From NCBI GenBank assembly GCA_034530615.2, contig JAVRCV020000068.1, forward strand, positions 1-64,000: a DNA stretch of 64,000 nt, in the 5' to 3' direction. The stretch comes from Aulosira sp. ZfuVER01. GTDB taxonomy: Bacteria; Cyanobacteriota; Cyanobacteriia; Cyanobacteriales; Nostocaceae. Of this stretch, positions 1-64,000 are shown piece after piece; within the stretch, counting starts at the first letter, position 1; the number at the start of each line of letters is the position of its first letter. Below the pieces are notes generated by a model. That model ran no database searches, had not been told where the DNA came from, and saw only the letters and a list, made by a program, of their open reading frames with translations. Both the position numbers and the translations under genes were made by a program.

Positions 1-93
1 CTTTTTCCTGAAGCTTTTAATTCCTCTTACCACCTCAAAATCAGCGAACGGACAGCTGAAATATTGCTTAACAATTTTTTTGAGCGTAGGTAG
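1..93 (+). CDS. Possible 3' end of a CDS starting before the window
   Basis: Frame +1 is open from base 1 to TAG at 91-93 (LFPEAFNSSYHLKISERTAEILLNNFFERR*). No family recognised. Confidence 0.3.
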   Translation, partial: LFPEAFNSSYHLKISERTAEILLNNFFERR

Positions 94-260
94 ATTGCGA
101 TCGCATCAACAAAATGTGGGATTTTTACCAATAAACGTGGTTTTATGAGTTTTATGAAGAATTTATCAAGCAAAAGCTCGTGATTTTACAATATATCTGC
201 ATAATTAGGCTTGAAATTGCTGTATATACAGTATTGTTTGACACAATTTGAGTTTTTAAG

Positions 261-479
261 ATGATGTATGTATCATTGGCTGTTCAAGCGCAAGTTCATC
301 CCCACAAACAAAATGATGTTGCAACAGATACTATTACAGGATGTATGATAATTTCAGTACCTATAATTTTAGTATTAATAGTTACTGGCTATCGCAAGGG
401 TAAAGCGCAAATTCACCACCGCCGAATTGCACATATAGAAAAGATGTGGCGCTTAAAAGCTCCAGAAAAAACGCCTTGA
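261..479 (+). CDS. Small single-TM hypothetical protein
   Basis: 72 aa ORF with a hydrophobic stretch (MIISVPIILVLIVTG) followed by a basic tail (YRK...RRIAHIEKMW). Confidence 0.55.
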   Translation: MMYVSLAVQAQVHPHKQNDVATDTITGCMIISVPIILVLIVTGYRKGKAQIHHRRIAHIEKMWRLKAPEKTP

Positions 480-552
480 TTGGTAACTATACCTAAAGAT
501 TGCAGTGTCAAAATGAATAGTATATGGCAATCCTAAATGATACGTGAACATG

Positions 553-699
553 AAAAACTCCACCCACAAGAGGATGGAGTTTTTGGGCATGGGGAATGGG
601 GCATGGGAAAGAGCCACCAATGCCCAATGTCCCAAGTTGGCGGGCGGCTATCCCTCTCCACCCACAAGAGGATGGAGTTTCTCACCGACTTCCAATGAA
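553..699 (+). mobile_element. Putative non-autonomous IS200/IS605-like (palindrome-associated) mini-element
   Basis: Identical imperfect hairpin CTCCACCCACAAGAGGATGGAGTTT at 558-582 and 656-680, flanking STRR-like GGGCATG/CCAATGC heptamers. A related inverted copy lies at about 28402-28468. Confidence 0.5.
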
Positions 700-1121
700 T
701 AAAGGTTCTAATGCTTGTACAGTAGGAATTTTTATCTCAATATTTGCTCGCGAATGATTTCGGATTGTTATAGAAGCTGTATTTACTCAGTATTAAAACA
801 GTTTAAGTATCTTCATTATGAGATCGAGGCTGGATATTCATTTTATATTGGCACTGCGATCGCAACTATTCAGTAATATTCCAATTACTAATTACCCATC
901 TCAACAGAGAGTATTAAGTGTTTAAGCGGATATGAGATGGGATAATTAGGGTGTCGAAAACGTACAAACTTCTTAAAACCGCAGGGCTGCATCTGCCTTT
1001 TTTATTGAGTGTAGCTGAAGAACGAGATTCGCAGCTACTACTCAAGATGGATTAATAGGCACGTGGCAAATGAATAAGATTAATTTGACACAGTCCTGCC
1101 TAAAAGCGAGGAAAACTTGCA

Positions 1122-1931
1122 ATGAAGGGATTAAAGGGAAAAAATGCGCTGATTACTGGCGCTAGTTCGGGGATTGGACAAGCGATCGCCATTCGACTAG
1201 CGCAAGAAGGTTGCAATATTGCCATCAACTACCGCAAAAGTCCCGAGGGTGCCGAAGAAACAGAAGAACTTGCAATGCAAACAGCTTGTGGACAAGTCGA
1301 AGAATGCGGTGTCAAATCCCTACTCGTTAAAGGTGACGTTTCCCAAGAAGCAGACATTATTGAGATGGTGAATACAGTTGTCGAGAAATTTGGCAGCTTA
1401 GATATTCTCATCAACAATGCCGGAATTCAGAAAGAATGCCCATCCCATGAAATCCCTACCAAAGATTTTGATAACATCTTATCTATAAATCTGCGCGGTG
1501 CTTTTCTGTGTGCCCGTGAAACAATAAAGCATTTGCTCTCTCAAAAGCGCTCTGGCATTATTATTAATATCTCTAGCGTTCACGAAATTATTCCTCGCCC
1601 TTTGTACGTTAGCTATTCGATTAGCAAAGGGGGAATGGAAAATATGACAAAAACACTAGCCCTAGAGTATGCCGAACAAGGAATTCGCGTCAATGCGATC
1701 GCACCCGGAGCAACGATTACACCAATCAATAAAGCTTGGACAGACGACCCAGAAAAAAAAGCGATTGTCGAAAGTCATATTCCAATGGGTCGCGCCGGCA
1801 CAGCAGAAGAAATGGCAGCAGCCGTTGCCTTTCTCGCCTCTGATGAAGCCGCCTACATCACAGGACAAACTCTATTTATTGATGGCGGACTAACGCTGTA
1901 TGCTGACTTCCGAGAAGCCTGGTCAGCCTAA
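1122..1931 (+). CDS. Glucose 1-dehydrogenase-like SDR oxidoreductase
   Basis: TGASSGIG Rossmann motif, NNAG, SSVHE, YSISK catalytic motif and YITGQTLFIDGG, typical of the Bacillus-type glucose dehydrogenase subfamily. Confidence 0.85.
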   Translation: MKGLKGKNALITGASSGIGQAIAIRLAQEGCNIAINYRKSPEGAEETEELAMQTACGQVEECGVKSLLVKGDVSQEADIIEMVNTVVEKFGSLDILINNAGIQKECPSHEIPTKDFDNILSINLRGAFLCARETIKHLLSQKRSGIIINISSVHEIIPRPLYVSYSISKGGMENMTKTLALEYAEQGIRVNAIAPGATITPINKAWTDDPEKKAIVESHIPMGRAGTAEEMAAAVAFLASDEAAYITGQTLFIDGGLTLYADFREAWSA

Positions 1932-1949
1932 ATTTTAGGGATGCAACTT

Positions 1950-2044
1950 ATACCAATTCAAAATTCAAAATTCAAAATTAAGAATCCAGACAGGACAATG
2001 GTTTGGATCTGTGTATCTGTCGCATTCTTTTTTCAAATTGGTAT
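1950..2044. mobile_element. MITE-like element with 9-bp terminal inverted repeats and internal AATTCAA heptamers
   Basis: ATACCAATT (1950-1958) and AATTGGTAT (2036-2044). Shares its 3' sequence ATCTGTYGCATTYTTTTTTCAAATTGGTAT with 44092-44192. Confidence 0.6.
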
Positions 2045-2083
2045 TAATACAGTATTTTATTAACTAGCCTATTCTCTTAGAAA

Positions 2084-2130
2084 ACTCTGCGTACCTTTGC
2101 GCTGACTCGGCGTACCTCTGCGTTTAAAAC
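2084..2130 (+). repeat. Dispersed CTCTGCGT-type repeat cluster
   Basis: CTCTGCGTACCTTTGCG...CTCGGCGTACCTCTGCGTTTAAAACT. An inverted relative lies at about 23408-23455. Confidence 0.55.
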
Positions 2131-2153
2131 TCTTCTAAACATCCAAAAAATTA

Positions 2154-3032
2154 ATGAATGCTGCACAGTACTCACCAAAAAACATTCTCGAAGTCAGAAC
2201 ACGTCTAGGAGAAGGGCCTTGTTGGCATCAAGATGAGCAACTACTGTACTGGGTTGATATCTACAATCATCGAGTCCACCAGTTTAATCCAGCTACTAAT
2301 GCTCATAAATTTTTTGATGTCGGTGAAGTCGTAGGTTGTATTGCACCAGCAGGAACTAATAGACTAATTATGGCTCAACGCCGCCGCCTAGCTTTTTTAG
2401 ATACCAGTAACAGTAAAGTTACGCCAATTCTTACAATAGAGGATAACGAGCCAGACACCCGCCTCAACGATGGTAAGTGTGACGCAGCTGGGCGTTTTTG
2501 GTTTGGCTCAATGAATACTAGTGGCCCCAAAGGTTGTCTGTACCGTTACGATCCCAATGGTTCTTTACACAAACTAGAAACTGGACTGACAATATCCAAT
2601 GGGCTAGGGTGGAGTCCAGACAATAACACTTTTTATCTGACTGATTCGCCCCTTAAAACTATCTATGCTTTTGATTTCGATGCTGAAACTGGCAGTATTA
2701 GCAACCGTCGAGTATTCATTGATTTAAATACTGAATCCTTCTATCCCGATGGTTTAACAATAGATGGGGAAGGTTGTATTTGGTCAGCCATGTGGGACGG
2801 CTGGTGTATTATTCGGTTTGACCCTTCTGGTAAAGAGATGATGCGAGTGATAATGCCCGTTCAACGCCCAACTTGCTGCACTTTTGGCAATGCAGATTTA
2901 ATGACACTTTACATTACTACAGCCTCAGTCGGGTTAAGTGAGGCAGAAATTCAAAACAGCTTCTATTCTGGCGACTTATTTAGCTTACCAACCAAAATCT
3001 CCGGCTTGCCCACTTATCATTTTAAGGGATGA
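2154..3032 (+). CDS. SMP-30/gluconolactonase/LRE family protein
   Basis: LGEGPCW, LYWVDI, RLNDGKCD..GRFWFGSM, SNGLGWSPD and PDGLTIDGEG motifs. Confidence 0.92.
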   Translation: MNAAQYSPKNILEVRTRLGEGPCWHQDEQLLYWVDIYNHRVHQFNPATNAHKFFDVGEVVGCIAPAGTNRLIMAQRRRLAFLDTSNSKVTPILTIEDNEPDTRLNDGKCDAAGRFWFGSMNTSGPKGCLYRYDPNGSLHKLETGLTISNGLGWSPDNNTFYLTDSPLKTIYAFDFDAETGSISNRRVFIDLNTESFYPDGLTIDGEGCIWSAMWDGWCIIRFDPSGKEMMRVIMPVQRPTCCTFGNADLMTLYITTASVGLSEAEIQNSFYSGDLFSLPTKISGLPTYHFKG

Positions 3033-3134
3033 GAATCTGAGTATAAGTTTACAAATCAAACTAGGATAGCTATATGCCGATCGATAAGTACTTTGAGTTA
3101 CCGTGGTTTCTCAAAACTCAACTGAGATTGCTAT

Positions 3135-4115
3135 ATGCTAATTCTGCTCACCTTTTCTCAGAATCACCTGGAAGTATTCACCAGTTGGGATGTCAATGCA
3201 GTACTGGAAAGGATTGGTAGTTCTGACAATATCTGGTTGCGCTGTATTCAATTTCGCGATCGCACTGCAATTGGCAAAATTATCCAGCACTTTGGCCTCA
3301 AGCCATCTCGTGTTGACATGATTTTTAATCATTATCAGATGGGAATTGATGATGACATCGAAGATTGTTTATTTGACAACTACGAAATTCTCACTCATCA
3401 AAAACAAAATAGAGAATTCGAGGTTGCACGTGGCACTATTGTAGTTGGTAACAATTTTATCATCACATTTGAAATCCCTGAAGTTAAAATATTAAGCGCA
3501 TTAAGTACCAATATTCAAAAGCGAACTATAGATATTCAAAATTTAGGAATTGACTATCTTTTTTATCTAATTTTTAAAGATATTTTGAATAGTTACTATA
3601 CTGTATTTGACTATATTTCTAGACAACTTGATGATTTAGAAGATGAAGTTTTAGCCAACTCTGGCGATGAATCAACATACCAAAAAATTGCCGCGATGAG
3701 GCAATCTACTCGCTTTGGTCGCCGGAATTTTCAAAGCATCAAATCGCTGCTGGCGATGATGAATTACGAGGATTTTCAATGGCTGAGTCAGCCAGTCAAG
3801 GAACTATTCAATCAAGAATTGGTTCATCACACCGATAAACTTTGGCAAGAATATCAATCCTTAAGAACTTGGATGTCAGAATTAATGGAAATTCAACGCG
3901 ATAATATTGCTAGCAAAACCAGCGAACGAATTAATCGTTTAACTATGCTCTCGACTGTATTTTTACCAATCACTTTCATTGCTGGCGTTTATGGAATGAA
4001 CTTTAAATATATGCCAGAATTAGATCAACCTTGGGCTTATCCGGCTGTGATAGGTGTGATGGTCTTAATTGTGATTGGTAGTATTCTGTATGTTAAACAA
4101 CAACGCTGGTTGTAG
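3135..4115 (+). CDS. corA: CorA-family divalent cation (Mg/Co) transporter
   Basis: C-terminal two TM helices with the signature FLPITFIAGVYGMNFKYMPEL. Confidence 0.88.
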   Translation: MLILLTFSQNHLEVFTSWDVNAVLERIGSSDNIWLRCIQFRDRTAIGKIIQHFGLKPSRVDMIFNHYQMGIDDDIEDCLFDNYEILTHQKQNREFEVARGTIVVGNNFIITFEIPEVKILSALSTNIQKRTIDIQNLGIDYLFYLIFKDILNSYYTVFDYISRQLDDLEDEVLANSGDESTYQKIAAMRQSTRFGRRNFQSIKSLLAMMNYEDFQWLSQPVKELFNQELVHHTDKLWQEYQSLRTWMSELMEIQRDNIASKTSERINRLTMLSTVFLPITFIAGVYGMNFKYMPELDQPWAYPAVIGVMVLIVIGSILYVKQQRWL

Positions 4116-4118
4116 TAT

Positions 4119-6290
4119 TTATAACTTGGTAAACAATTGATTACTTGATAATTGTTGCGTCTTTTCCATCAGAATATTTTGCGCACTACGTTCTAGCTCA
4201 TCTTGCTCGGGACGACGTTGAATATAGGAACCATCTGACTGTAGTTCCCAAGCGTGTCGATTATCTGCCAACATAATTGCTAAGATATTTTGTAAGTTTT
4301 GTATAATCTCCACATCTTCAACTGGTGTAACTGCTTCCACACGGCGATCTAAGTTACGAGGCATCCAGTCAGCACTACCAATATATACTTCATTTTGTTC
4401 ATTATTAGAGAAGTAAAATATCCGCGAATGTTCTAAAAAACGCCCGATTATACTAATAACGCGAATATTCTCACTAACTTCAGGAATCCCAGGACGCAAA
4501 CAACAAATACCTCGGATAATCAAGTCAATTTGCACACCAGCTTGAGAAGCTGCGTATAAAGCAGCAATAATCTGAGCATCAACCAAAGAATTCATTTTAG
4601 TGATAATATGACCTCTGTTGCCGTTTTTACAGTGTTCGATTTCTCTGGAGATCAAAGCTATAATGCGATCGCGCATATTCACAGGAGACACTAGCAACTT
4701 GCGGTAAGATTCTTGACAAGAATATCCCGTCAAATAATTAAATAAATCGGTTAAATCTGCTCCTAAATCTTCTCGACAACTTAGTAGCCCCACATCAGTA
4801 TATAAATTAGCAGTTTTAGCATTATAATTTCCCGTACCAATATGCACATATCGCCGGATATTTTCTCCTTCCTGACGTACTACCAGTGCAATTTTTGTGT
4901 GAGTCTTGAGTCCTACTAATCCATAGATTACATGAACACCAGATTTTTCTAATTTAGTTGCCCAAGTAATATTATTTTCTTCATCAAAACGAGCTTTAAG
5001 TTCTACAAGCACAGCAACTTGTTTACCACTTGCCGCAGCATTAATCAGAGAACTGATAATATCAGAATCTCCAGAAGTGCGATAAAGTGTCATTTTGATT
5101 GCTAATACATGAGGATCGCGAGCTGCTTGGGCGATAAATAATTCTACAGAAGCCCTAAAAGATTCGTAAGGATGATGTACTAGCAAATCCTTTTGCTGAA
5201 TTACCGAAAAAATGCTGTTTTCCTGCCCATCTATGTTGGCAATTTTACTCGGTTGATGGAAATGGCGCAAACGAGGTGGAATAACTGATGTCCAAGTTGG
5301 ATCTTTTAATTCCGGCAAAGGCAACTTCATAAACGACATCAAATCTTTCAAATTGAGTAAGCCGTCTATTTCATAAATATCACTCTCAGCCAAGTCCATT
5401 TCTGTTATCAACATCTGTCGTACTGACTGAGGCATTGATGGTTGGATTTCTAATCGGACTACAGAACCACCAAAGTGACGCTTACGTAATTCCTGCTGAA
5501 TTGCTAATAATAAGTCATCAGCTTCTTCTTCTGCTACTTCTAAATCAGCATCACGAGTTAAGCGAAATATATGATATTCCTTAATAATCATCCCTGGAAA
5601 TAAAGCTTCTAAGTTGTGAGCAATAATCTGCTCTATAGAAACACCTGTCCAGTGATTTAACTTGCCGTTCTGTAGTTGCAATTCCTGAGGTATGGCAATA
5701 AACCGAGGTAAAATATTTGGGACTTTAACCCTAGCAAACTTTTCTTCTCCTGTGTTTCTAGCTCTGACTACCACTGCTAAATTAAGGCTAAGATTTGCCA
5801 TCAAAGGGAAAGGATGACTGGGATCGACTGCTAGAGGAGTCAGAACTGGAAAAATCTTTTTTTGAAATATTTGTTGTAGGTAACTACGCTGTTCTGGACT
5901 AATATCAATGTAATTTAGAAGATGAATACCATGCGCTGCCATTTCTGGACGCAGCACCTGCTCAAAGTAACGATGCTGTTCAATTACCATTGGATGCAGG
6001 CATTGATAGATTGCTGCTAATTGTTGTTGTGGGGTTCGTCCATCAATGGTTTGCTGACTTAGCTGCGCTTCAACTTGTTCTTTGAGAATGGCAACACGAA
6101 CCATAAAAAATTCATCTAAATTAGAACTGAAGATAGCAGTAAATTTCAGCCTTTCTAGTAATGGAGTGCGCCTATCTAGCGCCTCATGTAAAACCCGCCG
6201 ATTAAATTCCAGCCAGCTTAGTTCGCGATTTAAGTAATATCGAGAATCGCTCAAATCAATATCTTTGCTCGCCTTTTTTGTTTTACTCAT
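4119..6290 (-). CDS. ppk1: Polyphosphate kinase 1
   Basis: NRELSWLEFNRRVL, NLDEFFMVRVA, HHPYES, ELKARFDEENN, KTHTK, GTGNYN and SADWMPRNLDRRVE motifs. ATG at 6290 preferred over TTG at 6305. Confidence 0.96.
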   Translation of the reverse strand: MSKTKKASKDIDLSDSRYYLNRELSWLEFNRRVLHEALDRRTPLLERLKFTAIFSSNLDEFFMVRVAILKEQVEAQLSQQTIDGRTPQQQLAAIYQCLHPMVIEQHRYFEQVLRPEMAAHGIHLLNYIDISPEQRSYLQQIFQKKIFPVLTPLAVDPSHPFPLMANLSLNLAVVVRARNTGEEKFARVKVPNILPRFIAIPQELQLQNGKLNHWTGVSIEQIIAHNLEALFPGMIIKEYHIFRLTRDADLEVAEEEADDLLLAIQQELRKRHFGGSVVRLEIQPSMPQSVRQMLITEMDLAESDIYEIDGLLNLKDLMSFMKLPLPELKDPTWTSVIPPRLRHFHQPSKIANIDGQENSIFSVIQQKDLLVHHPYESFRASVELFIAQAARDPHVLAIKMTLYRTSGDSDIISSLINAAASGKQVAVLVELKARFDEENNITWATKLEKSGVHVIYGLVGLKTHTKIALVVRQEGENIRRYVHIGTGNYNAKTANLYTDVGLLSCREDLGADLTDLFNYLTGYSCQESYRKLLVSPVNMRDRIIALISREIEHCKNGNRGHIITKMNSLVDAQIIAALYAASQAGVQIDLIIRGICCLRPGIPEVSENIRVISIIGRFLEHSRIFYFSNNEQNEVYIGSADWMPRNLDRRVEAVTPVEDVEIIQNLQNILAIMLADNRHAWELQSDGSYIQRRPEQDELERSAQNILMEKTQQLSSNQLFTKL

Positions 6291-6505
6291 AATGATTTTT
6301 AGCAAATTTAAATGATTTAAACAGAATTATTTTTACCTTACGATACCATGTGCTAATTCTTTTAAATCAACTAGCTTTCATTTTTGCATTGCACATAAAC
6401 AAAGCTAACTTTTTTGTTAGTATGTTGGTTTAATTCTAATTAAATTTAGGTTAAATTAGGGTAAATGATAAATTTAAAGATAGATTACAATCAATCTCAA
6501 CTACA

Positions 6506-6970
6506 ATGGCAGCAGAAATAGAGCGAAAATTTTTAGTCGCAGGAGATAGCTGGAGAAAGCTAGCTGAGGGTAGCCGATTTGTTCAGGGATATATTTCTAC
6601 AGCAAAACAAGCTACTGTACGTGTCCGTATAGTAGGAAACCAAGGTTACTTAACAATTAAGGGAATTAGCGTCAAATATACCAGGTCTGAGTTTGAGTAT
6701 CCGATTCCGCTTGCAGATGCGCAAGAAATGCTCGATACTTTGTGCGATCGCCCTTTAATCGAAAAAGTTAGATATAAGATAGAGTACGGTAATTTAATTT
6801 GGGAAATAGATGAGTTTGATGGTGTCAATAAAGGACTGATATTAGCCGAAGTGGAACTTAGCGATGAACAACAACAGATTGAATTACCAACCTGGATTGG
6901 CGAGGAAGTTTCCGACAACCCCAAGTATTACAACAGCAATTTAGTCAAACATCCTTTTTCCCAATGGTAA
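6506..6970 (+). CDS. CYTH-domain (triphosphate tunnel metalloenzyme) protein
   Basis: N-terminal EIERKFLV, VRVR, RSEFEYPIP, WEIDEF, LAEVEL and YYNSNL motifs. Confidence 0.92.
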   Translation: MAAEIERKFLVAGDSWRKLAEGSRFVQGYISTAKQATVRVRIVGNQGYLTIKGISVKYTRSEFEYPIPLADAQEMLDTLCDRPLIEKVRYKIEYGNLIWEIDEFDGVNKGLILAEVELSDEQQQIELPTWIGEEVSDNPKYYNSNLVKHPFSQW

Positions 6971-6978
6971 TACCAGGA

Positions 6979-7006
6979 TAGGGGCACAAAATTGTTGTGC
7001 CCTTAC
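6979..7006. repeat. REP-like palindrome between convergent genes (possible bidirectional terminator)
   Basis: TAGGGGCACAA-AATTG-TTGTGCCCTTAC imperfect inverted repeat. Confidence 0.55.
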
Positions 7007-7042
7007 GAATAATTTATGTGTTGCAAACCACCGAACACGATA

Positions 7043-9184
7043 TTATTGGTGCTCCAATAAATGTTGAATATAATGCACGATCGCCTCTGCGGTTGGTACA
7101 TTAGTTGCTAGTAAAACTTGGTTAATATTGCAACTCCTCAACAGTGCTTCTTCATTAGCTTGTCCAGGCTGAGGTACCAGAAAATCTCTGAGGAAAATTA
7201 CTGCTAAGGTGTCTCCTGAGTTCACTAATGAATTAATTGTTTGATATCCTCCAGAAGTGGCTGCTGGAATTTGTTGGCTAATAGTTATACCTGCTTGTTG
7301 ACGTAAAACTTCACTAATAGATGGCCAGGCCACAGTCATACATTTTGAGAAAAATTCTTGATGCTGAGTTACAAAATCAGCTAGTTCTGATTTTTTGCTT
7401 TCGTGAGCGATGAGAACTATGTTTTTTTGCTCGATCATTTGCTGCGGCTCACTCACAGGTAATTCCTCAACAATTTCATCAGATTGTGCTATTTCTGCTC
7501 CAAAAATTTCTTCCAATGTTTGACTAATTGACTCGGCAGTTGAACTAGTTAATTCCGGCATGGTTTCATCTTCTAGTTCTTCAGTCATGGGACTAGATAT
7601 AACATCCAGTTTTTCTGTTATTTCTAAAGACTCAATATTAGTTGATTCTGAGGATTCATCGACTGTTGAAAGTAAAAATTCAACAGCTTCTAGCGTTTCT
7701 AAATTTCTACTTTCTGCAATTACTTCTTCCGTATTTATGGGACTTACATTAACGTCTTGATTGCTTAATGCTTCTACTTCGCTAACTTCGCTGATTTCCC
7801 CAGGTGTTTCAAGTTCAATAACAGTCTCTGGAACTGTTTCAACTATTGCTACTTCATCAGTACTGATGTCAGCAACTTGATTACTCATAGATGGCGATAC
7901 TTCAGGCTCTATTTCTGATGATTCACTAACTATGTCTTCATGGCTAAACTCTGGAGTAAAGCTATTTACAAATTCTGGGGCTTCTACTGCTGCAATATCT
8001 ACTCTGAACTCATCTACAGCATCAGTATTAATAGCTTCACCGATTTCGCTCACCGCTTCTGGTTGTTGGCTAACAAGATCGCGTGGTTGCACATTGGTAA
8101 ATTCTTGGAGAATTTCCGCGACATCTAGAGGAACTTTGCTCACTACTTCTGGTTGTTGGCTGACAAGATCGCGTGGTTGCACATTGGTAAATTCTTGGAG
8201 AATTTCCGCATCCCAATCAATGTCTTGCTCATTGATATCTGCGGGAACTTCACTCACCGCCTGAGATGGTTGGATAACTATACTACGTGGCTGGACAATG
8301 GTAAATTCTTGCGGAATTTCCGCATCCCAATCAATATCTTCCTCGTTAATATTAGAGGAAACTTCACTCACCGCCTCTGGTACAGGGCTAATTAAATCCT
8401 GGGGTTGTATGAATGTGGCTTCTTCTGCGGCTGGAACTTCACTCACCGCCTCTGGTACAGGGCTAATTAAATCTTGGGGTTGTATGAATGTGGCTTCTTC
8501 TGGGATTGGAACTTCACTCACCGCCTCTGCCTGGGGTTGTATGAAAGTGGCTTCTTCTGCAACTGGTGTACCTGCATCAACACCTTGCTCGCTCACAAAT
8601 GCAGGAACTTCGTTGACTGGTTGAGGAGTTTCAATGATGTTTTCTAGTGTGTTAATTGCCTCTTCTAATTCTGAAATTTCTACTTCGCTTTGAGGTTGAC
8701 TAAGTTCTTCAGACGATTCTGAACTAACCTGCTGTGGAACTTCGCTAATTACCTCTGGTGCTGGACGATCGACAATATTAATGTTGACATTTTCATCACT
8801 TCGCCAACCGGAAAAGAGTGCCGGATCGATAGTTCTAAATACTGTCTCTGGCAATTGTTCCGACAAAGGCATCATATCTTCTATTGTCATCACATAATCG
8901 CCAATCCGGATAACGTCTTTATCTTTCAACAAGAATGGTCTATTTTTTTCAGCTAATTTACCATTAATTATTGAGCCATTTCTACTACCAAGGTCGCAGA
9001 AATAGTAATTTCCACTTTGAATAAAGAACTTGCCGTGCACCCTACTAACATCAGGGCTGTCTAAGACTAAATCGGCATCAGGAGAACGACCGATAATGCA
9101 TTCTCCTTTTGGTGTAGTTGCTAACGCTAAATCAAGTTCGTTAACTTCATTTAGTGTTGGTGAGTAGTTAACTTTTACTTTCAT
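7043..9184 (-). CDS. FHA domain + acidic repeat linker + degenerate methylglyoxal synthase (MGS)-like domain
   Basis: FHA motifs IGRSPDADLVL, VSRVHG, DLGSRNGS. C-terminal IVLIAHESKK...AVIFLRD...LATNVPTAEA resembles MgsA. ATG overlaps the upstream TGA (ATGA, 9184-9181). Confidence 0.85.
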   Translation of the reverse strand: MKVKVNYSPTLNEVNELDLALATTPKGECIIGRSPDADLVLDSPDVSRVHGKFFIQSGNYYFCDLGSRNGSIINGKLAEKNRPFLLKDKDVIRIGDYVMTIEDMMPLSEQLPETVFRTIDPALFSGWRSDENVNINIVDRPAPEVISEVPQQVSSESSEELSQPQSEVEISELEEAINTLENIIETPQPVNEVPAFVSEQGVDAGTPVAEEATFIQPQAEAVSEVPIPEEATFIQPQDLISPVPEAVSEVPAAEEATFIQPQDLISPVPEAVSEVSSNINEEDIDWDAEIPQEFTIVQPRSIVIQPSQAVSEVPADINEQDIDWDAEILQEFTNVQPRDLVSQQPEVVSKVPLDVAEILQEFTNVQPRDLVSQQPEAVSEIGEAINTDAVDEFRVDIAAVEAPEFVNSFTPEFSHEDIVSESSEIEPEVSPSMSNQVADISTDEVAIVETVPETVIELETPGEISEVSEVEALSNQDVNVSPINTEEVIAESRNLETLEAVEFLLSTVDESSESTNIESLEITEKLDVISSPMTEELEDETMPELTSSTAESISQTLEEIFGAEIAQSDEIVEELPVSEPQQMIEQKNIVLIAHESKKSELADFVTQHQEFFSKCMTVAWPSISEVLRQQAGITISQQIPAATSGGYQTINSLVNSGDTLAVIFLRDFLVPQPGQANEEALLRSCNINQVLLATNVPTAEAIVHYIQHLLEHQ
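8050..8560 (-). repeat. Intragenic tandem repeats (75, 90 and 111 nt periods) in the FHA protein linker
   Basis: EEATFIQPQDLISPVPEAVSEV units (acttcactca at 8361, 8436, 8511), EILQEFTNVQPRDLVSQQPE x2 and DIDWDAEI x2. Confidence 0.85.
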
Positions 9185-9339
9185 AATAATTTTTCGTTAA
9201 TTTTATTAATTTCTGTAACCCAGCGCTGACGGGTTTTATGCTCTAAATTTAAAATATCATTTTGTGACCAGTGGAAATGATAAGCAATGAAAGCTACCTC
9301 CTCATATAGAGTATCAGAGGGGTAGCTTACGACTCCCCC
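9181..9339 (-). CDS. DUF6760-like C-terminal extension of the tail assembly chaperone, expressed by a predicted -1 frameshift (not in the ORF track)
   Basis: The -1 frame reads GGVVSYPSDTLYEEVAFIAYHFHWSQNDILNLEHKTRQRWVTEINKINEKLL*. No ATG/GTG/TTG lies between the upstream in-frame TAG (9369-9367) and its stop. It overlaps the chaperone end at GCG GGG GAG TCG TAA. Confidence 0.8.
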   Translation of the reverse strand, partial: GGVVSYPSDTLYEEVAFIAYHFHWSQNDILNLEHKTRQRWVTEINKINEKLL

Positions 9340-9710
9340 GCTAGTTTTAACTCTACTGAATATTGACTATTGCAATGAGGACATTGTGTGGGTATTTGTA
9401 CATTTCCTTGCTGATTAATCCGATTATAAAATTCTCTGAGATAGGCAATATCATGAAGGAGTAATCCTTCTAACAAATCGGGGCTAACAGAGTTTAAACT
9501 GCCTAAACGTGTAATAACACGGGCGAGCATTACCAATACCTCATAAGCAGGATTTTCCTGAACTTTGCGTTCTTGTTGTACCAAAATTTCATCTTTGGCA
9601 GTAGCTAAACGCATCACACCATGACGATGAACTCGGTTTTGGCTATCAATCAACCCACGGGGAAGAATGAAAGCAAATTCAGTGCTGAGATTATCCTGCT
9701 TGCGACCCAT
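9327..9710 (-). CDS. CIS/phage tail assembly chaperone with C-terminal CPHC motif
   Basis: TEFAFILPRG..HRHGVMRLATAKDEI...DIAYLREFYNRIN...CPHC. Lies downstream of the tube genes. Confidence 0.8.
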   Translation of the reverse strand: MGRKQDNLSTEFAFILPRGLIDSQNRVHRHGVMRLATAKDEILVQQERKVQENPAYEVLVMLARVITRLGSLNSVSPDLLEGLLLHDIAYLREFYNRINQQGNVQIPTQCPHCNSQYSVELKLAGES

Positions 9711-9762
9711 ACCAATTTTAGATTTTAGATTGTAGATTTTGGATTCTGAAGAGTTAGCTTAA

Positions 9763-9791
9763 ATTCCCGACTTCTTGAAGAAGTCGGGAAT
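9763..9791. repeat. Perfect 14-bp-arm palindrome between the chaperone paralogues
   Basis: ATTCCCGACTTCTT-G-AAGAAGTCGGGAAT, preceded by TTTTAGA/TTTTGGA heptamers (9714-9745). Confidence 0.8.
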
Positions 9792-9810
9792 CTCACAGTT
9801 CATAATTGGT

Positions 9811-10155
9811 TTAAGAAGCTGAATTTTGCAATATTTTTACTGTATCTTCTGATTGGGAAGTAGGACTCTCCGAGCCGTTGATTTGACGGTAAAAATCTTG
9901 GAGGTAATTTAAATCTTGGGAGAAAAAGTTTTCCACGATCGCAGGAGTTACTTCCGATAGAGCGCCCAAGAGAGTAATTACCCGTGACAAAATAATAATC
10001 GTGGCATAAGCTTCATTAGCTTTGACTCGTGGATCGCGTAAAGGTGCAATTTCGTCTATCGCTGTTGATAACCGCATTACACCCTTGCGGTGGAGGTTGC
10101 CTTCCGAGTCTAGATACCCTTTAGGCAGTGTAAATTCAAACTCTGTCGGAAACAT
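9811..10155 (-). CDS. CIS/phage tail assembly chaperone paralogue (no CPHC motif)
   Basis: TEFEFTLPKGYLD..HRKGVMRLSTAIDEI...DLNYLQDFYRQIN, clearly paralogous to 9327-9710. AGGAGG Shine-Dalgarno upstream. Confidence 0.8.
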   Translation of the reverse strand: MFPTEFEFTLPKGYLDSEGNLHRKGVMRLSTAIDEIAPLRDPRVKANEAYATIIILSRVITLLGALSEVTPAIVENFFSQDLNYLQDFYRQINGSESPTSQSEDTVKILQNSAS

Positions 10156-10166
10156 AATCCTCCTGA

Positions 10167-10661
10167 TTACTTCACACGCTTAAATTCCTCGAAAGCAATC
10201 TCCAGTTCTTCTATATGTAAATCGGTGCTACGGGCGTTGAAATCAGCCATTTTATAACTAGCAGGCCAAGCACCGGCTAATTCAAATCTCGCTTCTTCTT
10301 GACTTGCCTGATTGTAGATAGACAAAGCCATGAGTTTTCTTTGCTTTGCCCATTTACCATTTTGTACCTCTTCAAACCACTTCCAAAAAACCATAGAGTT
10401 AGCAATTGTACCTCTACGCAGAGTAATATTGCCACTTTTAACATTTCCTGGAAGCTTGGTTCTCACTACTTGACCTTTAGCCGCCGCAGCCCATTTATTA
10501 GCAGTGACTTCACAAATTTCAATTGCATCTTGTGTTCTTTTAAAACCTTGACACTCTAGGAAGTAGCAATCGATATTATCTTTTTGTCCGTCTAGTGTCA
10601 GTCCCAAATAAAATCTATGGGCGGCAAGAATTTCCGGAAGCTTTTCAGTTGCTTGAGCCAC
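10167..10661 (-). CDS. Tail tube protein (T4 gp19-like, Afp1/Afp5 family)
   Basis: KLPGNVKSGNITLRRG, FWKWF, RFELAGAWPASY and IEELEIAFE motifs. Confidence 0.88.
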   Translation of the reverse strand: MAQATEKLPEILAAHRFYLGLTLDGQKDNIDCYFLECQGFKRTQDAIEICEVTANKWAAAAKGQVVRTKLPGNVKSGNITLRRGTIANSMVFWKWFEEVQNGKWAKQRKLMALSIYNQASQEEARFELAGAWPASYKMADFNARSTDLHIEELEIAFEEFKRVK

Positions 10662-10780
10662 TTTTGTTTACCAAATAAAGGCAGAAGGCAGAGGACAGGT
10701 GGCAGAAGGAAAGAATTTGTTTTGCTCTGCCAAAAATGACTATGGCTTTAAACAGTAGTAAATTACAAAATATTTGAATT

Positions 10781-11242
10781 TTACTGAACTCGTTCAATAC
10801 CTTCATGAACTAATTCGACTGTTTCGTTTGCCATATCACCACTAGAAGCTGTTAATGTCGGGCCTGTATATTTCACAGGGTAGCAATTAAGAATATTCCA
10901 ACGAGCTACTTCTTTGAGTTGTTGATTGTAAGCAACTACCGAAGCTGATTTACGATTTTGATCCCACTGACGAGGTTTTCCCATATCCTCGTTACACTTT
11001 TTGTACCATTGGTAAAGGTCTACATCAGCAGTTGCAATTACCTTAATTGTGATATTTGTAAACTTGGTAACTGTCGGAGTTGCTTGCCGCCAGATTTTAC
11101 CGCCTTTGGTGGAGCCATGTACTTCTTGGGCGGGGGTATTTTCTACACCTAAACCGCTGATTTCTTTAATAGATTTCTCTGTAATTCCGTCTGCTTCAAA
11201 ATAAAACAGACAAGCAGCTAATAACTCAGGTTGACCAGGCAT
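10781..11242 (-). CDS. Tail tube protein (T4 gp19-like, Afp1/Afp5 family)
   Basis: EISGLG, KFTNITIK, LYQWY, ARWNILNCYPVKYTGP and ETVELVHEGIER motifs. Confidence 0.88.
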   Translation of the reverse strand: MPGQPELLAACLFYFEADGITEKSIKEISGLGVENTPAQEVHGSTKGGKIWRQATPTVTKFTNITIKVIATADVDLYQWYKKCNEDMGKPRQWDQNRKSASVVAYNQQLKEVARWNILNCYPVKYTGPTLTASSGDMANETVELVHEGIERVQ

Positions 11243-11256
11243 AATTAAACTCCCTA

Positions 11257-11320
11257 TTTTGGATTTTAGATTTTGGATTTTGGATTAAGAACTATCTAAT
11301 CCAAAATTGAAATTTTGAAA
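11257..11320. repeat. STRR-type heptamer repeats (TTTTGGA/TTTTAGA)
   Basis: Tandem TTTTGGA TTTTAGA TTTTGGA TTTTGGA with a partial inverted copy, between the sheath and tube genes. Confidence 0.75.
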
Positions 11321-11343
11321 TTCGATGAACAAAAAAATGCTAT

Positions 11344-13005
11344 TTACTCTTCATCCTCAATGCCATTCCATTGGCTAATTCGGAAGATAACAAACTCTGC
11401 TGGTCTGACTGGGCAAACACCAACTTCAATATATAAACGTCCCAAAATTCTCGTTTCTGGTGGGTTTAATTCCTCATCGCACTTGACATAAAATGCTTGC
11501 TCTGGGGAAGCACCAAATAAAGCACCTTCACGCCAAATTCTTTCTAAGAAGTTGCTCACAGTGCGTTTTACTCTTGCCCATAAATCTTCATCATTGGGTT
11601 CAAAAACTACCCATTGAGTACCCAATTCAATTGATTTTTCTATATAACTAATTAACCGCCGCACACTGATATAACGCCACTCAGTTTTATCTGGTTCAAC
11701 TAAAGTTCTTGCGCCCCAAATGCGAATACCGCGATTGGGGAAGGTACGAATACAGTTAATTCCGAGGGGGTTTAAAAGTTCCTGTTCGCGGAAGTTGGTT
11801 TCATAGCCCAAACCAATCACACCTCTGGGTACTTCGTTGGCTGGTGCTTTATAAACGCCTCTAGTTTCGTCGGTGCGTGCCCACACACCCATGACGTGAC
11901 CGCAAGGTGGGATGAGAATAGGATTACCGCGATCGCGCGGATTCGGAACTTTGATCCAAGGATAATACAGAGCTGCAAACATGGAACGGCGGTTAAATCT
12001 GTTTAACCACTCCACTACCTGTTGAGGTTTGGTCTGTTCTGGTGGTGGGTCGATTAAAACCATGCGGTTGGGTGGATTGGGAATATCACCACTCGCAGAA
12101 CCCTCACACATACTAATCATCAGTTCCATGATGCCGTGGATTTGATCCAAGTTCATCACTTGCGCTTGATAAGCCCGCATTAAATCGGGACAAGCTAGCA
12201 TGGTGATTTCATCAATTTCAAAAATTCCCCGTACCCCTGTCCGGTCATCACGTACCCCTTCAAAATCCTGGGAAAATCTATCGACTGTCTGGGCAACAAT
12301 GGGCGGTGCTAGTTCATACTGGCCATTAGTCGGACGACGAGATAAAGGTTGTCCTGTCTGAGAAATATCTTCTACGTTGATATACATAGAATTTCTCAAG
12401 GCTGTTACTGCATAAGTTCCTACCTGGGCAGGAACTTCGCGGTTCATGGTTAAGTTCTCATATTGTTCTAAAATTTCATCTCCCCGACGAATTTGCACTG
12501 TAAAGTATTCGCCTGTATTGGGGGGTGCTTCTCCTTCAGTACCTTCAGGTAAAGCACGAGGACCGCTATCACTAATCAAGATATCAATCGTACCGCCTGC
12601 TGCTTGTTCGGGGCGCAAAGTAAAACGGATAGCTGGACGATTACCACGACCACTAATTCTGAGGGTAGCAGGTTCTTGGCTTGCAGGCTTGGGTGCGCCT
12701 GGTAACTGCGTACCAATACTTGTCACCCAGCAGCGACCGCCACCATTCATAAAGTAGCCATAGACAGCAAAGGGTAAATAGGCGTTGAAATCGGTGAAGC
12801 CGTCGGAGTTAGGACGGGCAAAATAGTTGAGATATTGCGTCCAATTGGTCACTAACATGGGCTTAAATAGTTCAGCCCCATCACGAATATCTTCGGTAAA
12901 GCCGACAAACCCACCAACTGCGGTACTGACACCTTCTATCGGTCGGCTACCTCGGTCAATTTCTTCAACATAGACACCAGGCGCAAAGTAATCAAGTCTA
13001 GCCAT
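11344..13005 (-). CDS. Contractile tail sheath protein (Afp2/3/4 family)
   Basis: YFAPGVYVEE, AALYYPWIKV, GVYKAPANE, LNPLGINCIR, IWGARTL, WRYISVRR, WVVFEPN and PAEFVIFRI motifs. Confidence 0.95.
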   Translation of the reverse strand: MARLDYFAPGVYVEEIDRGSRPIEGVSTAVGGFVGFTEDIRDGAELFKPMLVTNWTQYLNYFARPNSDGFTDFNAYLPFAVYGYFMNGGGRCWVTSIGTQLPGAPKPASQEPATLRISGRGNRPAIRFTLRPEQAAGGTIDILISDSGPRALPEGTEGEAPPNTGEYFTVQIRRGDEILEQYENLTMNREVPAQVGTYAVTALRNSMYINVEDISQTGQPLSRRPTNGQYELAPPIVAQTVDRFSQDFEGVRDDRTGVRGIFEIDEITMLACPDLMRAYQAQVMNLDQIHGIMELMISMCEGSASGDIPNPPNRMVLIDPPPEQTKPQQVVEWLNRFNRRSMFAALYYPWIKVPNPRDRGNPILIPPCGHVMGVWARTDETRGVYKAPANEVPRGVIGLGYETNFREQELLNPLGINCIRTFPNRGIRIWGARTLVEPDKTEWRYISVRRLISYIEKSIELGTQWVVFEPNDEDLWARVKRTVSNFLERIWREGALFGASPEQAFYVKCDEELNPPETRILGRLYIEVGVCPVRPAEFVIFRISQWNGIEDEE

Positions 13006-13143
13006 GAAATTTTCTCCAAGTCAGTTAAAAAGTAATTAATAAAGGCAGAGGGCAGATGGCAGAAGTGAAAATCCCTTCTTTGGTTCTTTTGCGTTAGCTT
13101 CCTGAAAGGTAGAAACATAAAAGCCTTCTGCCTCCTGCCTTCT

Positions 13144-13983
13144 TCATTCAGGAGTTAGTAAGATTTCTTTGAAGCTATAACTTTGGCTATCCACCAAGAC
13201 ATTGACATTCTGAGGTAAATAGCCAGGACAATTTACTGTCAAAACATAATTACCTATACGAATGTCTTCAAAAAAGAAAAGTCCTTCTTTATTGCTGGCT
13301 GCTGATTTTTTAGTTCTTTGTACAGTTACTTCTGCTTCAACTAAGGGCAGATTGGTGACTGCACTTTTGACCATACCTGCGATCGCTACCCGCCTGGTAA
13401 CAACTGTGCCGTTGCCATTCTCACTCAATTGGTTTTGCAAATTGAAAATGCGTTCCGAAACCAGCGGTACGAGAGTAGATTGCGGCTCAACTGGTATCAT
13501 TGCTGTCACATACAAAGCGGAACGCAAAGGCACATTCAGCGCACTCCATAATGAACCAATCTCAATCGGCGGATCTAAGGCAACTGTTAAAGAAAGATTG
13601 CCGTAACCCCGTAATTCTGGAACCAAATACTCTTCTTGCAAAGCACGATGGCGCAGCAGTACACTTAAGGCTTCGCTGAGTAGGTGATGTTCACCTAAAG
13701 CTGTTCTATCCCATGCCGTTAATAGCATTGAGACATCAAACCAATTAGGCGACCAACTAACAGAGGTCGGCTGTAGACCTCGTGCAGGTTTACGTTCAAC
13801 TTGCCTACCGGATTGTTGAAACTGCTTACTCTCACGAATGTCGTAGACGTACAAATTAAGAGTTGGCCCTGCACCCTCTTCCCGACGATTAATAGGATGA
13901 CTGAAGTCAATTTGCTCTGTACTGGTGAGTGAGGTTCCTCCAGCTAGAATTTCTGCTAAAGTTTGAAGAACGAAGATAAGCAT
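13144..13983 (-). CDS. DUF4255 (Pvc16/Afp16 cap/terminator-like) protein with C-terminal carboxypeptidase-regulatory-like Ig domain
   Basis: LNLYVYDIRE, MLLTAW, EHHLLSEALSVLLRH and LWSALNVPLR motifs. C-terminal GMVKSAVTNLPL...GNYVLTVNCPGY. Confidence 0.8.
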   Translation of the reverse strand: MLIFVLQTLAEILAGGTSLTSTEQIDFSHPINRREEGAGPTLNLYVYDIRESKQFQQSGRQVERKPARGLQPTSVSWSPNWFDVSMLLTAWDRTALGEHHLLSEALSVLLRHRALQEEYLVPELRGYGNLSLTVALDPPIEIGSLWSALNVPLRSALYVTAMIPVEPQSTLVPLVSERIFNLQNQLSENGNGTVVTRRVAIAGMVKSAVTNLPLVEAEVTVQRTKKSAASNKEGLFFFEDIRIGNYVLTVNCPGYLPQNVNVLVDSQSYSFKEILLTPE

Positions 13984-14479
13984 GAAAGTGTTGTGCTGGT
14001 AGCGAATCCAGATGTATCTAGACTATCTGCACCCACCTGCTGAAGTTAATTAGACTTTTGTCGAGATTTTTTTGAGCGATCGCGCTAGGGATATTGCCTT
14101 AATTTTTAGTTATTTTCATCACTAGTTAGTAACAATCAAGTCCGATAAATCGAGTTCAGGACTTTATATATAAAGCAACGCTGATGCTAGTAATAAAGAA
14201 TAGATAATACCTTAGTCGTGTATTTTATTCTTAATTACACGTCTTCTCTGTTTTGCTAACACTCATCTTTATTTTCAATTTATTAGCGAAAATTAGCCAG
14301 CGAAATAAATGTATATAAACTACCATACGATAGTTTACTTCTTGCGCAAAAGAACGTAAACTTATGTGAATCCTAAAACCACACTGCCTAAGTGTGTAGC
14401 CCAGATATTCTTAATTATAGATATCATTCTTGGGTAATTTTTAAGACCAAGTTATGAGATAATTATTTTTTTTAATCTC

Positions 14480-16966
14480 ATGCGTGTAATAATTACTGCC
14501 ATTTTTACTGTTGCGGCTTTTGCTTTACAGGAGTTTCGCTATGAGGCGAAAGCAGCTCCTAAACAGACGAGGTTGATTAAACAGTCTTCTCAGTTGATTG
14601 AAAATTTAGATCGGCAAGCTCATACAACTACAGCGCCGAGTTCTCAAAATTCACCGCAAAGCCCCAACCAGTCAATTCGAGCTATTAATAACATAGTCCC
14701 CGATTCTACCATTCCTAATAATATTTTTACACCTCATTTCCAGGAAATTGCTACTAGTTTAGCTCCGGGCTGGGTAATGCGTTTACCATCTTATAAATTA
14801 CTTGATGACAAGTTACCAGAAGCATCTAAAAAATATACCCTCAAAATAATTCAATCAAGTTCCAAACCCAGCCTTAAAATTAATATTTTTTCCTGCCTAC
14901 AACAAGATAGTTCTTGCTTAGTTGGTACTATTATTACAGATTTTATATCTAATATCGAGGCAGAAAAAGAATTAAAAGAATATCAAAAAACAGCTAAGTC
15001 TATTATCTTATCCTATAATATTCAAGGATATCTGTTAGAACCAGAAAAACAAAATACTCCATCTAATTTTTCTCATCTAATATGGCGGCAGGATAACCAA
15101 ATTTATAAAGTCAGTTTTAGAACGCAGTCTCAGGAAAAGCTGTTAGCAATAGTAAATTCAATGGTTGAGGCTACACCGATTCGTAGCACAAATAGCTTGA
15201 ATGAAACCAGTACACCACCAGGTAAGCTACAAGCAGAAATTGAAGACTCCCCAAAGAATAGTTTAGTTATTCCCAGTCGTCGTCCTGTATTAACCACAGC
15301 TGAACAATTGCGACAGGGAGAGATTTTAACTACTCTTAGACAACGCCGCTTTTTAACACCTGGAGGAGACCGTAGTGATGGACTTACCGATCAACCTACT
15401 ATTGGGTTTAGTTGGGGTGTTACCAATAACTTAGAACTTACCTTAGATGCACAGACAGTTGATAACTCTGGACCTCTTAACCAAGGTGATTTTACTGCTC
15501 AACGTGTAAATCGAGATTTAATTACTAACAGGAATGGGGGGACAAATTTCTTTCAAGAATTAACTTTACAAGCAAAACAAAGACTTTGGCAAAATGAGAA
15601 TGCTACGCAAGCGCTAGGTGGTGTATTTGCTGTTTCTGTAGGGAATGGCGGTCGTCCTTTTCAGTTTTTGAATGATAATAATGATATTGTTGCCTCAGGA
15701 AAAAATCAACAAACAGTTTTTTCTTTAGAACTGCCATATACAATTACACATGATGAAAATTGGCAATTTACTTTATCTCCTAAAATAGCTTTTTTACCTG
15801 AGGATAATGCTTTATATTTAACCAAACCTCCTTTACCAAATTCTGGCTCTTTTGGTACTACATTTGGGCTGGCGGGAGGTGTGAGTTATAAGCTAAATTC
15901 ACGTTTAATATTATGGGGCGATGCCTTTGTACCATTTACAGGTAATAACACAATTAACCGTGATACAGGTTTACCTAGTCGCACCGTTGCTTACAATGCT
16001 GGTTTGAGGTATCTAGTTAATCCTAGATTGTCTACAGATTTATTTGTTTCTAATACTTTAGGTAATACAGGAGCTTTGTCTATATTGGCAGATAAAGAGT
16101 ACACTGCCATAGGCTTTGGCGTAACTGTGTTACCTGGTATTACTAGCGCTAACCTTCGCTACCCGGAACATTTTCGTTCAACTCAGCAACCACCTCCAAC
16201 TACATACGCTGGATTTAGTTCTTTAGATGGGGGTACAGTTCCTCAAAATCAATTATTACTAAGTTTACAAGGGGGAGGACAGGGTATATTATCTGGAATT
16301 CGCTACGGAATACTAGATGATTTAGAAATTGGTGCTTTTCTGGATTATGTTCCAGGTACTATCGATGAGTCTTTATTAGGATTCAGTGGTAAGATTCGCT
16401 ATTTGCACCAAGCTGACGGCGATCCATTTACATTTAGTATTGCCGGAACAATAGCAAGGGCAAATAACCCTTTTGTGAATTTTACAGAAAACAATCGCAA
16501 TAGGTTCCAAGAACTAGGATTGCAAAAGGCAGGATTTGCTTTTAGTAACGAAAAGTATGAACAAGGGGAATTATTTGTTGTTACTATTTCTACTCCCATG
16601 CATTACCAATTTCCAGGTGGAAGTGCAACTTGGTTAACTCCGATTTTGGGGTTTGTACAACGTAGAGGATTAGAAATTGCCGGATTTAATATTGGCGGAT
16701 CGGTTCCTTTGTCGAAAAACTTGCAGGCGATCGCAGAAGTTGGTTTAGACTTAGCAGGTAAAGGTAACGGTTTTATTGGCAACCAGCGCGAAACAATTAT
16801 ACCTTGGACTGTGGGTTTGCGTTGGCATCCGGGTTTATTGTCTGATCTGCAATTAGAAGCATACCTCACTAATCGACTTGGTTCTAGCCCTTTTGATAGC
16901 CTAAGAGTCAAAGCTGACAATGAAACGACAATAGGTGTTGGGCTACTGCTACCTATTCAGTTTTAG
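14480..16966 (+). CDS. Putative outer-membrane protein: periplasmic N-domain + two tandem beta-barrel-like repeats
   Basis: Signal-peptide-like N-terminus, amphipathic beta-strands, an internal duplication (SNTLG.../TNRLG...; LPYTIT/TPMHYQ) and a terminal Phe. Confidence 0.6.
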   Translation: MRVIITAIFTVAAFALQEFRYEAKAAPKQTRLIKQSSQLIENLDRQAHTTTAPSSQNSPQSPNQSIRAINNIVPDSTIPNNIFTPHFQEIATSLAPGWVMRLPSYKLLDDKLPEASKKYTLKIIQSSSKPSLKINIFSCLQQDSSCLVGTIITDFISNIEAEKELKEYQKTAKSIILSYNIQGYLLEPEKQNTPSNFSHLIWRQDNQIYKVSFRTQSQEKLLAIVNSMVEATPIRSTNSLNETSTPPGKLQAEIEDSPKNSLVIPSRRPVLTTAEQLRQGEILTTLRQRRFLTPGGDRSDGLTDQPTIGFSWGVTNNLELTLDAQTVDNSGPLNQGDFTAQRVNRDLITNRNGGTNFFQELTLQAKQRLWQNENATQALGGVFAVSVGNGGRPFQFLNDNNDIVASGKNQQTVFSLELPYTITHDENWQFTLSPKIAFLPEDNALYLTKPPLPNSGSFGTTFGLAGGVSYKLNSRLILWGDAFVPFTGNNTINRDTGLPSRTVAYNAGLRYLVNPRLSTDLFVSNTLGNTGALSILADKEYTAIGFGVTVLPGITSANLRYPEHFRSTQQPPPTTYAGFSSLDGGTVPQNQLLLSLQGGGQGILSGIRYGILDDLEIGAFLDYVPGTIDESLLGFSGKIRYLHQADGDPFTFSIAGTIARANNPFVNFTENNRNRFQELGLQKAGFAFSNEKYEQGELFVVTISTPMHYQFPGGSATWLTPILGFVQRRGLEIAGFNIGGSVPLSKNLQAIAEVGLDLAGKGNGFIGNQRETIIPWTVGLRWHPGLLSDLQLEAYLTNRLGSSPFDSLRVKADNETTIGVGLLLPIQF

Positions 16967-17006
16967 GAACGATATGGGACAATTGACTCTTGTCCCCATG
17001 CTTCCC

Positions 17007-17141
17007 CATTGTGCGATCGTTTATCCGCTAGCTGTACTCAAAAGCAGTAAAAACACTGATGCTGCTAAAGAGTTTGCTCAATATTGAACTAGTAATCAAG
17101 CCAAGATTGGACTTCACAAATTTGGCTTGATTCGGCCTTAA
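17007..17141 (+). pseudogene. Remnant of the 3' end of a molybdate ABC transporter substrate-binding protein gene (modA-like)
   Basis: Translates HCAIVYPLAVLKSSKNTDAAKEFAQY*TSNQAKIGLHKFGLIRP*, matching the ModA C-terminal pattern (IVYP.AV...K...AA..F...L.S..A...L..YGF). Internal TGA at 17085-17087 and no 5' part. Confidence 0.7.
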
Positions 17142-17790
17142 ATTTATCCAATTATCTTGAAAGTAACTGCTAGCATCTGAAACATAAGATATTGAATAGG
17201 TTTGTAGTCAGCACTTCCATGCCTCAAAGTCCAGAACTCTAGTTCCGACTACAAATTCAACCTTCATAACTAATGAAACAATATACGCCACTACTTACCA
17301 CCTATTCATAGGTATTTCAGCTATTTTTTATGACATTTGGCGTTATCGAATTTTGCGATTATAACTGAATAGTGAATTTACCTCTGTCCTTAAGCTGCGC
17401 TCACAAATAGGGACAGAATATCTACCTAATACTACGGGTTGGTAAAACTCTTGACCCGTAATAAAGTTCGTGTGACTTAAGTTTGTCACAAAGTATTCCA
17501 GTATGTAACTACTTATATACTTACTGGAAAACACTAGTCTCTATAAATAATAGTACGGTGAAGCATGGATAATAGGGAATCTTTCACAACTTTAATTTTA
17601 TAAGTAGTAAAGGCTAACAAAGGTCAATGTTAACTCTTGTAAATCCTAGCTTATCAAAGCTTGGAGTCTTTTTGTGTACTCTAATGATAAAACTACTTCC
17701 TCGTCTACCTTGTATTTATAAATACTTTAATATAGGATGAATCAACCCTAGTGTAACGTTATATTTTTTTCAAAGTGTGAGGGATTTACT

Positions 17791-19620
17791 GTGATGAAAG
17801 GAAATTTAGTAGGTATATTAGTACTCAAAAGAGTACAGTATATTTTCTCGGGGTTAGGAAGAATCTTAATAACTGGTCTTTTGCTGACTACAGCTTTGTC
17901 CACCCATTCTGCTGCTGCTGAAGATAAGTTGATAGCTGAAAATCCAAGTAGTGATTTCAGTTTTGCGAACAAACCCCAAATGGATTCTGCCACTTTTGCA
18001 AGTGTTGTAGAGCAAGATATAAACTGGGGGCAAGTAGTTGTTGAAGATCATAATCCCAGCGTTGAATTCAGTTCTTTGCAAACACCACAAGAAGTTGCTG
18101 TCAATTCTGATGTTGTGGCAAAGCACAATGCAGACTTCAAGCAAAAATTGGTTGTTGCTCAAAATACAGACCCTAGGAACAAGCAAAAGCAACCTCAGTT
18201 AGTTGCACAAACATATTCTTCTGGTGTTGTAGCTCAGCAGATAGCGCTATCAGATATTCAAGGTAATTGGGCTCAAAGTTTCATTGAACTTTTGAACCAA
18301 CGAGGGATTATTGAGGGATTTCCGGATGGTACTTTTCGTCCAGACGAGCCAGTAACACGCGCTCAGTTTGCAGCCATGCTTCAGAAAGCTTTTCAGAAAG
18401 CTCCTATCCGCAATGCTATTCAATTTGTAGACTTGCCTGGAAATTATTGGGGTAAAGATGCAATAGAAACAGCCTACAAGAGTGGTTTTCTAGAAGGATA
18501 TCCTGGCAATATCTTTAAGCCTGACCAAAATATCCCTCGTGTTCAAGCATTGGTTGCTCTGGCTACTGGTCTGAATCTTGCTGCTAACACGCCAATGCCA
18601 ACGGTTTTGAATACTTATTTTCAGGATGCTTCTCAAATTCCTGATTATGCTCTTAGACAAGTCACTGGTGCTTTAGAGAGCAATTTGATTGTCAATTATC
18701 CCAATGTACAGATTCTCAATCCGAACCAGATAGCCACTAGAGCAGATGTAGCGGCGTTTATCTATCAAGCTTTGGTCAAGAATGGAACTGCGCCAGAACT
18801 AACTGCTTCTGAAACTGCAACTCAATATATTGTCGGTTACAAACCATCAGACAATGTGGCTCAAACGACACCCTCAGTTGAAGAGTTACGGCAACGTTAT
18901 CGTGTTCCATCACTAGCCTCACAAGAACTGAGGGTAATTACATCAGGAATTGTAAGTATACCTGGCTCATCTGTAACGAGTCCTACTGCATTCGGTGCAG
19001 AATTTGGTGATGTTTTTGCTGGCGCTAGTTACCAATCGAGGACACGCTATTTTGCCCATAGAGATGATGGTGGACTAGTGTTTGGGTTTGGTCTGGGAGA
19101 ACGACAAAAAGTAGCTTTAGAAGTTGCAGTTTCTTCTTTTTCCACTTTTAGGCAAGGCTTTTTCAATAATGGTGGTGTTAGCTTCAAGCTTCACCATTCA
19201 TTTTCCAATGGCATGGCGATCGCTGCTGGAGTAGAGAACGCAATTATGTTTGGTTCTCCGGATGCTGGAAGCAGTGTTTATGGTGTTGTGAGTAAAATCT
19301 TTCCGTTGAAAAACGACCCTACTCAACCATTTAGCTCTGTTACTGTGTCTTTGGGTGTAGGTGGTGGTCGTTTTCGTTCAGAACAGGATGTAATAAACCG
19401 CATCGACTCAGTTAATGTGTTTGGTAGTGTTGGGGTAAGAGTATTGGAACCAATATCCCTAATTGCAGACTGGACTGGTCAAGATTTGACAGTAGGTGCT
19501 TCCATTGCCCCTTTCCGAAATTTTCCAATGGTTATTACTCCAGCTGTAGCTGATATTACAGGCAATGCTGGTGATGGTGCTAGATTTATTCTAGGAGTGG
19601 GTTTTGGCTATTCTTTCTAA
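17791..19620 (+). CDS. S-layer homology (3x SLH) protein with C-terminal beta-barrel-like domain
   Basis: SDIQGNWA..GFPDGTFRPDEPVTRAQFA, GYPGNIFKPDQNIPRVQ and ATRADVAAFIY SLH repeats. The C-terminal amphipathic strands end ...GVGFGYSF. Confidence 0.85.
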   Translation: MMKGNLVGILVLKRVQYIFSGLGRILITGLLLTTALSTHSAAAEDKLIAENPSSDFSFANKPQMDSATFASVVEQDINWGQVVVEDHNPSVEFSSLQTPQEVAVNSDVVAKHNADFKQKLVVAQNTDPRNKQKQPQLVAQTYSSGVVAQQIALSDIQGNWAQSFIELLNQRGIIEGFPDGTFRPDEPVTRAQFAAMLQKAFQKAPIRNAIQFVDLPGNYWGKDAIETAYKSGFLEGYPGNIFKPDQNIPRVQALVALATGLNLAANTPMPTVLNTYFQDASQIPDYALRQVTGALESNLIVNYPNVQILNPNQIATRADVAAFIYQALVKNGTAPELTASETATQYIVGYKPSDNVAQTTPSVEELRQRYRVPSLASQELRVITSGIVSIPGSSVTSPTAFGAEFGDVFAGASYQSRTRYFAHRDDGGLVFGFGLGERQKVALEVAVSSFSTFRQGFFNNGGVSFKLHHSFSNGMAIAAGVENAIMFGSPDAGSSVYGVVSKIFPLKNDPTQPFSSVTVSLGVGGGRFRSEQDVINRIDSVNVFGSVGVRVLEPISLIADWTGQDLTVGASIAPFRNFPMVITPAVADITGNAGDGARFILGVGFGYSF

Positions 19621-19642
19621 ATCCATTGACATAAACAGAATC

Positions 19643-20401
19643 ATGAACATTAAACATTTTCCATTTCATCTGAGTCTGAGCTTTACTTTTGCATTGGCTT
19701 TAATAATTTGCCAAACCTCTCAGCCAGCTTCTGCCCAGAGCAATAATTTCTCAGATAGCACGAGTAATATTCTGACAACTGGCGACATCACCGGTGGTAC
19801 TTTCCAAAATCCACCAACTAACACTGGTGGGACTATAACAACCAGTGACATCCAAGGAGGTAATTTGCCCTACTCGGTTACAGGAGGAAGGGATATCAAG
19901 GAAGTACTATTTAAATCTCCTTCTATTCAAGCATCTGTCAATAATACTGCTGTTGATCTAGCCAGTAAGTTGGATACGAATAGCTTAACTTCACTAACAG
20001 GGCAACTGATTGCTTCAGAGACGCAAAAGAATTTACGAAGTGTTCTTACAGGATCGGATTGTGTGCCAAGTACGGACGAAGATCGTAAGAAAATTACGGA
20101 CGCAAGTAATAGAGACAATACAAACGCATGTACTGGACAAATTACTGCCGCATTAAGTAGTGTTCAAGGAAATCCTGGATTGGATCGGATTCAGCAACTA
20201 GTCAATAAACTGCAAGGTTTGTTAGCAACTAATAAATCTAAACAAGTCGATCCAATTCGATTAGTGAATGTTGTGAATACTTACAACGACTTTATTGATA
20301 ATAGCTCGGTAGAGTTTTTAAATAATCCTCCACCTGAACTACAAGCTATTCAGTCAGTACTGTCGCAATTAGTTAATAGTGTAACGGCAAATAATCAATG
20401 A
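19643..20401 (+). CDS. Secreted hypothetical protein
   Basis: Sec signal ending PASA-Q, T/S/N-rich N-terminus with TT(G/S)DI(T/Q)GG repeats, and a helical C-terminus (YNDFIDNSS..FLNNPPPELQAIQSVL). ATG at 19643 preferred. Confidence 0.7.
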   Translation: MNIKHFPFHLSLSFTFALALIICQTSQPASAQSNNFSDSTSNILTTGDITGGTFQNPPTNTGGTITTSDIQGGNLPYSVTGGRDIKEVLFKSPSIQASVNNTAVDLASKLDTNSLTSLTGQLIASETQKNLRSVLTGSDCVPSTDEDRKKITDASNRDNTNACTGQITAALSSVQGNPGLDRIQQLVNKLQGLLATNKSKQVDPIRLVNVVNTYNDFIDNSSVEFLNNPPPELQAIQSVLSQLVNSVTANNQ

Positions 20402-20722
20402 TTGCTCAATAGTATTCAAGGCTGAAATTTACTTTGTAAATGTACCTGCATAGATACAAAAGCCTATCATAGCTATGGTTTTAATTGTTGATTAAAAATT
20501 GTCTAGCTATTTAAGTTGTTGATGCCTGCAAGCATTTCGTAAGTTTGCTGCAGGCATCGTCAATCATATTAAAGGGACAGGTTTCGGTGCGATCGCTTGC
20601 GTCCACTATTACTTAGACATAGGTACAAGTTTTTAAGCTAACCCCCACAAAAAAATCATACCATCAAACGTGAAAGTATGAGAATTTTGGTAGCCATATT
20701 ACTAATTTAATTTGATTGCTAC

Positions 20723-23188
20723 TTAATTCTCAACTACTATATCTGATAGCCCATCGGAAACAAGAAATCCGTTACTAGTAAGCCTATTATCAACAATTTC
20801 TAGCTCAGGAACACAATCATTAATTAATGGCAGTAAATTTTCATTTAAGTACATCAACTGAAAACAAGTATTGATGTTAGAAACTGCTAAATTATATGCT
20901 GCTATTTTTTGTGTAACTAAACTCAGTAAGCGTTGATTATTCAGAATTTTCTCTTCAGCTTCTTGTTGCAGCGTTGTCTCTAAAAAAGTGCGTGCGTTTG
21001 GATACTGTCGCAATATATTGTCTGCTTGCTTATCTGCCATTTCTAACAGTTGATTTTTGAGTATTTGATTGATAGTTTGGCGGAAAGACTTACGAATAGT
21101 TTGGGATACTTTTGGCTCAAAATCCAACTTCAATAACTGCCTAATTGCTGGTTCTGCTTCTACCATACTTTCGCAGTCATAACCTTGAGAAGTTTGCTGC
21201 AATGTTTGACGAAATTGATATATAGAAAAAGTACCTTCATCGTAAAATCTAGGGCTTTCTCTAACAAAGCGATCGCACTCTACGCTAGCTGCACTTACCA
21301 AGGCTTGAGAAACCAGTTTTTCAACAACCTTGACTTCTTGTTCAATGCCGCCATCATGACCTAACAAACGATACAATTGGCGATAATATTCTGATTTACG
21401 AATCTTTTCTATTAGCTGCTGAAACAGATTGGCAACTAATTGTTGGGAAGAGACAATTAAAATATCTTCTAACTGATTAGCTAGATAATAAAATGCCTCT
21501 ACTAAAATAGCGATTAAAGGTGCAGTTGCATTGCGAGGATGACTAAGAGTTGCACGTCGATATGCATCCCCAACAGAGAATGTATCTAGCAACTCATCTA
21601 AACGGCGAATCATCCGGGATTGCAATTGCCGAAAATCTGCTTCAAAGTCATCACAAGTATTATTGATTACTTGGTTTACTTCTTCTGTAATATGCTGATT
21701 AAAATCTTTAGCAACTTGTTGTAATTGCTGGTTGAGGCGTTGCAACTCATGCACTTTCATTGTTTCTATTTCTCGCGGTTGACTATCTAAATCTCGATAT
21801 ACCGCTTGATAATGTTTTTTCAATTGAATGCAAATATCCTGCAAATCCTCAGCCAGATTTTTAAATAGTTGCGGGCGTTTTTCTTGGGTAAGATAGTGAG
21901 TAATTGCTATTCTAAATTCTTCAATTCCACTATCTTGAATTAGCTGATTAATTAGTGGAGTACCTTGTTCAGATAAGATTCTGACAAAATTTTCATTAGG
22001 AGTTTCATAGCTATTAACAGAAATGCGAAACTTACTACCTGATAATTTACCAGAGTTAGCACAATAGCGATTAAACTCATTAACAAATTGTGGTGTTTCT
22101 TCTCTACCATCTAAAACTTTGACAGTTGCAGCAAAGATAGAATCTAAGCCAAATCTATCTTTTGCAGTTGTCTGTTTAATTTGACTACCGTAAAATCCTA
22201 GCAACCCACTAGTTTTATAAACTCTATTCGTATCCCGAAATTGCCCATTAATTAACTCTTCTAATCGTTGCCTTAGCTGGGCATTATACCAAGTTTCATC
22301 GATGCGGTTAAAGACATAGAAAACGCGATCGCGGATTCCGCCATTTCCTCGCGTCGTTTCTAAGAGTTCTGTTTCTTCTCTTGTCATATCGCCAGCGGCA
22401 GCAGGTTTGAGTACACACACTACTGCTGAAGTATCAGGGTTTTGAATTTTTTGATAAGTCAGTAGTGCATCTTTCTCTACAGGTGCATCAATTCCTGGTG
22501 TATCGATGATGACATTACCATCTTCTAATAGAGGATGATTGCAGTAATATTCAATTCTTTTTAAAACAGCGCTGTTACTACCACGACGCGCATAGCTAGC
22601 AGCTTCCTTAATATTAGAAAAGTTAAATTGCGCCATTGAATACGTAGCATTATTAACTGTGTGGATGTGTTGGCGATTTCCTACATAGCCTTCAAGCAAT
22701 AACATTAACGCCTTTGCTTGTTTTGCACGTTCCGATTTACTTTCACCACCCTCTTGCTGAAGAATCGCTTCACAACCTTGATTGAGTAAGTTAATTACAT
22801 CAGATTGATTTATATTTGCTACTGTTTTAAATCCTAGTTGTTTACATAAAGAAACTGCTTGATCTCGAATTTCTGCTTCACTCAAAAATGTTAAAACAAC
22901 ACGTTCTCGATCTAATTCTGCATATTCAACCTTGCATTCTGTACCTGTAGCGTGTCCTTCTGCACTGTATAGCAATTCTCTTTCTAAAAGTGCATTAATG
23001 AGCATTGATTTACCTGCACTAAATGCACCTGCAAATACAATTTCAAATCTAGGAGAAATTGCTTTACCTAGAGAAGTTTGCACAGGTGTAATTTCATAGG
23101 AGCGTAATGTAGGTTCTTGGTGTAAAAGATGTAATATATACTCAACTTGTTCTTTTAAATTTTGAGAATGAAGCGACAAGTCTGACAT
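20723..23188 (-). CDS. Dynamin-like GTPase (SynDLP type)
   Basis: G1 GAFSAGKS, G2 HATGT, G3 DTPG, G4 NRID and an HPRN motif. About 820 aa from ATG 23188. Confidence 0.9.
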   Translation of the reverse strand: MSDLSLHSQNLKEQVEYILHLLHQEPTLRSYEITPVQTSLGKAISPRFEIVFAGAFSAGKSMLINALLERELLYSAEGHATGTECKVEYAELDRERVVLTFLSEAEIRDQAVSLCKQLGFKTVANINQSDVINLLNQGCEAILQQEGGESKSERAKQAKALMLLLEGYVGNRQHIHTVNNATYSMAQFNFSNIKEAASYARRGSNSAVLKRIEYYCNHPLLEDGNVIIDTPGIDAPVEKDALLTYQKIQNPDTSAVVCVLKPAAAGDMTREETELLETTRGNGGIRDRVFYVFNRIDETWYNAQLRQRLEELINGQFRDTNRVYKTSGLLGFYGSQIKQTTAKDRFGLDSIFAATVKVLDGREETPQFVNEFNRYCANSGKLSGSKFRISVNSYETPNENFVRILSEQGTPLINQLIQDSGIEEFRIAITHYLTQEKRPQLFKNLAEDLQDICIQLKKHYQAVYRDLDSQPREIETMKVHELQRLNQQLQQVAKDFNQHITEEVNQVINNTCDDFEADFRQLQSRMIRRLDELLDTFSVGDAYRRATLSHPRNATAPLIAILVEAFYYLANQLEDILIVSSQQLVANLFQQLIEKIRKSEYYRQLYRLLGHDGGIEQEVKVVEKLVSQALVSAASVECDRFVRESPRFYDEGTFSIYQFRQTLQQTSQGYDCESMVEAEPAIRQLLKLDFEPKVSQTIRKSFRQTINQILKNQLLEMADKQADNILRQYPNARTFLETTLQQEAEEKILNNQRLLSLVTQKIAAYNLAVSNINTCFQLMYLNENLLPLINDCVPELEIVDNRLTSNGFLVSDGLSDIVVEN

Positions 23189-23407
23189 ATTTAGTATCCT
23201 GAGCATATTTTATGTATATGCTAGTAAATTTTGTATTTAAAATAAAACGGTGTAATTACTGATAAAGCTGTCTCACCCTTTATTAGCAAAAAATTTATGA
23301 AACTATTTGCAATTAGGCTCAAACCCAATGAATATTTAAAACAAAGCCTCAAAAACTTTGCTATTCAGAAAAATATCCAAGCAGGGTTTATATTAAGCGC
23401 GATTGGG

Positions 23408-23455
23408 AGTTTTAAACGCAAAGGAACGCAGAGGGATGCGCAAAGTAGCGCGGAG
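23408..23455 (-). repeat. CTCTGCGT-type dispersed repeat (inverted relative of 2084-2130)
   Basis: AGTTTTAAACGCAAAGGAACGCAGAGG...CGCAAAG...CGCGGAG. Confidence 0.5.
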
Positions 23456-23460
23456 AATAT

Positions 23461-24414
23461 TTAGGAAATTTGTCTAAAACTGAGTTGATAATAAATATCT
23501 TCATCTATTTGTTTAGGTTCGCCTTCTTCTGTATTTTTGAAAAGCACTGTGAACGCACCAGCACCTAATCTATCTTGAGGAAATAGTCGATAACATGGCA
23601 TTTCTGTTAAATGTGATTGATAGTCTTGTAAATGGCTAACCTGAATTGGCTGAAACTGGGGAAAGCGTTGCAAAAACCATTGGCAAACTTCCTCATTTTC
23701 TTCAGGAGAGTAAGTACAAGTCATATAAGCAAGATAGCCTTGAGGTGCAACAATTCTCGCAGAGTTAGCTATAATGCGTTTTTGACGATTAGCACATTTA
23801 TTAATGTTAGTTGGATGGAAACATCCTGACGCTGTTTCACCTTTAGCTAGTAAAGATTGACCAGTGCAAGGAGCATCTACGAGAACTAAATGGCTAGATA
23901 AAGGTATAGCTTCGGCAAAAATACTAGAATCTCGATTAGCTACAAAAATAGGTTTTATCTGGCAACGTTTCAAATTAGAGATTAGCATTCCTAGGCGTTT
24001 GCCAATTACTTCATTGCTGATGAGTAAATCAGGTTGTAATGCTTTCCACGCAAAGATACTCTTTCCTCCTGGCGCAGCACACATATCAAAAACTAAATGC
24101 ACCGATTGCGGAATTGCTAACAAACTAGTAGCCGCAAATACGGAAGAAAAATCCAGACAATAGAAATCACCTTGGTTATGCAGAGGATGTTTACCAGGCT
24201 TTTCTCCCAAGAGTAATCTGTCTACAAATTGTGGTTGCCAATTTGTTGGTGTTTCTACAGCAAAAGGTGAAATATCTGGTCTTTGTTGACACCAAAGAAT
24301 GCAAGGTGAGAAAGGTTGAGGATTAATTAGCGCCTGAATAAATTTTTCTTGAATATCAGGGTTTTCAAACAAACGTCGCGAGAGTTTAAGTAATAGATTT
24401 GAAGGTTTTTCCAT
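23461..24414 (-). CDS. RsmB/NOP (RsmF-like) RNA cytosine-C5 methyltransferase
   Basis: DMCAAPGGKS, VLVDAPCTG and YMTCTYSPEENE motifs. Confidence 0.9.
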   Translation of the reverse strand: MEKPSNLLLKLSRRLFENPDIQEKFIQALINPQPFSPCILWCQQRPDISPFAVETPTNWQPQFVDRLLLGEKPGKHPLHNQGDFYCLDFSSVFAATSLLAIPQSVHLVFDMCAAPGGKSIFAWKALQPDLLISNEVIGKRLGMLISNLKRCQIKPIFVANRDSSIFAEAIPLSSHLVLVDAPCTGQSLLAKGETASGCFHPTNINKCANRQKRIIANSARIVAPQGYLAYMTCTYSPEENEEVCQWFLQRFPQFQPIQVSHLQDYQSHLTEMPCYRLFPQDRLGAGAFTVLFKNTEEGEPKQIDEDIYYQLSFRQIS

Positions 24415-24601
24415 TGGGAAATGAAACTGTTATGGAAGAACAATGCCATGCCAGGGTTTGGCTGCATACTGAAAAATAATGACCGCCATTCTAATCATCG
24501 CAAAGTGCGACCTACATAAGCTTCCAGCGTTGAACTGGAAGCTGTTGCCTTTAAGGACGCACTCAAGCGCGTTAAACTATACCACTTCACTGGAGAGGGT
24601 C

Positions 24602-26044
24602 ATGATCTTAGATGATTTTCAGCGAAAAATACGCAAAGAAGCACAACTATGGAGAGACGAAGGCATAATTAGTTCCTCACAGTACCAACAATTAGCAGAC
24701 CGTTATCAATTTAACAATATAGAAGCGGCGGCGCGCGATCGCTCTCGAATGACTGCGATCGCCATTGGTGGTATCTTGTTAATTTTAGGCACGATCGTTT
24801 TTATCGCCGCTAGCTGGCAGGAATGGTCACGAGATGTCAAGTTTATCTTGATGATCAGTTTGTTTTTCTCTGTGACTATCACTGGTTTTTACACCTGGCG
24901 CGAACCTGCACTTCGCAAAGCTGAAGGCAAAAAACCACAACGCAGCAAACGCATATTAGGAGAAGCTTTGCTGATATTAGGCGCTTTTATTTTAGGTGCA
25001 AATATCCTGTTGATGGCTCAAGTCTTCAATATTGCAGGTTCGGCTACAGAACTATTTCTCGCCTGGGGATTTGGTGTTTTGGTGATGGCTTATAGCTTGT
25101 CCTTAAATTCCTTAGGCATTCTAGCCATAGTTCTCATCCAAATTGGCTATTGGACTGGATTAGGAGACTGGTGGTACACTCCCAGCGAATTGGCTTGGGC
25201 ACGGTTGATAGTGCGACATATGCCCCTGGTGTCATGGTTGCTGTTTGTACCCTTAGCTTATGTTTGTCGATCGCGCTGGATTTTTGGATTAGCAGCCTTT
25301 GCCTTTGCTAGTTCCTTGCAATTCAACCTCAATCCTTTGCAACTACTGACTTATTCTGATATTGCACCTTGGGTAGCATCCTTGGCCTTTGCACTCCCGC
25401 CAGCTTTATTTTGGAGTTATGATGACCTACTATTTCCCACAGTGAATTATAGGCTGTTTCAACCCCTGGCGCGGACATTAGCATTAGTAAGTTTTGGCTT
25501 TGCCTTTTATATCTTGTCCTTCCGTTGGCAATGGCAATTTCCAGATTATGGTTATTCTCCGCCAACCACTAACAGCAATATCCTTAGAACTCTTCCCATA
25601 ATTGATGTCGGGATTCTCAGCGGTTTGGCAGTTTTACAATGGTTGTTTCTACTGCGTCAACGAAACAATTCTCCACGACGGGAAAAGGTTTTCACTCTGG
25701 TTTTAGTTGGCACATTTATTGGCGTCACGGCTGTAGTCCCTTTTTGGCATCAAGGTATTACCCGGATTAGTGAACTAGGAATTTTTGTATTCAATGTCCT
25801 GCTAGCAACCTTAGCTTGGGGACTCATTCAAGAAGGATTGAAGTTAAACGATCGCCGTTCCTTCTGGGGCGGTATGCTATTGTTAACTTTACAAGTTATC
25901 AGTCGGGTTTGGGAGTACAATACAGACTTACTATTCAAGTCCCTTGTGTTTGTGATGTGCGGTTCTGTGCTAATTAGTTCGGGACTGTGGTTTGAACGTC
26001 GCCTATCTGAAGCGAAAAGTAAAAAAAGTAATAGCAATTCGTAA
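24602..26044 (+). CDS. DUF2157-domain membrane protein
   Basis: W.DEGII...QYQQL, GILLILGTIVFIAASW and LMAQVFNI motifs, many TM helices. ATG 24602 has a GGAGAGG SD. Confidence 0.8.
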   Translation: MILDDFQRKIRKEAQLWRDEGIISSSQYQQLADRYQFNNIEAAARDRSRMTAIAIGGILLILGTIVFIAASWQEWSRDVKFILMISLFFSVTITGFYTWREPALRKAEGKKPQRSKRILGEALLILGAFILGANILLMAQVFNIAGSATELFLAWGFGVLVMAYSLSLNSLGILAIVLIQIGYWTGLGDWWYTPSELAWARLIVRHMPLVSWLLFVPLAYVCRSRWIFGLAAFAFASSLQFNLNPLQLLTYSDIAPWVASLAFALPPALFWSYDDLLFPTVNYRLFQPLARTLALVSFGFAFYILSFRWQWQFPDYGYSPPTTNSNILRTLPIIDVGILSGLAVLQWLFLLRQRNNSPRREKVFTLVLVGTFIGVTAVVPFWHQGITRISELGIFVFNVLLATLAWGLIQEGLKLNDRRSFWGGMLLLTLQVISRVWEYNTDLLFKSLVFVMCGSVLISSGLWFERRLSEAKSKKSNSNS

Positions 26045-26112
26045 TTTGTAATTCGTAAATTACGAAGTTTAATTGCTAATTATTATCTCTGCGTATTCCT
26101 ATATTTACTATT

Positions 26113-26218
26113 TAGTACAGCACGACGGAAATCAAGATTTCATCTGACAAAGTTCAAAAGCCAACAACCAAAGCATTTTGAATTTTAAATTTTGAATTTT
26201 GAATTCCGCGTAGCGGTA
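26113..26218. mobile_element. Degenerate MITE-like element with internal TTTTGAA heptamers
   Basis: Imperfect termini TAGTACAGCACGACGGAA ... TTCCGCGTAGCGGTA. Confidence 0.45.
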
Positions 26219-26298
26219 AAGTGTCTCTCTGCGTCAGTCCTAATTCTGGGTATTCAACCAGACTTTTGTCAATTGCCCCTTCTTTTAGGACTACGCCC

Positions 26299-27066
26299 AT
26301 GAAAAGTAACTCCTCTGAATCGAATAAATCCAGTAATTCTCAATCAAGTAAATCCAATACTTCTGAATCAAGTAAATCCAATAAAGGCTTATCTCCCGAA
26401 GCCGAATTTTCTGGAAAGTTGACTTTTAGAGACTATCTAATTGCTACTGAACAGAAAGCAAACAAACCTTTACCTTTTTGGCGGCTACTGGTTCCCCTAG
26501 CGCTGCAAACAGGGTTAATCATGGCTGTACCCACTCAAGCTTTGTACACAGATGTTGCGGGTAAAACGGTAATTTTGCAAAGTGCGCCTGTAGATCCTGA
26601 TGATGTGCGGCAAAACTACGCTCTCAATTTGGACTATAACATATCCCGCATCTCAACTTTGAGAAGGCTTCCTGGCTGGGAGGAGTTACTGCGGCAAAAT
26701 CGCGGTAGAAACAGACAATTGGCTCAAGGAACAAACTTGTATGTCACTTTGCAAGAAAGAGAATCTTTTAGTCGTGGTGTACCTAGGGCTTGGAGACTGG
26801 TGCGGGTAAGTGGTAGACGCCCTACAAATCTCGCCAACGATCAGGTGGCTTTAAAAGGTGTGTACCGGGATGGCTTTGTCAACTATGGCGTGGAAAGATA
26901 TTACATTCCAGATGAGCAACGGGAGCGCATTAGTAGAGATATCTCCCGAGCTTTAGAAAGCCGAGAGGGACGACGCCAACCAATAGTAGTAAAAGTTAAA
27001 GTCGATCCCCAAGGTAACGCCGTACCCATTAGTTTGTGGGTGCGCGATCGCAATTATCGCTTTTAA
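26299..27066 (+). CDS. GDYXXLXY-domain-like membrane-anchored protein
   Basis: TM helix followed by GKTVILQSAPVDP...L.YNIS and YGVERYYIP. This is the usual partner of DUF2157. The N-terminus has 24-nt SESxKS repeats. Confidence 0.75.
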   Translation: MKSNSSESNKSSNSQSSKSNTSESSKSNKGLSPEAEFSGKLTFRDYLIATEQKANKPLPFWRLLVPLALQTGLIMAVPTQALYTDVAGKTVILQSAPVDPDDVRQNYALNLDYNISRISTLRRLPGWEELLRQNRGRNRQLAQGTNLYVTLQERESFSRGVPRAWRLVRVSGRRPTNLANDQVALKGVYRDGFVNYGVERYYIPDEQRERISRDISRALESREGRRQPIVVKVKVDPQGNAVPISLWVRDRNYRF

Positions 27067-27302
27067 TCATGCTGCCGTAACTGCCAAGCTACACCGCAAG
27101 CTGCTCCAGCACCGGCTACCAAGCCGGTACTCATTCCTTGGATAGTTTTTTGAATTGGGTCTTGGGTCAAGCAATCACTTGTGACTGTCTTGGCTTCCAA
27201 GCACATATTGCTTTCTGCCCAGCTGGCAGTTCCTCCTAAAATTACACCTGTCAGACTACAGAAAACAACAAGCAGCAAGAGGCGTTTGGTTTTTCTCTCC
27301 AT
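27063..27302 (-). CDS. Small membrane protein (2 TM, two Cys in the loop)
   Basis: 79 aa with two hydrophobic Gly-rich segments. Confidence 0.7.
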   Translation of the reverse strand: MERKTKRLLLLVVFCSLTGVILGGTASWAESNMCLEAKTVTSDCLTQDPIQKTIQGMSTGLVAGAGAACGVAWQLRQHD

Positions 27303-27556
27303 ATCAGGATGCGTTAAATAATTGCAGTTACTAAATAATCCTCAACTACTTTACACATCCTGGGAGAGATTGTCAGCTGAATCCAGTTGTGTTGATCGGA
27401 GCGTTTATTGTTATCAGCAATAAAAAACCCCAGCGCATTGAGCTGAGGTGACCAGGAGAATTCCAAATAATATGATGGGAGATTTCAATACCGATAATAA
27501 AAAATCTAAAATATACTCAAGGCAAACCAAATTAAAGCAGTGACCTTCTACACATC

Positions 27557-27793
27557 CTATGCCGACCGTGCAAAAGCTAAATCGCGTATTAGCTGCGTTC
27601 TGGAGAATAGGTAAGTGTTTACAGTATTCATTTCTTCACTGCTGAGTGCTTGTACGTTATCAAGCTGCCTTAATAACTGCTTGACTAAATCTGGATCGCT
27701 GAGTCCAACAAGAGTACTAGTCTGGGTTTGTTCAACTACAGACCAAAGTTGACGCAATATTTTTGAGTTTACCAGGCATACGTTCATGACCAC
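27557..27793 (-). CDS. Conserved small cyanobacterial hypothetical protein
   Basis: LRQLWSVVEQTQ...LSD..LV..LL...Y..SR..LIRDLA pattern. GGAG SD upstream and a hairpin-U tract downstream (about 27422-27449). Confidence 0.7.
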   Translation of the reverse strand: MVMNVCLVNSKILRQLWSVVEQTQTSTLVGLSDPDLVKQLLRQLDNVQALSSEEMNTVNTYLFSRTQLIRDLAFARSA

Positions 27794-28008
27794 CGCTCCA
27801 ACCCTTGTAAATCCAACACAGTGTTGTGAAGAATCTAAAGAAAATCTTAAATTACAAATCTAAAGAAAACCTTAAATCTTACAAAACTTAACTAATTAAA
27901 TGAAGCTCTAAATGTCTAAGATGAGAGGAGTTGTGCGATCGCTTGCAGTTGTGTACTTTAGGTCAATATCCAAAAAATTTAGTGTTTGAAAAAGTTAAGA
28001 AGCGTTTT

Positions 28009-28401
28009 ATGCTGAAGCGGATGGTTGTTGCTGTTTTGGTTTTTTCGGGTGTAGCGCAGGCTGCTCCTGTAAATAAAGTTGATTATCAACAGATGTATAG
28101 CAAATGCTTGAAGGCGGCTGGCGTTACGAATAATAGTTCAGTGGAGCAGTGTTCGCGCCAAACGTTTAAGGCTTCAGAGCAGGAAATAAATCGCCTCTAC
28201 GGTAAAATTTATCATCAAATTGCATCCCGGCAGGCAGAAGACGCGAAAAAGTTTGAACTTTCTCAAAAGTTTTGGTTGAGCTATCGAGATAGTCATTGCA
28301 AGCTAGCTGGAGCTTATGTTGGTTCACCTATGTACTCATACTGTCCAATGCAGTTAAATATTTCACGGGTTGCTGAATTAAGAGAGTTTGCTGGAGAGTG
28401 A
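28009..28401 (+). CDS. Lysozyme inhibitor LprI (DUF1311) family secreted protein
   Basis: Signal peptide ..AQA and C..., INRLY, SQ..WL.YRD.HC, C......R..EL motifs. Confidence 0.8.
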   Translation: MLKRMVVAVLVFSGVAQAAPVNKVDYQQMYSKCLKAAGVTNNSSVEQCSRQTFKASEQEINRLYGKIYHQIASRQAEDAKKFELSQKFWLSYRDSHCKLAGAYVGSPMYSYCPMQLNISRVAELREFAGE

Positions 28402-28468
28402 GGGAGACGGGCATTGGTAACTTCTTCCCCATGCCCAAAAACTCCATCTCCTTATGGGTGGAGTTTTT
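28402..28468 (-). repeat. Inverted partial copy of the 553-699 hairpin element
   Basis: Reverse complement AAAAACTCCACCCATAAGGAGATGGAGTTTTTGGGCATGGGGAA..CCAATGCCC matches 553-625. Confidence 0.7.
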
Positions 28469-28603
28469 TATTATCAATAAGCTGTTTTTATTGACTGTGC
28501 TACACCCTCCCTATTTATATAAAAGCTAAGGGGGTATGGGTACATCTGATTGCATGGCTGCGGAATGTAATTTGCACGCTCGAAACAGGCAATATCCCAA
28601 CGT

Positions 28604-30439
28604 CTACTCAATTTTGAGGTTAAAGGGTAAGCGTGCGTAAACTCCTTGCGGATCGTTCATTTTTTGCAGAATTGCCAATTCCTGTTGCAGTTTTTGAAAT
28701 TCAGCTGTGAGGGGATTGGAGGGTTTAATTTCTGTGCCTTTGATCCCTAAAGTACTACGCGCCTCTTCAGTTGCTTTACCAAAAAAGCGTTCTTCAAAGC
28801 TGCTATTTTGGGGATATTCTTTTATTTGCCAATCTTTTCCCAACTTTGCTTGTTTAGCAGCATATTCTATAGCAGTACTTAAACCCCCAATTTCATCTAC
28901 TAAACCAATCTCTTTGGCGGCGGTACCTGACCAAACTCTTCCTTGGGCAATTTCTGCTACCTTAGACTCTGGGAGTTTGCGACCTTGAGAAACTTTATTG
29001 AGAAACATATTATAAATACGGTTCACACTGCGCTGGTAAATCGCTAACTCTTGGGGTGATTTGGGGCGAGAAACAGTTTGGCTGTCAGCATAGCGTCCAG
29101 TTTTCACGGAATCCCAAGTAATACCATTATCATTTGCTAACTTTTGACCGTTGAAGAGTAATCCAAATACACCAATAGAACCTGTAATTGTATTCGGTTC
29201 GGCAAAAATGCGGTTGGAATCACTAGCAATCCAGTAACCGCCAGAAGCGGCGACATCTCCCATTGAAACTACAACTGGTTTAACTGCGCGAGTGAGTCGC
29301 ACTTCTCGTTGCATCACTTCAGCGGCGGTAGCGCTACCACCAGGACTGTTAACTCGCAAAATTACAGCTTTGACATTATTATCTTGTCGCAGTTTGTTGA
29401 AGATTTTAGCAAAGCGATCGCCTCCGATTTCGCCATCATCACCTTTGCCATCCACAATTTCGCCTTCAGCATAAACAACCGCAATTTTATTTCTTGATGT
29501 GCGTTCTACATCTAGAGATTTACCAGTAACTTGAGCATAGTTACTTAAACTAATTTGGCGGAAGGTTTTATCATCTTTATCGCTAGCGGTTAACTTTTTC
29601 AGGTCGGTAACTACTTCATCAACATAAGCTACCCGATCTACCAAACCCCGAGATTTTGCTTCTGGTGCTTCTAATACTGCTTGATTATCTGCGATCGCCT
29701 GCAACTTATCAGCGCCAAGTTTACGACTTGCGCCTACAGATGTGCGCCACTCTCCCCAAACATCATCTAACAATTTCTGTGTTTGCTCGCGGTTTTCTGG
29801 ACTCAATTTCGTCAGGATAAAGGGTTCGACAGCTCCCTTAAATTTTCCGACTCGCACCACCTGCACACCAATCCCATACTTCTGCAATGCACCTGCCAAA
29901 AACATCGGCTGCGAACTCAAGCCGTTAACTTCCATCATCCCTAGGGGATTCAGTACAACAGTATCTGCTACTGAACTAAGGTAATATTGTCTTTCGTCCC
30001 AGTCCTTACCATAGGCGACAATCTTTTTCTTCTCAGCCCGGAATTTCTCCAGTGCTTGGCGGATTTCTTTCATGGATGCATAGCCTGCACTATTAGTAGA
30101 GCTAGTGCGTGTTGCATCCAAATAAATACCCACAATTCGGGGATCGCGCCGCGCCTTTTCCAAAGTATCCAAAACGCTGCGGAGCGACATCCGGTTGTCA
30201 TCGACACCCGATAGCGCTTTCTGAAAGAATTCAGCAGACTTAGGTTCGCCATCGGTGATGTTCATTGATAAGTCAAAAACTACTACAGACTTATCTTTGA
30301 CTTCTGGCCCCGTATCTTTGGATGTAGCCGCTGCAAATAACAGCAATAATAATCCAGTAGCTCCAATCCCGCTGAAAATAATCAGTCCTAATAAGCTGCC
30401 TACTAAGCTGGCAAAAGTTTGTTGTAGAAAATTACGCAT
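28604..30439 (-). CDS. sppA: Signal peptide peptidase SppA (67 kDa type, protease IV)
   Basis: VGKFKGAVEPF, LRVNSPGGSA, VSMGDVAASGGYW, TITGSIGVFG and IAQGRVWSG motifs. Confidence 0.95.
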   Translation of the reverse strand: MRNFLQQTFASLVGSLLGLIIFSGIGATGLLLLLFAAATSKDTGPEVKDKSVVVFDLSMNITDGEPKSAEFFQKALSGVDDNRMSLRSVLDTLEKARRDPRIVGIYLDATRTSSTNSAGYASMKEIRQALEKFRAEKKKIVAYGKDWDERQYYLSSVADTVVLNPLGMMEVNGLSSQPMFLAGALQKYGIGVQVVRVGKFKGAVEPFILTKLSPENREQTQKLLDDVWGEWRTSVGASRKLGADKLQAIADNQAVLEAPEAKSRGLVDRVAYVDEVVTDLKKLTASDKDDKTFRQISLSNYAQVTGKSLDVERTSRNKIAVVYAEGEIVDGKGDDGEIGGDRFAKIFNKLRQDNNVKAVILRVNSPGGSATAAEVMQREVRLTRAVKPVVVSMGDVAASGGYWIASDSNRIFAEPNTITGSIGVFGLLFNGQKLANDNGITWDSVKTGRYADSQTVSRPKSPQELAIYQRSVNRIYNMFLNKVSQGRKLPESKVAEIAQGRVWSGTAAKEIGLVDEIGGLSTAIEYAAKQAKLGKDWQIKEYPQNSSFEERFFGKATEEARSTLGIKGTEIKPSNPLTAEFQKLQQELAILQKMNDPQGVYARLPFNLKIE

Positions 30440-30558
30440 TTTAGTTAATAGTTTCTAGTCAATAAGAAGGCAACAGGGAACAGAAAATATTTATTTAAGC
30501 TAGGAAGATTTTATATCTCACCTTGAACATTAGATTCTGTTTGTTACAGATGTAATCA

Positions 30559-31608
30559 TTATTGTATCTGCTGTAAACTTCGCGAATGCTTTAATTGATC
30601 TAAAGTTGCATTCCCAGTACAGAATAAAACTGTAGTGATTTCTGCAATTAATACCTCAACCAAATCCACCAGTGCTGCTTCTGATGTCACTGCTGCTTGC
30701 AGAAATGGCATAGCTAAACCAGCGATATCTGCTCCCAGAGCGATCGCCATTGCAACATCCAGTCCATGACGCAACCCACCTGAGGCAATTAACGGTACAT
30801 GAGGTGCGATCGCGCGAATAGTTTTAATACACTCTGCTGTTGGTAAACCCCAATCAGCGAAAGTCTTCCCCAAGCGGCGTTGCAAATCATTATCCGCCCG
30901 TTCGCTTTCTACTTTCGCCCAAGAAGTTCCTCCCGCACCTGCCACATCAATCGCCCTTACCCCAGCCGCGAGTAATTTCTCTGCCATTGCTGCGGAAATC
31001 CCATTCCCTACTTCCTTGACAATCACTGGCACTGGCAATTTAAAACATAAAATAGCAATCTTGTCAAGCAATCCCCGAAAATTGGTATCACCTTTAGATT
31101 GAATGCATTCTTGTAAAGGGTTGAGATGCAAAATCAAGGCATCAGCTTCTAAAATATCAACTACCCGCAGACATTCCTCTAAACCATACTTATAGTTAAG
31201 TTGCACCGCACCCAAATTAGCCAATAACAAAACATCAGGGGCATACTTGCGCACTGCAAAGGTATCAGCTACCTGGGGTTTTTCCACTGCTACACGCTGA
31301 GAACCAACGCCCATTGCAATTTTGTATTCTTGGGCAACTTGCGCCAAACGCTGATTGATTGTTCCTGCTTGTTCGGTTCCTCCAGTCATGGAAGAAATTA
31401 ACAAAGGTGCGCCTAGGTGTTTTCCCAAAAAATTTGTACTGATATCTATATCATTGCGGTCTAGTTCTGGTAAGCAACAATGGGTAAAACGATAGCGCTC
31501 TAGTCCATTAGTTATTTGGTGACATTGAACATCTTCTTCTAGACAAATGCGAATATGCTCCGCTTTACGAGACTGGGTTTGATCTGAGTTGTTGTTAGGG
31601 ACGTTCAC
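30559..31608 (-). CDS. fni: Type 2 isopentenyl-diphosphate delta-isomerase
   Basis: [43 protein letters not shown] and IASGGLR motifs. Confidence 0.95.
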
Positions 31609-31719
31609 TGGTATATCAAAATCAAAGCTGTTGCGATTACTATTGTTACAGGCTCAGGGATTCTGGGAAACGGTATAAGTAAGATTGGGCATGGGGCATT
31701 GCCTACCAAAATCCAAATA

Positions 31720-34700
31720 TCAATTTTTACCAATTAACTCAGTAATGGCTTCAACCAGTGTAACCGGATCGACTGGCTTAGAAATATGTCTTTGAAACCC
31801 TGCTGTGAGGGCCTGCTGGTAGTCAATTTCCCCAGCATAAGCGGTGAGAGCGATCGCCTGAATTTGTCCTCCCTGTTCTGGCGGCATGGATCTTACCTGT
31901 CGCATTAACATATATCCATCCATTTCTGGCATTCCAATGTCGCTCAAGAGTATATCTGGCTGGAACTGAGTAAAAGCTATGAGGGCTTCGTTGGCGGAAG
32001 GAACTGCGGCGATCGTTGCACCATGCTGTTCTAGCAAGAAAGCAATAAATTCTCTGGTATCTGTATTATCATCCACGAATAAAATTTTTATACCCTTTAA
32101 ATCTCCGGCTGGCTCAGACTGTTGTGGATCTTGATGAATCTGAGATTGATTGTGCATCAATGGCAATTTCACCGTAAAGGTTGCACCCCGATCGATACCG
32201 GGGCTTTCCGCAGAGACTGTACCACCATGCAATTCAACTAAATGATGGACGATCGCCAACCCCAAACCCAATCCCCCAAATTTGCGGGTTGTGGCTGCAT
32301 CTGCTTGGCGAAAGTAGTCAAATACATAGGGAAGGAAATTAGGCTCAATTCCTTTCCCTGTATCACTGACGGTGATTTGAGCTACAGAGCTAATTTGTTC
32401 GAGCCGAATCTCAACTCGCCCGCCTTCTGGTGTAAATTTGACGGCGTTGGAGAGAAGATTCCAAATCACTTGCTGCAAGCGATTGGCATCACCAGCCACT
32501 TGGCCAATATTTGCTGCTAATGTCGTCTGTATTTGAATTGATTTGGCTTCAGCTGCTAACCTTACCGTTTCTATTGCTGCTTGAATTGTCGCAATTAAAT
32601 TAACAGGACAGACATTGAGGCTGAGTTTACCCCGCAGAATTCGGGAAACATCCAGCAGATCCTCAATGAGATCGGCTTGTAATTTGGCGTTGCGCTCGAT
32701 CGTAGATAAAGCTTGCGCTGTCTGGGTGGCATCAAGTTTTTGAGTGCGTAATAACTTTGACCAGCCTAATATTGGGTTGAGAGGCGATCGCAACTCGTGA
32801 GACAGTACTGCTAAAAATTCATCTTTGATGCGATTGGCTTGTTGAGATGCTTCGTAAAGTCGAACATTGTCAATTGCTGAGGCTGCCATCTGCGCCAGTT
32901 GCACTAAAATCGCTTCGTCTTCGGCGGTGAATTCGCCCTCATATTTATCAGAAAGCTGAATCAAGCCGAGATTTTTCCCATTCCGGCTGATCAGAGGTAC
33001 AGCCAGCCAACCGCGCATCGGCGGATGTTTACCCCCAGCCTTGCCAAATTTATTCCAACTCGGATGTGCTTCTAGTTCCGCCTGAGTCAACCGGATTGGC
33101 TGTTGTGTGCGGCAAATCAACGTATAAATTCCTGAGCCATCGGGGTTTTCGTTGTAGTTGCGCCACTTGGCATATTTATCGGAAAGCGAGATTGTATGAA
33201 TTCCCTGTGCCCAGTCATCATCAACTGTCATGCTAGTGACGGACTGGTGCGCGCCAATAATATCGCGGGCTTGCTCTGTAATTAATTGCAGTCTTTCGTT
33301 CAGCGATATTACTGAGTTAATCGTCAGGGATGCCTCAGCTAACTTTTGTAACCGGGATGTGTGCTGCTGCTCGCGAGCCAGTAACCTAGCGCGTTCTGCC
33401 TCATTACGTTTCCGTTCCGTGATATCTAGCACGATCGCGATTGTAGACTGGGGTTTGCCAGATGCATCACAAATTGCCGCCACGCTACTGCTCACCCATA
33501 CCAGAGAAGCATCTTTGCGGATGTAACGTTTCTCGATAGTGAAGTCATTTCCTGACGTTACCAAAGTTTGAAAAAGCTCTGTTTGTAAAGGCCAATCGTC
33601 GGGATGAATAATTTCTTCTAGGCTTGTTTGTAATAATTCTGACGTTGAATAACCAAGGATGTCGCAATACTTCTGGTTTACTAGCAGGAATCGACCTGTC
33701 AAATCGGTTTGCGCGATTCCCACTGCTGCTTGGTTGACGATCGCCCGAAATCTCTCTTCGCTGGCGCTGAGTGCTGCTTCTGCCCGTTTGCGAGCCGTAA
33801 TATCGCGAAAATAAACGGCTACACCATCTGAAGATGGGTAAGCGTGGATTTCCAACCACTTATCCATCGGTTCCACAAACTCTTCAAAGACAACGGAAAC
33901 CTTTTCTTTGACAGCATAGTGAAGTTTTTCATATCCCAAACTTGGTACTAATTCCGGAAATACCTCTTGCCATACCTGCTTACCGAGCAATTCTTCCTGG
34001 GATTTTTCTAATAGTCTTGTAGCTTGTTCGTTAGCGTAGGTGTAGTGCCACTCGCGATCAAAGGCCACAAAAGCATCGGTAATACTTTCGAGAATATTGC
34101 TAATTTGACTGCGGGCTGCTTCAGTTTGAATTCGCAGTTCTTGCTCTCGCCGTACTGCTTGTTGACGCATCTGCGCCATCTTCAAATTTGCTTCGACACG
34201 AGCCAGCAACTCCCGGGCTGAAAACGGCTTGATGAGGTAATCGTCGGCTCCAGCTTCTAAACCTTCAATGCGGGACTCCTCCCCAGCACGGGCAGAAAGC
34301 AGAATAATCGGCATTTCTCTGGTATGTGGGTCAGATCGTAGCTCTTGTAATAAACCTAACCCATCTAATCTAGGCATCATAATATCGGTCAGCACGAGAT
34401 CGGGTGGATGCTGACGCATAGCAGTTAAAGCCGCCAAGCCATCTTCTACTACCTCTACCTCATACCCTTGAGCTAACAGCAAACGCTGCACATACTCGCG
34501 CATATCAGCGTTATCGTCAGCTAAGAGAATACGAGCAGAGTCAGACGCAAGAACGCGGGGATATACAGACGCGGGGAATGTTGGCGATATTTTCTCTGCG
34601 TCTTCCAGCCTTTGCGTTCCCGTGTCCTCTTGCGGTAGCCAACGCAAGGCTTCTTCCACATAAGCAGCTGCACCTATTGCAGTTGATGCTAACGAACGAG

Positions 34701-36459
34701 TTATCTGAGTTTGACTTGCGGCAAATTTTGGTAAATGAGCCGTTCCTGTAGGAATTGATACTTTAAAACTGCTACCTTGGTTGATAATACTGGTGACTTC
34801 GATAGTACCGTGATGCAATTGCACGAGTTCTTGAACCAAGGAAAGACCAATTCCTGAGCCTTCATAAGTTCTTCCCCTGGCTCCCTGTACCCGATGAAAG
34901 CGCTCAAATAAGTGAGGTATTTCTTCAGCAGGAATACCTGTGCCCGTATCTCGCACCTCCAGCTCCACGCGATCGCGACAATCACGCAAGCTAACGGCAA
35001 TCTCTCCTGCAAAAGTAAACTTAAAAGCGTTAGAAAGCAAGTTGAGGACAATTTTTTCCCACATTTCCCGATCTACATACATGGGTTCAGGTAGCGGGGG
35101 ACACTCGACTACCAGGCGTATCCCGGCTCGTTCGATCGCAGATCTAAAAACTCCTGCCAAGTCTGTGGTAAATATTGCCAAGTCTGTTGGTTCGTACACC
35201 GCCTGAACTCTACCTGCTTCAATCCGGGAGAAGTCGAGTAGTGTATTCACCAGCTTCAGCAATCGCAAGGAGTTCCGATGTACAATCTCCAACTGTTCGC
35301 GATCGCTTGGTAATAGCCCAGAAGAATCAGCGAGGATATCTTCTAAGGGGCCAAGCATGAGGGTGAGGGGAGTGCGGAATTCGTGACTGACGTTGCTAAA
35401 GAAAACGGTTTTTGCCCGATCGATTTCTGCTAAGGCTTCGGCGCGTTTGCGTTCTTCTTCGTATGCTTGAGCGTTGGCAATGCTAGCCCCAATCTGAGAT
35501 GAAACTAAATCGATGAATCTTTGATAGTTGTCGTCAAAAATTCTAAACGGGTTCAAGCCAGCAATTAAGATCCCAGCTTTTCCCGTCTGTCCTGATGGTG
35601 CGATCGGCACCGCGATCGCCTGATGGGGAGGACGTTGCCAAGCACCTGTTGGCAGGTTAACAAAAGACGCTGCCAAATTAGAAACTAGGGCTGGCTTCTG
35701 CGTTCTGATGATTTCTGCAAAAGGCCAAACCGAATCGGCATTAAGATCGACTTTTTGCGGAACTGCCGCATGGTCTGGTTCGATCCCACAAGTCCCCGTC
35801 AACAGCACACACTGCCGATCTGGATCGACCAGATAAATCATTGCGAAGGGGAGGTCATAAGGGTTAGTTGCCAAACAACTCGCACTCAGAGTACAAGCTG
35901 CATGGAATGTGCGCGCGTCTGCTGTTCTCGCCGCTAATTCCCGCAGTAGTGCCAACTGACGTTCGCTAATAATTCGCTGCGTGTCGTCTGAGTTGGCACA
36001 AATAATGCCACCTGTACCACCTTGGTCATTAGGGACTGGGCTATATGAAAATGTATAATATGTTTCCTCCGGGTAGCCGTTGCGCTCCATAATCAGTAGT
36101 AGCGCTTCGTCGTAAGTACCCTCATTCTTCAATAGTGCTGATTCTGCCCGCGGCCCAACCTGATCCCAAATCTCCCGCCACACATAAGCAGCTGGCTGTC
36201 CTAGAGCAGAGGGATGTTTGCCACCAACAATCGCCTTGTAAGCATCATTGTAAAGGTTAATAAGTTCCGAACCCCACCAGACAAACATTGGTTGGCGGGA
36301 GGTTAGCATAATTCGCACGCAAGTCTTGAGACTCTGCGGCCATGCTGATACCGGACCCAAAGACGTTTGTGACCAATCGAAAGATTGCATGAGCATTCCC
36401 ATCTCTCCACCACCAGCAAAAATGTTTTCGATGCTAGTGGCTTTCATCTCTTGAGTCAC
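31720..36459 (-). CDS. Hybrid sensor kinase with two kinase/receiver modules (PAS-like-GAF-HisKA-HATPase-REC-PAS-PAS-GAF-HisKA-HATPase-REC)
   Basis: H-boxes SHEFRTPL and SHELRSPL, two N/G boxes, and receivers LLADDN..TDIMMP and FVDDN..SDIGMP. Confidence 0.92.
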   Translation of the reverse strand: MTQEMKATSIENIFAGGGEMGMLMQSFDWSQTSLGPVSAWPQSLKTCVRIMLTSRQPMFVWWGSELINLYNDAYKAIVGGKHPSALGQPAAYVWREIWDQVGPRAESALLKNEGTYDEALLLIMERNGYPEETYYTFSYSPVPNDQGGTGGIICANSDDTQRIISERQLALLRELAARTADARTFHAACTLSASCLATNPYDLPFAMIYLVDPDRQCVLLTGTCGIEPDHAAVPQKVDLNADSVWPFAEIIRTQKPALVSNLAASFVNLPTGAWQRPPHQAIAVPIAPSGQTGKAGILIAGLNPFRIFDDNYQRFIDLVSSQIGASIANAQAYEEERKRAEALAEIDRAKTVFFSNVSHEFRTPLTLMLGPLEDILADSSGLLPSDREQLEIVHRNSLRLLKLVNTLLDFSRIEAGRVQAVYEPTDLAIFTTDLAGVFRSAIERAGIRLVVECPPLPEPMYVDREMWEKIVLNLLSNAFKFTFAGEIAVSLRDCRDRVELEVRDTGTGIPAEEIPHLFERFHRVQGARGRTYEGSGIGLSLVQELVQLHHGTIEVTSIINQGSSFKVSIPTGTAHLPKFAASQTQITRSLASTAIGAAAYVEEALRWLPQEDTGTQRLEDAEKISPTFPASVYPRVLASDSARILLADDNADMREYVQRLLLAQGYEVEVVEDGLAALTAMRQHPPDLVLTDIMMPRLDGLGLLQELRSDPHTREMPIILLSARAGEESRIEGLEAGADDYLIKPFSARELLARVEANLKMAQMRQQAVRREQELRIQTEAARSQISNILESITDAFVAFDREWHYTYANEQATRLLEKSQEELLGKQVWQEVFPELVPSLGYEKLHYAVKEKVSVVFEEFVEPMDKWLEIHAYPSSDGVAVYFRDITARKRAEAALSASEERFRAIVNQAAVGIAQTDLTGRFLLVNQKYCDILGYSTSELLQTSLEEIIHPDDWPLQTELFQTLVTSGNDFTIEKRYIRKDASLVWVSSSVAAICDASGKPQSTIAIVLDITERKRNEAERARLLAREQQHTSRLQKLAEASLTINSVISLNERLQLITEQARDIIGAHQSVTSMTVDDDWAQGIHTISLSDKYAKWRNYNENPDGSGIYTLICRTQQPIRLTQAELEAHPSWNKFGKAGGKHPPMRGWLAVPLISRNGKNLGLIQLSDKYEGEFTAEDEAILVQLAQMAASAIDNVRLYEASQQANRIKDEFLAVLSHELRSPLNPILGWSKLLRTQKLDATQTAQALSTIERNAKLQADLIEDLLDVSRILRGKLSLNVCPVNLIATIQAAIETVRLAAEAKSIQIQTTLAANIGQVAGDANRLQQVIWNLLSNAVKFTPEGGRVEIRLEQISSVAQITVSDTGKGIEPNFLPYVFDYFRQADAATTRKFGGLGLGLAIVHHLVELHGGTVSAESPGIDRGATFTVKLPLMHNQSQIHQDPQQSEPAGDLKGIKILFVDDNTDTREFIAFLLEQHGATIAAVPSANEALIAFTQFQPDILLSDIGMPEMDGYMLMRQVRSMPPEQGGQIQAIALTAYAGEIDYQQALTAGFQRHISKPVDPVTLVEAITELIGKN

Positions 36460-36783
36460 AAGTCTTGGCTCCTCATGCTCGACAATATTTCTTTTGCAGC
36501 TCTTGAGTGCGATCGCTCATTGGTATGGTAAAGCTTAAATTCACTCCCATATTTAAGGTCAAGTTTTTTTAGTTTGGGTTTCCAGGAGCATTTGCGATGC
36601 CATGAAACTCCGATCTGTGAACTGGATTTGTGATAGTTAGCGGCACTATTGAGTCTCACCAACCAACTCCGCGAAGCTTGTTTGGCGATCGCGGATATCT
36701 AGCGCAGTTAACTTTGCTTTTCTAGACCAGACTTTACCACGTAGTATATTGCTCTTTGTTCTGTCACAAGACACATAAAGGAC

Positions 36784-36808
36784 AAAAAATACCCCAACGG
36801 TTGGGGTA
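36784..36808 (-). terminator. Intrinsic terminator downstream of the double-glycine peptide gene
   Basis: Minus strand TACCCCAA-CCG-TTGGGGTA followed by TTTTTT. Confidence 0.7.
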
Positions 36809-36865
36809 CAGCATCAGTAAGTTGAGTTGTCTAACCAAGGTTCTACGGCTGCAATATCTCTAACT

Positions 36866-37156
36866 TCACCTTCTGCCAAAGAATCTGGCAAACCCAGATA
36901 AAAAGCTCATAACGTCGCTAACTGAGTCAAAGCCCAAACCAACCACTTGAAATGCAGCAGTAGATATAGAAGAAGAGCTAAAAATAGAATTGCTACCAAA
37001 ACCCCTACGTCTTGAATTTTTTCGCACAGAAGAAAATACATCCCTCTGCTCGTACATTGACCCTGATAAGAAAATATCAATTCCACCTGAAACTTGGTCG
37101 AGTTCTTCGTTTGATAATTCAACGGGAGCGTTATTTATAACTTTCTCACTAGACAT
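36866..37156 (-). CDS. Double-glycine leader peptide (cyanobacterial CTB-type bacteriocin-like precursor)
   Basis: MSSEKVINNAPVELSNEELDQVSGG leader and a Ser/Phe-rich core. ATG 37156 has an AAGGA SD, giving 96 aa. Confidence 0.75.
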   Translation of the reverse strand: MSSEKVINNAPVELSNEELDQVSGGIDIFLSGSMYEQRDVFSSVRKNSRRRGFGSNSIFSSSSISTAAFQVVGLGFDSVSDVMSFLSGFARFFGRR

Positions 37157-37614
37157 GATTTTTTCCTTATCAATAGCTATTGATACTGAGATATCTCTCT
37201 GGAAAGAGAACTTATGCACTATCGCCTTAAATCCTGAAAGGAAATATTCGGATTGAGGCTGACCAAGAACGAACACCATTACCGCTTAACTACATTTAAC
37301 TATTAATTGAAAATTCATTAGTTTTACTTATAGAAAAGCGATAATTAGTTCTTGGTATTAAACAGACAAAATATAGATACAACTCACGGTTGAATATTTT
37401 CGTTCAACGGTTAAGAAAAATTTTGCGATTTACGAACTTTACTAAGTAAGTGTAGACTCGTAGCCATTCACAAGAAAATCTCAGCACCAAGCACAAAAAA
37501 GGAGCATTAATCATTTGTTTACTTGACTAACGCTCCTTCCCATGCTTAAGTTTTAAGCTATTATTCTCAGGAATTTATTCCTAAATTTTCAAGTACTCCT
37601 CGCTACATTTCCAA

Positions 37615-38739
37615 TTAATGATGGTGATGGTGGTGGTGATGATGATGTCCATCTAGTTGAGGGTTAACTGCGATCGCTTCTTCTGCTCTCAACTCGCTAA
37701 TATGAGACTCTGCCCATTGCGCTACCATTGCCAAAAATTCAGGATGGTCATTAACGCATGGCATTTGTACGTAATTCACATCAGGATGTTTTTTCTCCAC
37801 CGCATGAATAATATGGTGAACATCCAATAAAGTTTCGTGATTTTCTGTGGCAAAACCAATAGGCATAAAAATTACCACTTTGGCACCCAATTGAATCAGG
37901 TTTTTAGCAGCTTGTTCGGCATTTGGTAGCGTCCATTCAATTAGGGGGGTGTCATGGTTAAGCCAACCTACAGAAATTAAAGGATAGCGGTTAATCAACT
38001 TTTCCCTTACCAATTCATATAGTGCTTGGCTTTCGGTAATCCCTGAGGTGAATCCTTTGGCTTTGTGGGGACAACCGTGATTCATCAAGATAATGCCGAT
38101 TTGAGAAGGTAAGTAGGTTGCGGCTAAATCAGCGTTAATTTTCTCCTCTACGATATTAGCCATTAAATCAATGTAGGCTGGCTCGTTGTAGAACGAAGGA
38201 ATATAGCGCAATCCTTTTACCCAATGTTCATCGCCATCAGCCATTTCGGCTAAAGCATTATTTACCTGCTCGATCGCAATCCCACTAGTAAAGATAGAAT
38301 CAACCACCAGTAGGGGATAAATTAAGATTTTGTCGAAGCCTTGGTTTTTAATTTCTGCTAAGACTTGTTTGGGTAAAAAAGGAGCGCAGAAGTTGAAAGC
38401 TTTGAAAACTTGAACGCTATCACCCCACTTTTCTTGTAAAAGCTTTTCCAGTCCAGCGCGTTGCTGTTCAAAGATGGCATTATGTGGGGAAATAAAATCG
38501 TGATGTGTGTGTCCCCATTCATGGCGGTCAAATAAGGCCAAAAGCTTTGCTAGGGGTGGGTAAATCCAAGTTGGGACTGGTGCGAATTTTGCTGTCAGTA
38601 GATTTAAAGCCTGTTCGTTATAGTTAGCGAAATCTTCGTAGCTTTCGACTTCGCCGTAGCCCATGAGCAATACGGCTACTCGGTCTTGACGTGATGATTG
38701 CTCGTGGGTATGTTGTACTTTTTCCGGCGTGGCTACCAC
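37615..38739 (-). CDS. Ferrochelatase-family class II chelatase with C-terminal His10 tail
   Basis: VLLMGYG, SP, MNHGCP and MPIGFATENHETLLD motifs. Lacks the CAB domain and ends GHHHHHHHHHH. Confidence 0.85.
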   Translation of the reverse strand: MVATPEKVQHTHEQSSRQDRVAVLLMGYGEVESYEDFANYNEQALNLLTAKFAPVPTWIYPPLAKLLALFDRHEWGHTHHDFISPHNAIFEQQRAGLEKLLQEKWGDSVQVFKAFNFCAPFLPKQVLAEIKNQGFDKILIYPLLVVDSIFTSGIAIEQVNNALAEMADGDEHWVKGLRYIPSFYNEPAYIDLMANIVEEKINADLAATYLPSQIGIILMNHGCPHKAKGFTSGITESQALYELVREKLINRYPLISVGWLNHDTPLIEWTLPNAEQAAKNLIQLGAKVVIFMPIGFATENHETLLDVHHIIHAVEKKHPDVNYVQMPCVNDHPEFLAMVAQWAESHISELRAEEAIAVNPQLDGHHHHHHHHHH

Positions 38740-38837
38740 AGTGAGTTCCTCAATATAACCAGAATAGAAAGAAGTATCAAAGAAATAATTTGATTATTTC
38801 CCTGCTTTGTAAACTAATATCCCATCCGGGGGGATAG

Positions 38838-38856
38838 GATAATTACAATCATCATA
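38838..38856. promoter_or_regulatory. Candidate Fur-family (Fur/Zur) box
   Basis: GATAATTACAATCATCATA matches the classical GATAATGATAATCATTATC at 15/19, about 100 nt upstream of the chelatase start. Confidence 0.4.
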
Positions 38857-39150
38857 ACGAGACATGGCATTACATACCCCTATCGCTAGGATGTAGACAA
38901 AAAAATTTACCTAAAATCTGGGGATCGCGGGCAAGAGGTAGTGTATTTGATACCACATAACAACCTGCATATAGCGGCGATCGCCCTGTGGTCGATTACG
39001 TATAATTAGTTCGTCGTCAGGACTTTAGTCCTGGATTTTATAGCACTAAAATACAGACTCCTGGCCGTTGCGTAAAATATAAATGTTATATTCGCAACCA
39101 GTAATAAATCTTAATCAGAAAATTGTGCAAGTTGCTAACACTAAAGACTG

Positions 39151-39723
39151 ATGAGCATCATCATTTGCCCTGGAATCCATGAGCCAGAATTGACTGCAAG
39201 TTTTATCTCAGGGTGCTTAAATTTAAATTCTGATAGTTCAAGTACTACAGCAGCAGTAAATATACTAGTCTACCCAGAACAGGGTGTACTGACCCTATCG
39301 CCATTCCATATTTTACAATTTCTACACAATTGCTTGGGGAATGAGTTAGAATCGCCCGTGATCTTCATTAGTTTTAGCGCAGGTGTAGTCGGAGCAATGC
39401 TCGCGGCGAATTCATGGCGATTGTTAGGAGGTAATGTCAAAGCTTTTATTGCTATAGATGGATGGAGCGTGCCACTATGGGGTGATTTTCCCATTCATCG
39501 GATGAGTCATGATTATTTCACTCACTGGAGTTCATCTTTACTCGGTAGTGGGAAAAATAACTTTTATGCAGAACCAGCAGTTGACCATTTATCTATATGG
39601 CGATCGCCGCAAACCGTCCAAGGTTTTTGGGTAGATCCTTCTGAAGAATTTTACTCCAAAAGCGATCGCTTGAGTGCATGTGAATTCTTCCACCTGCTGT
39701 TGAAGCGCTATGAAGAAAAATAG
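39151..39723 (+). CDS. Conserved hypothetical protein, alpha/beta-hydrolase-like
   Basis: Nucleophile-elbow-like FISFSAGVVG, plus IAIDGW and SHDYFTHW motifs. Confidence 0.7.
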   Translation: MSIIICPGIHEPELTASFISGCLNLNSDSSSTTAAVNILVYPEQGVLTLSPFHILQFLHNCLGNELESPVIFISFSAGVVGAMLAANSWRLLGGNVKAFIAIDGWSVPLWGDFPIHRMSHDYFTHWSSSLLGSGKNNFYAEPAVDHLSIWRSPQTVQGFWVDPSEEFYSKSDRLSACEFFHLLLKRYEEK

Positions 39724-39903
39724 TCCGGAAAATTAAGTTGGCAAGCAGGAGTGAGAAATAGGGAAAACTCTACAATGGAGCAATAAAAATCAGGAAAATG
39801 AGGGGTATGAGGAAGAAAATGCTCCCTTGTCTCCCCCCTCTCCCTTGTCTCCCTCCTCTCTCTTTGTTCCCCATCTACCCTAGTCCCTATTACGAAGTAA
39901 CTA

Positions 39904-41166
39904 ATGTTTCCAACAGAACCTGCTGCTGTTAATAACGGGTTTGGCGCATTGCTGAAAAACCGTGCTTTTATGCTCCTGTGGATTGGGCAACTGGTTTCTC
40001 AGTTAGCAGATAAGGTCTTCTTCGTTTTGATGATTGCCTTGCTGGAGAACTACCCACCTCTGCCAGGATTGGCAGAAAGCTCAATGCACTCAACCTTGAT
40101 GGTAGTCTTTACAATACCGGCAATTTTGTTTGGTTCTGCGGGTGGTATCTTTGTTGACCGTTGGCCCAAAAAGCTAATTATGGTTGGCTCTGATGTAGTG
40201 AGAGGGTTATTGACGTTATTAATCCCGTTTTTACCAAGGGAATTTTTGTTATTATTAATACTCGTTTTTGCGATTTCTACTGTAACGCAGTTTTTTGCAC
40301 CTGCGGAACAGGCTGCTATTCCCTTGTTGGTGCAACGAGAAAATTTAATGGCAGCCAATGCCCTGTTTAGCAGCACAATGATGGGGGCGCTCATAGTTGG
40401 CTTCGCAGTGGGAGAGCCGATTTTGAGTTGGGCAAAAAGCTTCCTAGGAGAACAGTACGGTCAAGAGATTATAGTTACTGCATTATATTTTTTATCAGCT
40501 GCAATTATGCAGCCAATTAAATTTAGAGAACACCGATCTCCTGGAGAGCATCAATCTTCAGGTAAACCTTGGGTTGAATTTACAGAAAGTTTGCGCTATT
40601 TGAAGAAAAACCGTTTGGTATTGAATGCCATGCTGCAACTAGTGACTTTGTATTGCGTGTTTGCAGCATTAACAGTACTGACAATTAGATTAGCAGAGGA
40701 TTTTGGCTTAAAAGAGAAACAGTTTGGCTTTTTCTTGGCAGCAGCTGGGGTAGGTATGGTACTCGGTGCAGGCATTTTAGGACACTGGGGTGTGAAGTTC
40801 CATCACAAGCCTTTACCCTTAATCGGATTTTTGATGATGTCCTTGGTTTTAGGGGTATTCACTTTTACCCATAATTTGTTATTGGCGCTCTTACTTTGTG
40901 CCTTATTGGGTGTAGGTGCTTCCTTAATTGGCGTGCCGATGCAAACTTTAATTCAACAACAAGCACCTCCTAATATGCACGGTAAAGTTTTTGGCTTTCA
41001 AAATCATGCTGTCAATATTGCTCTTTCCTTACCTCTGGCAATTACTGGCCCATTAACTGATATTCTAGGTTTGCGTGTTGTACTTGTCGCTATGAGCCTG
41101 ATAGTTGCGGCTGTCGGTGTTTGGGCTTGGCAAAATACCCGTCGCGTGTTGCAGGACGTACTTTAA
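39904..41166 (+). CDS. MFS transporter
   Basis: About 12 TM helices, FMLLWIGQLVSQLAD and GIFVDRWPKK motif A. Confidence 0.92.
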   Translation: MFPTEPAAVNNGFGALLKNRAFMLLWIGQLVSQLADKVFFVLMIALLENYPPLPGLAESSMHSTLMVVFTIPAILFGSAGGIFVDRWPKKLIMVGSDVVRGLLTLLIPFLPREFLLLLILVFAISTVTQFFAPAEQAAIPLLVQRENLMAANALFSSTMMGALIVGFAVGEPILSWAKSFLGEQYGQEIIVTALYFLSAAIMQPIKFREHRSPGEHQSSGKPWVEFTESLRYLKKNRLVLNAMLQLVTLYCVFAALTVLTIRLAEDFGLKEKQFGFFLAAAGVGMVLGAGILGHWGVKFHHKPLPLIGFLMMSLVLGVFTFTHNLLLALLLCALLGVGASLIGVPMQTLIQQQAPPNMHGKVFGFQNHAVNIALSLPLAITGPLTDILGLRVVLVAMSLIVAAVGVWAWQNTRRVLQDVL

Positions 41167-41347
41167 CCGATACAAAGTAATAACATTAAATACATCAAGT
41201 TTTCCTAGAAGGACGGGGTTTTAGACCCGGATTTTTGATAAGCACCTATAAAAAATAGAAATATCCGTAAGGATTTAATTAAACTTTTCTATTAAAATGA
41301 AATCTTAACTACAGAATCCAAGCATTAACTTAGCTATTCTCAGAGGT

Positions 41348-43249
41348 TTGACAGTGCGATCGCCAACCCGAATCAGTCCCCCCCAAACCGAGAATCATAC
41401 CCAGCCTAATACGACTATCGAAACCGTCGTAGTAACCCCTAAACGGGCATCCGGCGGTTTTGCTCTCCTTGACAGCCTCCAGCGCCACGGTGTTGAGTAT
41501 ATTTTTGGTTATCCCGGTGGAGCAATTCTGCCAATTTACGATGACCTTTACAAAGTGGAAGCGACTGGTAGCATTAAGCACATCCTTGTGAGACACGAAC
41601 AAGGTGCATCTCATGCTGCTGACGGCTATGCCCGTGCTACAGGTAAGGTAGGAGTGTGCTTTGGTACTTCGGGTCCCGGGGCGACTAACTTGGTAACAGG
41701 TATCGCCACCGCCTATATGGACTCGATTCCGATGATTGTGGTCACAGGGCAAGTACCACGGGCCTCAATTGGTACGGATGCGTTTCAAGAAACTGATATT
41801 TATGGAATTACCTTGCCAATTGTCAAACACTCTTATGTAGTGCGCGATCCAAAAGATATGGCACGGATTGTGGCTGAAGCGTTCCACATCGCTAGCACAG
41901 GACGCCCAGGCCCAGTTTTAATTGATGTTCCTAAAGATGTAGCTTTAGAAGAATTTGACTATGTACCTGTGGAACCAGGTTCGGTGAAATTACCTGGCTA
42001 TCGTCCTACAGTCAAGGGGAATCCACGGCAGATCAACGCCGCCATCCAGTTAATCAAGGAAAGTAGCCGACCGCTATTGTATGTCGGTGGGGGTGCGATC
42101 GCTGCTGGGGCACATGAAGAAGTTCAAGAACTAGCTGAGTTATTTAATATTCCCGTCACTACCACTTTGATGGGTATCGGTGTGTTTGACGAACATCATC
42201 CCCTAGCCTTGGGTATGTTGGGGATGCACGGCACAGCCTATGCTAACTTTGCTGTGACTGATTGTGACTTGTTGATCTGCGTTGGCGCGAGATTTGATGA
42301 CCGCGTAACTGGGAAGTTAGATGAATTTGCCTCCAAGGCAAAAGTCATTCACATCGACATCGATCCCGCAGAAGTTGGTAAAAACCGCGTTCCCGAAGTA
42401 CCCATTGTTGGTGACGTGCGCAATGTCTTAGTTGACTTGTTACGGCGCTGCAAACAAACAGGTACAAAGGCTAAACCCAACCAAAACCAAGAGTGGTTAA
42501 ACCTAATTAACCGCTGGCGGGAAGAATATCCCTTGATAGTGCCCCAGCATCCTGACAGTATCTCACCCCAAGAGGTAATTGTCGAAATTGGTCGCCAAGC
42601 ACCCCACGCTTTCTACACTACAGATGTAGGTCAACATCAAATGTGGGCAGCGCAATTCCTCAAAAATGGCCCCCGACGCTGGATTTCCAGTGCTGGTTTG
42701 GGAACAATGGGCTTTGGCGTCCCGGCGGCAATGGGTGCGAAAGTGGCGTTTCCGGATGAAGAAGTTATTTGTATCAGTGGCGATGCCAGTTTCCAAATGT
42801 GTTTGCAAGAATTGGGCACACTTGCACAATATGGCATCAATGTCAAGACTGTAATTCTCAATAACGGCTGGCAGGGAATGGTACGCCAGTGGCAGCAAGC
42901 CTTCTATGGTGAGCGTTATTCCTGCTCGAATATGGAAGTAGGAATGCCAGATATTGAGTTTTTAACCAAAGCCTATGGTATTAAAGGCATGGTGATTAGC
43001 AAACGGGAAGAACTCCAAGATGCGATCGCTGAAATGCTGGCACACAATGGCCCGGTAGTTGTCGATGTGCGCGTTACCAGAGATGAAAACTGCTATCCAA
43101 TGGTAGCTCCAGGTAAGAGCAATGCCCAAATGATTGGCTTACCCAAGCAACCGCCAACAACTGCTACAGAACCAGTTTATTGTAACCACTGCGGCACGAA
43201 AAACCTGCCCACCTACAACTTCTGTTCTGAGTGTGGCAATAAACTCTGA
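41348..43249 (+). CDS. ilvB: Acetolactate synthase large (catalytic) subunit
   Basis: [33 protein letters not shown] and ThDP motif GDASF...NN. C-terminal CNHC/CSEC. Confidence 0.96.
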
Positions 43250-43318
43250 AGAGTACTGAGTATTTTTTACTTTATTCAGCACTGAGTTCGGTAAATTTTA
43301 GAATTTAGAGATTTAGAT

Positions 43319-43349
43319 ACGCAGGGGATTATATCCTCTGCGTTTTTTT
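43319..43349 (+). terminator. Intrinsic terminator after ilvB
   Basis: ACGCAGGGGAT-TAT-ATCCTCTGCGT followed by TTTTTT. Confidence 0.75.
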
Positions 43350-43467
43350 GTGGAAAAATTTCCGTAAAAATCACAGATGTGTGTTTTTCTTGATTTTTTT
43401 GGGAATCCTAAGTCTCAGGAAAAAAGATTGGCTTTCCCATCAATCACGGAACTTTGAAAGGATAGTT

Positions 43468-43932
43468 ATGTTACAGCGTAAGTGGGCCAACAGAAGCAAC
43501 AGTTCAGTCGCCTTAGAACCAGAAGTAGCGATCGCAGTCATTGGACTGTTTTCCGCAGCATCTGATGATGAAGGTGTCAGCAGAACCGAAGAATTTGCTT
43601 TGAGTGAAATGCTAGCTGGTATTTCTCAATTTGAAGATTTCTCTGAGCGAGACTTTGAAGAATTGACACAGAAAGTCTATGACTTGCTAGAGGAAGAAGA
43701 ACCAGAGGATGTCATTGAGCAGGCGATCGCTTCTTTGCCAGATGAAGAATATCGAGAAGCAGCTTACATTACCGCACTGTTGGTAGTCGGGATTGACGGT
43801 GAAGTACCCGACAGCGAACAGGATTATATATCTGAGCTTCAGGACGCCTTAAATATTACCAACAGGCGCGCGCAACAGATCATAGACCACATCTTTGGAG
43901 AAGATGATGAAGATGAGTACGAGGATGAATAA
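43468..43932 (+). CDS. TerB-family (tellurite resistance-like) acidic protein
   Basis: AIAVIGLFSAASD..EE and AY..A..V..IDGEVPDSEQ..I..LQ.AL pattern. ATG 43468 lies downstream of the ilvB terminator and has an AAGGA SD. Confidence 0.75.
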   Translation: MLQRKWANRSNSSVALEPEVAIAVIGLFSAASDDEGVSRTEEFALSEMLAGISQFEDFSERDFEELTQKVYDLLEEEEPEDVIEQAIASLPDEEYREAAYITALLVVGIDGEVPDSEQDYISELQDALNITNRRAQQIIDHIFGEDDEDEYEDE

Positions 43933-44022
43933 CTCTTTTTATGCTTCAATTCCCGATCTTGTAAGCTGGGTTACTTGATATCGGGCAAAACTTTTATCTC
44001 TACAATTGCAGAATCAATCAAC

Positions 44023-44061
44023 AGCTCATGATGGCTTAAAACTGCTAATCATGAGCTTTTT
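44023..44061 (+). terminator. Intrinsic terminator after the TerB-family gene
   Basis: AGCTCATGAT...ATCATGAGCT followed by TTTT. Confidence 0.6.
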
Positions 44062-44091
44062 GTTGGAAAAATCTAACTCTTGCAGAGGCTA

Positions 44092-44192
44092 ATACCATTT
44101 TGGATTTTAGATTTTGGATTTTGGATTGGGGATTGCTTTCTATGTCTCGCTTGTGGGAATCCATCTGTTGCATTTTTTTTTCAAATTGGTAT
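44092..44192. mobile_element. MITE-like element related to 1950-2044
   Basis: ATACCATTT ... AATTGGTAT termini, TTTTGGA heptamers and a shared 3' end. Confidence 0.6.
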
Positions 44193-44195
44193 AAG

Positions 44196-44657
44196 TCAAG
44201 AAATCTCATCAAAAGACTTGAGATCTGGAGCCACCCAACTTTGACGAGCTTTCCAAGACATGATTAACTCGTGACTGTAGTATTCATAAAATAGAGTTTT
44301 TCGCTCTCCATAAGTAGAGATAAAGTCATTGATCGATGCTGAGATAGAAGCTTTGTTATTGGCAGCAGCGAGGAAACGACAGGCGATCGCAATCCAAAAC
44401 AAAGTCAAAGTTTCATGATACCCACTGTTAATGGTAGTGACGATACCGTTGCACTGGTTGTAATGTTGAATTCCTGTACGGATACGTGCTATTGCTTCTG
44501 CTTGAGAGTACATAAATAAATACCACACAGCAATGGTGAGGTGAGCAGCATGGTTCCACTCACTTCGAGGCAATGTACAGGCTTCAAATTGCTGTACTAT
44601 CCTAACTACATCCTCATCAGTTTGGTAGAAGACAGCTTTAGCCTTGCTTTGATTCAT
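44196..44657 (-). CDS. Conserved hypothetical protein (HxxH ... YHET motifs)
   Basis: 153 aa with FEACTLP..WNHAAHL, GYHETLT.FW and YYS....S..AR..WV.PD. Confidence 0.75.
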   Translation of the reverse strand: MNQSKAKAVFYQTDEDVVRIVQQFEACTLPRSEWNHAAHLTIAVWYLFMYSQAEAIARIRTGIQHYNQCNGIVTTINSGYHETLTLFWIAIACRFLAAANNKASISASINDFISTYGERKTLFYEYYSHELIMSWKARQSWVAPDLKSFDEIS

Positions 44658-45342
44658 GACAATTTTGAATTTTAAGTAAAAGGCAGTCTCTATTAACTCG
44701 TGACTCAGAACTATTTCAACTTAATTCCAATGAAATATGCTCTGCGATGCTCCTCAAGATTTAAGTTATGAATTTGACCACATAAGAGGTCAATCTTTGG
44801 ATAACTCTCGAAATTTATCTCTTTAGTGAGATGTTAATGATTATTATCCTTTTAAAGGATATCTTGTAGCGTTCAAGGAGAAAAATTCTATCCTTAAATT
44901 ACTAAGAATAGAAACTAAAGATAGATAAAAATATTGCTAATTTTACTTAGAATTTATTAGGTTATTTTATGCAACTGCTTAGGATAGTTTTAACTTAATA
45001 TTTTGTTATCAAAAAAATTATCAAATATCCTTCGCTTTACCAAAACTATACTCAAGCTTAGTGTATTGATAAACTGCTATGAACTTAGCAGATAGTTGCT
45101 GCAATCTGAGTTTTAATTAGATTGATAGCCTGATAACTGCTTTATTGTGCCGCAGTTGTATCTTTCATAAAAGAGCTATGATTGGCCGTAGCAGTCATTT
45201 CACAATTAGGCTGTTAATTTTGAGTGCGATCGCTCACAAAATACTTTATTTAGCCACAAACCTTTAGACTACCACTATAGAGGTAAATATAGTAGTAAAT
45301 CTTTCAACTATGTAAAGTTTGCTGGTAAATTTTATTATTAGC

Positions 45343-45370
45343 TTGACACAGTGTGTGGCAGTAGTAAAAT
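45343..45370 (+). promoter_or_regulatory. Sigma70-type promoter for mgtE
   Basis: TTGACA (45343-45348), 16 nt spacer, TAAAAT (45365-45370). Implies a leader of about 250 nt. Confidence 0.6.
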
Positions 45371-45389
45371 CTACTCTTATTAAACGAAA

Positions 45390-45628
45390 AATCAGGGCGA
45401 TGAGTTAGTTACTTGTGTGGAATGCCACAGTTCTGCACACTTAAACTTTGCATCTATTCGGATAACGCCATTCCGGGTTAGTATATATGACTTAGCGATG
45501 CCTGATTGGATATCGATATTGAATTGTTGAATTTTATGGACCATAGTCCACAAGACGGTAGTATCAACCTCCTCTGAGCTGGCGAGACAGTCTCCCAGCG
45601 CGGGGGAGACCATTAGGAGGGAGGTATT
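45390..45628 (+). promoter_or_regulatory. Candidate structured 5' leader (possible riboswitch) of mgtE
   Basis: Stems AATCAGG/CCTGATT and TGAGTTA/TGACTTA, alternative hairpins around GTCTCCC, and an anti-SD ACCTCCTC. Confidence 0.45.
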
Positions 45629-46981
45629 ATGCTCATGCAAGATGCGCACAATTCCATTGTTGGGGTTGCGGACTTAAATCAACTCAAATGGGATTTGAAT
45701 AATTTGCAACCCGTTGATGTTGGTGAATACATTACAAATTTGCCTACAAATGAACGAGCGATCGCATTTCGTCTGCTCAATAAAGCTCAGGCAATTGATG
45801 TTTTTGAATATCTACCGACAGAGGTACAAGAAGAACTAATAAATTCTCTCCATGATGTTCAAGTAGTGCAACTTGTGGAGGCCATGAGTCCTGATGAAAG
45901 GGCAGAATTATTTGACGAATTACCAGCTGGAGTAATTAAACGGTTATTACAAGAATTAAGTCCAGAACAAAGACAAGCAACAGCAACAATTCTTGGCTAT
46001 CCCGAAGGTACGGCTGGACGGGTAATGACCACAGAATATGTCCGCTTGCGGGAAGGATTGACCGTCGGTGAAGCTCTTAGTAAAATTCGCCGTCAGGACG
46101 AAGATAAAGAGACAATTTACTATGCCTACGTCACAGACGATAACCGCACTTTGGTCAGGGTGGTTTCACTGCGCCAGCTATTATTTACCTTTCCTGATGT
46201 CTTAATTCGAGATATTGCTAGCGATCGCGTCATTAGAGTGAGGACAGAAACTCCTCAAGAAGAAGTCGCCCAAATCATGAAGCGCTATGACTTAATCGCT
46301 ATTCCGGTTGTGGACAGGGAAGACCGATTAGTTGGTATTGTCACAATTGATGACGTAGTCGATATTTTAGAAGAAGAAGCTACAGAAGATATTCAAAAAT
46401 TAGCAGGTGTGAGTGGTGATGAAGCAGCTTTGTCTCCTCCTGGAATTACTATTCGCAAACGCCTACCTTGGCTATTAGGAATTATGGCTCTTTATGTTGG
46501 CGCAGCCAGTGCGATCGCCCCTTTTCAATCTGTGATTTCCGCAGTACCAGTTTTAGCCGTCATTATGCCAATCTTTTCTAATACTGGTGGTACTGTTGGT
46601 ATTCAAGCATTGACAGTCACAATTCGGGGTTTGGGTGTAGGTGAAGTGACATCCAAAGATACGATGAAAATTCTCCGCAAAGAACTTTTTGCTGGTATAG
46701 GCACAGCAGTCGCTTTGTGCTTGACAATGATTATGCTTTCCTTGATTTGGGCCAGGCCTCAAGAGCGATGGGTAGCTTTAGTTGCAGGTGCAGTGATGGC
46801 AACGAATACTATTGTGGCTGTCACACTGGGAACTTTACTACCAATGGGTTTAAAGCGGCTGAACCTAGATCCTGCCCTAGTTAGCGGGCCTTTAGTCACC
46901 ACAATGCTAGATACAATTGGATTCCTCACCTTCCTCTCGTTAATTTCTATAGCTTTAAACGTATTGCATTTACCAACTTGA
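45629..46981 (+). CDS. mgtE: Magnesium transporter MgtE
   Basis: MgtE N domain, YPEGTAGRVMT, CBS pair (PVVD..RLVGIVTIDD) and TM domain with DPALVSGPLVTTMLD. Confidence 0.96.
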   Translation: MLMQDAHNSIVGVADLNQLKWDLNNLQPVDVGEYITNLPTNERAIAFRLLNKAQAIDVFEYLPTEVQEELINSLHDVQVVQLVEAMSPDERAELFDELPAGVIKRLLQELSPEQRQATATILGYPEGTAGRVMTTEYVRLREGLTVGEALSKIRRQDEDKETIYYAYVTDDNRTLVRVVSLRQLLFTFPDVLIRDIASDRVIRVRTETPQEEVAQIMKRYDLIAIPVVDREDRLVGIVTIDDVVDILEEEATEDIQKLAGVSGDEAALSPPGITIRKRLPWLLGIMALYVGAASAIAPFQSVISAVPVLAVIMPIFSNTGGTVGIQALTVTIRGLGVGEVTSKDTMKILRKELFAGIGTAVALCLTMIMLSLIWARPQERWVALVAGAVMATNTIVAVTLGTLLPMGLKRLNLDPALVSGPLVTTMLDTIGFLTFLSLISIALNVLHLPT

Positions 46982-47069
46982 AGAAAGCCAAGAGGCAGTT
47001 CTGATAAGAAAGCAGGGGAGCAGGGAGTGTGGGAAGGGTGGGGAGTGTGGGGAGACAAGGAGGACAAGA

Positions 47070-47160
47070 AATTTTAGATTTTAAATTTTGGATTTTAGAT
47101 TGAAATCCAATCCAAAATCGCAAATCCAAAATCCAAAATTGTTTCCAATGCCCAATGCCC
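47070..47160. repeat. Inverted STRR heptamer arrays between convergent genes
   Basis: TTTTAGA/TTTTGGA units followed by complementary TCCAAAA units, then CCAATGC repeats. Confidence 0.75.
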
Positions 47161-47203
47161 TTGCCTTTCGCCTTTTTATAAATGACACACGAAGCCCTGT
47201 AAT

Positions 47204-49600
47204 CTAGACTTTCATATCCAAGGTACGCACCAGAAACGCCCATTTATCTGTAACTTCCTCAATAATCTTTGCTGTTGGCTTACCAGCACCATGTCCTGCC
47301 TTAGTTTCAATTCTAATTAGCACTGGCGCATTACCTGCCTGAGCAGCTTGCAAGGCAGCCGCAAATTTGAAACTATGAGCAGGAACAACGCGATCGTCAT
47401 GATCTGCGGTAGTAATCAATGTTGCTGGATAAGCTGTACCTGGTTTTAAATTGTGCAGTGGTGAATAGGCATATAACGCTTTAAATTCTTCTGGGTTGTC
47501 TGGTGAACCATATTCCGAAGTCCAAGCCCAACCGATGGTAAATTTGTGGAACCGCAACATATCCATTACGCCTACTGCGGGTAAAGCAGCGCCAAACAAA
47601 TCGGGACGCTGAGTCATACAAGCACCCACTAATAAACCACCGTTGCTACCACCACTAATTGCCAGTTTTGCAGATTTGGTATATTTATTCGCAATTAACC
47701 ATTCAGCAGCAGCAATAAAGTCATCAAAGACATTTTGCTTTTTCAACTTCATGCCTGCTTGGTGCCATTCTTCACCGTATTCTCCACCACCGCGAATATT
47801 CGGCATCGCGTAAATACCACCCATTTCCATCCACACCAAATTACTCACAGAAAAACTCGGTGTCATTGAGGCATTAAATCCACCATAAGCATATAGATAG
47901 GTGGGGTTATTTCCATCTAACTTAATACCTTTTTTGTGAGTAATAAACATGGGCACTCTTGTGCCATCTTTACTCTGATAAAAAACTTGTTTTGTCTCGT
48001 AATCTGCCGGATTAAAATCTACTTTTGGTTGACGGTAAACTTTACTTTTTCCCGTTACCATATCATAGCGATAGATAGTACCTGGTGTAGTGAAGCTAGT
48101 AAAACTATAAAAAGTTTCTGTATCATAACGCTTGCCATCAAAGCCACCTACAGAACCCAGTCCAGGTAATTCTACCTCGCGCACAAATGTACCTTTAAGG
48201 TCAAAAATTTTGAATTGGCTGCGAGCATCTTTCAGATAATCAGCCACAAATTGGTTATTGAGTATACTTACGCCTTCTAAAGTTTCTGCTGATTGAGGGA
48301 TAATTTCTCGCCAATTTTCCGGTGCTGGTTTTTTGGTATCAATAGCAATAACTCTGCCACGTGGTGCCTTTAAATCTGTGCGGAAATAGAAGACACTATC
48401 ATCATGCTCAATAAAACTGTAATCGGCCTCAAATCGGTTAATCAGTTCTACAACTTCAGTATTGGGATTAGTTAAATCTTTATAAAAAACTAAATTTTTG
48501 GAATCAGTTCCCAACCAAACTGAAATTATTAAATATTTGCCGTCTTCAGTAACTTCACCACTAAAACCCCATTCTTTCTCATCAGGGCGATGGTAGATTA
48601 ATAAATCTTCTGATTGTGAAGTACCAAGTCGGTGATAATAAAGTTTTTGATAATAGTTAACATCTGTCTTGGAAAATTGCTCCTCTTGGGGAGCCACCCC
48701 TGTGGGCGGGTCTCCCGACTTGAAGGGAGTGGCGTGAGATCCCAAGACCGCATTTTCCGCTTCTAATTTACTTTTATCCTGCGGTTCATTGTAGCGACTG
48801 TAGAAAAAGCCTTGATTATCCTTTGTCCAGGATACGCCAGAGAATTTAATCCACTTCAGTTGGTCTTTTAGATCTTCACCTGTTTCGATATCACGTACTT
48901 TCCACTCTTGCCAATCAGAACCAGAGGTAGATAGACCATAAGCTAAAAGTTGACCATTATTACTAATGGATAATCCCGAAAGAGCAACCGTACCATCTTC
49001 TGAGAGTTTATTAGGGTCGAGTAAAACTTTTGGCTGGGCATCAAGAGTTTTCAGGGTGTAGAGGACGCTTTGGTTTTGCAGCCCATCATTTTTAAAATAA
49101 AAGTAGCGTTCGGTAGCACCCTTTTCGCGAGATTCGCCTTCTTTAAATGGAATACTATATCGTTCGTAATTCCACAGTTTAGTTAGGCGCTGTCTAATTT
49201 TTTCCTGGGCAGGAATCTCATTGAGATAGCCAAAAGTAACTTTATTTTCTGCTTCAATCCAAGTTCTGGTTTCTGCCGAATCAGGATTTTCTAACCAACG
49301 GTAAGGATCTGCCACTAAAGTACCGTGGTAGTTATCGACTCGATCGCTTTTGCGGCTAGGTGGATAAGTCAACATAGTTTTTGATGGAACTCGTTGCCGT
49401 GCGTAATGTTCAGAAGATGGGGTGATAGAAACCTGCCGCAGGGACGGGTTCCTCCCATCTATTAATTTCTCGACTAGTACTGGTGAAGGAAACTTAGTGG
49501 AAATTGTAGCATTAGCAACACTAGCAGGTAGCAACCATCGGCAAATAATCACTGTTACCAAAAAGATTACTAACAACCGAGTCCATGAAACTTTGACCAT
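47204..49600 (-). CDS. Prolyl oligopeptidase (S9A)
   Basis: DPYRWLE, YGGF, GGSNGG catalytic Ser, DHDDRVVP and AGHGAG. Contains a 32-aa in-frame insertion. The start could alternatively be the internal MLTYPP. Confidence 0.93.
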   Translation of the reverse strand: MVKVSWTRLLVIFLVTVIICRWLLPASVANATISTKFPSPVLVEKLIDGRNPSLRQVSITPSSEHYARQRVPSKTMLTYPPSRKSDRVDNYHGTLVADPYRWLENPDSAETRTWIEAENKVTFGYLNEIPAQEKIRQRLTKLWNYERYSIPFKEGESREKGATERYFYFKNDGLQNQSVLYTLKTLDAQPKVLLDPNKLSEDGTVALSGLSISNNGQLLAYGLSTSGSDWQEWKVRDIETGEDLKDQLKWIKFSGVSWTKDNQGFFYSRYNEPQDKSKLEAENAVLGSHATPFKSGDPPTGVAPQEEQFSKTDVNYYQKLYYHRLGTSQSEDLLIYHRPDEKEWGFSGEVTEDGKYLIISVWLGTDSKNLVFYKDLTNPNTEVVELINRFEADYSFIEHDDSVFYFRTDLKAPRGRVIAIDTKKPAPENWREIIPQSAETLEGVSILNNQFVADYLKDARSQFKIFDLKGTFVREVELPGLGSVGGFDGKRYDTETFYSFTSFTTPGTIYRYDMVTGKSKVYRQPKVDFNPADYETKQVFYQSKDGTRVPMFITHKKGIKLDGNNPTYLYAYGGFNASMTPSFSVSNLVWMEMGGIYAMPNIRGGGEYGEEWHQAGMKLKKQNVFDDFIAAAEWLIANKYTKSAKLAISGGSNGGLLVGACMTQRPDLFGAALPAVGVMDMLRFHKFTIGWAWTSEYGSPDNPEEFKALYAYSPLHNLKPGTAYPATLITTADHDDRVVPAHSFKFAAALQAAQAGNAPVLIRIETKAGHGAGKPTAKIIEEVTDKWAFLVRTLDMKV
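48665..48760 (-). mobile_element. Nested in-frame palindromic small dispersed repeat insertion (96 nt)
   Basis: Outer stem GGAAAATGC/GCAATTTTCC. Inner 45-nt GC-rich unit (48691-48735) with stem GCCACTCCCT/AGGGGTGGC. Interrupts KLE|DVNYYQK. Confidence 0.75.
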
Positions 49601-49608
49601 TGAATTTT

Positions 49609-52600
49609 TTAAGCAGTAGTACTGTGAATAAGTTTCTCTCCTTTGAGCATCCGCACTGCTGCTTCCAGTAGAGCTTCTTCTAGGTAAGGCTTGGTAAAGT
49701 AGCCGCTAGCACCGAGTTGAATTGCCATTTGTCTGTGCTTGTCTGCACCCCGTGAGGTGAGCATAGCGATTGGTAAATGGTTGAGGTTGTTATCTTTCTG
49801 AATCCGAGAGAGCAACTCCAGCCCATCACACCGGGGCATTTCAATGTCGCAAAATACGATATCGCAAGGCAAACCAGAACGAAGTTTATCCCAAGCTTCT
49901 TGTCCATCACGTGCTTGTTCTACGCGATAACCTGCCTTATTAAAGGTGAGGGAGAGTAATTCTCTGACTGTAATTGAGTCATCAACAATCAGCACTGTTG
50001 GGTCAATTTTCACAGCCGGGACTTCTGGTATGGTGGCAGACCCTTTCTGTTGCCAAATACCACCGCTTTGTTTGGATATCCGTCCTTGGAAGATGTCCAT
50101 GATTTCTAAGACATCGGCAATCGGCATAATCCGACCATCACCCAGGACTGTAGCACCAGCTACTCCTAGAGGTTTGGGCGCTGGCCCTTCAAATTGCTTA
50201 ATTACAATTTCTTGCTCACTCAGTACCAAGTCAATTTGTAGGGCAATTAGATTATTTGCCGATCGCACTACAACCACAGAAACCATGTCATCATCACGAG
50301 TACCACCGTAGACACTACCGCGACTGAGTTGGCGATTGAAGGCTAAAAGCTCCTTGAGGGGGCGGAATGGCAATACTGTATCTCGCCAAGGAATAAATGT
50401 TTGCCCATCTGCATTGTGCTGGATATTTTTGACGGGAATATCTAGGGTATCTTCGACACCGTCCATTGGGAAAGCGATCCTAGCTTTATCGGAAACACAG
50501 CACAGAGCTTTACAAATACTCAAGGTGAGTGGTAGACGAATTGTAAAGGTCGTTCCCTTACCAAGACCAGAGTCAGTGTTAACGGTGCCGCGAATTTCGC
50601 TAATTTCCGAGCGAACTACGTCCATACCCACACCACGACCCGAAATTTCATCGGCTTGGTCTTTAATACTAAAACCCGACTGGAACAGCAGATCGTAGAT
50701 TTCTGGGCGTGTTATGGTTCTAGCTTCTGCTGGTGTGAGCATACCCAGCTTCAATGCCTTGGCTTTGATTCGTTCTGTATCGATCCCTGCACCGTCATCA
50801 CCTACAGAGATGACAGTTTGGTTCCCTTGGTGGAAAGCACGAATGGTGATTTCTCCTACAGGCTTTTTACCTGTAGCTTGTCGTACCTCTGGTGTTTCAA
50901 TCCCGTGAGCGATCGCATTATTGAGCATATGAGTTAGCGGATCGGTCAGGTGATCCAAAATCATTTTGTCAATTAAGGTATCTCCACCTTCAATGACTAA
51001 CTCCACTTGTTTGCCATATTTGATGGCATTATCTCTAACGCCGCGCCGCAAGCGATCGATTGCTTGGGAAAATGGCACCATTCTTGCTCGTGTCAATCCT
51101 TCTTGTAACTGGGTGGTGACTTGCCGGAACTGCCTTGCTACTCGCTCGGTTTCTTCCGTTACAAAGTCAATGTCACTCGCTGACTCACGCACCCTGACAA
51201 TCATTTCGATCATTTCTTGGGACAACGTATGGAAAGGCGTAAACCGATCCATTTCTAGTTCACTAAAACCCCTGTCAGAATTAGAATCTGGGACTGGAAC
51301 ATCAGAGTCTTTGTTTTTGCGGCTGGCTAAAAGAGACGCTTCGAGTAGCGATCGCTCATATAATTCCTGCATCCTCGCCCCGACATCAGAGAGATGTTGC
51401 ACCTGAATTAGCAAGTTATCTAATGACTGCCGCAGACGTTCTTGATCCTGCTCTAAGGTATTGCGATTTACTACCAACTCCCCAACCAAATTACTCATAT
51501 CATCCAGTTGCTTGACTGGAACTTTCATCGTTTCTTCAAATCTTGCTGCACGACGAGTTGAGGGGCGTGGTGTTTTGCCCGTCTTTTGTTTGTTGGATGG
51601 TGAATGCGATATTGATTGATCTGCTTCCGCCAGCAATTTCTCTAGATCACTAAATTCGTCATCAATCTCTAGTGAGATTGCAGTGTTGTTGGCATTGTTA
51701 GCAGTTGTTAATGGTTGCTGCTGTGGGTAGACAGATGGAGGTGCTGCTATTTCCTCATCGTTGTCTTCATCTAGTAATGCTTCCAGTGCTGCAAAATCTT
51801 CTTCTGCGATAGGGGTGGAAAATTCTTCGTCTAATAATGTTTCTAGGTCTGCAAATTCGTCTTCTGAAGCAATTGTTGGTGGTTGCTCCGATTTAGTAGT
51901 CTCAGCAACAACAGCATGGGCTATGTCTAACAGAGACGCGGATAAATCCTGGGCTTCATCGAATAAATCTAATTCGACTGCATTTTCTGCGATCGCAGCA
52001 TCATTGAAGTCAATGTTTGCAGTATTTTCTACTACCTCTTCTAAGCTAGCGAATTCTTGGAAGACAGTTTCTGTTGCTGATAACTCATTAACTATCGGTA
52101 ATTCTGTACTGGCGATCGCATCTGTGTGCGCTACTACCTCGTCTAAGCTGGCAAATTCTTGGAAGACGGTTTCTGTCGCTGATAACTCATCGACTATCGG
52201 TAGTTCTGTACTGGCGATCGCATCTGTGTGCGCTACAACCTCATCTAAGCTGGCGAATTCTTGGAAGACGGTTTCTGTCGCTGATAACTCATCAACTATT
52301 GGTAGTTCTGTGCTGGCGATCGCATCTGTGTGCGCTATCACCTCATCTAAGCTGGCAAATTCTTGGAAGACAGTTTCTGTCGCTGGTAACTCATCAACTA
52401 TCGGCAGTTCTGTGCTGGCGATCGCATCTGTGTGCGCTACCACCTCGTCTAAGCTGGCAAATTCTTGGAAGACAGTTTCTGTCGCTGATAAATCATCACC
52501 TATCGGCAGTTCTGTGCTGGCGATCGCATCTGTGCCATCTACTACCTCTTCTAGGGTTGTAAATTCTCGGAAGATAGTTTCTGTGGTTTGTAAAGCATCA

Positions 52601-55368
52601 ACTATCGGCAGTTCTGTGCTGTCAGCAATGGTTATTTCTGGAGTATCAAAGTTACCTAAATCGCTGAAATCGAGATCTAGGTTTGCTGCTGTGGCTGATA
52701 CTTCCTCGACTAAATTCAATGCTCCACTGTCAGCAACAGTAGTTTCTGGAGTATCAAAGTTTTCTAAATCACTGAAATCAAGATCTAGGTTTGCGGCTGT
52801 GGCTGATGATTCATCAACTAAATTCAATGCTCCACTGTCAGCAACGGTTGTTTCTGGAATATCAAAGTTGTCTAAATCGCTGAAATCAAGATCGAGAGTT
52901 GCTGCTGTGGCTGATGATTCATCAACTAAATTGAATTCCCCATTTTCAGCAACGTTTGTTTCTGGAGTATCAATATTAAACAAATCAATTTCCAGGTCAG
53001 CAAAAGCTTTGGGCGAATTGCTAAATATGTTCTCTACTGACTGGTTGGTAAATTCAGGGGTGAAATCTAAAGGTTCTGGAGGTAATGCTGTTGAGGGGAG
53101 TGGGGTGCGATCGCTTTGCTCTTCTAAGAAGCTGCTAATCTCGGCTAAAGGTATTTCTTGATCGTCAACATCAGGAGAAATTGTCGTATTGGTTGGTGTC
53201 AACTCTGCAAATAAATCATCCCCAGCATCTGGTGAAAACATCAGATCGAGTGGCTCATCTTGCTGTGGGAAAGCCAAGTCAAAATCTTCCAGATTAAAAT
53301 TTGCTGTGGGTGAAGGAGTATCCTCAAAAAAATCATTAGCAGCTGTAAATAAACTCTCCTCTAATGCCCTAGCTACATCTTGCTCTAACTTTGAGTCAAA
53401 TTCTGGTTGTTGTTGAGTTTGTGCTTCCTCGTTCCAGAAGTTGCTCAAATCGTCTGCTGATGGCGAAAAATCCTTGGCTATTATTGACGGCTGATCAAAT
53501 AAATCTCCAATCTCTGGCGCACCTGTAGAAAATGGTGTATTTTCTTCTATTTCAGTAAATAAATTTTCAAAAGAAAAGCTTTCTGGCTGTGGTAAGTTAA
53601 GTTGTGATTCGCTACTAGAAGTAACTTCCTCAAGCAAGTTGGCATTTTCACTTTCTGAGAATAACTCATAGAAAGTGTTTTGCTCGTTTTCAATTTCTGC
53701 TGGATTTACTTCACCAATAGATAAATTTTCGTTTTCATTTAATGCCAAACCCAATAAATCTTGCACCACATCTTGCGGGGCAATATCACCAGGATATTCT
53801 AAAAGAATTTGCGTAAATTCTTCTATACTTTCATCACTGGGTGTGTCTAAATCTAAATCGTTAAAGTTTGTGGCTGATGTTTGTAGCTGTTGTGTTTCTG
53901 AATTTTCTTTTTCTAAGAAGTTATCGCCAAATAATGAGTTGAAATCTTCTGTTTGAATTGTAGTTTGTTGAGAAACATCACTGCTTACATCTTCATCAAA
54001 AGATAGTAAATCAGCTAAATCGCTATCAGTATCCTCAGTCTCACTAATGGTGATATCGATTCCCAATTTACTAGCAGCAGTAATGTCTAATATTTCCTCT
54101 TGTTGCCAAGTTTCATCCAGTTCTGGCGTTTCACCTTCAAATAAATCAGCAAGGGTATTTAACTCAGCTATGCCTACTTCTGGCCCTTTAGGATCGAGAT
54201 GATGATTTGTTAGAAGTGTATCCTCTTCATGACCGGGCAAGGCAGTAAATATCAAAGGAGAATCAGTGGTAGTATTTTGCGCTGTTGGGGAAATATCCTG
54301 AGCTTTGTTAAGTTGTTCAGATAGGCTAGTTATACGGTTTTTAGAACCGCTGACAACATCATCAGTTGTAGTCGCAGTTGAGTGTATCCCAGATTTCTCA
54401 AGTAAATTATTGGTTATGTCGACTAATTCAACTTCTGGGAAACTCAAGAGTACTTCTAGCTGCTGACTAATAACAATCTCAGATTCCTTACCTTTAAGAA
54501 CAAATTCCTGAGCTTTTTTAATTTCTGTAATGACAATTTTAGCTAGAGTTAAATAAGTATTATCAGGATTAGCGATCGCGTTTGTAGCCGCTTGACATAA
54601 ATTACGCCACTTCGGTAAATTAAATACCTCACCGAGATGGACTAACTGTTGACAACATTGCTGGAGATTTTGCCGAGTTTCGAGAGTTGTCCCTTGTTTA
54701 AATAATTGCAACATTTCCCGCAGTGTTTGCAACACTTGGGTTTGAAACTCGCTCCAGTTCTCAGTTTCTTTGGCGACAACCGGCGAACGTGGCTCCTGTA
54801 GCGGTGTCACAGATGCTTCCCCGGATACATTGCTGTTTTCTTCTTCGGGAGTGGAGAAATCCCGTTGCATGAAGATTTGTGTCAACGTGTGGGCGTTATC
54901 TGCCAAGGCGGGACGTATGTCTGTTGCTGAAATACCGCTGTTTGTTTGTTGTAAGAGCAGTTCTAGATGTTCATTCAGCCATTGAAAGACTGGCTCAGTT
55001 TCTGACATCAAAGTATTGGCGGTCTCTTCTGACAACCCAAACGGGCCACTCAAATTCTCTAAAAGTGCTTTGAGAGTATCCGCCACACCAAGAAATAAAG
55101 ACTCTAACTTTTGGTCAACCTGAATCGGATTCTCTTTGAGAATTTTAAAGCAATCTTCTAGGCGGTGAGATGTATGCTGGATGCTATTCAAACCAAGCAT
55201 CGCAGCCCCCCCTTTGATAGAGTGAGCCGCCCGGAAGACTTCGTTGATCATTTCTGGGTCGTTCAGGGTACTCTGAAGATTCAACAACCCCTGCTCGATG
55301 GTATTCAGGTGGTCTCTTGCTTCTTCAATAAAGTAACCCAAAATGCGCTGTTGTTGTTCCGGCAGCAT
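49609..55368 (-). CDS. hmpE: CheA-like hybrid kinase of the Hmp chemotaxis-like system
   Basis: Hpt (FRAAHSIKG), long acidic linker, dimerisation and HATPase (NNAIAHG, DDGAG, SGRGVGMDVV), CheW and REC domains. Operon context fits. Confidence 0.88.
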   Translation of the reverse strand: MLPEQQQRILGYFIEEARDHLNTIEQGLLNLQSTLNDPEMINEVFRAAHSIKGGAAMLGLNSIQHTSHRLEDCFKILKENPIQVDQKLESLFLGVADTLKALLENLSGPFGLSEETANTLMSETEPVFQWLNEHLELLLQQTNSGISATDIRPALADNAHTLTQIFMQRDFSTPEEENSNVSGEASVTPLQEPRSPVVAKETENWSEFQTQVLQTLREMLQLFKQGTTLETRQNLQQCCQQLVHLGEVFNLPKWRNLCQAATNAIANPDNTYLTLAKIVITEIKKAQEFVLKGKESEIVISQQLEVLLSFPEVELVDITNNLLEKSGIHSTATTTDDVVSGSKNRITSLSEQLNKAQDISPTAQNTTTDSPLIFTALPGHEEDTLLTNHHLDPKGPEVGIAELNTLADLFEGETPELDETWQQEEILDITAASKLGIDITISETEDTDSDLADLLSFDEDVSSDVSQQTTIQTEDFNSLFGDNFLEKENSETQQLQTSATNFNDLDLDTPSDESIEEFTQILLEYPGDIAPQDVVQDLLGLALNENENLSIGEVNPAEIENEQNTFYELFSESENANLLEEVTSSSESQLNLPQPESFSFENLFTEIEENTPFSTGAPEIGDLFDQPSIIAKDFSPSADDLSNFWNEEAQTQQQPEFDSKLEQDVARALEESLFTAANDFFEDTPSPTANFNLEDFDLAFPQQDEPLDLMFSPDAGDDLFAELTPTNTTISPDVDDQEIPLAEISSFLEEQSDRTPLPSTALPPEPLDFTPEFTNQSVENIFSNSPKAFADLEIDLFNIDTPETNVAENGEFNLVDESSATAATLDLDFSDLDNFDIPETTVADSGALNLVDESSATAANLDLDFSDLENFDTPETTVADSGALNLVEEVSATAANLDLDFSDLGNFDTPEITIADSTELPIVDALQTTETIFREFTTLEEVVDGTDAIASTELPIGDDLSATETVFQEFASLDEVVAHTDAIASTELPIVDELPATETVFQEFASLDEVIAHTDAIASTELPIVDELSATETVFQEFASLDEVVAHTDAIASTELPIVDELSATETVFQEFASLDEVVAHTDAIASTELPIVNELSATETVFQEFASLEEVVENTANIDFNDAAIAENAVELDLFDEAQDLSASLLDIAHAVVAETTKSEQPPTIASEDEFADLETLLDEEFSTPIAEEDFAALEALLDEDNDEEIAAPPSVYPQQQPLTTANNANNTAISLEIDDEFSDLEKLLAEADQSISHSPSNKQKTGKTPRPSTRRAARFEETMKVPVKQLDDMSNLVGELVVNRNTLEQDQERLRQSLDNLLIQVQHLSDVGARMQELYERSLLEASLLASRKNKDSDVPVPDSNSDRGFSELEMDRFTPFHTLSQEMIEMIVRVRESASDIDFVTEETERVARQFRQVTTQLQEGLTRARMVPFSQAIDRLRRGVRDNAIKYGKQVELVIEGGDTLIDKMILDHLTDPLTHMLNNAIAHGIETPEVRQATGKKPVGEITIRAFHQGNQTVISVGDDGAGIDTERIKAKALKLGMLTPAEARTITRPEIYDLLFQSGFSIKDQADEISGRGVGMDVVRSEISEIRGTVNTDSGLGKGTTFTIRLPLTLSICKALCCVSDKARIAFPMDGVEDTLDIPVKNIQHNADGQTFIPWRDTVLPFRPLKELLAFNRQLSRGSVYGGTRDDDMVSVVVVRSANNLIALQIDLVLSEQEIVIKQFEGPAPKPLGVAGATVLGDGRIMPIADVLEIMDIFQGRISKQSGGIWQQKGSATIPEVPAVKIDPTVLIVDDSITVRELLSLTFNKAGYRVEQARDGQEAWDKLRSGLPCDIVFCDIEMPRCDGLELLSRIQKDNNLNHLPIAMLTSRGADKHRQMAIQLGASGYFTKPYLEEALLEAAVRMLKGEKLIHSTTA
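52029..52636 (-). repeat. Intragenic 102-nt (34 aa) tandem repeat, about 6 units
   Basis: DAIASTELPIVDELSATETVFQEFASLDEVVAHT. HIP1 sites recur at 52112, 52214, 52316, 52418 and 52520. Confidence 0.92.
52637..52972 (-). repeat. Intragenic 108-nt (36 aa) tandem repeat, 3 units
   Basis: DTPETTVADSGALNLVDESSATAANLDLDFSDLENF. TCTGGA anchors at 52637, 52745, 52853 and 52961. Confidence 0.9.
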
Positions 55369-55458
55369 AGTTTTTTCGCCAAGAGTCAATAGTCAAGAGT
55401 CAACAGTTAGTCATCAACAGTCAAGAGCCAGTATTTAAACTTTGGACTATTGACTAAA

Positions 55459-58398
55459 TTATCTAGATTCGAGGGTTTCCACCCGGAAACGTTCAACGGA
55501 TGCTATTAAGTCACGGGATACACCTACTAAGTTTTGTAGGGCACCAGAAACTCGTTGTGCTTCCTGAGACGTTTCTTGTGCTGTCAGTTCTACGGATTGC
55601 ATCACGTGAGCTACAGCGCGAGAGGTTTCTGTTTGTTCCACAGTATCGGAGGTAATTGAACGCACCAGAATATCAATACGATTGGCTACTTGAATAATAT
55701 TTTCGAGCGATCGCTTGGCTTCTTCTGCCAATTTAGTGCCTTTAATTACCTGCTGTGTACCTTCCTCCATTGCAGTCATCACAGAGCCAGTTTCGCTCTG
55801 GATTTGCATCACAATTTGTTCAATTTCTTTTAACGACTTGGCAGATTTATCTGCTAGCTGGCGCACTTCATCTGCTACAATTGCAAACCCCCGTCCGGCT
55901 TCTCCTGCCCGTGCCGCCTCAATACTAGCATTGAGTGCTAATAAGTTGGTTCTAGAGGCAATTTGAGAGATTAAGGCGACAATTTTCGAGATTTCCTGGG
56001 AGGATTCTGCGAGTCGCTTCACTTTTCGGGTTGTTTCTGCTACAGTTTCCCGAATTTCTAAAATACCTGCCACAGTATTTTCCACAGCTTCTCCACCTTT
56101 GAGGGCGATGGTGCTGGCATCACGGGCTACCGCCTCTGCTTCGCGGGCTGCTTCTGCTACCCGTTGAATTGAGTCTGTCATTACCTGTACGGAATTCAGT
56201 GTGACAGCCAATTCTTCTGCTTGTCGCAAGGCATCACTAGATAAGGCTCTGGCAAAGGTTTCGGAATTTGTTGCACCTTTTGTTACTTCCTTAGCTGCCA
56301 CTTTTACTTGTTGGACAATATCCCGCAAGTTTTGAATGGTCAGGTTAAAGGCATCAGCAACGGCTCCCAGTACATCTGCTGTCACCTCAGCTTGTACTGT
56401 TAAATCTCCTCTAGCGGCTCCTTCCACATCATCCAACAAACGAATTACTTGGCGCTGGAGATTTTCTTTAGCTTCTTCCTGTTCATCGGCTTTGCGTTGA
56501 GCTTCATTGGTGGTAGTAAAAATGACCCGTGCCATTTCATTAAAGCCAGTAGCTAGCAATCCTAATTCATCTTCAGAATACACTGTAGCTTGCACATTCA
56601 GATTACCTTGCCGCACAGCATCAAACTGCGCTTGCAAATTCTGGGTTGTGCGCCGAACTTGCTTGAGTGTAAAGTTCCCCATAAATGCGGCGGTGGCAAA
56701 ACCAGCAATCCCCGCCGCTAGTGACATAGCCCAACCAGTGTTGCGCACTGATTCTCGCTGCTGCGGTGGCGAAATGGTAGTAGCCCCAAAGCTAACTGTC
56801 GCTACAACTATTGCCGAGACTATACCGACGCTACCTGCGATTAGCCATTGTTTCTTTTCTAAGGAAGCATTCTCTAAGGGAGCTAACCAACCTTGCTCGA
56901 CACTAACGCTAGGTTCTAACTTTGAAACATCTACTTGGGTAAAGACTGGGACTGCTTCTTGTGAACCAGTAATCGAAAATAATTCATCTTCGCGATCGCT
57001 AGCTTCATCAATTGCAGAAGACTCGACAATTTGACTGCGGGAGTTACTACCAGTTTCTAGAGAACCAGAATGCATTGCGATATCGCCAAAGCTGGAATCT
57101 GCATCTGCCAGATCAAACCCTGGAATGTTACCTAAATCGTCAAATTCATCAAAGTCATCTAAAAACTCTATATTACTCTTGGAATTGCTGCCATTGCGGA
57201 GATTACCTGTGTCTTCATCAAGGCTCACACTCTCTGAACCAAAAGCAGATTCAAATGCCTCAAAATCAAAATTATCGTCAATATCCAAATTGTTTGTTTG
57301 GACTGTTACACCCGGTTTTACCTGTTTTTCTTCTCGGCTAAAATCTTTGTTAGCAGAAGCAGATACCTCTTTTAAGGTATTGTGGGTTTCTATCGGCCCC
57401 AACCAATTATCGGGTGTACTTTGAGATAAATTATCTTGTTGATTGGATCTCAAATTATTTGTTTTTGTTGCACTATCCTGGACAACTATTTGGCTCTTCG
57501 CTAAATTTTCATTGTCCAGGCTATTACTGTTCATTGCCAAATCCGCATCACTTGAAGAGGGATATTTTTCCTCCATCAAGAATTCAGTTGGTATTTCCCA
57601 GCTATTACTTGTTGATAAATCAAATTCTGCAAAAGGTGAATCGCTATCATTTGGAGAATTAGAAATATCTTCTTGAGTTGAATTTGTCGCAGCGTCTACA
57701 AAAGGATTGTTGACTCCTGGGGCGCCAATACTATCTTCTGTGATATCTTCCTGCCAAAAAGCAGGTAATTCCAGTTCTGCTTGCTCTTCCCAACTGTTGG
57801 CTGGTGAATCTTGCCCACTTACTTGATTATTCAAATTAAACGGGTCATCACTGAAAGGTTCTGAGGAATCTGGTATGGAATTAAATGTAATACCACTGTT
57901 TGCAGAGATATCAAAGGGACTGTCCAAAGACAGATCTTCTATTTGATCTACATCTGATTGGTATTCGCTAAAAGCTTTGTTGTCAACGCTGCTGCTACCA
58001 AAATCGCCACTAGGGTTAAAATCTTGTGATTTTGATTCATCAGCTAGCAAAACATCAGAAATTTCCTCTTTTGATGTTTGCTGATTATCCTGCGTAGGAA
58101 TGTCCTGAGGCGGTAATGATTGCTGATATTCATTAATACTCTCAAGACCATGTTTGGCAAAACCAATAATTTCTTGATCCTGTGTCAGATGCAGCACTTG
58201 TTCGTATTCAGCTTTTGCAACATCGTACTGCTGTAAGACGTAGTAGATGTGACCCCGTAACAAATGGGAGTTAGGGTCAGTTGGTAAATTTTGCACCACT
58301 TGGTCAACTAAAGTGGCCGCAACTTCATAGTTCTGTTGCGCGTAAGCCGTACAAGCCTGCTTATATATCTCTAAGTAATCTTCTATACCTGCTGCCAT
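55459..58398 (-). CDS. hmpD: Methyl-accepting chemotaxis protein with N-terminal TPR
   Basis: TPR-like N-terminus, 2 TM, HAMP ([13 protein letters not shown]) and [34 protein letters not shown] 58398 preferred. Confidence 0.88.
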
Positions 58399-58414
58399 TT
58401 CCACCCTCTCAATT

Positions 58415-58945
58415 TCATCCTGCCCACCTCGCACTCCGCAAAATTGCCATTTGATCGAGCAGTCGTAGACACTGATTTTTTTTAGCATCTAATAACCACT
58501 CACCGCGTAAAAAAGGAGCCATAGTATCTGGTACATGAGTTGGTAGCATTAGATGCTGTGCATCAAGCCAGTCCATGCCGCCGATTTCTTCTACCGCTAA
58601 ACCCACTATTGTGTCTTGTTCTTCGATAGCAATTACCGGAATTTCTGCTCGATCTGTGTTTAGCGCGGTTGCTTCCCCCAGAAATTGACCTAAATCAGCG
58701 ACCCAAATTACTCGACCTCGTAAATTTAGAGTACCCAAAAGTAAAGGAGAAGCATTAGGAATCGGAGTGATTCTATCTGGACTCAGTTCCATTACTTCTC
58801 GAATCCCAGTTGCAGGTAGTGCAAACTCCTGGTGCGAAGGAATGTAAAACCGCAAATGTAATTCACCTTCGGGACTTTCTACTTGTAATTCAGGACGGAA
58901 GTGGTCTTGACTACCACCACTTAAAAAGTCCGGTTTGCTGACCAT
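58415..58945 (-). CDS. hmpC: CheW-like protein
   Basis: [27 protein letters not shown] motif. Confidence 0.88.
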
Positions 58946-58958
58946 GTTATTTTCATCC

Positions 58959-59324
58959 TTATCCTCGCAGCAGTTGTTTGACTGTTCCCACCAACTCAGT
59001 TGGTTGAAATGGTTTGGCTATGTAAGCGTCTGCACCCTGCTTCATGCCCCAGTAGCGATCGAATTCTTCACCTTTAGAAGAACACATCACTACGGGGACA
59101 TTCTGGGTTTTCGGATCGGATTTTAACCGACGGCAAACTTCGTAGCCGTTCATCCGAGGCATGACAATATCCAAAACCACCAAATCAGGAGGTGCGCTTT
59201 GAATCGCCTCCAAAGCTTCTACTCCATCACTTGCATGGGTGACTGTTAGGCCACTTGCTTTCAGGAGGTCTGTAATCATCTCCCTTTGTGCGATACTGTC
59301 TTCCACAATCAGAACTGTACTCAT
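58959..59324 (-). CDS. hmpB: CheY/PilH-like response regulator
   Basis: VEDS, LDIVMP, CSSK and KPF motifs. AGGAGG SD. Confidence 0.9.
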   Translation of the reverse strand: MSTVLIVEDSIAQREMITDLLKASGLTVTHASDGVEALEAIQSAPPDLVVLDIVMPRMNGYEVCRRLKSDPKTQNVPVVMCSSKGEEFDRYWGMKQGADAYIAKPFQPTELVGTVKQLLRG

Positions 59325-59505
59325 AAATGCCTATCTACCTCCTGATGTAGACGTTCCCTTTGGAACATTCCCTGATTCCCCCGCAAGCATTTAGTGTATA
59401 AATTAATTCTATTCCTTGACTAATTTACTAGATAATAACTTTGTACTGGTTGTACTGGGGCTGGTTGATTCTGTGATAACATTTTTTACCCCATCTTTTA
59501 TCGAA

Positions 59506-60732
59506 TCAACAAGTCTTGTATCTTTTTTGTATGTCCTGGCGATAATCTATATTGATATATTTCTCTACGAGCATCAGTATCTCAGTATCTTTTAACGGTT
59601 TTGTCAAAAAATCTGTCGTCCCGACCATCCTAGCTTTGACTCGATCGATAAATCTATCTTGACCATTTAGCAAAATAATGGGCACCAGCGCAAATGCTGA
59701 TGACTGTCGCATCATGGCACAAATCTCATATCCATCTAATTCCGGCATGGTGATGTCGCAGAAGATCATATCTGGCTTGAGTTGAAAAACGAGACTGAGG
59801 AACTCTAAAGGATTAGTTAAAGTTAACACTTCATATCCTTTTGGCAGCAAAATCGACTCTATAGTTTCGCCAATGGACTTTGATTGCTGAATACTGATGA
59901 TTTGCACCCCGCCGTTGATGTCTATTTCCGAATTTTCTCTATCTACCTCATAACTACAAGTATTTGAATATACTAATTGCAACCAGCCCTGTTGCACATA
60001 GGGGTATATGGCCTTGGCGACTGTGAAAATATCTCGATTGAGATAGCGTGCTAGTTGACGCAGGGATGTCTTACCGTCCGCCCAATGCTTTAGCTTATTA
60101 ACTGTTTCTGCTGGTAAAGAGGAATGTAATTGAACTCCGTCAGAAAGCATTGGCACTTGATCGGGAGACTGGATATACGGATACAGTTGTCGCCAGTCTT
60201 GCAGTTGCTTGACAATTTTTGTTACTAGAGGCGTAATCTCCCAGGTGGTTAATTGCGGGGTAAGTGCTGGACTCTGATGAAAAATGAAGCTACCTTCATG
60301 CAAACTTAGTAAATCAAACAGAGTTTCATATACAAGACCATGCATGATATTACGAGCTACCTTTGGGCTAATCATATTCTGCTCTAAGAGTGCCCAGAGA
60401 TAGCTATATTCTGCTACATTCACTGAGTCTAGGGAGGCTGGTTGTATATCGTCAAGCTGCATCTCGACTCGGTAATGACGTAAATAATCATCAATCCTAG
60501 ATAAACTACCATCTCCTTGTTGGCAATAAATAATCTGGCCATGAAGGAAAAAGACGAACCAATACTGTTGTGGTTGGTAGATTAACCAATGGTGATGTGT
60601 GTTAACCTCTCTACTAATTTTGTTGTTATTGCGAAATTTATGGGCTTTCACCAACAATTGACCAGTTCGCTGCCCCCACTCAATCAATTGCAGGATACTA
60701 GGAATATCAATTTCATTTAAATTTCCCTGCAT
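59506..60732 (-). CDS. hmpA: PatA-family response regulator (PATAN + REC)
   Basis: MQGNLNEIDIPSILQLIE..QRTG PATAN start and a C-terminal receiver CDITMP...TKP. Confidence 0.85.
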   Translation of the reverse strand: MQGNLNEIDIPSILQLIEWGQRTGQLLVKAHKFRNNNKISREVNTHHHWLIYQPQQYWFVFFLHGQIIYCQQGDGSLSRIDDYLRHYRVEMQLDDIQPASLDSVNVAEYSYLWALLEQNMISPKVARNIMHGLVYETLFDLLSLHEGSFIFHQSPALTPQLTTWEITPLVTKIVKQLQDWRQLYPYIQSPDQVPMLSDGVQLHSSLPAETVNKLKHWADGKTSLRQLARYLNRDIFTVAKAIYPYVQQGWLQLVYSNTCSYEVDRENSEIDINGGVQIISIQQSKSIGETIESILLPKGYEVLTLTNPLEFLSLVFQLKPDMIFCDITMPELDGYEICAMMRQSSAFALVPIILLNGQDRFIDRVKARMVGTTDFLTKPLKDTEILMLVEKYINIDYRQDIQKRYKTC

Positions 60733-61287
60733 TTAGGTAAAAGGTACTCCTTGCGATCCTGTTTACGTTCTTTGTTAAGTTTGCCCAGTAATTTTTTATG
60801 TTTAACTAGTGTAAGCAGGTAATTTGACTTACTTGAGGCTGTAATACACAAATTGCAGGGTAAAAGTGACCATCAAGTAGAAAGTAGCAGTTATTGCTGA
60901 GGAGATGGCAATAATACTGCTGATTTCACCAGTTTTTTCAACTTTTTCCGCCACGTTGCACTAGGAGAATAAGCTATTGGGCATAAAGAAAATTACTACC
61001 TGCACAATATCTTTGGCGATCGCATACGTTAAGCAATCTTCCTTAATTTTTCGTAATAGACTTTGACAAAGCTAGTGATCACACGGTAGCCATCATTATT
61101 GCTATCAGCACAGAATATAAAGGCGCGATTCACACGCATCTATATGTATCAAGGCATGAAATCTCATGTCTATAAATAGTTTTGTTTGTCTTGTTTTCCC
61201 TAGCTGGAGTGAAATCAGACACTTTAACAAAAATATCTAAGATATAACGCAAATCATAGACATTAAGTACACAAAAGGACTAACGGT

Positions 61288-63063
61288 GTGCTGTATTTAG
61301 CAGAAGTACAAAAGCAAAAAGGCAACTTACTCACTACTAATTTACTCAGTAGTAGTTCTAAAACCGAATTGAAACTCCTGGCTTGTCAGCGAACCGACCA
61401 GAATTGGAGTACTGTGTCGGAAGATGTGATTGTGGCTGAGGAAGCAAATAAATTAAATGATGGCGCGCTCGTGCTGGTAGAACTGACTCCCAATCGTCAA
61501 GTGCAGCGGATTCAAGAGGCTGGGCGGCCGCTAGTTAATATATTGCAGAATTTTTCTCGCCAGTTGGAAAAATTTAAGCTGAAAGAAGACGAGATTGACC
61601 AGTGGAAACAATCGTTAACATTTCAGGCGCAAGAATTGAATCGCCGCGAAATGGAAATGGAAGTCCGCTTGGAACAGTTGCAACAAATGGAAGATGAATT
61701 CCATCAACTGGAGGCGCAAAAAGAGGAATTTGAAAATTCCCGTACAGAGATTGACAAATTGCAACAAGAAATAGAGCGCAATCGCCAGGAATTAGAAGGA
61801 GCCTGGGAGCATTTGCGCGGTGAGCAGCGGCGTTTGGAGGAGTTGCAAGCAGATCATCAGCAGGGTAAGGGTTTAGATGAAGAGCAAAGTCGAGTAATAA
61901 GTGAATTACTCGATCGCTTGTCTAGTCGCGTTGATCCTACAGAAACAGTGCGCGAACACCTAAATTTTGCTTTTGAGTTAGTTGAAAAGCAGCAAGCTAC
62001 CCTAAATCAATACTGGGAAAAACTAGAGGAGCAAAAAACTGTAGCTACTCAACAGCAAGAGGAAGTTGACAGCCTCGCACAAACTTTTAGCGATCGCCAA
62101 AATACCTGGGAAGAGGCACAAAATTCTTTTCATCAACGTAGCGCTGAGTTAAAAGTAAATACGGCAGTTCTGACTAGCAAGCGAGAATATGCTCAAATCT
62201 TAAAAGAACAATTGCGAAATCAAGAAGAGTTATATCAACAGATTCAGTCCTTGGCTGCAACATCGGGAGATGGAATTCCTGGGCAAAAAGTAGATGTGAA
62301 AGCTTTAGAGAATATGCCCTTAGATGAACTGCAAAAAGTGGTACAAGATTTGCAGGAGAAGTTGAACATAGACTCTAGCTTTGTCCACGATCAAGAACAA
62401 GAACTGATATATAAGCAAGAAGCCATAGATGAACTACAAAATAAGATTAATCAAGCATCTGACCAGGATGTGATTAATCTAGAAATGGAACTGGCAGAGG
62501 AAAAAGACCTTTACCAGATGTTAAACCAAAGTTTGGTAGGGCAACGCCGTAATTTGCTACAGCGGCAGAAGTTAATCAAGCAACATCAATCTGTACTCCT
62601 CAAGCGACAAGGACAGACTGTTGCTGATGAACCAGAAGAGAATGCAATTGATTTAGGGCCGATTCTTTTGCAAACTGAAAACCAGCGACAACAACAGTCT
62701 CAAGAATTGCAAAAGCTGGAACGTGAGATTGAGCAGATACAAGCTGGTATTGACCTAGCACAAGGGATGATTGAAAATCAAAGCCACGATTTAGAAGAGA
62801 AACGCCAAGAACTGAAAACAATGGAGGACAACTTACTGTCCCTCAGAACAACAACTACTGAATGCTGGGGTCGAGTTAATCTCTATCAAGAGACACTACA
62901 ACCAATTCAAGATTGTTTGGATGGTTTACGGCAGAAATTGCAAGGTATGGTTGACTCTTTAGCTCAAGTTCAAGAAACTGGCGATCATCAACTCCAGGCT
63001 ATTGCTCAAATGCGCCATACTCTGCTGGATCTCATATCTCAGCCAGAATTAGTAGCATCATGA
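61288..63063 (+). CDS. hmpF: Pilus motility taxis coiled-coil protein HmpF
   Basis: MLYLAEVQKQ..ELKLLACQ..DQNW and EIDQWKQSLTFQAQELNRRE. Long coiled coil, divergent from hmpA. Confidence 0.9.
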   Translation: MLYLAEVQKQKGNLLTTNLLSSSSKTELKLLACQRTDQNWSTVSEDVIVAEEANKLNDGALVLVELTPNRQVQRIQEAGRPLVNILQNFSRQLEKFKLKEDEIDQWKQSLTFQAQELNRREMEMEVRLEQLQQMEDEFHQLEAQKEEFENSRTEIDKLQQEIERNRQELEGAWEHLRGEQRRLEELQADHQQGKGLDEEQSRVISELLDRLSSRVDPTETVREHLNFAFELVEKQQATLNQYWEKLEEQKTVATQQQEEVDSLAQTFSDRQNTWEEAQNSFHQRSAELKVNTAVLTSKREYAQILKEQLRNQEELYQQIQSLAATSGDGIPGQKVDVKALENMPLDELQKVVQDLQEKLNIDSSFVHDQEQELIYKQEAIDELQNKINQASDQDVINLEMELAEEKDLYQMLNQSLVGQRRNLLQRQKLIKQHQSVLLKRQGQTVADEPEENAIDLGPILLQTENQRQQQSQELQKLEREIEQIQAGIDLAQGMIENQSHDLEEKRQELKTMEDNLLSLRTTTTECWGRVNLYQETLQPIQDCLDGLRQKLQGMVDSLAQVQETGDHQLQAIAQMRHTLLDLISQPELVAS

Positions 63064-63100
63064 AAAGGATAAAGTCTGAAGGCTGAAGTGTTTTCATCCT

Positions 63101-64000
63101 TCAGACTTCACTCTTGATGTAGATCCAATCACCTTGCACTTGAGCGATCGCACCGCCAGGAAAGGGATCGGTTTGCGAACGATTGGGTGCTGTAATTAAA
63201 TTAGTTAATTTCTCGATGTGTTCAAAACTTGGCGCATCAGGAAGTATTTCTTGTAGGACTTGACGTATAACACGACGTTGCAATGCTAGCGGTGCTGTCT
63301 GCAATATGCGACGATTTAGCTTTAAGGGTAAATCAGCCGAAACATTCTCTTGGTTTCCCCCACTAATTGCTTCTTCCCTCAACTTATGAGCAGCTGTCTC
63401 TAAATATTCCACTTCTGCTTGGAGAAGTTCCGCTGTTTGGGCTAAAGCCGATTCTACTTTGGGGTTAAAATTTTTTTGCAGATATGGAATTAACTCTTGG
63501 CGGATGCGGTTACGGGCGTATTGCACATCTTGATTTGTGGAATCTTCCCAAATTGGTAGATGGAAATCATCGCAAAACTGCTTTGTTTGTGTACGAGTAA
63601 TTTCTAAAAGTGGACGTACTAAGGTAATGTCTACAGTTAGTGGGCGTTGCCAAGTCATAGCTTGCAAACCATCAGCCCCCGTACCGCGCATTAAATTATA
63701 TAGAAGAGTCTCGGCGCGATCGCTAGCTGTGTGTCCTGTGACAATACAGTGGTAATGATTTCCCTGAACGATCGCACTTAAAGCTTGATACCGCCAAGTA
63801 CGTGCAGCAGCTTCACTAGTTAAGGGTTGCGTAGCAGTTTCTAAATAAAATGATATATTCCAGCTTTTAGCTAATTGTTCTACATGGATCGCATTAGCTT
63901 GGGAGTCAGTACGCCAGCGATGATCGCAGTGAGCAATACCTAAATGCCATCCCCATTTTGATTGCAAATCTAAGAGTAATTTTACCAGACACAAAGAATC
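63101..64000 (-). CDS. tilS: tRNA(Ile)-lysidine synthetase (5' end outside the window)
   Basis: HCDHRWR, EAAARTWRY, TGHTASDRAET, RPLL, DSTN and RNRIR motifs. The frame runs off the window within the SGGQDS motif. Confidence 0.95.
   Translation of the reverse strand, partial: DSLCLVKLLLDLQSKWGWHLGIAHCDHRWRTDSQANAIHVEQLAKSWNISFYLETATQPLTSEAAARTWRYQALSAIVQGNHYHCIVTGHTASDRAETLLYNLMRGTGADGLQAMTWQRPLTVDITLVRPLLEITRTQTKQFCDDFHLPIWEDSTNQDVQYARNRIRQELIPYLQKNFNPKVESALAQTAELLQAEVEYLETAAHKLREEAISGGNQENVSADLPLKLNRRILQTAPLALQRRVIRQVLQEILPDAPSFEHIEKLTNLITAPNRSQTDPFPGGAIAQVQGDWIYIKSEV

Follow-up and report, generated by a model that had tools for sequence, protein, structure and literature searches.

A putative phosphothreonine-reading protein with a dead MgsA fold and its candidate membrane kinase, encoded with a cyanobacterial contractile injection system

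What is the function of a 713-residue protein whose gene follows the chaperone-like frames of a contractile injection cluster in a cyanobacterium? The locus lies in a window of 64,000 nucleotides, by which we mean the whole stretch of DNA analysed (Aulosira sp. ZfuVER01, GCA_034530615.2, contig JAVRCV020000068.1, positions 1 to 64,000). In phage lambda, the genes run from a chaperone through its frameshift product to a long ORF, the tape measure, and a first-pass annotation of the window had seen the gene at the tape-measure position and counted a ruler among its possible roles. From upstream to downstream, the neighbourhood reads as follows:

13144..13983, minus strand: Pvc16-like cap protein (PF14065, E 1.9e-21)
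11344..13005, minus strand: contractile sheath protein (PF04984, PF17482)
10781..11242, minus strand: gp19-like tube protein (PF06841, E 3.7e-33)
10167..10661, minus strand: gp19-like tube protein (PF06841, E 9.5e-29)
9811..10155, minus strand: tail-assembly-chaperone-like ORF 1, 114 aa (Phage_TAC_7, E 0.008, below cut-off)
9327..9710, minus strand: tail-assembly-chaperone-like ORF 2, 127 aa, zero frame (40% identical to ORF 1; no Pfam match)
9333..9339, minus strand: slippery site GGGGGAG, conserved across DUF6760 loci
9292..9327, minus strand: predicted hairpin, 5 nt past the slippery site (folding z -2.5)
9181..9335, minus strand: DUF6760 frame, -1 to ORF 2, with no start codon of its own (PF20546, E 1e-16)
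9181..9184, minus strand: ATGA overlap between DUF6760 stop and FHA-MgsA-like start (ATG 9184-9182, TGA 9183-9181, from the sequence)
7043..9184, minus strand: gene for FHA domain, acidic Thr-repeat linker and predicted dead MgsA domain, 713 aa (ORF call and profile matches)

In its layout, the cassette upstream of the gene corresponds to the lambda G/GT type, combining a conserved start-less -1 frame with a slippery site close ahead of the stop of the zero frame (9329-9327), which predicts a frameshift. GGGGGA[AG] occurs in 109 of 115 DUF6760 loci, the other six being remnants without chaperone genes; GGGGGAA is listed as an observed slippery motif in PMC10885494, and 108 of the 115 loci have no start within eight codons upstream of DUF6760. 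The seven stem pairs of the hairpin are unchanged in 58/58 distinct sequences, and its z-score against synonymous recoding is below -2 in 58/58, both with a 5' arm for which the search pattern itself selected in part. As the annotation had noticed, the ATG of the FHA-MgsA-like gene overlaps the TGA of the -1 frame and not the stop of the zero-frame chaperone; its further inference, that coupled re-initiation would depend on frameshifting, was not supported as a strict requirement. The ATGA overlap is common (69 of 75 GTDB loci carrying DUF6760), but not obligatory, as it is missing in 14 of 95 loci, and these loci, together with retention of the gene beside dead DUF6760 remnants, speak against obligate coupling. 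Scans for promoters (9 sites, against 17.3 in shuffles) and terminators (3 against 6.7) remained below the shuffled level, and the start-codon region of the gene has no notable structure (z +1.1).

The linkage to an injection system was borne out in other genomes: sheath and tube genes lie upstream of the FHA-MgsA-like gene in 61 of 80 loci, and in a further 10, a chaperone gene or DUF6760 is seen ahead of the contig end. Such clusters are enriched for FHA, with an odds ratio of 5.6 (PMC8213781, supplement 4), and Nostoc sp. NIES-3756 carries, in one contiguous cluster, afp15, afp16, Pkinase, afp16, sheath, two tubes, two small ORFs and a 674-aa FHA protein (supplement 12 of the same paper). 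In the Aulosira genome, the injection-system genes are spread over at least three contigs. One of these, C49, holds a contiguous module with a single VgrG, a single baseplate J and PAAR, and no Afp14; the cluster also has an AAA ATPase and the Pvc16 cap, and effector-type genes are found separately on contig C62. Judged from gene content only, and by the available part of PMC6899500, the system would belong to eCIS lineage II, subtype IId, which shares these components and has no recognised Afp14-type tape measure, lineage II systems generally lacking Afp14 in that account. Unlike other IId systems in the same text, its genes are scattered, and a kinase and the FHA protein accompany the Aulosira-type clade.

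The protein itself can be divided as follows:

8900..9097, minus strand: FHA domain, residues 30-95, phosphothreonine-binding residues intact (PF00498, E 1.4e-17)
8843..8845, minus strand: Thr114 (LPETVF), shortly C-terminal to FHA, candidate phospho-acceptor (invariant in 40/40 aligned full-length relatives)
7439..8869, minus strand: acidic, proline-rich linker, residues 106-582 (composition)
8081..8560, minus strand: six E-x-T-x-hydrophobic-Q-P repeats at Thr213, 232, 257, 295, 333 and 363 (motif search)
7067..7429, minus strand: predicted MgsA-fold domain, residues 586-706, Asp71 replaced by Tyr647 and His98 by Gly674 (profile, PDB, AlphaFold2)

Both folded ends of the three-part architecture described in the annotation were confirmed, whereas its roughly 450 aa of "acidic repeats" proved to be an acidic linker of 477 residues that is repetitive only in part. 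At E<=0.001, we collected 327 relatives among 948 candidates, and the family comprises 91 clusters at 50% identity; a relative in Nostoc punctiforme, a laboratory strain, is named by a source (P0047). The FHA match lies above the profile cut-off, and the G-R, S-x-x-H and N-G motifs that the annotation had called intact are all present: G32, R33, S47, R48, H50 and N69 are invariant in 77/77 family representatives, and G70 in 76/77. The domain is thus likely a phosphothreonine reader, and a T-[VI]-hydrophobic sequence follows within 30 aa of it in 58 of the 77 representatives.

For the C-terminal domain, Pfam gave no match at E<=1, and the scores for TIGR00160 MgsA (75.7-80.8 bits) and PRK05234 (74-79.2) fell below the cut-offs of 146.9 and 84. 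A PDB search returned MgsA at E 3e-20, the ESM Atlas returned solely MgsA clusters, and an AlphaFold2 model (pLDDT 92.8) superimposed on MgsA (PDB 8u2v, 1wo8, 6f2c, 1b93) with a TM score of 0.88 and an rmsd of 1.1-1.3 Å, sharing the last helices with it. Unlike in MgsA, the equivalents of Asp71, His98, Asp101 and the TGTTG loop are gone. According to the accessible part of PMC7843640, which assigns the roles of MgsA residues, Asp71 is the catalytic base; it is lost in 91/91 family members. The changes from which the annotation had suspected catalytic loss (ATGTT to AWPSI, GGD to GGY, QPHxxD to QPGQAN) all reappear in alignments to MgsA. These losses, together with the low profile scores, rule out an active methylglyoxal synthase and support a model in which the domain is a catalytically dead MgsA fold, here fused to FHA. 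The dead members form a clade separate from MgsA (100/98 support) in a tree of 100 rows, including 20 of the 91 picked for spread, whose alignment is too short to name a donor; for descent from a cyanobacterial MgsA-lipid-kinase fusion, which was considered as an origin, the tree keeps both groups apart. E. coli MgsA is a homohexamer. The MgsA entry 1wo8 lists six chains.

The linker contains 23.5% Asp+Glu, 2.1% Lys+Arg and 8.6% Pro, a composition that is acidic, proline-rich and not helical and from which disorder is predicted; it includes two short tandem arrays and varies between 89 and 738 aa across the family. Its most conspicuous element is a threonine motif: 52 of 77 linkers contain T-hydrophobic-hydrophobic-Q, with 116 copies in total where shuffles give 7.5 (shuffle maximum 16), and the serine version is not enriched (8 seen, 9.0 expected). 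Motif number correlates weakly with linker length (rho 0.34). The same motif leads to a second protein:

G000:C33:14668-16749 (contig C33 of the Aulosira genome): predicted membrane Ser/Thr kinase, 693 aa, kinase motifs intact, one predicted membrane helix at 654-672

The kinase was found independently of the motif, by BLAST from kinases beside the FHA-MgsA-like gene in three loci (L143, L145, L147). Its gene adjoins an AAA ATPase and a Pvc16-like gene, and its cytoplasmic tail contains eight T-x-F-Q-P repeats. At least three T-x-hydrophobic-Q-P motifs occur in only two of 6002 ORFs of the genome, the kinase (8) and the FHA-MgsA-like protein (6), a count in which N was permitted at +1 after viewing the latter; with the stricter T-hydrophobic-hydrophobic-Q, the kinase is still at the top (8), and the FHA-MgsA-like protein, with four copies, is level with unrelated ORFs. 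The genome has 48 other kinase-like ORFs, each with at most two copies of the looser form. Across the kinase family, the stricter motif appears 93 times in 31 of 37 tails, six having none, against 3.1 copies expected; its serine version appears 5 times against 3.3. The proposed connection to Ser/Thr phospho-signalling thereby gained a candidate membrane kinase, near the cluster in other loci and with a motif in common. The motif is absent from the injection-system structural proteins of the Aulosira genome (0/21 checked) and so points to no target on the machine.

Both genes tend to travel together. Among 151 family genomes, 38 have the FHA-MgsA-like gene and the kinase, 5 the former alone, 4 the latter alone and 104 neither, counts that partly reflect physical linkage and include kin genomes that are not independent; in five genomes (G667, G733, G206, G649, G626), both are retained megabases or hundreds of kilobases apart. 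The FHA-MgsA-like gene is present in 33/33 genomes with a cognate sheath (at least 79% identity) and missing in 25 of 27 with a more distant one. Of 76 intact proteins from GTDB loci, only three (L079, L080, L093) are without the motif, and their genomes have no cognate kinase; three kin genomes retain the gene without kinase and without linker motif, which counts as one event of motif loss. Exceptions are G723, where the search for a cognate kinase was negative despite two motifs and a complete tail module, and G621, with a kinase and a 328-aa protein devoid of the motif.

The gene also outlives its machine. Ten of the 43 genomes carrying it have no cognate sheath, the five of these that were tested are also without cognate spike and baseplate, and seven of the ten retain the kinase. 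In lineages without the cognate tail, dN/dS is 0-0.31 for FHA and 0.04-0.28 for the MgsA-like domain (dS up to 0.44), and where only a dead DUF6760 remnant is left and the cognate sheath is gone, the gene is still under purifying selection, indicating that the protein does something without this machine.

The reading that we prefer builds on the intact FHA pocket, the lost catalytic base, the threonine motif in both proteins, their linkage and their co-occurrence. As a shared motif and the usual company of a kinase at the same machine make a phosphorylation switch likely, rather than a tail-length ruler, we propose, with about even confidence, that the protein is a phosphorylation-controlled scaffold for the predicted membrane Ser/Thr kinase that is passed on with this contractile injection system. 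The kinase would phosphorylate the eight repeats of its own tail, where FHA could dock, and then Thr114 and the six similar linker motifs, allowing the FHA domain of one copy to bind the linkers of others. If the dead domain oligomerises, as its modelled MgsA fold suggests, several FHA arms would be joined into a multivalent cluster at the membrane, and this cluster might time or place assembly or firing of the injection system by analogy to PpkA/Fha in type VI secretion, which is the weakest step. Where the ATGA overlap is present, synthesis may be partly tied to the -1 frameshift without requiring it. A bolder version, in which kinase and FHA protein use a private repeated T-hydrophobic-hydrophobic-Q-P code and a metabolic enzyme recruited as a dead hexamer gathers six arms into a cluster upon phosphorylation, so as to tether or fire the six-fold tail at the membrane, with the chaperone frameshift governing its dose, is in our view rather doubtful.

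That the linker instead acts as a tape measure setting tail length appears very improbable, despite the lambda-like order of chaperone, frameshift product and long ORF. The annotated position survives as an analogy to lambda, but not for these clusters: 19 related loci are without the FHA-MgsA-like gene, and there DUF6760 is followed by a tube gene in 7 and by tube or unrelated genes in all 19. The gene follows the baseplate module in three loci of another family and occupies three different positions inside the cluster across three families, and hence no fixed place between chaperone and baseplate genes. On C49, another contig, a 980-aa low-complexity ORF directly precedes LysM, spike and baseplate genes, and lineage II is generally devoid of Afp14. 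Protein length ranges from 533 to 876 aa beside sheaths that are 84-98% alike, with the G621 protein shorter still; composition and hydropathy give no helical or coiled-coil body with hydrophobic segments, and the protein is not lost together with the tail. Gene order, length spread, composition and retention thus argue against the ruler. Cargo or a particle part, which the chaperone pair would help to load and which, once delivered, would interfere with phospho-signalling in a target compartment, would fit the stop-start overlap behind the chaperone genes and the long low-complexity region, a feature of described cargo such as Tme; the tape-measure-related Streptomyces effectors Tme and Sle1, in the accessible parts of PMC11126660 and bioRxiv 10.1101/2025.11.06.686954, are likewise large, partly disordered and encoded in an injection-system cluster. 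They lie before baseplate or sheath genes and carry coiled coils, DUF4157 links or hydrophobic segments, none of which has a counterpart here, where eCIS-core and toxin domains and hydrophobic segments are absent (best 19-residue mean 1.16), effector-type genes exist separately, two folded domains, one probably oligomeric, are present, and the protein is retained without the particle. We consider this role quite improbable.

A more serious alternative, though still an unlikely one, is that kinase and FHA protein are a real signalling pair with another target (stress, differentiation or programmed lysis), co-expressed with the cluster, which would be their genomic home and not their substrate. 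Purifying selection that continues once sheath, tubes, spike and baseplate are gone, the persistence of the kinase in most sheath-less genomes, the motif-free machine proteins and the many related systems with distant sheaths that work without the gene all agree with this. Against it stand the presence of the gene in every cognate system, its location inside the cluster at three positions in three families, and the decay of stand-alone copies, three of four being broken in family f5. The dead domain could also be a ligand sensor for phosphate or triose phosphate that alters the action of the FHA arm, an idea that is compatible with the phosphorylation-controlled scaffold and that we rate as improbable. 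The MGS-like domain of carbamoyl phosphate synthetase is an allosteric domain, and such domains are the next fold matches after MgsA; 87-90 of the 91 members retain counterparts of His19, the Gly-Gly loop, Asp91 and Arg107, and no canonical mgsA was found in the Aulosira genome with the query used. On the other side, ATGTTG has become AWPSIS in a remodelled phosphate loop (Thr48 retained in 2/91, Lys23 in 51/91), and Tyr or Phe in place of Asp71 in 89/91 would crowd the pocket.

Among known systems, the phosphorylation-controlled scaffold most resembles the type VI PpkA/Fha/PppA pathway, which, as far as the available text of PMC3953482 and bioRxiv 10.64898/2025.12.08.692957 describes it, also encodes a membrane Ser/Thr kinase and an FHA protein with a contractile machine, with an intact FHA pocket and threonine sites located either in the FHA protein or in a partner in the membrane. 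The cognate kinase is likewise linked to the cluster here. Unlike in these accounts, the machine is a tail of the eCIS type that comes with cap and chaperone genes, a dead MgsA fold forms the C-terminal part of the FHA protein, and a single Thr motif recurs many times in either partner. The genes nearby encode gp19 tubes, phage sheath, Pvc16, baseplate J and an AAA ATPase and are no type VI cluster, so the pair may work like the PpkA-Fha pathway but is not a member of it. In the accessible part of PMC10865109, the kinase ALPK1 phosphorylates a Thr in TIFA, which combines an FHA domain with a disordered segment, and FHA-phosphothreonine contacts drive clustering; this remains an analogy, as that system is eukaryotic, has one Thr site and is related through the FHA domain only.

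What triggers intracellular injection systems in filamentous bacteria is an open question. Intracellular injection in Streptomyces needs a membrane adaptor, CisA, which according to the available part of PMC12237407 is bitopic and, unlike the kinase here, has no kinase domain; the single cyanobacterial system studied is of another type, and the main text of PMC8894136 mentions neither FHA nor kinase. Now that a pair of genes, individual threonines and a motif common to both proteins have been named, a phosphorylation switch on an eCIS-type machine becomes directly testable. Our literature search, covering sources other than subscription journals and bioRxiv supplements, returned no paper on the FHA-MgsA fusion, the kinase pair or DUF6760; the Thr-specific repeat motif common to linker and membrane kinase is new, and the dead MgsA members are here defined as a pseudoenzyme family. 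Some databases annotate members of this family as 'methylglyoxal synthase', and the 'MGS' row of the published eCIS table refers to an MGS + AICARFT_IMPCHas gene, distinct from the FHA-MgsA-like family.

The 713-aa protein carries an FHA domain at residues 30-95, where all 77 representatives keep the same phosphothreonine-binding residues except for Gly70 (76 of 77), and it matches MgsA at residues 586-706 both by sequence, with a score under the family cut-offs, and by fold (predicted model pLDDT 92.8; TM 0.88). According to an excerpt of PMC7843640, MgsA employs Asp71 as catalytic base and His98 as proton helper, and binds phosphate through Lys23, Ser65 and Thr45-Gly49. Among 91 family members, the Asp71 position is occupied by Tyr in 83, Phe in 6 and His in 2, Thr48 is kept in 2 and Lys23 in 51, the 41 'active' comparison rows having been picked for the presence of Asp71 and His98. 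The Asp101 position is Asp in 0 of 91 members; His19 is kept in 87, Asp91 in 90 and Arg107 in 87. The first-pass annotation had suspected catalytic loss, which the replacement of both Asp71 and Asp101 in 91 of 91 members, with the MgsA fold retained, bears out. A search of 1.84 billion representatives recovers the family as 91 clusters (E<=1e-30), and in the tree it forms a single, separate clade (support 100/98). Between the window and five relatives, dN/dS is 0.10-0.28 for the FHA and 0.11-0.20 for the MgsA-like domain. Both domains are under purifying selection; the protein is a maintained pseudoenzyme rather than the product of a decaying gene. Canonical mgsA was not found in the Aulosira genome, and canonical-type matches occur in 4 of the 151 family genomes; of the cyanobacterial MgsA-lipid-kinase fusion, Aulosira has the lipid-kinase half alone (C31:110954-111865).

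The Aulosira genome (8.0 Mb) is nearly complete, the window being the initial 64 kb of contig C68, and its named relatives are heterocyst-type cyanobacteria. The machine's remaining genes lie outside C68, split over contigs C49 and C33:

C68, window, minus strand: Pvc16-like cap, sheath, two gp19-like tubes, two chaperone-like ORFs, DUF6760 frame, 713-aa gene
C49: tube initiator, 980-aa low-complexity ORF, LysM/CIS_tube, VgrG, PAAR, gp25, baseplate J, Tail_P2_I, DUF4159
C33: AAA ATPase, second Pvc16-like gene, Ser/Thr kinase

By gene content, the system fits subtype IId as outlined in an excerpt of PMC6899500. The genome holds a second contiguous injection-system cluster of unrelated type (C38:13933-44901), its sheath just 44% alike over the C-terminal part, and a predicted effector of 1716 aa that combines an eCIS-core domain with an Ntox1 RNase-like match at its C-terminus (C62:50572-55722, locus L152). 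Apart from the cluster lies a 744- and 763-aa gene pair, one with WD40 repeats (C66:75914-80453, L153), which is found within injection clusters of many other genomes and possibly encodes receptor-binding or fibre parts. A further gene group (C36:36843-40901, L154) consists of a histidine-kinase-like gene, a LuxR-type response regulator and a kinase-like/PBP gene of 714 aa; at L139, L140 and L145 its relatives adjoin the injection cluster.

The association of the fusion with contractile injection systems was confirmed: in 61 of 80 loci, one genome per species, sheath and tubes lie upstream of the gene, in 10 chaperone or DUF6760 genes are followed by the contig end, in 3 the contig stops ahead of the FHA part, and in 6 long flanks are without a sheath, the scan being biased toward near, intact copies. 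Among the 151 family genomes, the gene is present in 33 of 33 with a cognate sheath (at least 79% identity) and missing from 25 of the 27 whose sheath is more distant. In two other families of loci, f5 and f17, it lies within the cluster in 9 of 16 loci examined: L139-L142 and L147 have it after DUF6760, L143, L144 and L148 after the baseplate module, and L145 ahead of kinase and tube initiator; four copies stand alone, three of them broken, and the other loci comprise two with unrelated FHA proteins and one with a remnant. The gene therefore belongs to one clade of these injection systems, and its cluster position is not fixed. In f5 it is followed by the gene of another FHA protein, 313-335 aa long (L143 7488-8429, L144 6820-7764, L147 2589-3596, L148 1273-2217), which in three loci shares 4 nt with the stop of the scaffold gene; this second protein has a similar Thr motif past the FHA domain and a conserved C-terminal part without Pfam match.

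The gene also persists without the tail. Ten of 43 genomes with it lack the cognate sheath, and cognate spike and baseplate are absent too in the five of these tested. The same deletion breakpoint and a dead remnant of DUF6760 are found in five loci; simple pairwise counting over about 110 codons puts dN/dS among them at 0-0.12 in the FHA and 0.04-0.28 in the MgsA-like domain (dS up to 0.44), and at 0.23-0.31 and 0.05-0.28, respectively, in a second tail-less group. A DUF6760 piece stands ahead of the start codon after independent tail-gene losses (L036, L060, L073, L080, L130, L164-L167, L171), and may hold the promoter or an initiation region of the scaffold gene.

The proposed tape-measure position did not hold up. 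Nineteen related loci have DUF6760 and lack the gene; a tube gene comes next in 7 of them and something different in the others, and in colinear clusters, as on C49, a large low-complexity ORF lies elsewhere, after the tube gene and before LysM and VgrG. With protein lengths varying from 493 to 876 aa in 76 intact copies (328 aa in genome G621) and the gene kept after tail loss, we reject a ruler role. The 980-aa ORF (C49:254285-257227; L131 13286-16228, minus strand), between tube initiator and LysM gene, has no Pfam match and is conserved in its last 300 aa only; as a possible ruler, or as cargo of the lumen, it is the stronger candidate.

DUF6760 (window 9181-9339, minus strand), on which our literature search found no paper, behaves as a -1 frameshift extension of the tail-assembly-chaperone-like gene, and its slippery site and hairpin are conserved among the cyanobacterial loci examined. 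GGGGGA[AG] precedes it in 109 of 115 loci, and no start codon occurs within eight codons upstream in 108, some genomes being counted twice. The predicted hairpin starts 5 nt past the slippery site; all 58 distinct sequences keep seven stem pairs without change, even at synonymous positions in the 3' arm, the 5' arm being partly picked by the search pattern and unchanged pairs giving no covariation signal. A -1 shift would yield a fusion of about 176 aa. Of the coupled re-initiation proposed earlier, the overlap of the gene's ATG with the DUF6760 stop stands (69 of 75 GTDB loci, 81 of 95 overall), and in the window no Shine-Dalgarno-like run precedes this ATG; partial coupling to the frameshift is plausible. 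A strict need for it is rejected: 14 of 95 loci have gaps of 2-363 nt instead, and dependence is implausible because selection still acts on copies whose upstream frame is dead.

Rich in proline and acidic residues, the linker contains six E-x-T-x-hydrophobic-Q-P repeats. Across 77 of the 86 representatives that have both domains, there are 116 copies of T-hydrophobic-hydrophobic-Q, in 52 proteins, vs 7.5 expected (200 shuffles), a count inflated by internal duplication and kinship; the same inflation would affect the Ser version, which shows no excess (8 vs 9.0). In L143, L145 and L147 the gene has a kinase as neighbour; within the Aulosira genome, these kinases find their best match in C33:14668-16749, which has intact catalytic motifs, a hydrophobic segment (654-672) and, ahead of it, eight T-[IL]-F-Q-P repeats. 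Only this kinase and the FHA protein, among 6002 ORFs of at least 120 aa, carry three or more T-x-hydrophobic-Q-P, a pattern whose allowed N at +1 was chosen after seeing the FHA protein. The kinase family (37 members) contains T-hydrophobic-hydrophobic-Q 93 times vs 3.1 expected, and a hydrophobic segment in 29, some sequences being cut by assembly gaps. Scaffold and kinase co-occur in 38 of 151 genomes, scaffold alone in 5 and kinase alone in 4, as scored on 15 candidates per genome; a full recheck of the five kinase-less genomes gave a 61% fragment at a contig end in G715 and none in the other four. All three motif-less proteins of 76 are in kinase-less genomes; G723 and G621 break the match, in opposite directions. 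A response-regulator protein in a chemotaxis-like cluster (C63:56268-57833) has four 33-aa repeats with E-K-T-V-I-Q, akin to the Thr motif.

The FHA-dead-MgsA protein is real and conserved, a ruler is rejected, and the machine is its proposed target. The simplest reading of kinase and scaffold would be a docking pair: the kinase would phosphorylate its own repeats, on which the FHA domain would then dock, and mark the same motif in the scaffold linker, and the dead enzyme would oligomerise and multiply the FHA arms into a cluster at the membrane. We consider it probable that the two interact. That they interact and also regulate this machine is an even call, lower because none of the 21 machine proteins checked in Aulosira has the motif and the gene outlives the machine. 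The pair would be a variant of the phospho-switch type already known from PpkA-Fha of type VI secretion, a parallel drawn from excerpts of PMC3953482 and bioRxiv 10.64898/2025.12.08.692957; TIFA is a looser one (PMC10865109). Our literature search found no paper on the FHA-MgsA fusion or the kinase pair; FHA does not appear in the main texts of PMC8213781, PMC6899500, PMC8894136, PMC12998442 and the Sle1 preprint, nor MGS in the part of PMC3482391 covered. Extracts of the PMC8213781 supplements report an enrichment of FHA domains in the vicinity of eCIS loci (supplement 4; odds ratio 5.6) and give a probable family member as plain 'FHA', in a cluster also with Pkinase (supplement 12). FHA and Pkinase-FHA genes of Roseiflexus injection clusters are among the latter rows, a hint that phospho-control of intracellular injection systems extends more widely than cyanobacteria.

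Follow-up and report, generated by a model that had tools for sequence, protein, structure and literature searches.

A probable programmed -1 ribosomal frameshift in a tail assembly chaperone gene of a contractile injection system from Aulosira sp. ZfuVER01

In the stretch of 64,000 nucleotides of the cyanobacterium Aulosira sp. ZfuVER01 analysed here (contig JAVRCV020000068.1; hereafter the window), a small chaperone gene of a contractile injection system (CIS) is overlapped at its end by a second frame that codes for a conserved peptide, which raises the question of how this peptide comes to be translated. We consider the best explanation, with a probability of about 0.88 as judged from sequence comparison, to be a programmed -1 ribosomal frameshift at a stem-aided G GGG GAG site, which would give chaperones of 127 and 176 aa.

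The locus and its overlapping frames

The features on which the argument rests are the following.
13144..13983, minus strand: Pvc16-type terminator/cap gene of the CIS (PF14065, E 1.9e-21)
11344..13005, minus strand: tail sheath gene (PF17482, PF04984)
10781..11242, minus strand: tail tube gene 1 (PF06841, E 3.7e-33)
10167..10661, minus strand: tail tube gene 2 (PF06841, E 9.5e-29)
9811..10155, minus strand: TAC1, chaperone paralogue of 114 aa that lacks the G-run, the CxxC and the extension (short form only)
9327..9710, minus strand: TAC2, 127-aa tail assembly chaperone, zero-frame product (phrog_508, model, structural matches)
9383-9372, minus strand: CPxC motif in the C-terminal part of TAC2
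9367..9369, minus strand: TAG closing the -1 frame upstream (sequence)
9333..9339, minus strand: predicted slippery site G GGG GAG (codons 124-126, GCG GGG GAG)
9327..9329, minus strand: TAA, zero-frame stop at the foot of the stem (sequence)
9291..9328, minus strand: predicted stimulatory stem-loop (folding energy, z-scores, pair counts)
9181..9339, minus strand: DUF6760 extension, -1 frame, 52 codons, gpT/gpE'-like C-terminal domain (PF20546)
7043..9184, minus strand: FHA-domain gene, 713 aa (PF00498, E 1.4e-17)

The core CIS set (sheath, tube, Pvc16, spike, PAAR and baseplate) is spread across the window and a second contig, C49, which presumably carry the halves of one injection system; gene order and core genes suggest that it is lineage-II-type. 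A preliminary description of this DNA had cited the long-tailed phages, in which the frameshift lies between tube and tape-measure genes. In the window the tube genes do lie upstream, but the FHA gene follows, its ATG overlapping the TGA of the extension, and no tape-measure gene was found 3' of the chaperone pair in the window; contig C49 carries a weak tape-measure match. Among 98 representative loci, the gene next to the pair is a tube gene in 25, an FHA gene in 11, a large ORF in 35 and another or unseen gene in 27. A scan for promoters and terminators returned fewer sites than shuffled sequences.

The 127-aa ORF (9710-9327) terminates in CTA GCG GGG GAG TCG TAA, with the five G's at 9339-9335, and the -1 frame is open for 61 codons from the TAG at 9369-9367 to a TGA at 9183-9181, 52 of them counted from the G-run (GGVVSYP...EKLL). 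It contains no ATG, GTG or TTG before the conserved domain; its sole rare start candidate is an ATA at 9363-9361, and an ATG at 9384-9382 is disconnected by the TAG five codons downstream. The sequence thus bears out what the preliminary description had read at this junction, namely the chaperone end, the 52-codon frame and the missing starts after the TAG. Its two products of 127 and about 176 aa also agree in length with ours (14.5 kDa, and 20.4 kDa for the predicted 176-aa transframe product), and comparison supports the two-product reading. An independent Logan contig covers 9000-10300 with 0 differences and 0 gaps, this contig possibly being the source of the same DNA.

TAC2 matches phrog_508 (E 1.8e-6), and the top Foldseek match of its predicted model (pLDDT 83.6) is the HK97 chaperone 2OB9 (probability 0.98, E 0.045). 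The first three VIA matches are 3KLU (Z 6.5, rmsd 5.5, 96 aligned), 2OB9 (Z 6.0, 6.2, 92) and 3FGX (Z 5.3, 4.9, 87), with the next unrelated structure at 3.2; Mu FS-gp41 is matched structurally at E 2e-3, and the best BFVD matches are T4-like 'baseplate hub assembly' proteins and gp90 of phage BCD7 (E 1e-7 to 1.5e-5). By sequence, no match was obtained between TAC2 and P2 gpE or between the TAC profile and PDB sequences. The model comparisons point to a tail-assembly-chaperone fold. TAC1 is 40% identical to TAC2 and also matches phrog_508 (E 1.9e-4); a second, non-shifting paralogue of this type occurs in 78 of 192 related loci, mostly cyanobacterial, and these paralogues carry G_GGG in 2/78 cases and CxxC in 0/78.

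The extension, called DUF6760-like in the preliminary description, proves to be DUF6760 itself (PF20546, E 1e-16). PF06528, the P2 E' family, is matched by 12 of 20 extension members, and hhalign aligns the extension with P2 E' at a probability of 94.1 (E 1.2e-7). The peptide, in which 6 columns are invariant and 8 nearly so across 67 sequences, is modelled as three helices (pLDDT 88.9); a fold search with the 52 aa gave a best E of 0.063, with some chaperones among the weak matches, and a complex prediction with tube 1 scored 0.00, which speaks neither way. DUF6760 has 682 representatives at E <= 0.001, and database N-termini scatter over 9 positions. Natural in-frame chaperone-DUF6760 fusions exist (P0189, P0194, P0269), with no genomic context for them among the 37 matching genomes of 401; a further candidate, P0002, holds half a chaperone only, on a single short contig, and was not counted. 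The preliminary description had overlooked these fusions, the non-shifting upstream paralogue and the conserved stem-loop.

Conservation of the slippery site and the downstream stem-loop

We counted 192 related loci, from which were omitted the window, five duplicate genomes (L125, L158, L190, L195, L201), the sub-cut-off Pfam matches L198-L200, P2 (L193) and an unpublished genome (L203) that bears on no claim made here; 80 of the 192 were ranked by a query starting with Gly-Gly, many of them being close Nostoc relatives, so that kin are not independent. Relative to the chaperone, DUF6760 occupies the -1 frame in 192/192. The same phase holds in sets picked with the Pfam model irrespective of the G-run: cyanobacteria 25/25, Chloroflexota 14/14, Halobacteriota 12/12, Myxococcota 30/30 fetched (of 70 matches), Pseudomonadota 4/4 over the cut-off and Acidobacteriota 2/2.

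The alignment of orthologues, named in the preliminary description as a test that could overturn it, came out in its favour, with G_GGG in phase in 178 of the 192 loci, and 139 of these 178 having no ATG, GTG or TTG after the site. A canonical heptamer of lambda or P2 type stands in phase in 13 others, and one locus has neither; at 80% chaperone identity (98 representatives) the counts are 86, 11 and 1. G_GGG_GAR accounts for 156 loci (88 with GAG, 68 with GAA) and other G_GGG for 22. G GGG GAG is not the canonical X XXY YYZ heptamer (Y = A or U), which replaces the G-run in haloarchaeal, phage and some other loci as T TTT TTC (4), G GGA AAY (6) or G GGA AAG (3). The codons that end in the first G of the motif specify 10 different amino acids. 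The motif is commoner than expected by chance: in this genome, in-phase G_GGG was found in the last 7 codons of only 69/5311 long frames and G_GGG_GA in 7/5311. CPxC precedes the site in 178/192 loci. The zero-frame stop lies 2-3 codons after GGG in 163/178 loci and immediately after GAR in 48/178, and the run has six or more G's in 19/178. Two loci (L015, L020) have a -1-frame TGA immediately 5' of GGG GGA, one (L105) has lost the G-run and shows ATG ATG at the overlap, and in another (L221) TAC2 is broken. A later test set retained the intact signal in 8 of 10 new cyanobacterial loci.

The predicted stem-loop (AAGCUACCCCUC / GAGG-A-GGUAGCUU, minus strand) begins 4-5 nt after the heptamer in the window, with a folding energy of -23.7 kcal/mol (z -3.82; z -4.5 versus synonymous recoding). 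Across relatives the median z versus synonymous recoding is -3.5, against values near 0 in control windows; z falls below -2 in 78/97 representatives, against 7/97 and 6/97 in control windows, and the stem starts 4-6 nt past the heptamer in 63/86. Codon choice in the stem region is biased, Val being GTA in 68/82 cases (13.6 expected) and Tyr being TAC in 81/87 (47 expected). Covariation is modest, with a nearly invariant core, 16 of 24 double changes in the outer pair and that pair broken in 32/74 sequences; a control in which the partner was shifted by +3 still returned 22 double-change cells, but with pairing in only 48.8%. No strong stem was found in the tested window of BCD7 and of 9 of the 11 heptamer representatives. 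Taken together, the folding predictions suggest a stable 3' structure a few bases past the site. Two further candidates were rejected: an extra RNAalifold helix between the G-run and the His-Trp codons, which consists mostly of G-U pairs and which the ribosome would unwind, and a Shine-Dalgarno-like upstream stimulator (p 0.38 in the window; overall weak, 13/86 at p <= 0.05, median z -1.06).

Competing readings, mechanism and significance

Three other accounts of the junction were weighed. DUF6760 could be a small separate gene, with GGGGGA as ribosome-binding site and a start or restart overlapping the chaperone stop, an account that we consider improbable. Base pairing of GGGGG with the anti-Shine-Dalgarno sequence is feasible, stop and start codons overlap by 4 nt in annotated records, the layout of L105 resembles two genes, the ATA at 9363-9361 might serve in the window, and one of seven start codons occurs at the overlap in 116/178 loci. 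Separate initiation may occur at some loci, since 39/178 G-run loci (25/86 representatives) have a standard start after the site, often overlapping the chaperone stop; to this extent the claim of the preliminary description that DUF6760 is not an independent gene, supported by the other 139, has to be narrowed. The window, however, reads GTC GTA AGC after the run, 62/178 loci have none of the seven start codons, and the xTG/xTA codons move along with the zero-frame stop instead of marking one fixed start. A strong stem would moreover mask the start region, and both the in-phase heptamers of haloarchaeal, phage and some other loci and the in-frame fusions speak against a second gene.

Transcriptional slippage, in which RNA polymerase would insert an extra G at the run and so give the long product, is very unlikely in our view: the homopolymer is conserved and reaches at least six G's in the 19 loci given above, but five G's are a short run, the replacement motifs are ribosomal heptamers in phase, and the stem lies 3' at ribosome-entry spacing and would be untranscribed while the polymerase is on the run. 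The last account takes the extension for a silent relic, or explains the split by a sequencing error or a recent mutation; it is hardly credible and already largely refuted. Rare in-frame fusions and the broken TAC2 of L221 can be cited for it, and against it stand the identical phase in all 192 loci of several phyla, the invariant peptide columns and a contig that crosses the site gap-free.

A programmed frameshift thus remains the preferred reading: a slip back by one base is likely because the overlap, the G-run and the hairpin are kept in several bacterial phyla and in archaea. What the sequences themselves establish is the overlap without a start, the conservation of phase and motif, the potential for a stem and the homology of both parts; at this level the locus also shows the G/GT-type combination of a chaperone upstream, a start-less overlap, an in-phase slippery site (191/192 loci) and a T-type extension. 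Most ribosomes would stop at the TAA and release the 127-aa chaperone; some of them, probably delayed by the predicted stem-loop, would slip on G GGG GAG and append the DUF6760 domain to give the 176-aa form. The slip, presumably ribosomal, may be tandem, with tRNA-Gly moving from GGG to GGG and tRNA-Glu from GAG to GGA (one G-U pair), to give LAGEVVSYP; the junction proposed in the preliminary description, LAGGVV, stands as the alternative of a P-site-only slip (LAGGVVSYP), both products having 176 aa. On the model of lambda gpG/gpGT, the short form may be expected to coat a tape-measure-like protein and the DUF6760 domain to bring in the tube protein, with TAC1 contributing additional short form only.

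The mechanism itself is familiar from lambda G/GT; its occurrence in lineage-II-type cellular CIS across bacteria and archaea, the stem and a function for DUF6760 look new. What is annotated as a small DUF6760 gene probably encodes the end of a longer chaperone, by which the domain would gain a function and a systematic misannotation would be corrected. Knock-outs, complementation and heterologous expression should preserve the junction, because studied systems (the Halogeometricum borinquense CIS) carry the pair, and the compact G-run and stem signal, present in bacteria and archaea, is suited to reporters. The frameshift reading also predicts that systems described as lacking a tape measure have a tape-measure-like client that has gone unrecognised. 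More speculatively, and with the odds somewhat against it, CIS said to have no tape measure may have kept a stem-stimulated G/GT pair that threads a cryptic ruler or cargo. The signal would then span cyanobacteria, Streptomyces relatives, myxobacteria and methanogenic archaea, candidate clients threaded into the tube would be a 980-aa protein of contig C49 or Tme/DUF4157-type proteins, and the stem's strength, an additional gene for the short form alone or a hard fusion would be three interchangeable ways of setting the ratio of the two forms. If true, this would be among the most widespread cellular -1 frameshift signals and would offer a handle on length control and loading of these machines.

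Comparison with known systems

As in lambda, one gene would give a short and a long chaperone by a -1 shift; the locus differs in having no adjoining tape-measure gene, a conserved 3' stem, CPxC before the site and a non-shifting paralogue. According to excerpts of PMC5009743, lambda gpG binds the tape measure and the T domain the tube protein, at a ratio of about 30:1. In P2, where E' is annotated as a -1 frameshift product (NC_001895), gpE and gpE+E' likewise come from a chaperone gene 3' of the tube gene, with a homologous -1-frame extension, and Mu gp41/FS-gp41 has the same placement with a -1-frame extension. P2, however, slips on a U-run that is followed by the tape-measure gene T, whereas here a G-run with a stem lies in a cellular CIS operon and the FHA gene occupies the slot of the phages' tape-measure gene. 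T4 uses two genes, and proteins like its gp26 and gp51 correspond to the 'baseplate hub assembly' matches of TAC2. T4 itself is reported without a frameshift (parts of PMC5009743; title of Vladimirov et al. 2022). Bacillus phage BCD7 reads CTG GGG GAG TAA and has an unannotated DUF6760-like frame, which there does sit between tube and tape-measure-like genes. Actinobacteriophage (SEA-PHAGES) chaperone frameshifts at GGGGGAA, with about a thousand annotated and a model of G-U pairing by the Glu tRNA in the accessible sections of PMC10885494, share the motif but belong to phage genes, whereas those considered here are CIS genes on chromosomes or plasmids, in which G_GGG_GAG is as common as G_GGG_GAA.

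Lineage II eCIS are described, in the accessible part of Chen et al. 2019 (PMC6899500), as generally without Afp14 and with two or three genes that are specific to a subtype and contain no known domain, and that part names no chaperone pair or frameshift; nor did the literature searched, the coverage of which falls short of one key paper, yield a description of a frameshifted chaperone in these machines. Such systems, for example the Streptomyces cytoplasmic CIS and the Halogeometricum borinquense CIS, share the order sheath, tube and small genes with the window, and the H. borinquense pHBOR03 locus carries the pair with G GGA AAT.

An overlapping frame at the chaperone end

The operon of the contractile injection system (CIS) lies on the minus strand, with the following order and junction elements:

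Operon order, minus strand: Pvc16, sheath, tube, tube, 114-aa ORF (TAC1), 127-aa ORF (TAC2), FHA gene
9369-9367, minus strand: TAG bounding the -1 frame upstream
9363-9361, minus strand: ATA, sole rare start candidate of the -1 frame
9339-9335, minus strand: G-run
9339-9181, minus strand: extension in the -1 frame of TAC2
9328-9291, minus strand: predicted stem
9183-9181, minus strand: TGA closing the -1 frame
7043-9184, minus strand: FHA gene

The TAC2 gene ends in CTA GCG GGG GAG TCG TAA, and between the TAG and the TGA the -1 frame runs without a stop, no ATG, GTG or TTG preceding its conserved domain. Counted from the G-run, its 52 codons match DUF6760 (PF20546, E 1e-16) and, joined to TAC2, give a product computed at 176 aa and 20.4 kDa. 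The start-less frame overlapping the chaperone end, as reported in the preliminary description, was confirmed in its coordinates and in the absence of the three standard starts. A public contig, possibly the source of this DNA, covers the region with 0 differences.

The FHA gene encodes a protein with a long acidic repeat linker, and its ATG overlaps the stop of the extension in several Nostocales; the C-terminal domain of this protein has no Pfam match and, we presume, resembles methylglyoxal synthase. Between TAC1 and TAC2 (9711-9797) lie an AATC(T/C)AAA-type short tandem repeat (29 sites in the genome) and the palindrome TTCCCGACTTCTTCAAGAAGTCGGGAA (15 sites). The window also holds three very long ORFs, 31720-36459 (1579 aa), 49609-55389 (1926 aa) and 55459-58488 (1009 aa).

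Conservation of the junction and its stem-loop

Using profile searches, we found PF20546 in 23/301 genomes of the same phylum, in 14/201, 12/251, 62/151, 4/401 (over cut-off) and 3/151 genomes of five other phyla, on 40 plasmid records and in phage BCD7. The fetched loci with both chaperone and extension numbered 192, after exclusion of the window, duplicates (L125, L158, L190, L195, L201), loci under the Pfam cut-off (L198-L200), phage P2 (L193) and L203. The extension is in the -1 frame of the chaperone in 192/192, and conservation of the G-run, which the preliminary description had proposed as a check, was borne out, an in-phase G_GGG being present in 178/192, a canonical heptamer in 13/192 and neither in 1/192. 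The 178 G-run loci divide into 88 G_GGG_GAG, 68 G_GGG_GAA, 19 with a longer run and 3 others; collapse at 80% chaperone identity (n=98) leaves 86 G-run, 11 heptamer and 1 neither, and at 60% (n=24) 19 and 5. Since 80 of the 192 loci were ranked by a query starting Gly-Gly, in a set rich in Nostoc, the Pfam-picked sets are the fairer test: cyanobacteria (25/25), Chloroflexota (14/14), Halobacteriota (12/12), Myxococcota (30/30, 30 fetched of 70 matches), Pseudomonadota (4/4) and Acidobacteriota (2/2) are all in -1, each with G-run or heptamer. As a background, such a run lies near the end of only 69/5311 long frames of the genome, and TAC1, the paralogue that does not shift, carries one in 2/78 loci. 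Of 10 cyanobacterial loci collected later with another profile, 8 had an intact signal, 1 was TAC1-only and 1 had a TAC2 broken upstream of a signal that itself looks intact.

Frame breaks upstream of the signal split TAC2 in L221 (G1506) and in L006 (G206), through either assembly error or decay. Haloarchaeal CIS loci (L146:1465-1473, L138, L151-L154) have G GGA AAY in place of the G-run.

The stem, missed in the preliminary description, is predicted with 12 pairs and one bulge (-23.7 kcal/mol for 84 nt, z -3.82). Against peptide-preserving synonymous recoding, its 48-nt stretch scores z -4.5 in the window; over 97 representatives the median is -3.49, with 78 of them below -2, whereas control windows of equal size give -0.14 downstream (7 below -2) and -0.46 upstream (6 below -2). 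Silent positions are fixed as pairing of the predicted stem needs: Val is GTA in 68/82 (13.6 expected from local codon use) and Tyr is TAC in 81/87 (47 expected), both counts including the window. Among 74 sequences 87.2% of cells are paired, with 24 double changes in 5/9 pairs, a level reached in 0/500 shuffles, most changes being in the outer pair, itself often broken, and the counts ignoring relatedness; a second, separate count was similar. The stem accompanies the G-run in 76/86 representatives, against 2/11 with heptamers, and is in a shifted register in Streptomyces-type loci.

Frameshift, separate start or slippage

Overlap, phase, motif, missing start, stem potential and homologies are directly supported at the level of sequence. 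The feature is real and well conserved, and is most likely a programmed -1 ribosomal frameshift (probability about 0.88). A separately initiated peptide would need a start, and ATG/GTG/TTG are absent between the G-run and a conserved Tyr in 139/178 G-run loci, all of seven start codons in 62/178, and a standard start is absent from the whole open frame in 74/178. The lack of starts expected earlier in orthologues holds for this majority; in the other 39/178, however, a standard start is present, often overlapping the chaperone stop, and L105, a locus without the G-run, has ATG ATG at that place. Databases begin the DUF6760 peptide at nine different positions (119/120 sequences anchored), the commonest, 15 codons upstream, being an ATG that spans the codon before and the codon of the cysteine of the chaperone's CPxC motif, which in the window is closed off by the TAG. 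Polymerase slippage, the other possible source of the shift, is made unlikely by the shortness of the run and by the 3' position of the predicted stem.

In the favoured ribosomal shift, GGG would occupy the P site and GAG the A site when the ribosome reaches the stem and slips one base back. By combining loci, the predicted site is bracketed to two codons: L015 and L020 have a -1-frame TGA directly 5' of GGG GGA (in L020 the run is 14 codons ahead of the chaperone stop), and a zero-frame stop is directly 3' of GAR in 48 loci. GGG is followed by GAR or GGR in 175/178 G-run loci and never by GAY/GGY, a bias that suggests re-pairing of the A-site tRNA as well; the junction would then read LAGEVVSYP, and LAGGVVSYP if only the P-site tRNA slipped. 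As both products have 176 aa, the transframe length proposed earlier stands, and its LAGGVVSYP junction becomes one of two options, the codon bias suggesting the other. For GGGGGAA the same G-U model is given by PRFect's authors in the available part of PMC10885494.

Relatives of the pair and known systems

TAC2 matches a tail-assembly-chaperone PHROG (E 1.8e-6). With its structure model (pLDDT 83.6) as query, Foldseek's top hit is the HK97 chaperone 2OB9, at a weak E-value (0.045), and a second independent aligner places 3KLU, 2OB9 and 3FGX on top at Z 5.3-6.5, middling yet well above unrelated rows; 3KLU and 3FGX we take to be chaperones. The best-scoring viral models are those of BCD7 gp90, T4-like baseplate assembly proteins and Mu FS-gp41. 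The extension is modelled as three helices. Pfam Phage_P2_GpE is matched by 12/20 aligned DUF6760 members (best E 6.7e-4), and the DUF6760 profile aligns with the E' part of P2 with probability 93-94; TAC2 itself does not match P2 gpE. E+E' is entered in the P2 record as arising by a -1 frameshift, and the extension is a relative of E'.

Three database proteins (P0189, P0194, P0269), among the best 150 of 682 representatives, combine the whole chaperone domain, without the CPxC part, with DUF6760 in a single reading frame. Two of them represent clusters (3 and 4 members) drawn from several sources; the contigs of all three were looked for and not found. The phage and further CIS loci are:

L139:5219-6159, Bacillus phage BCD7 (JN712910): unannotated DUF6760-like frame (E 5e-3) ahead of a tape-measure-like gene
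G000:C49:245757-257784 (L204), same genome as the window: second CIS half with tube, 980-aa protein, CIS_tube, spike, PAAR, gp25, baseplate J, Tail_P2_I, DUF4159
G000:C38:13933-44477, same genome: separate second CIS cluster with sheath and tubes

In BCD7 the order is tube, tube, a 257-aa gp26-like ORF ending CTG GGG GAG TAA, the DUF6760-like frame and a 1736-aa tape-measure-like gene, the classical phage position of the pair; its stem is weak. The C49 cluster is the likely partner of the window's sheath-tube-chaperone half; over 58 residues, its 980-aa protein weakly matches a tape-measure profile (E 5e-5). Searches of the C38 cluster matched neither a chaperone nor DUF6760.

In the available parts of the sources, G/GT frameshifting is common in tailed phages, haloarchaeal ones included (PMC5009743), GGGGGAA is common in actinobacteriophages (PMC10885494), for one prophage chaperone cluster frameshifting was verified, at 6-7% (PMC3711429), and lineage II systems as a rule have no Afp14 and contain genes that are specific to a subtype and show no known domain (PMC6899500). 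The literature searched held no description of a chaperone frameshift in CIS, which subscription papers and other supplements may mention, and the term DUF6760 returned no papers. In the text available, "frameshift" has 0 occurrences in the main text of PMC10020575 (with 6 supplements), PMC11566945 (with 2 supplements), PMC10066040, PMC8894136, PMC11126660, PMC6899500, PMC8213781 and PMC10598620, and the parts available of PMC11375127 and PMC5411513 held nothing further on CIS chaperone frameshifting.

If lambda is a guide, the short form would cover a ruler protein and the extension would bring in tube subunits, and the finding would matter more should the pair turn out to load a cryptic ruler or cargo into these machines. 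The window's pair would work like G/GT, but the phage arrangement invoked in the preliminary description, with the pair between tube and tape-measure genes, does not apply here, where the pair is followed by the FHA gene.
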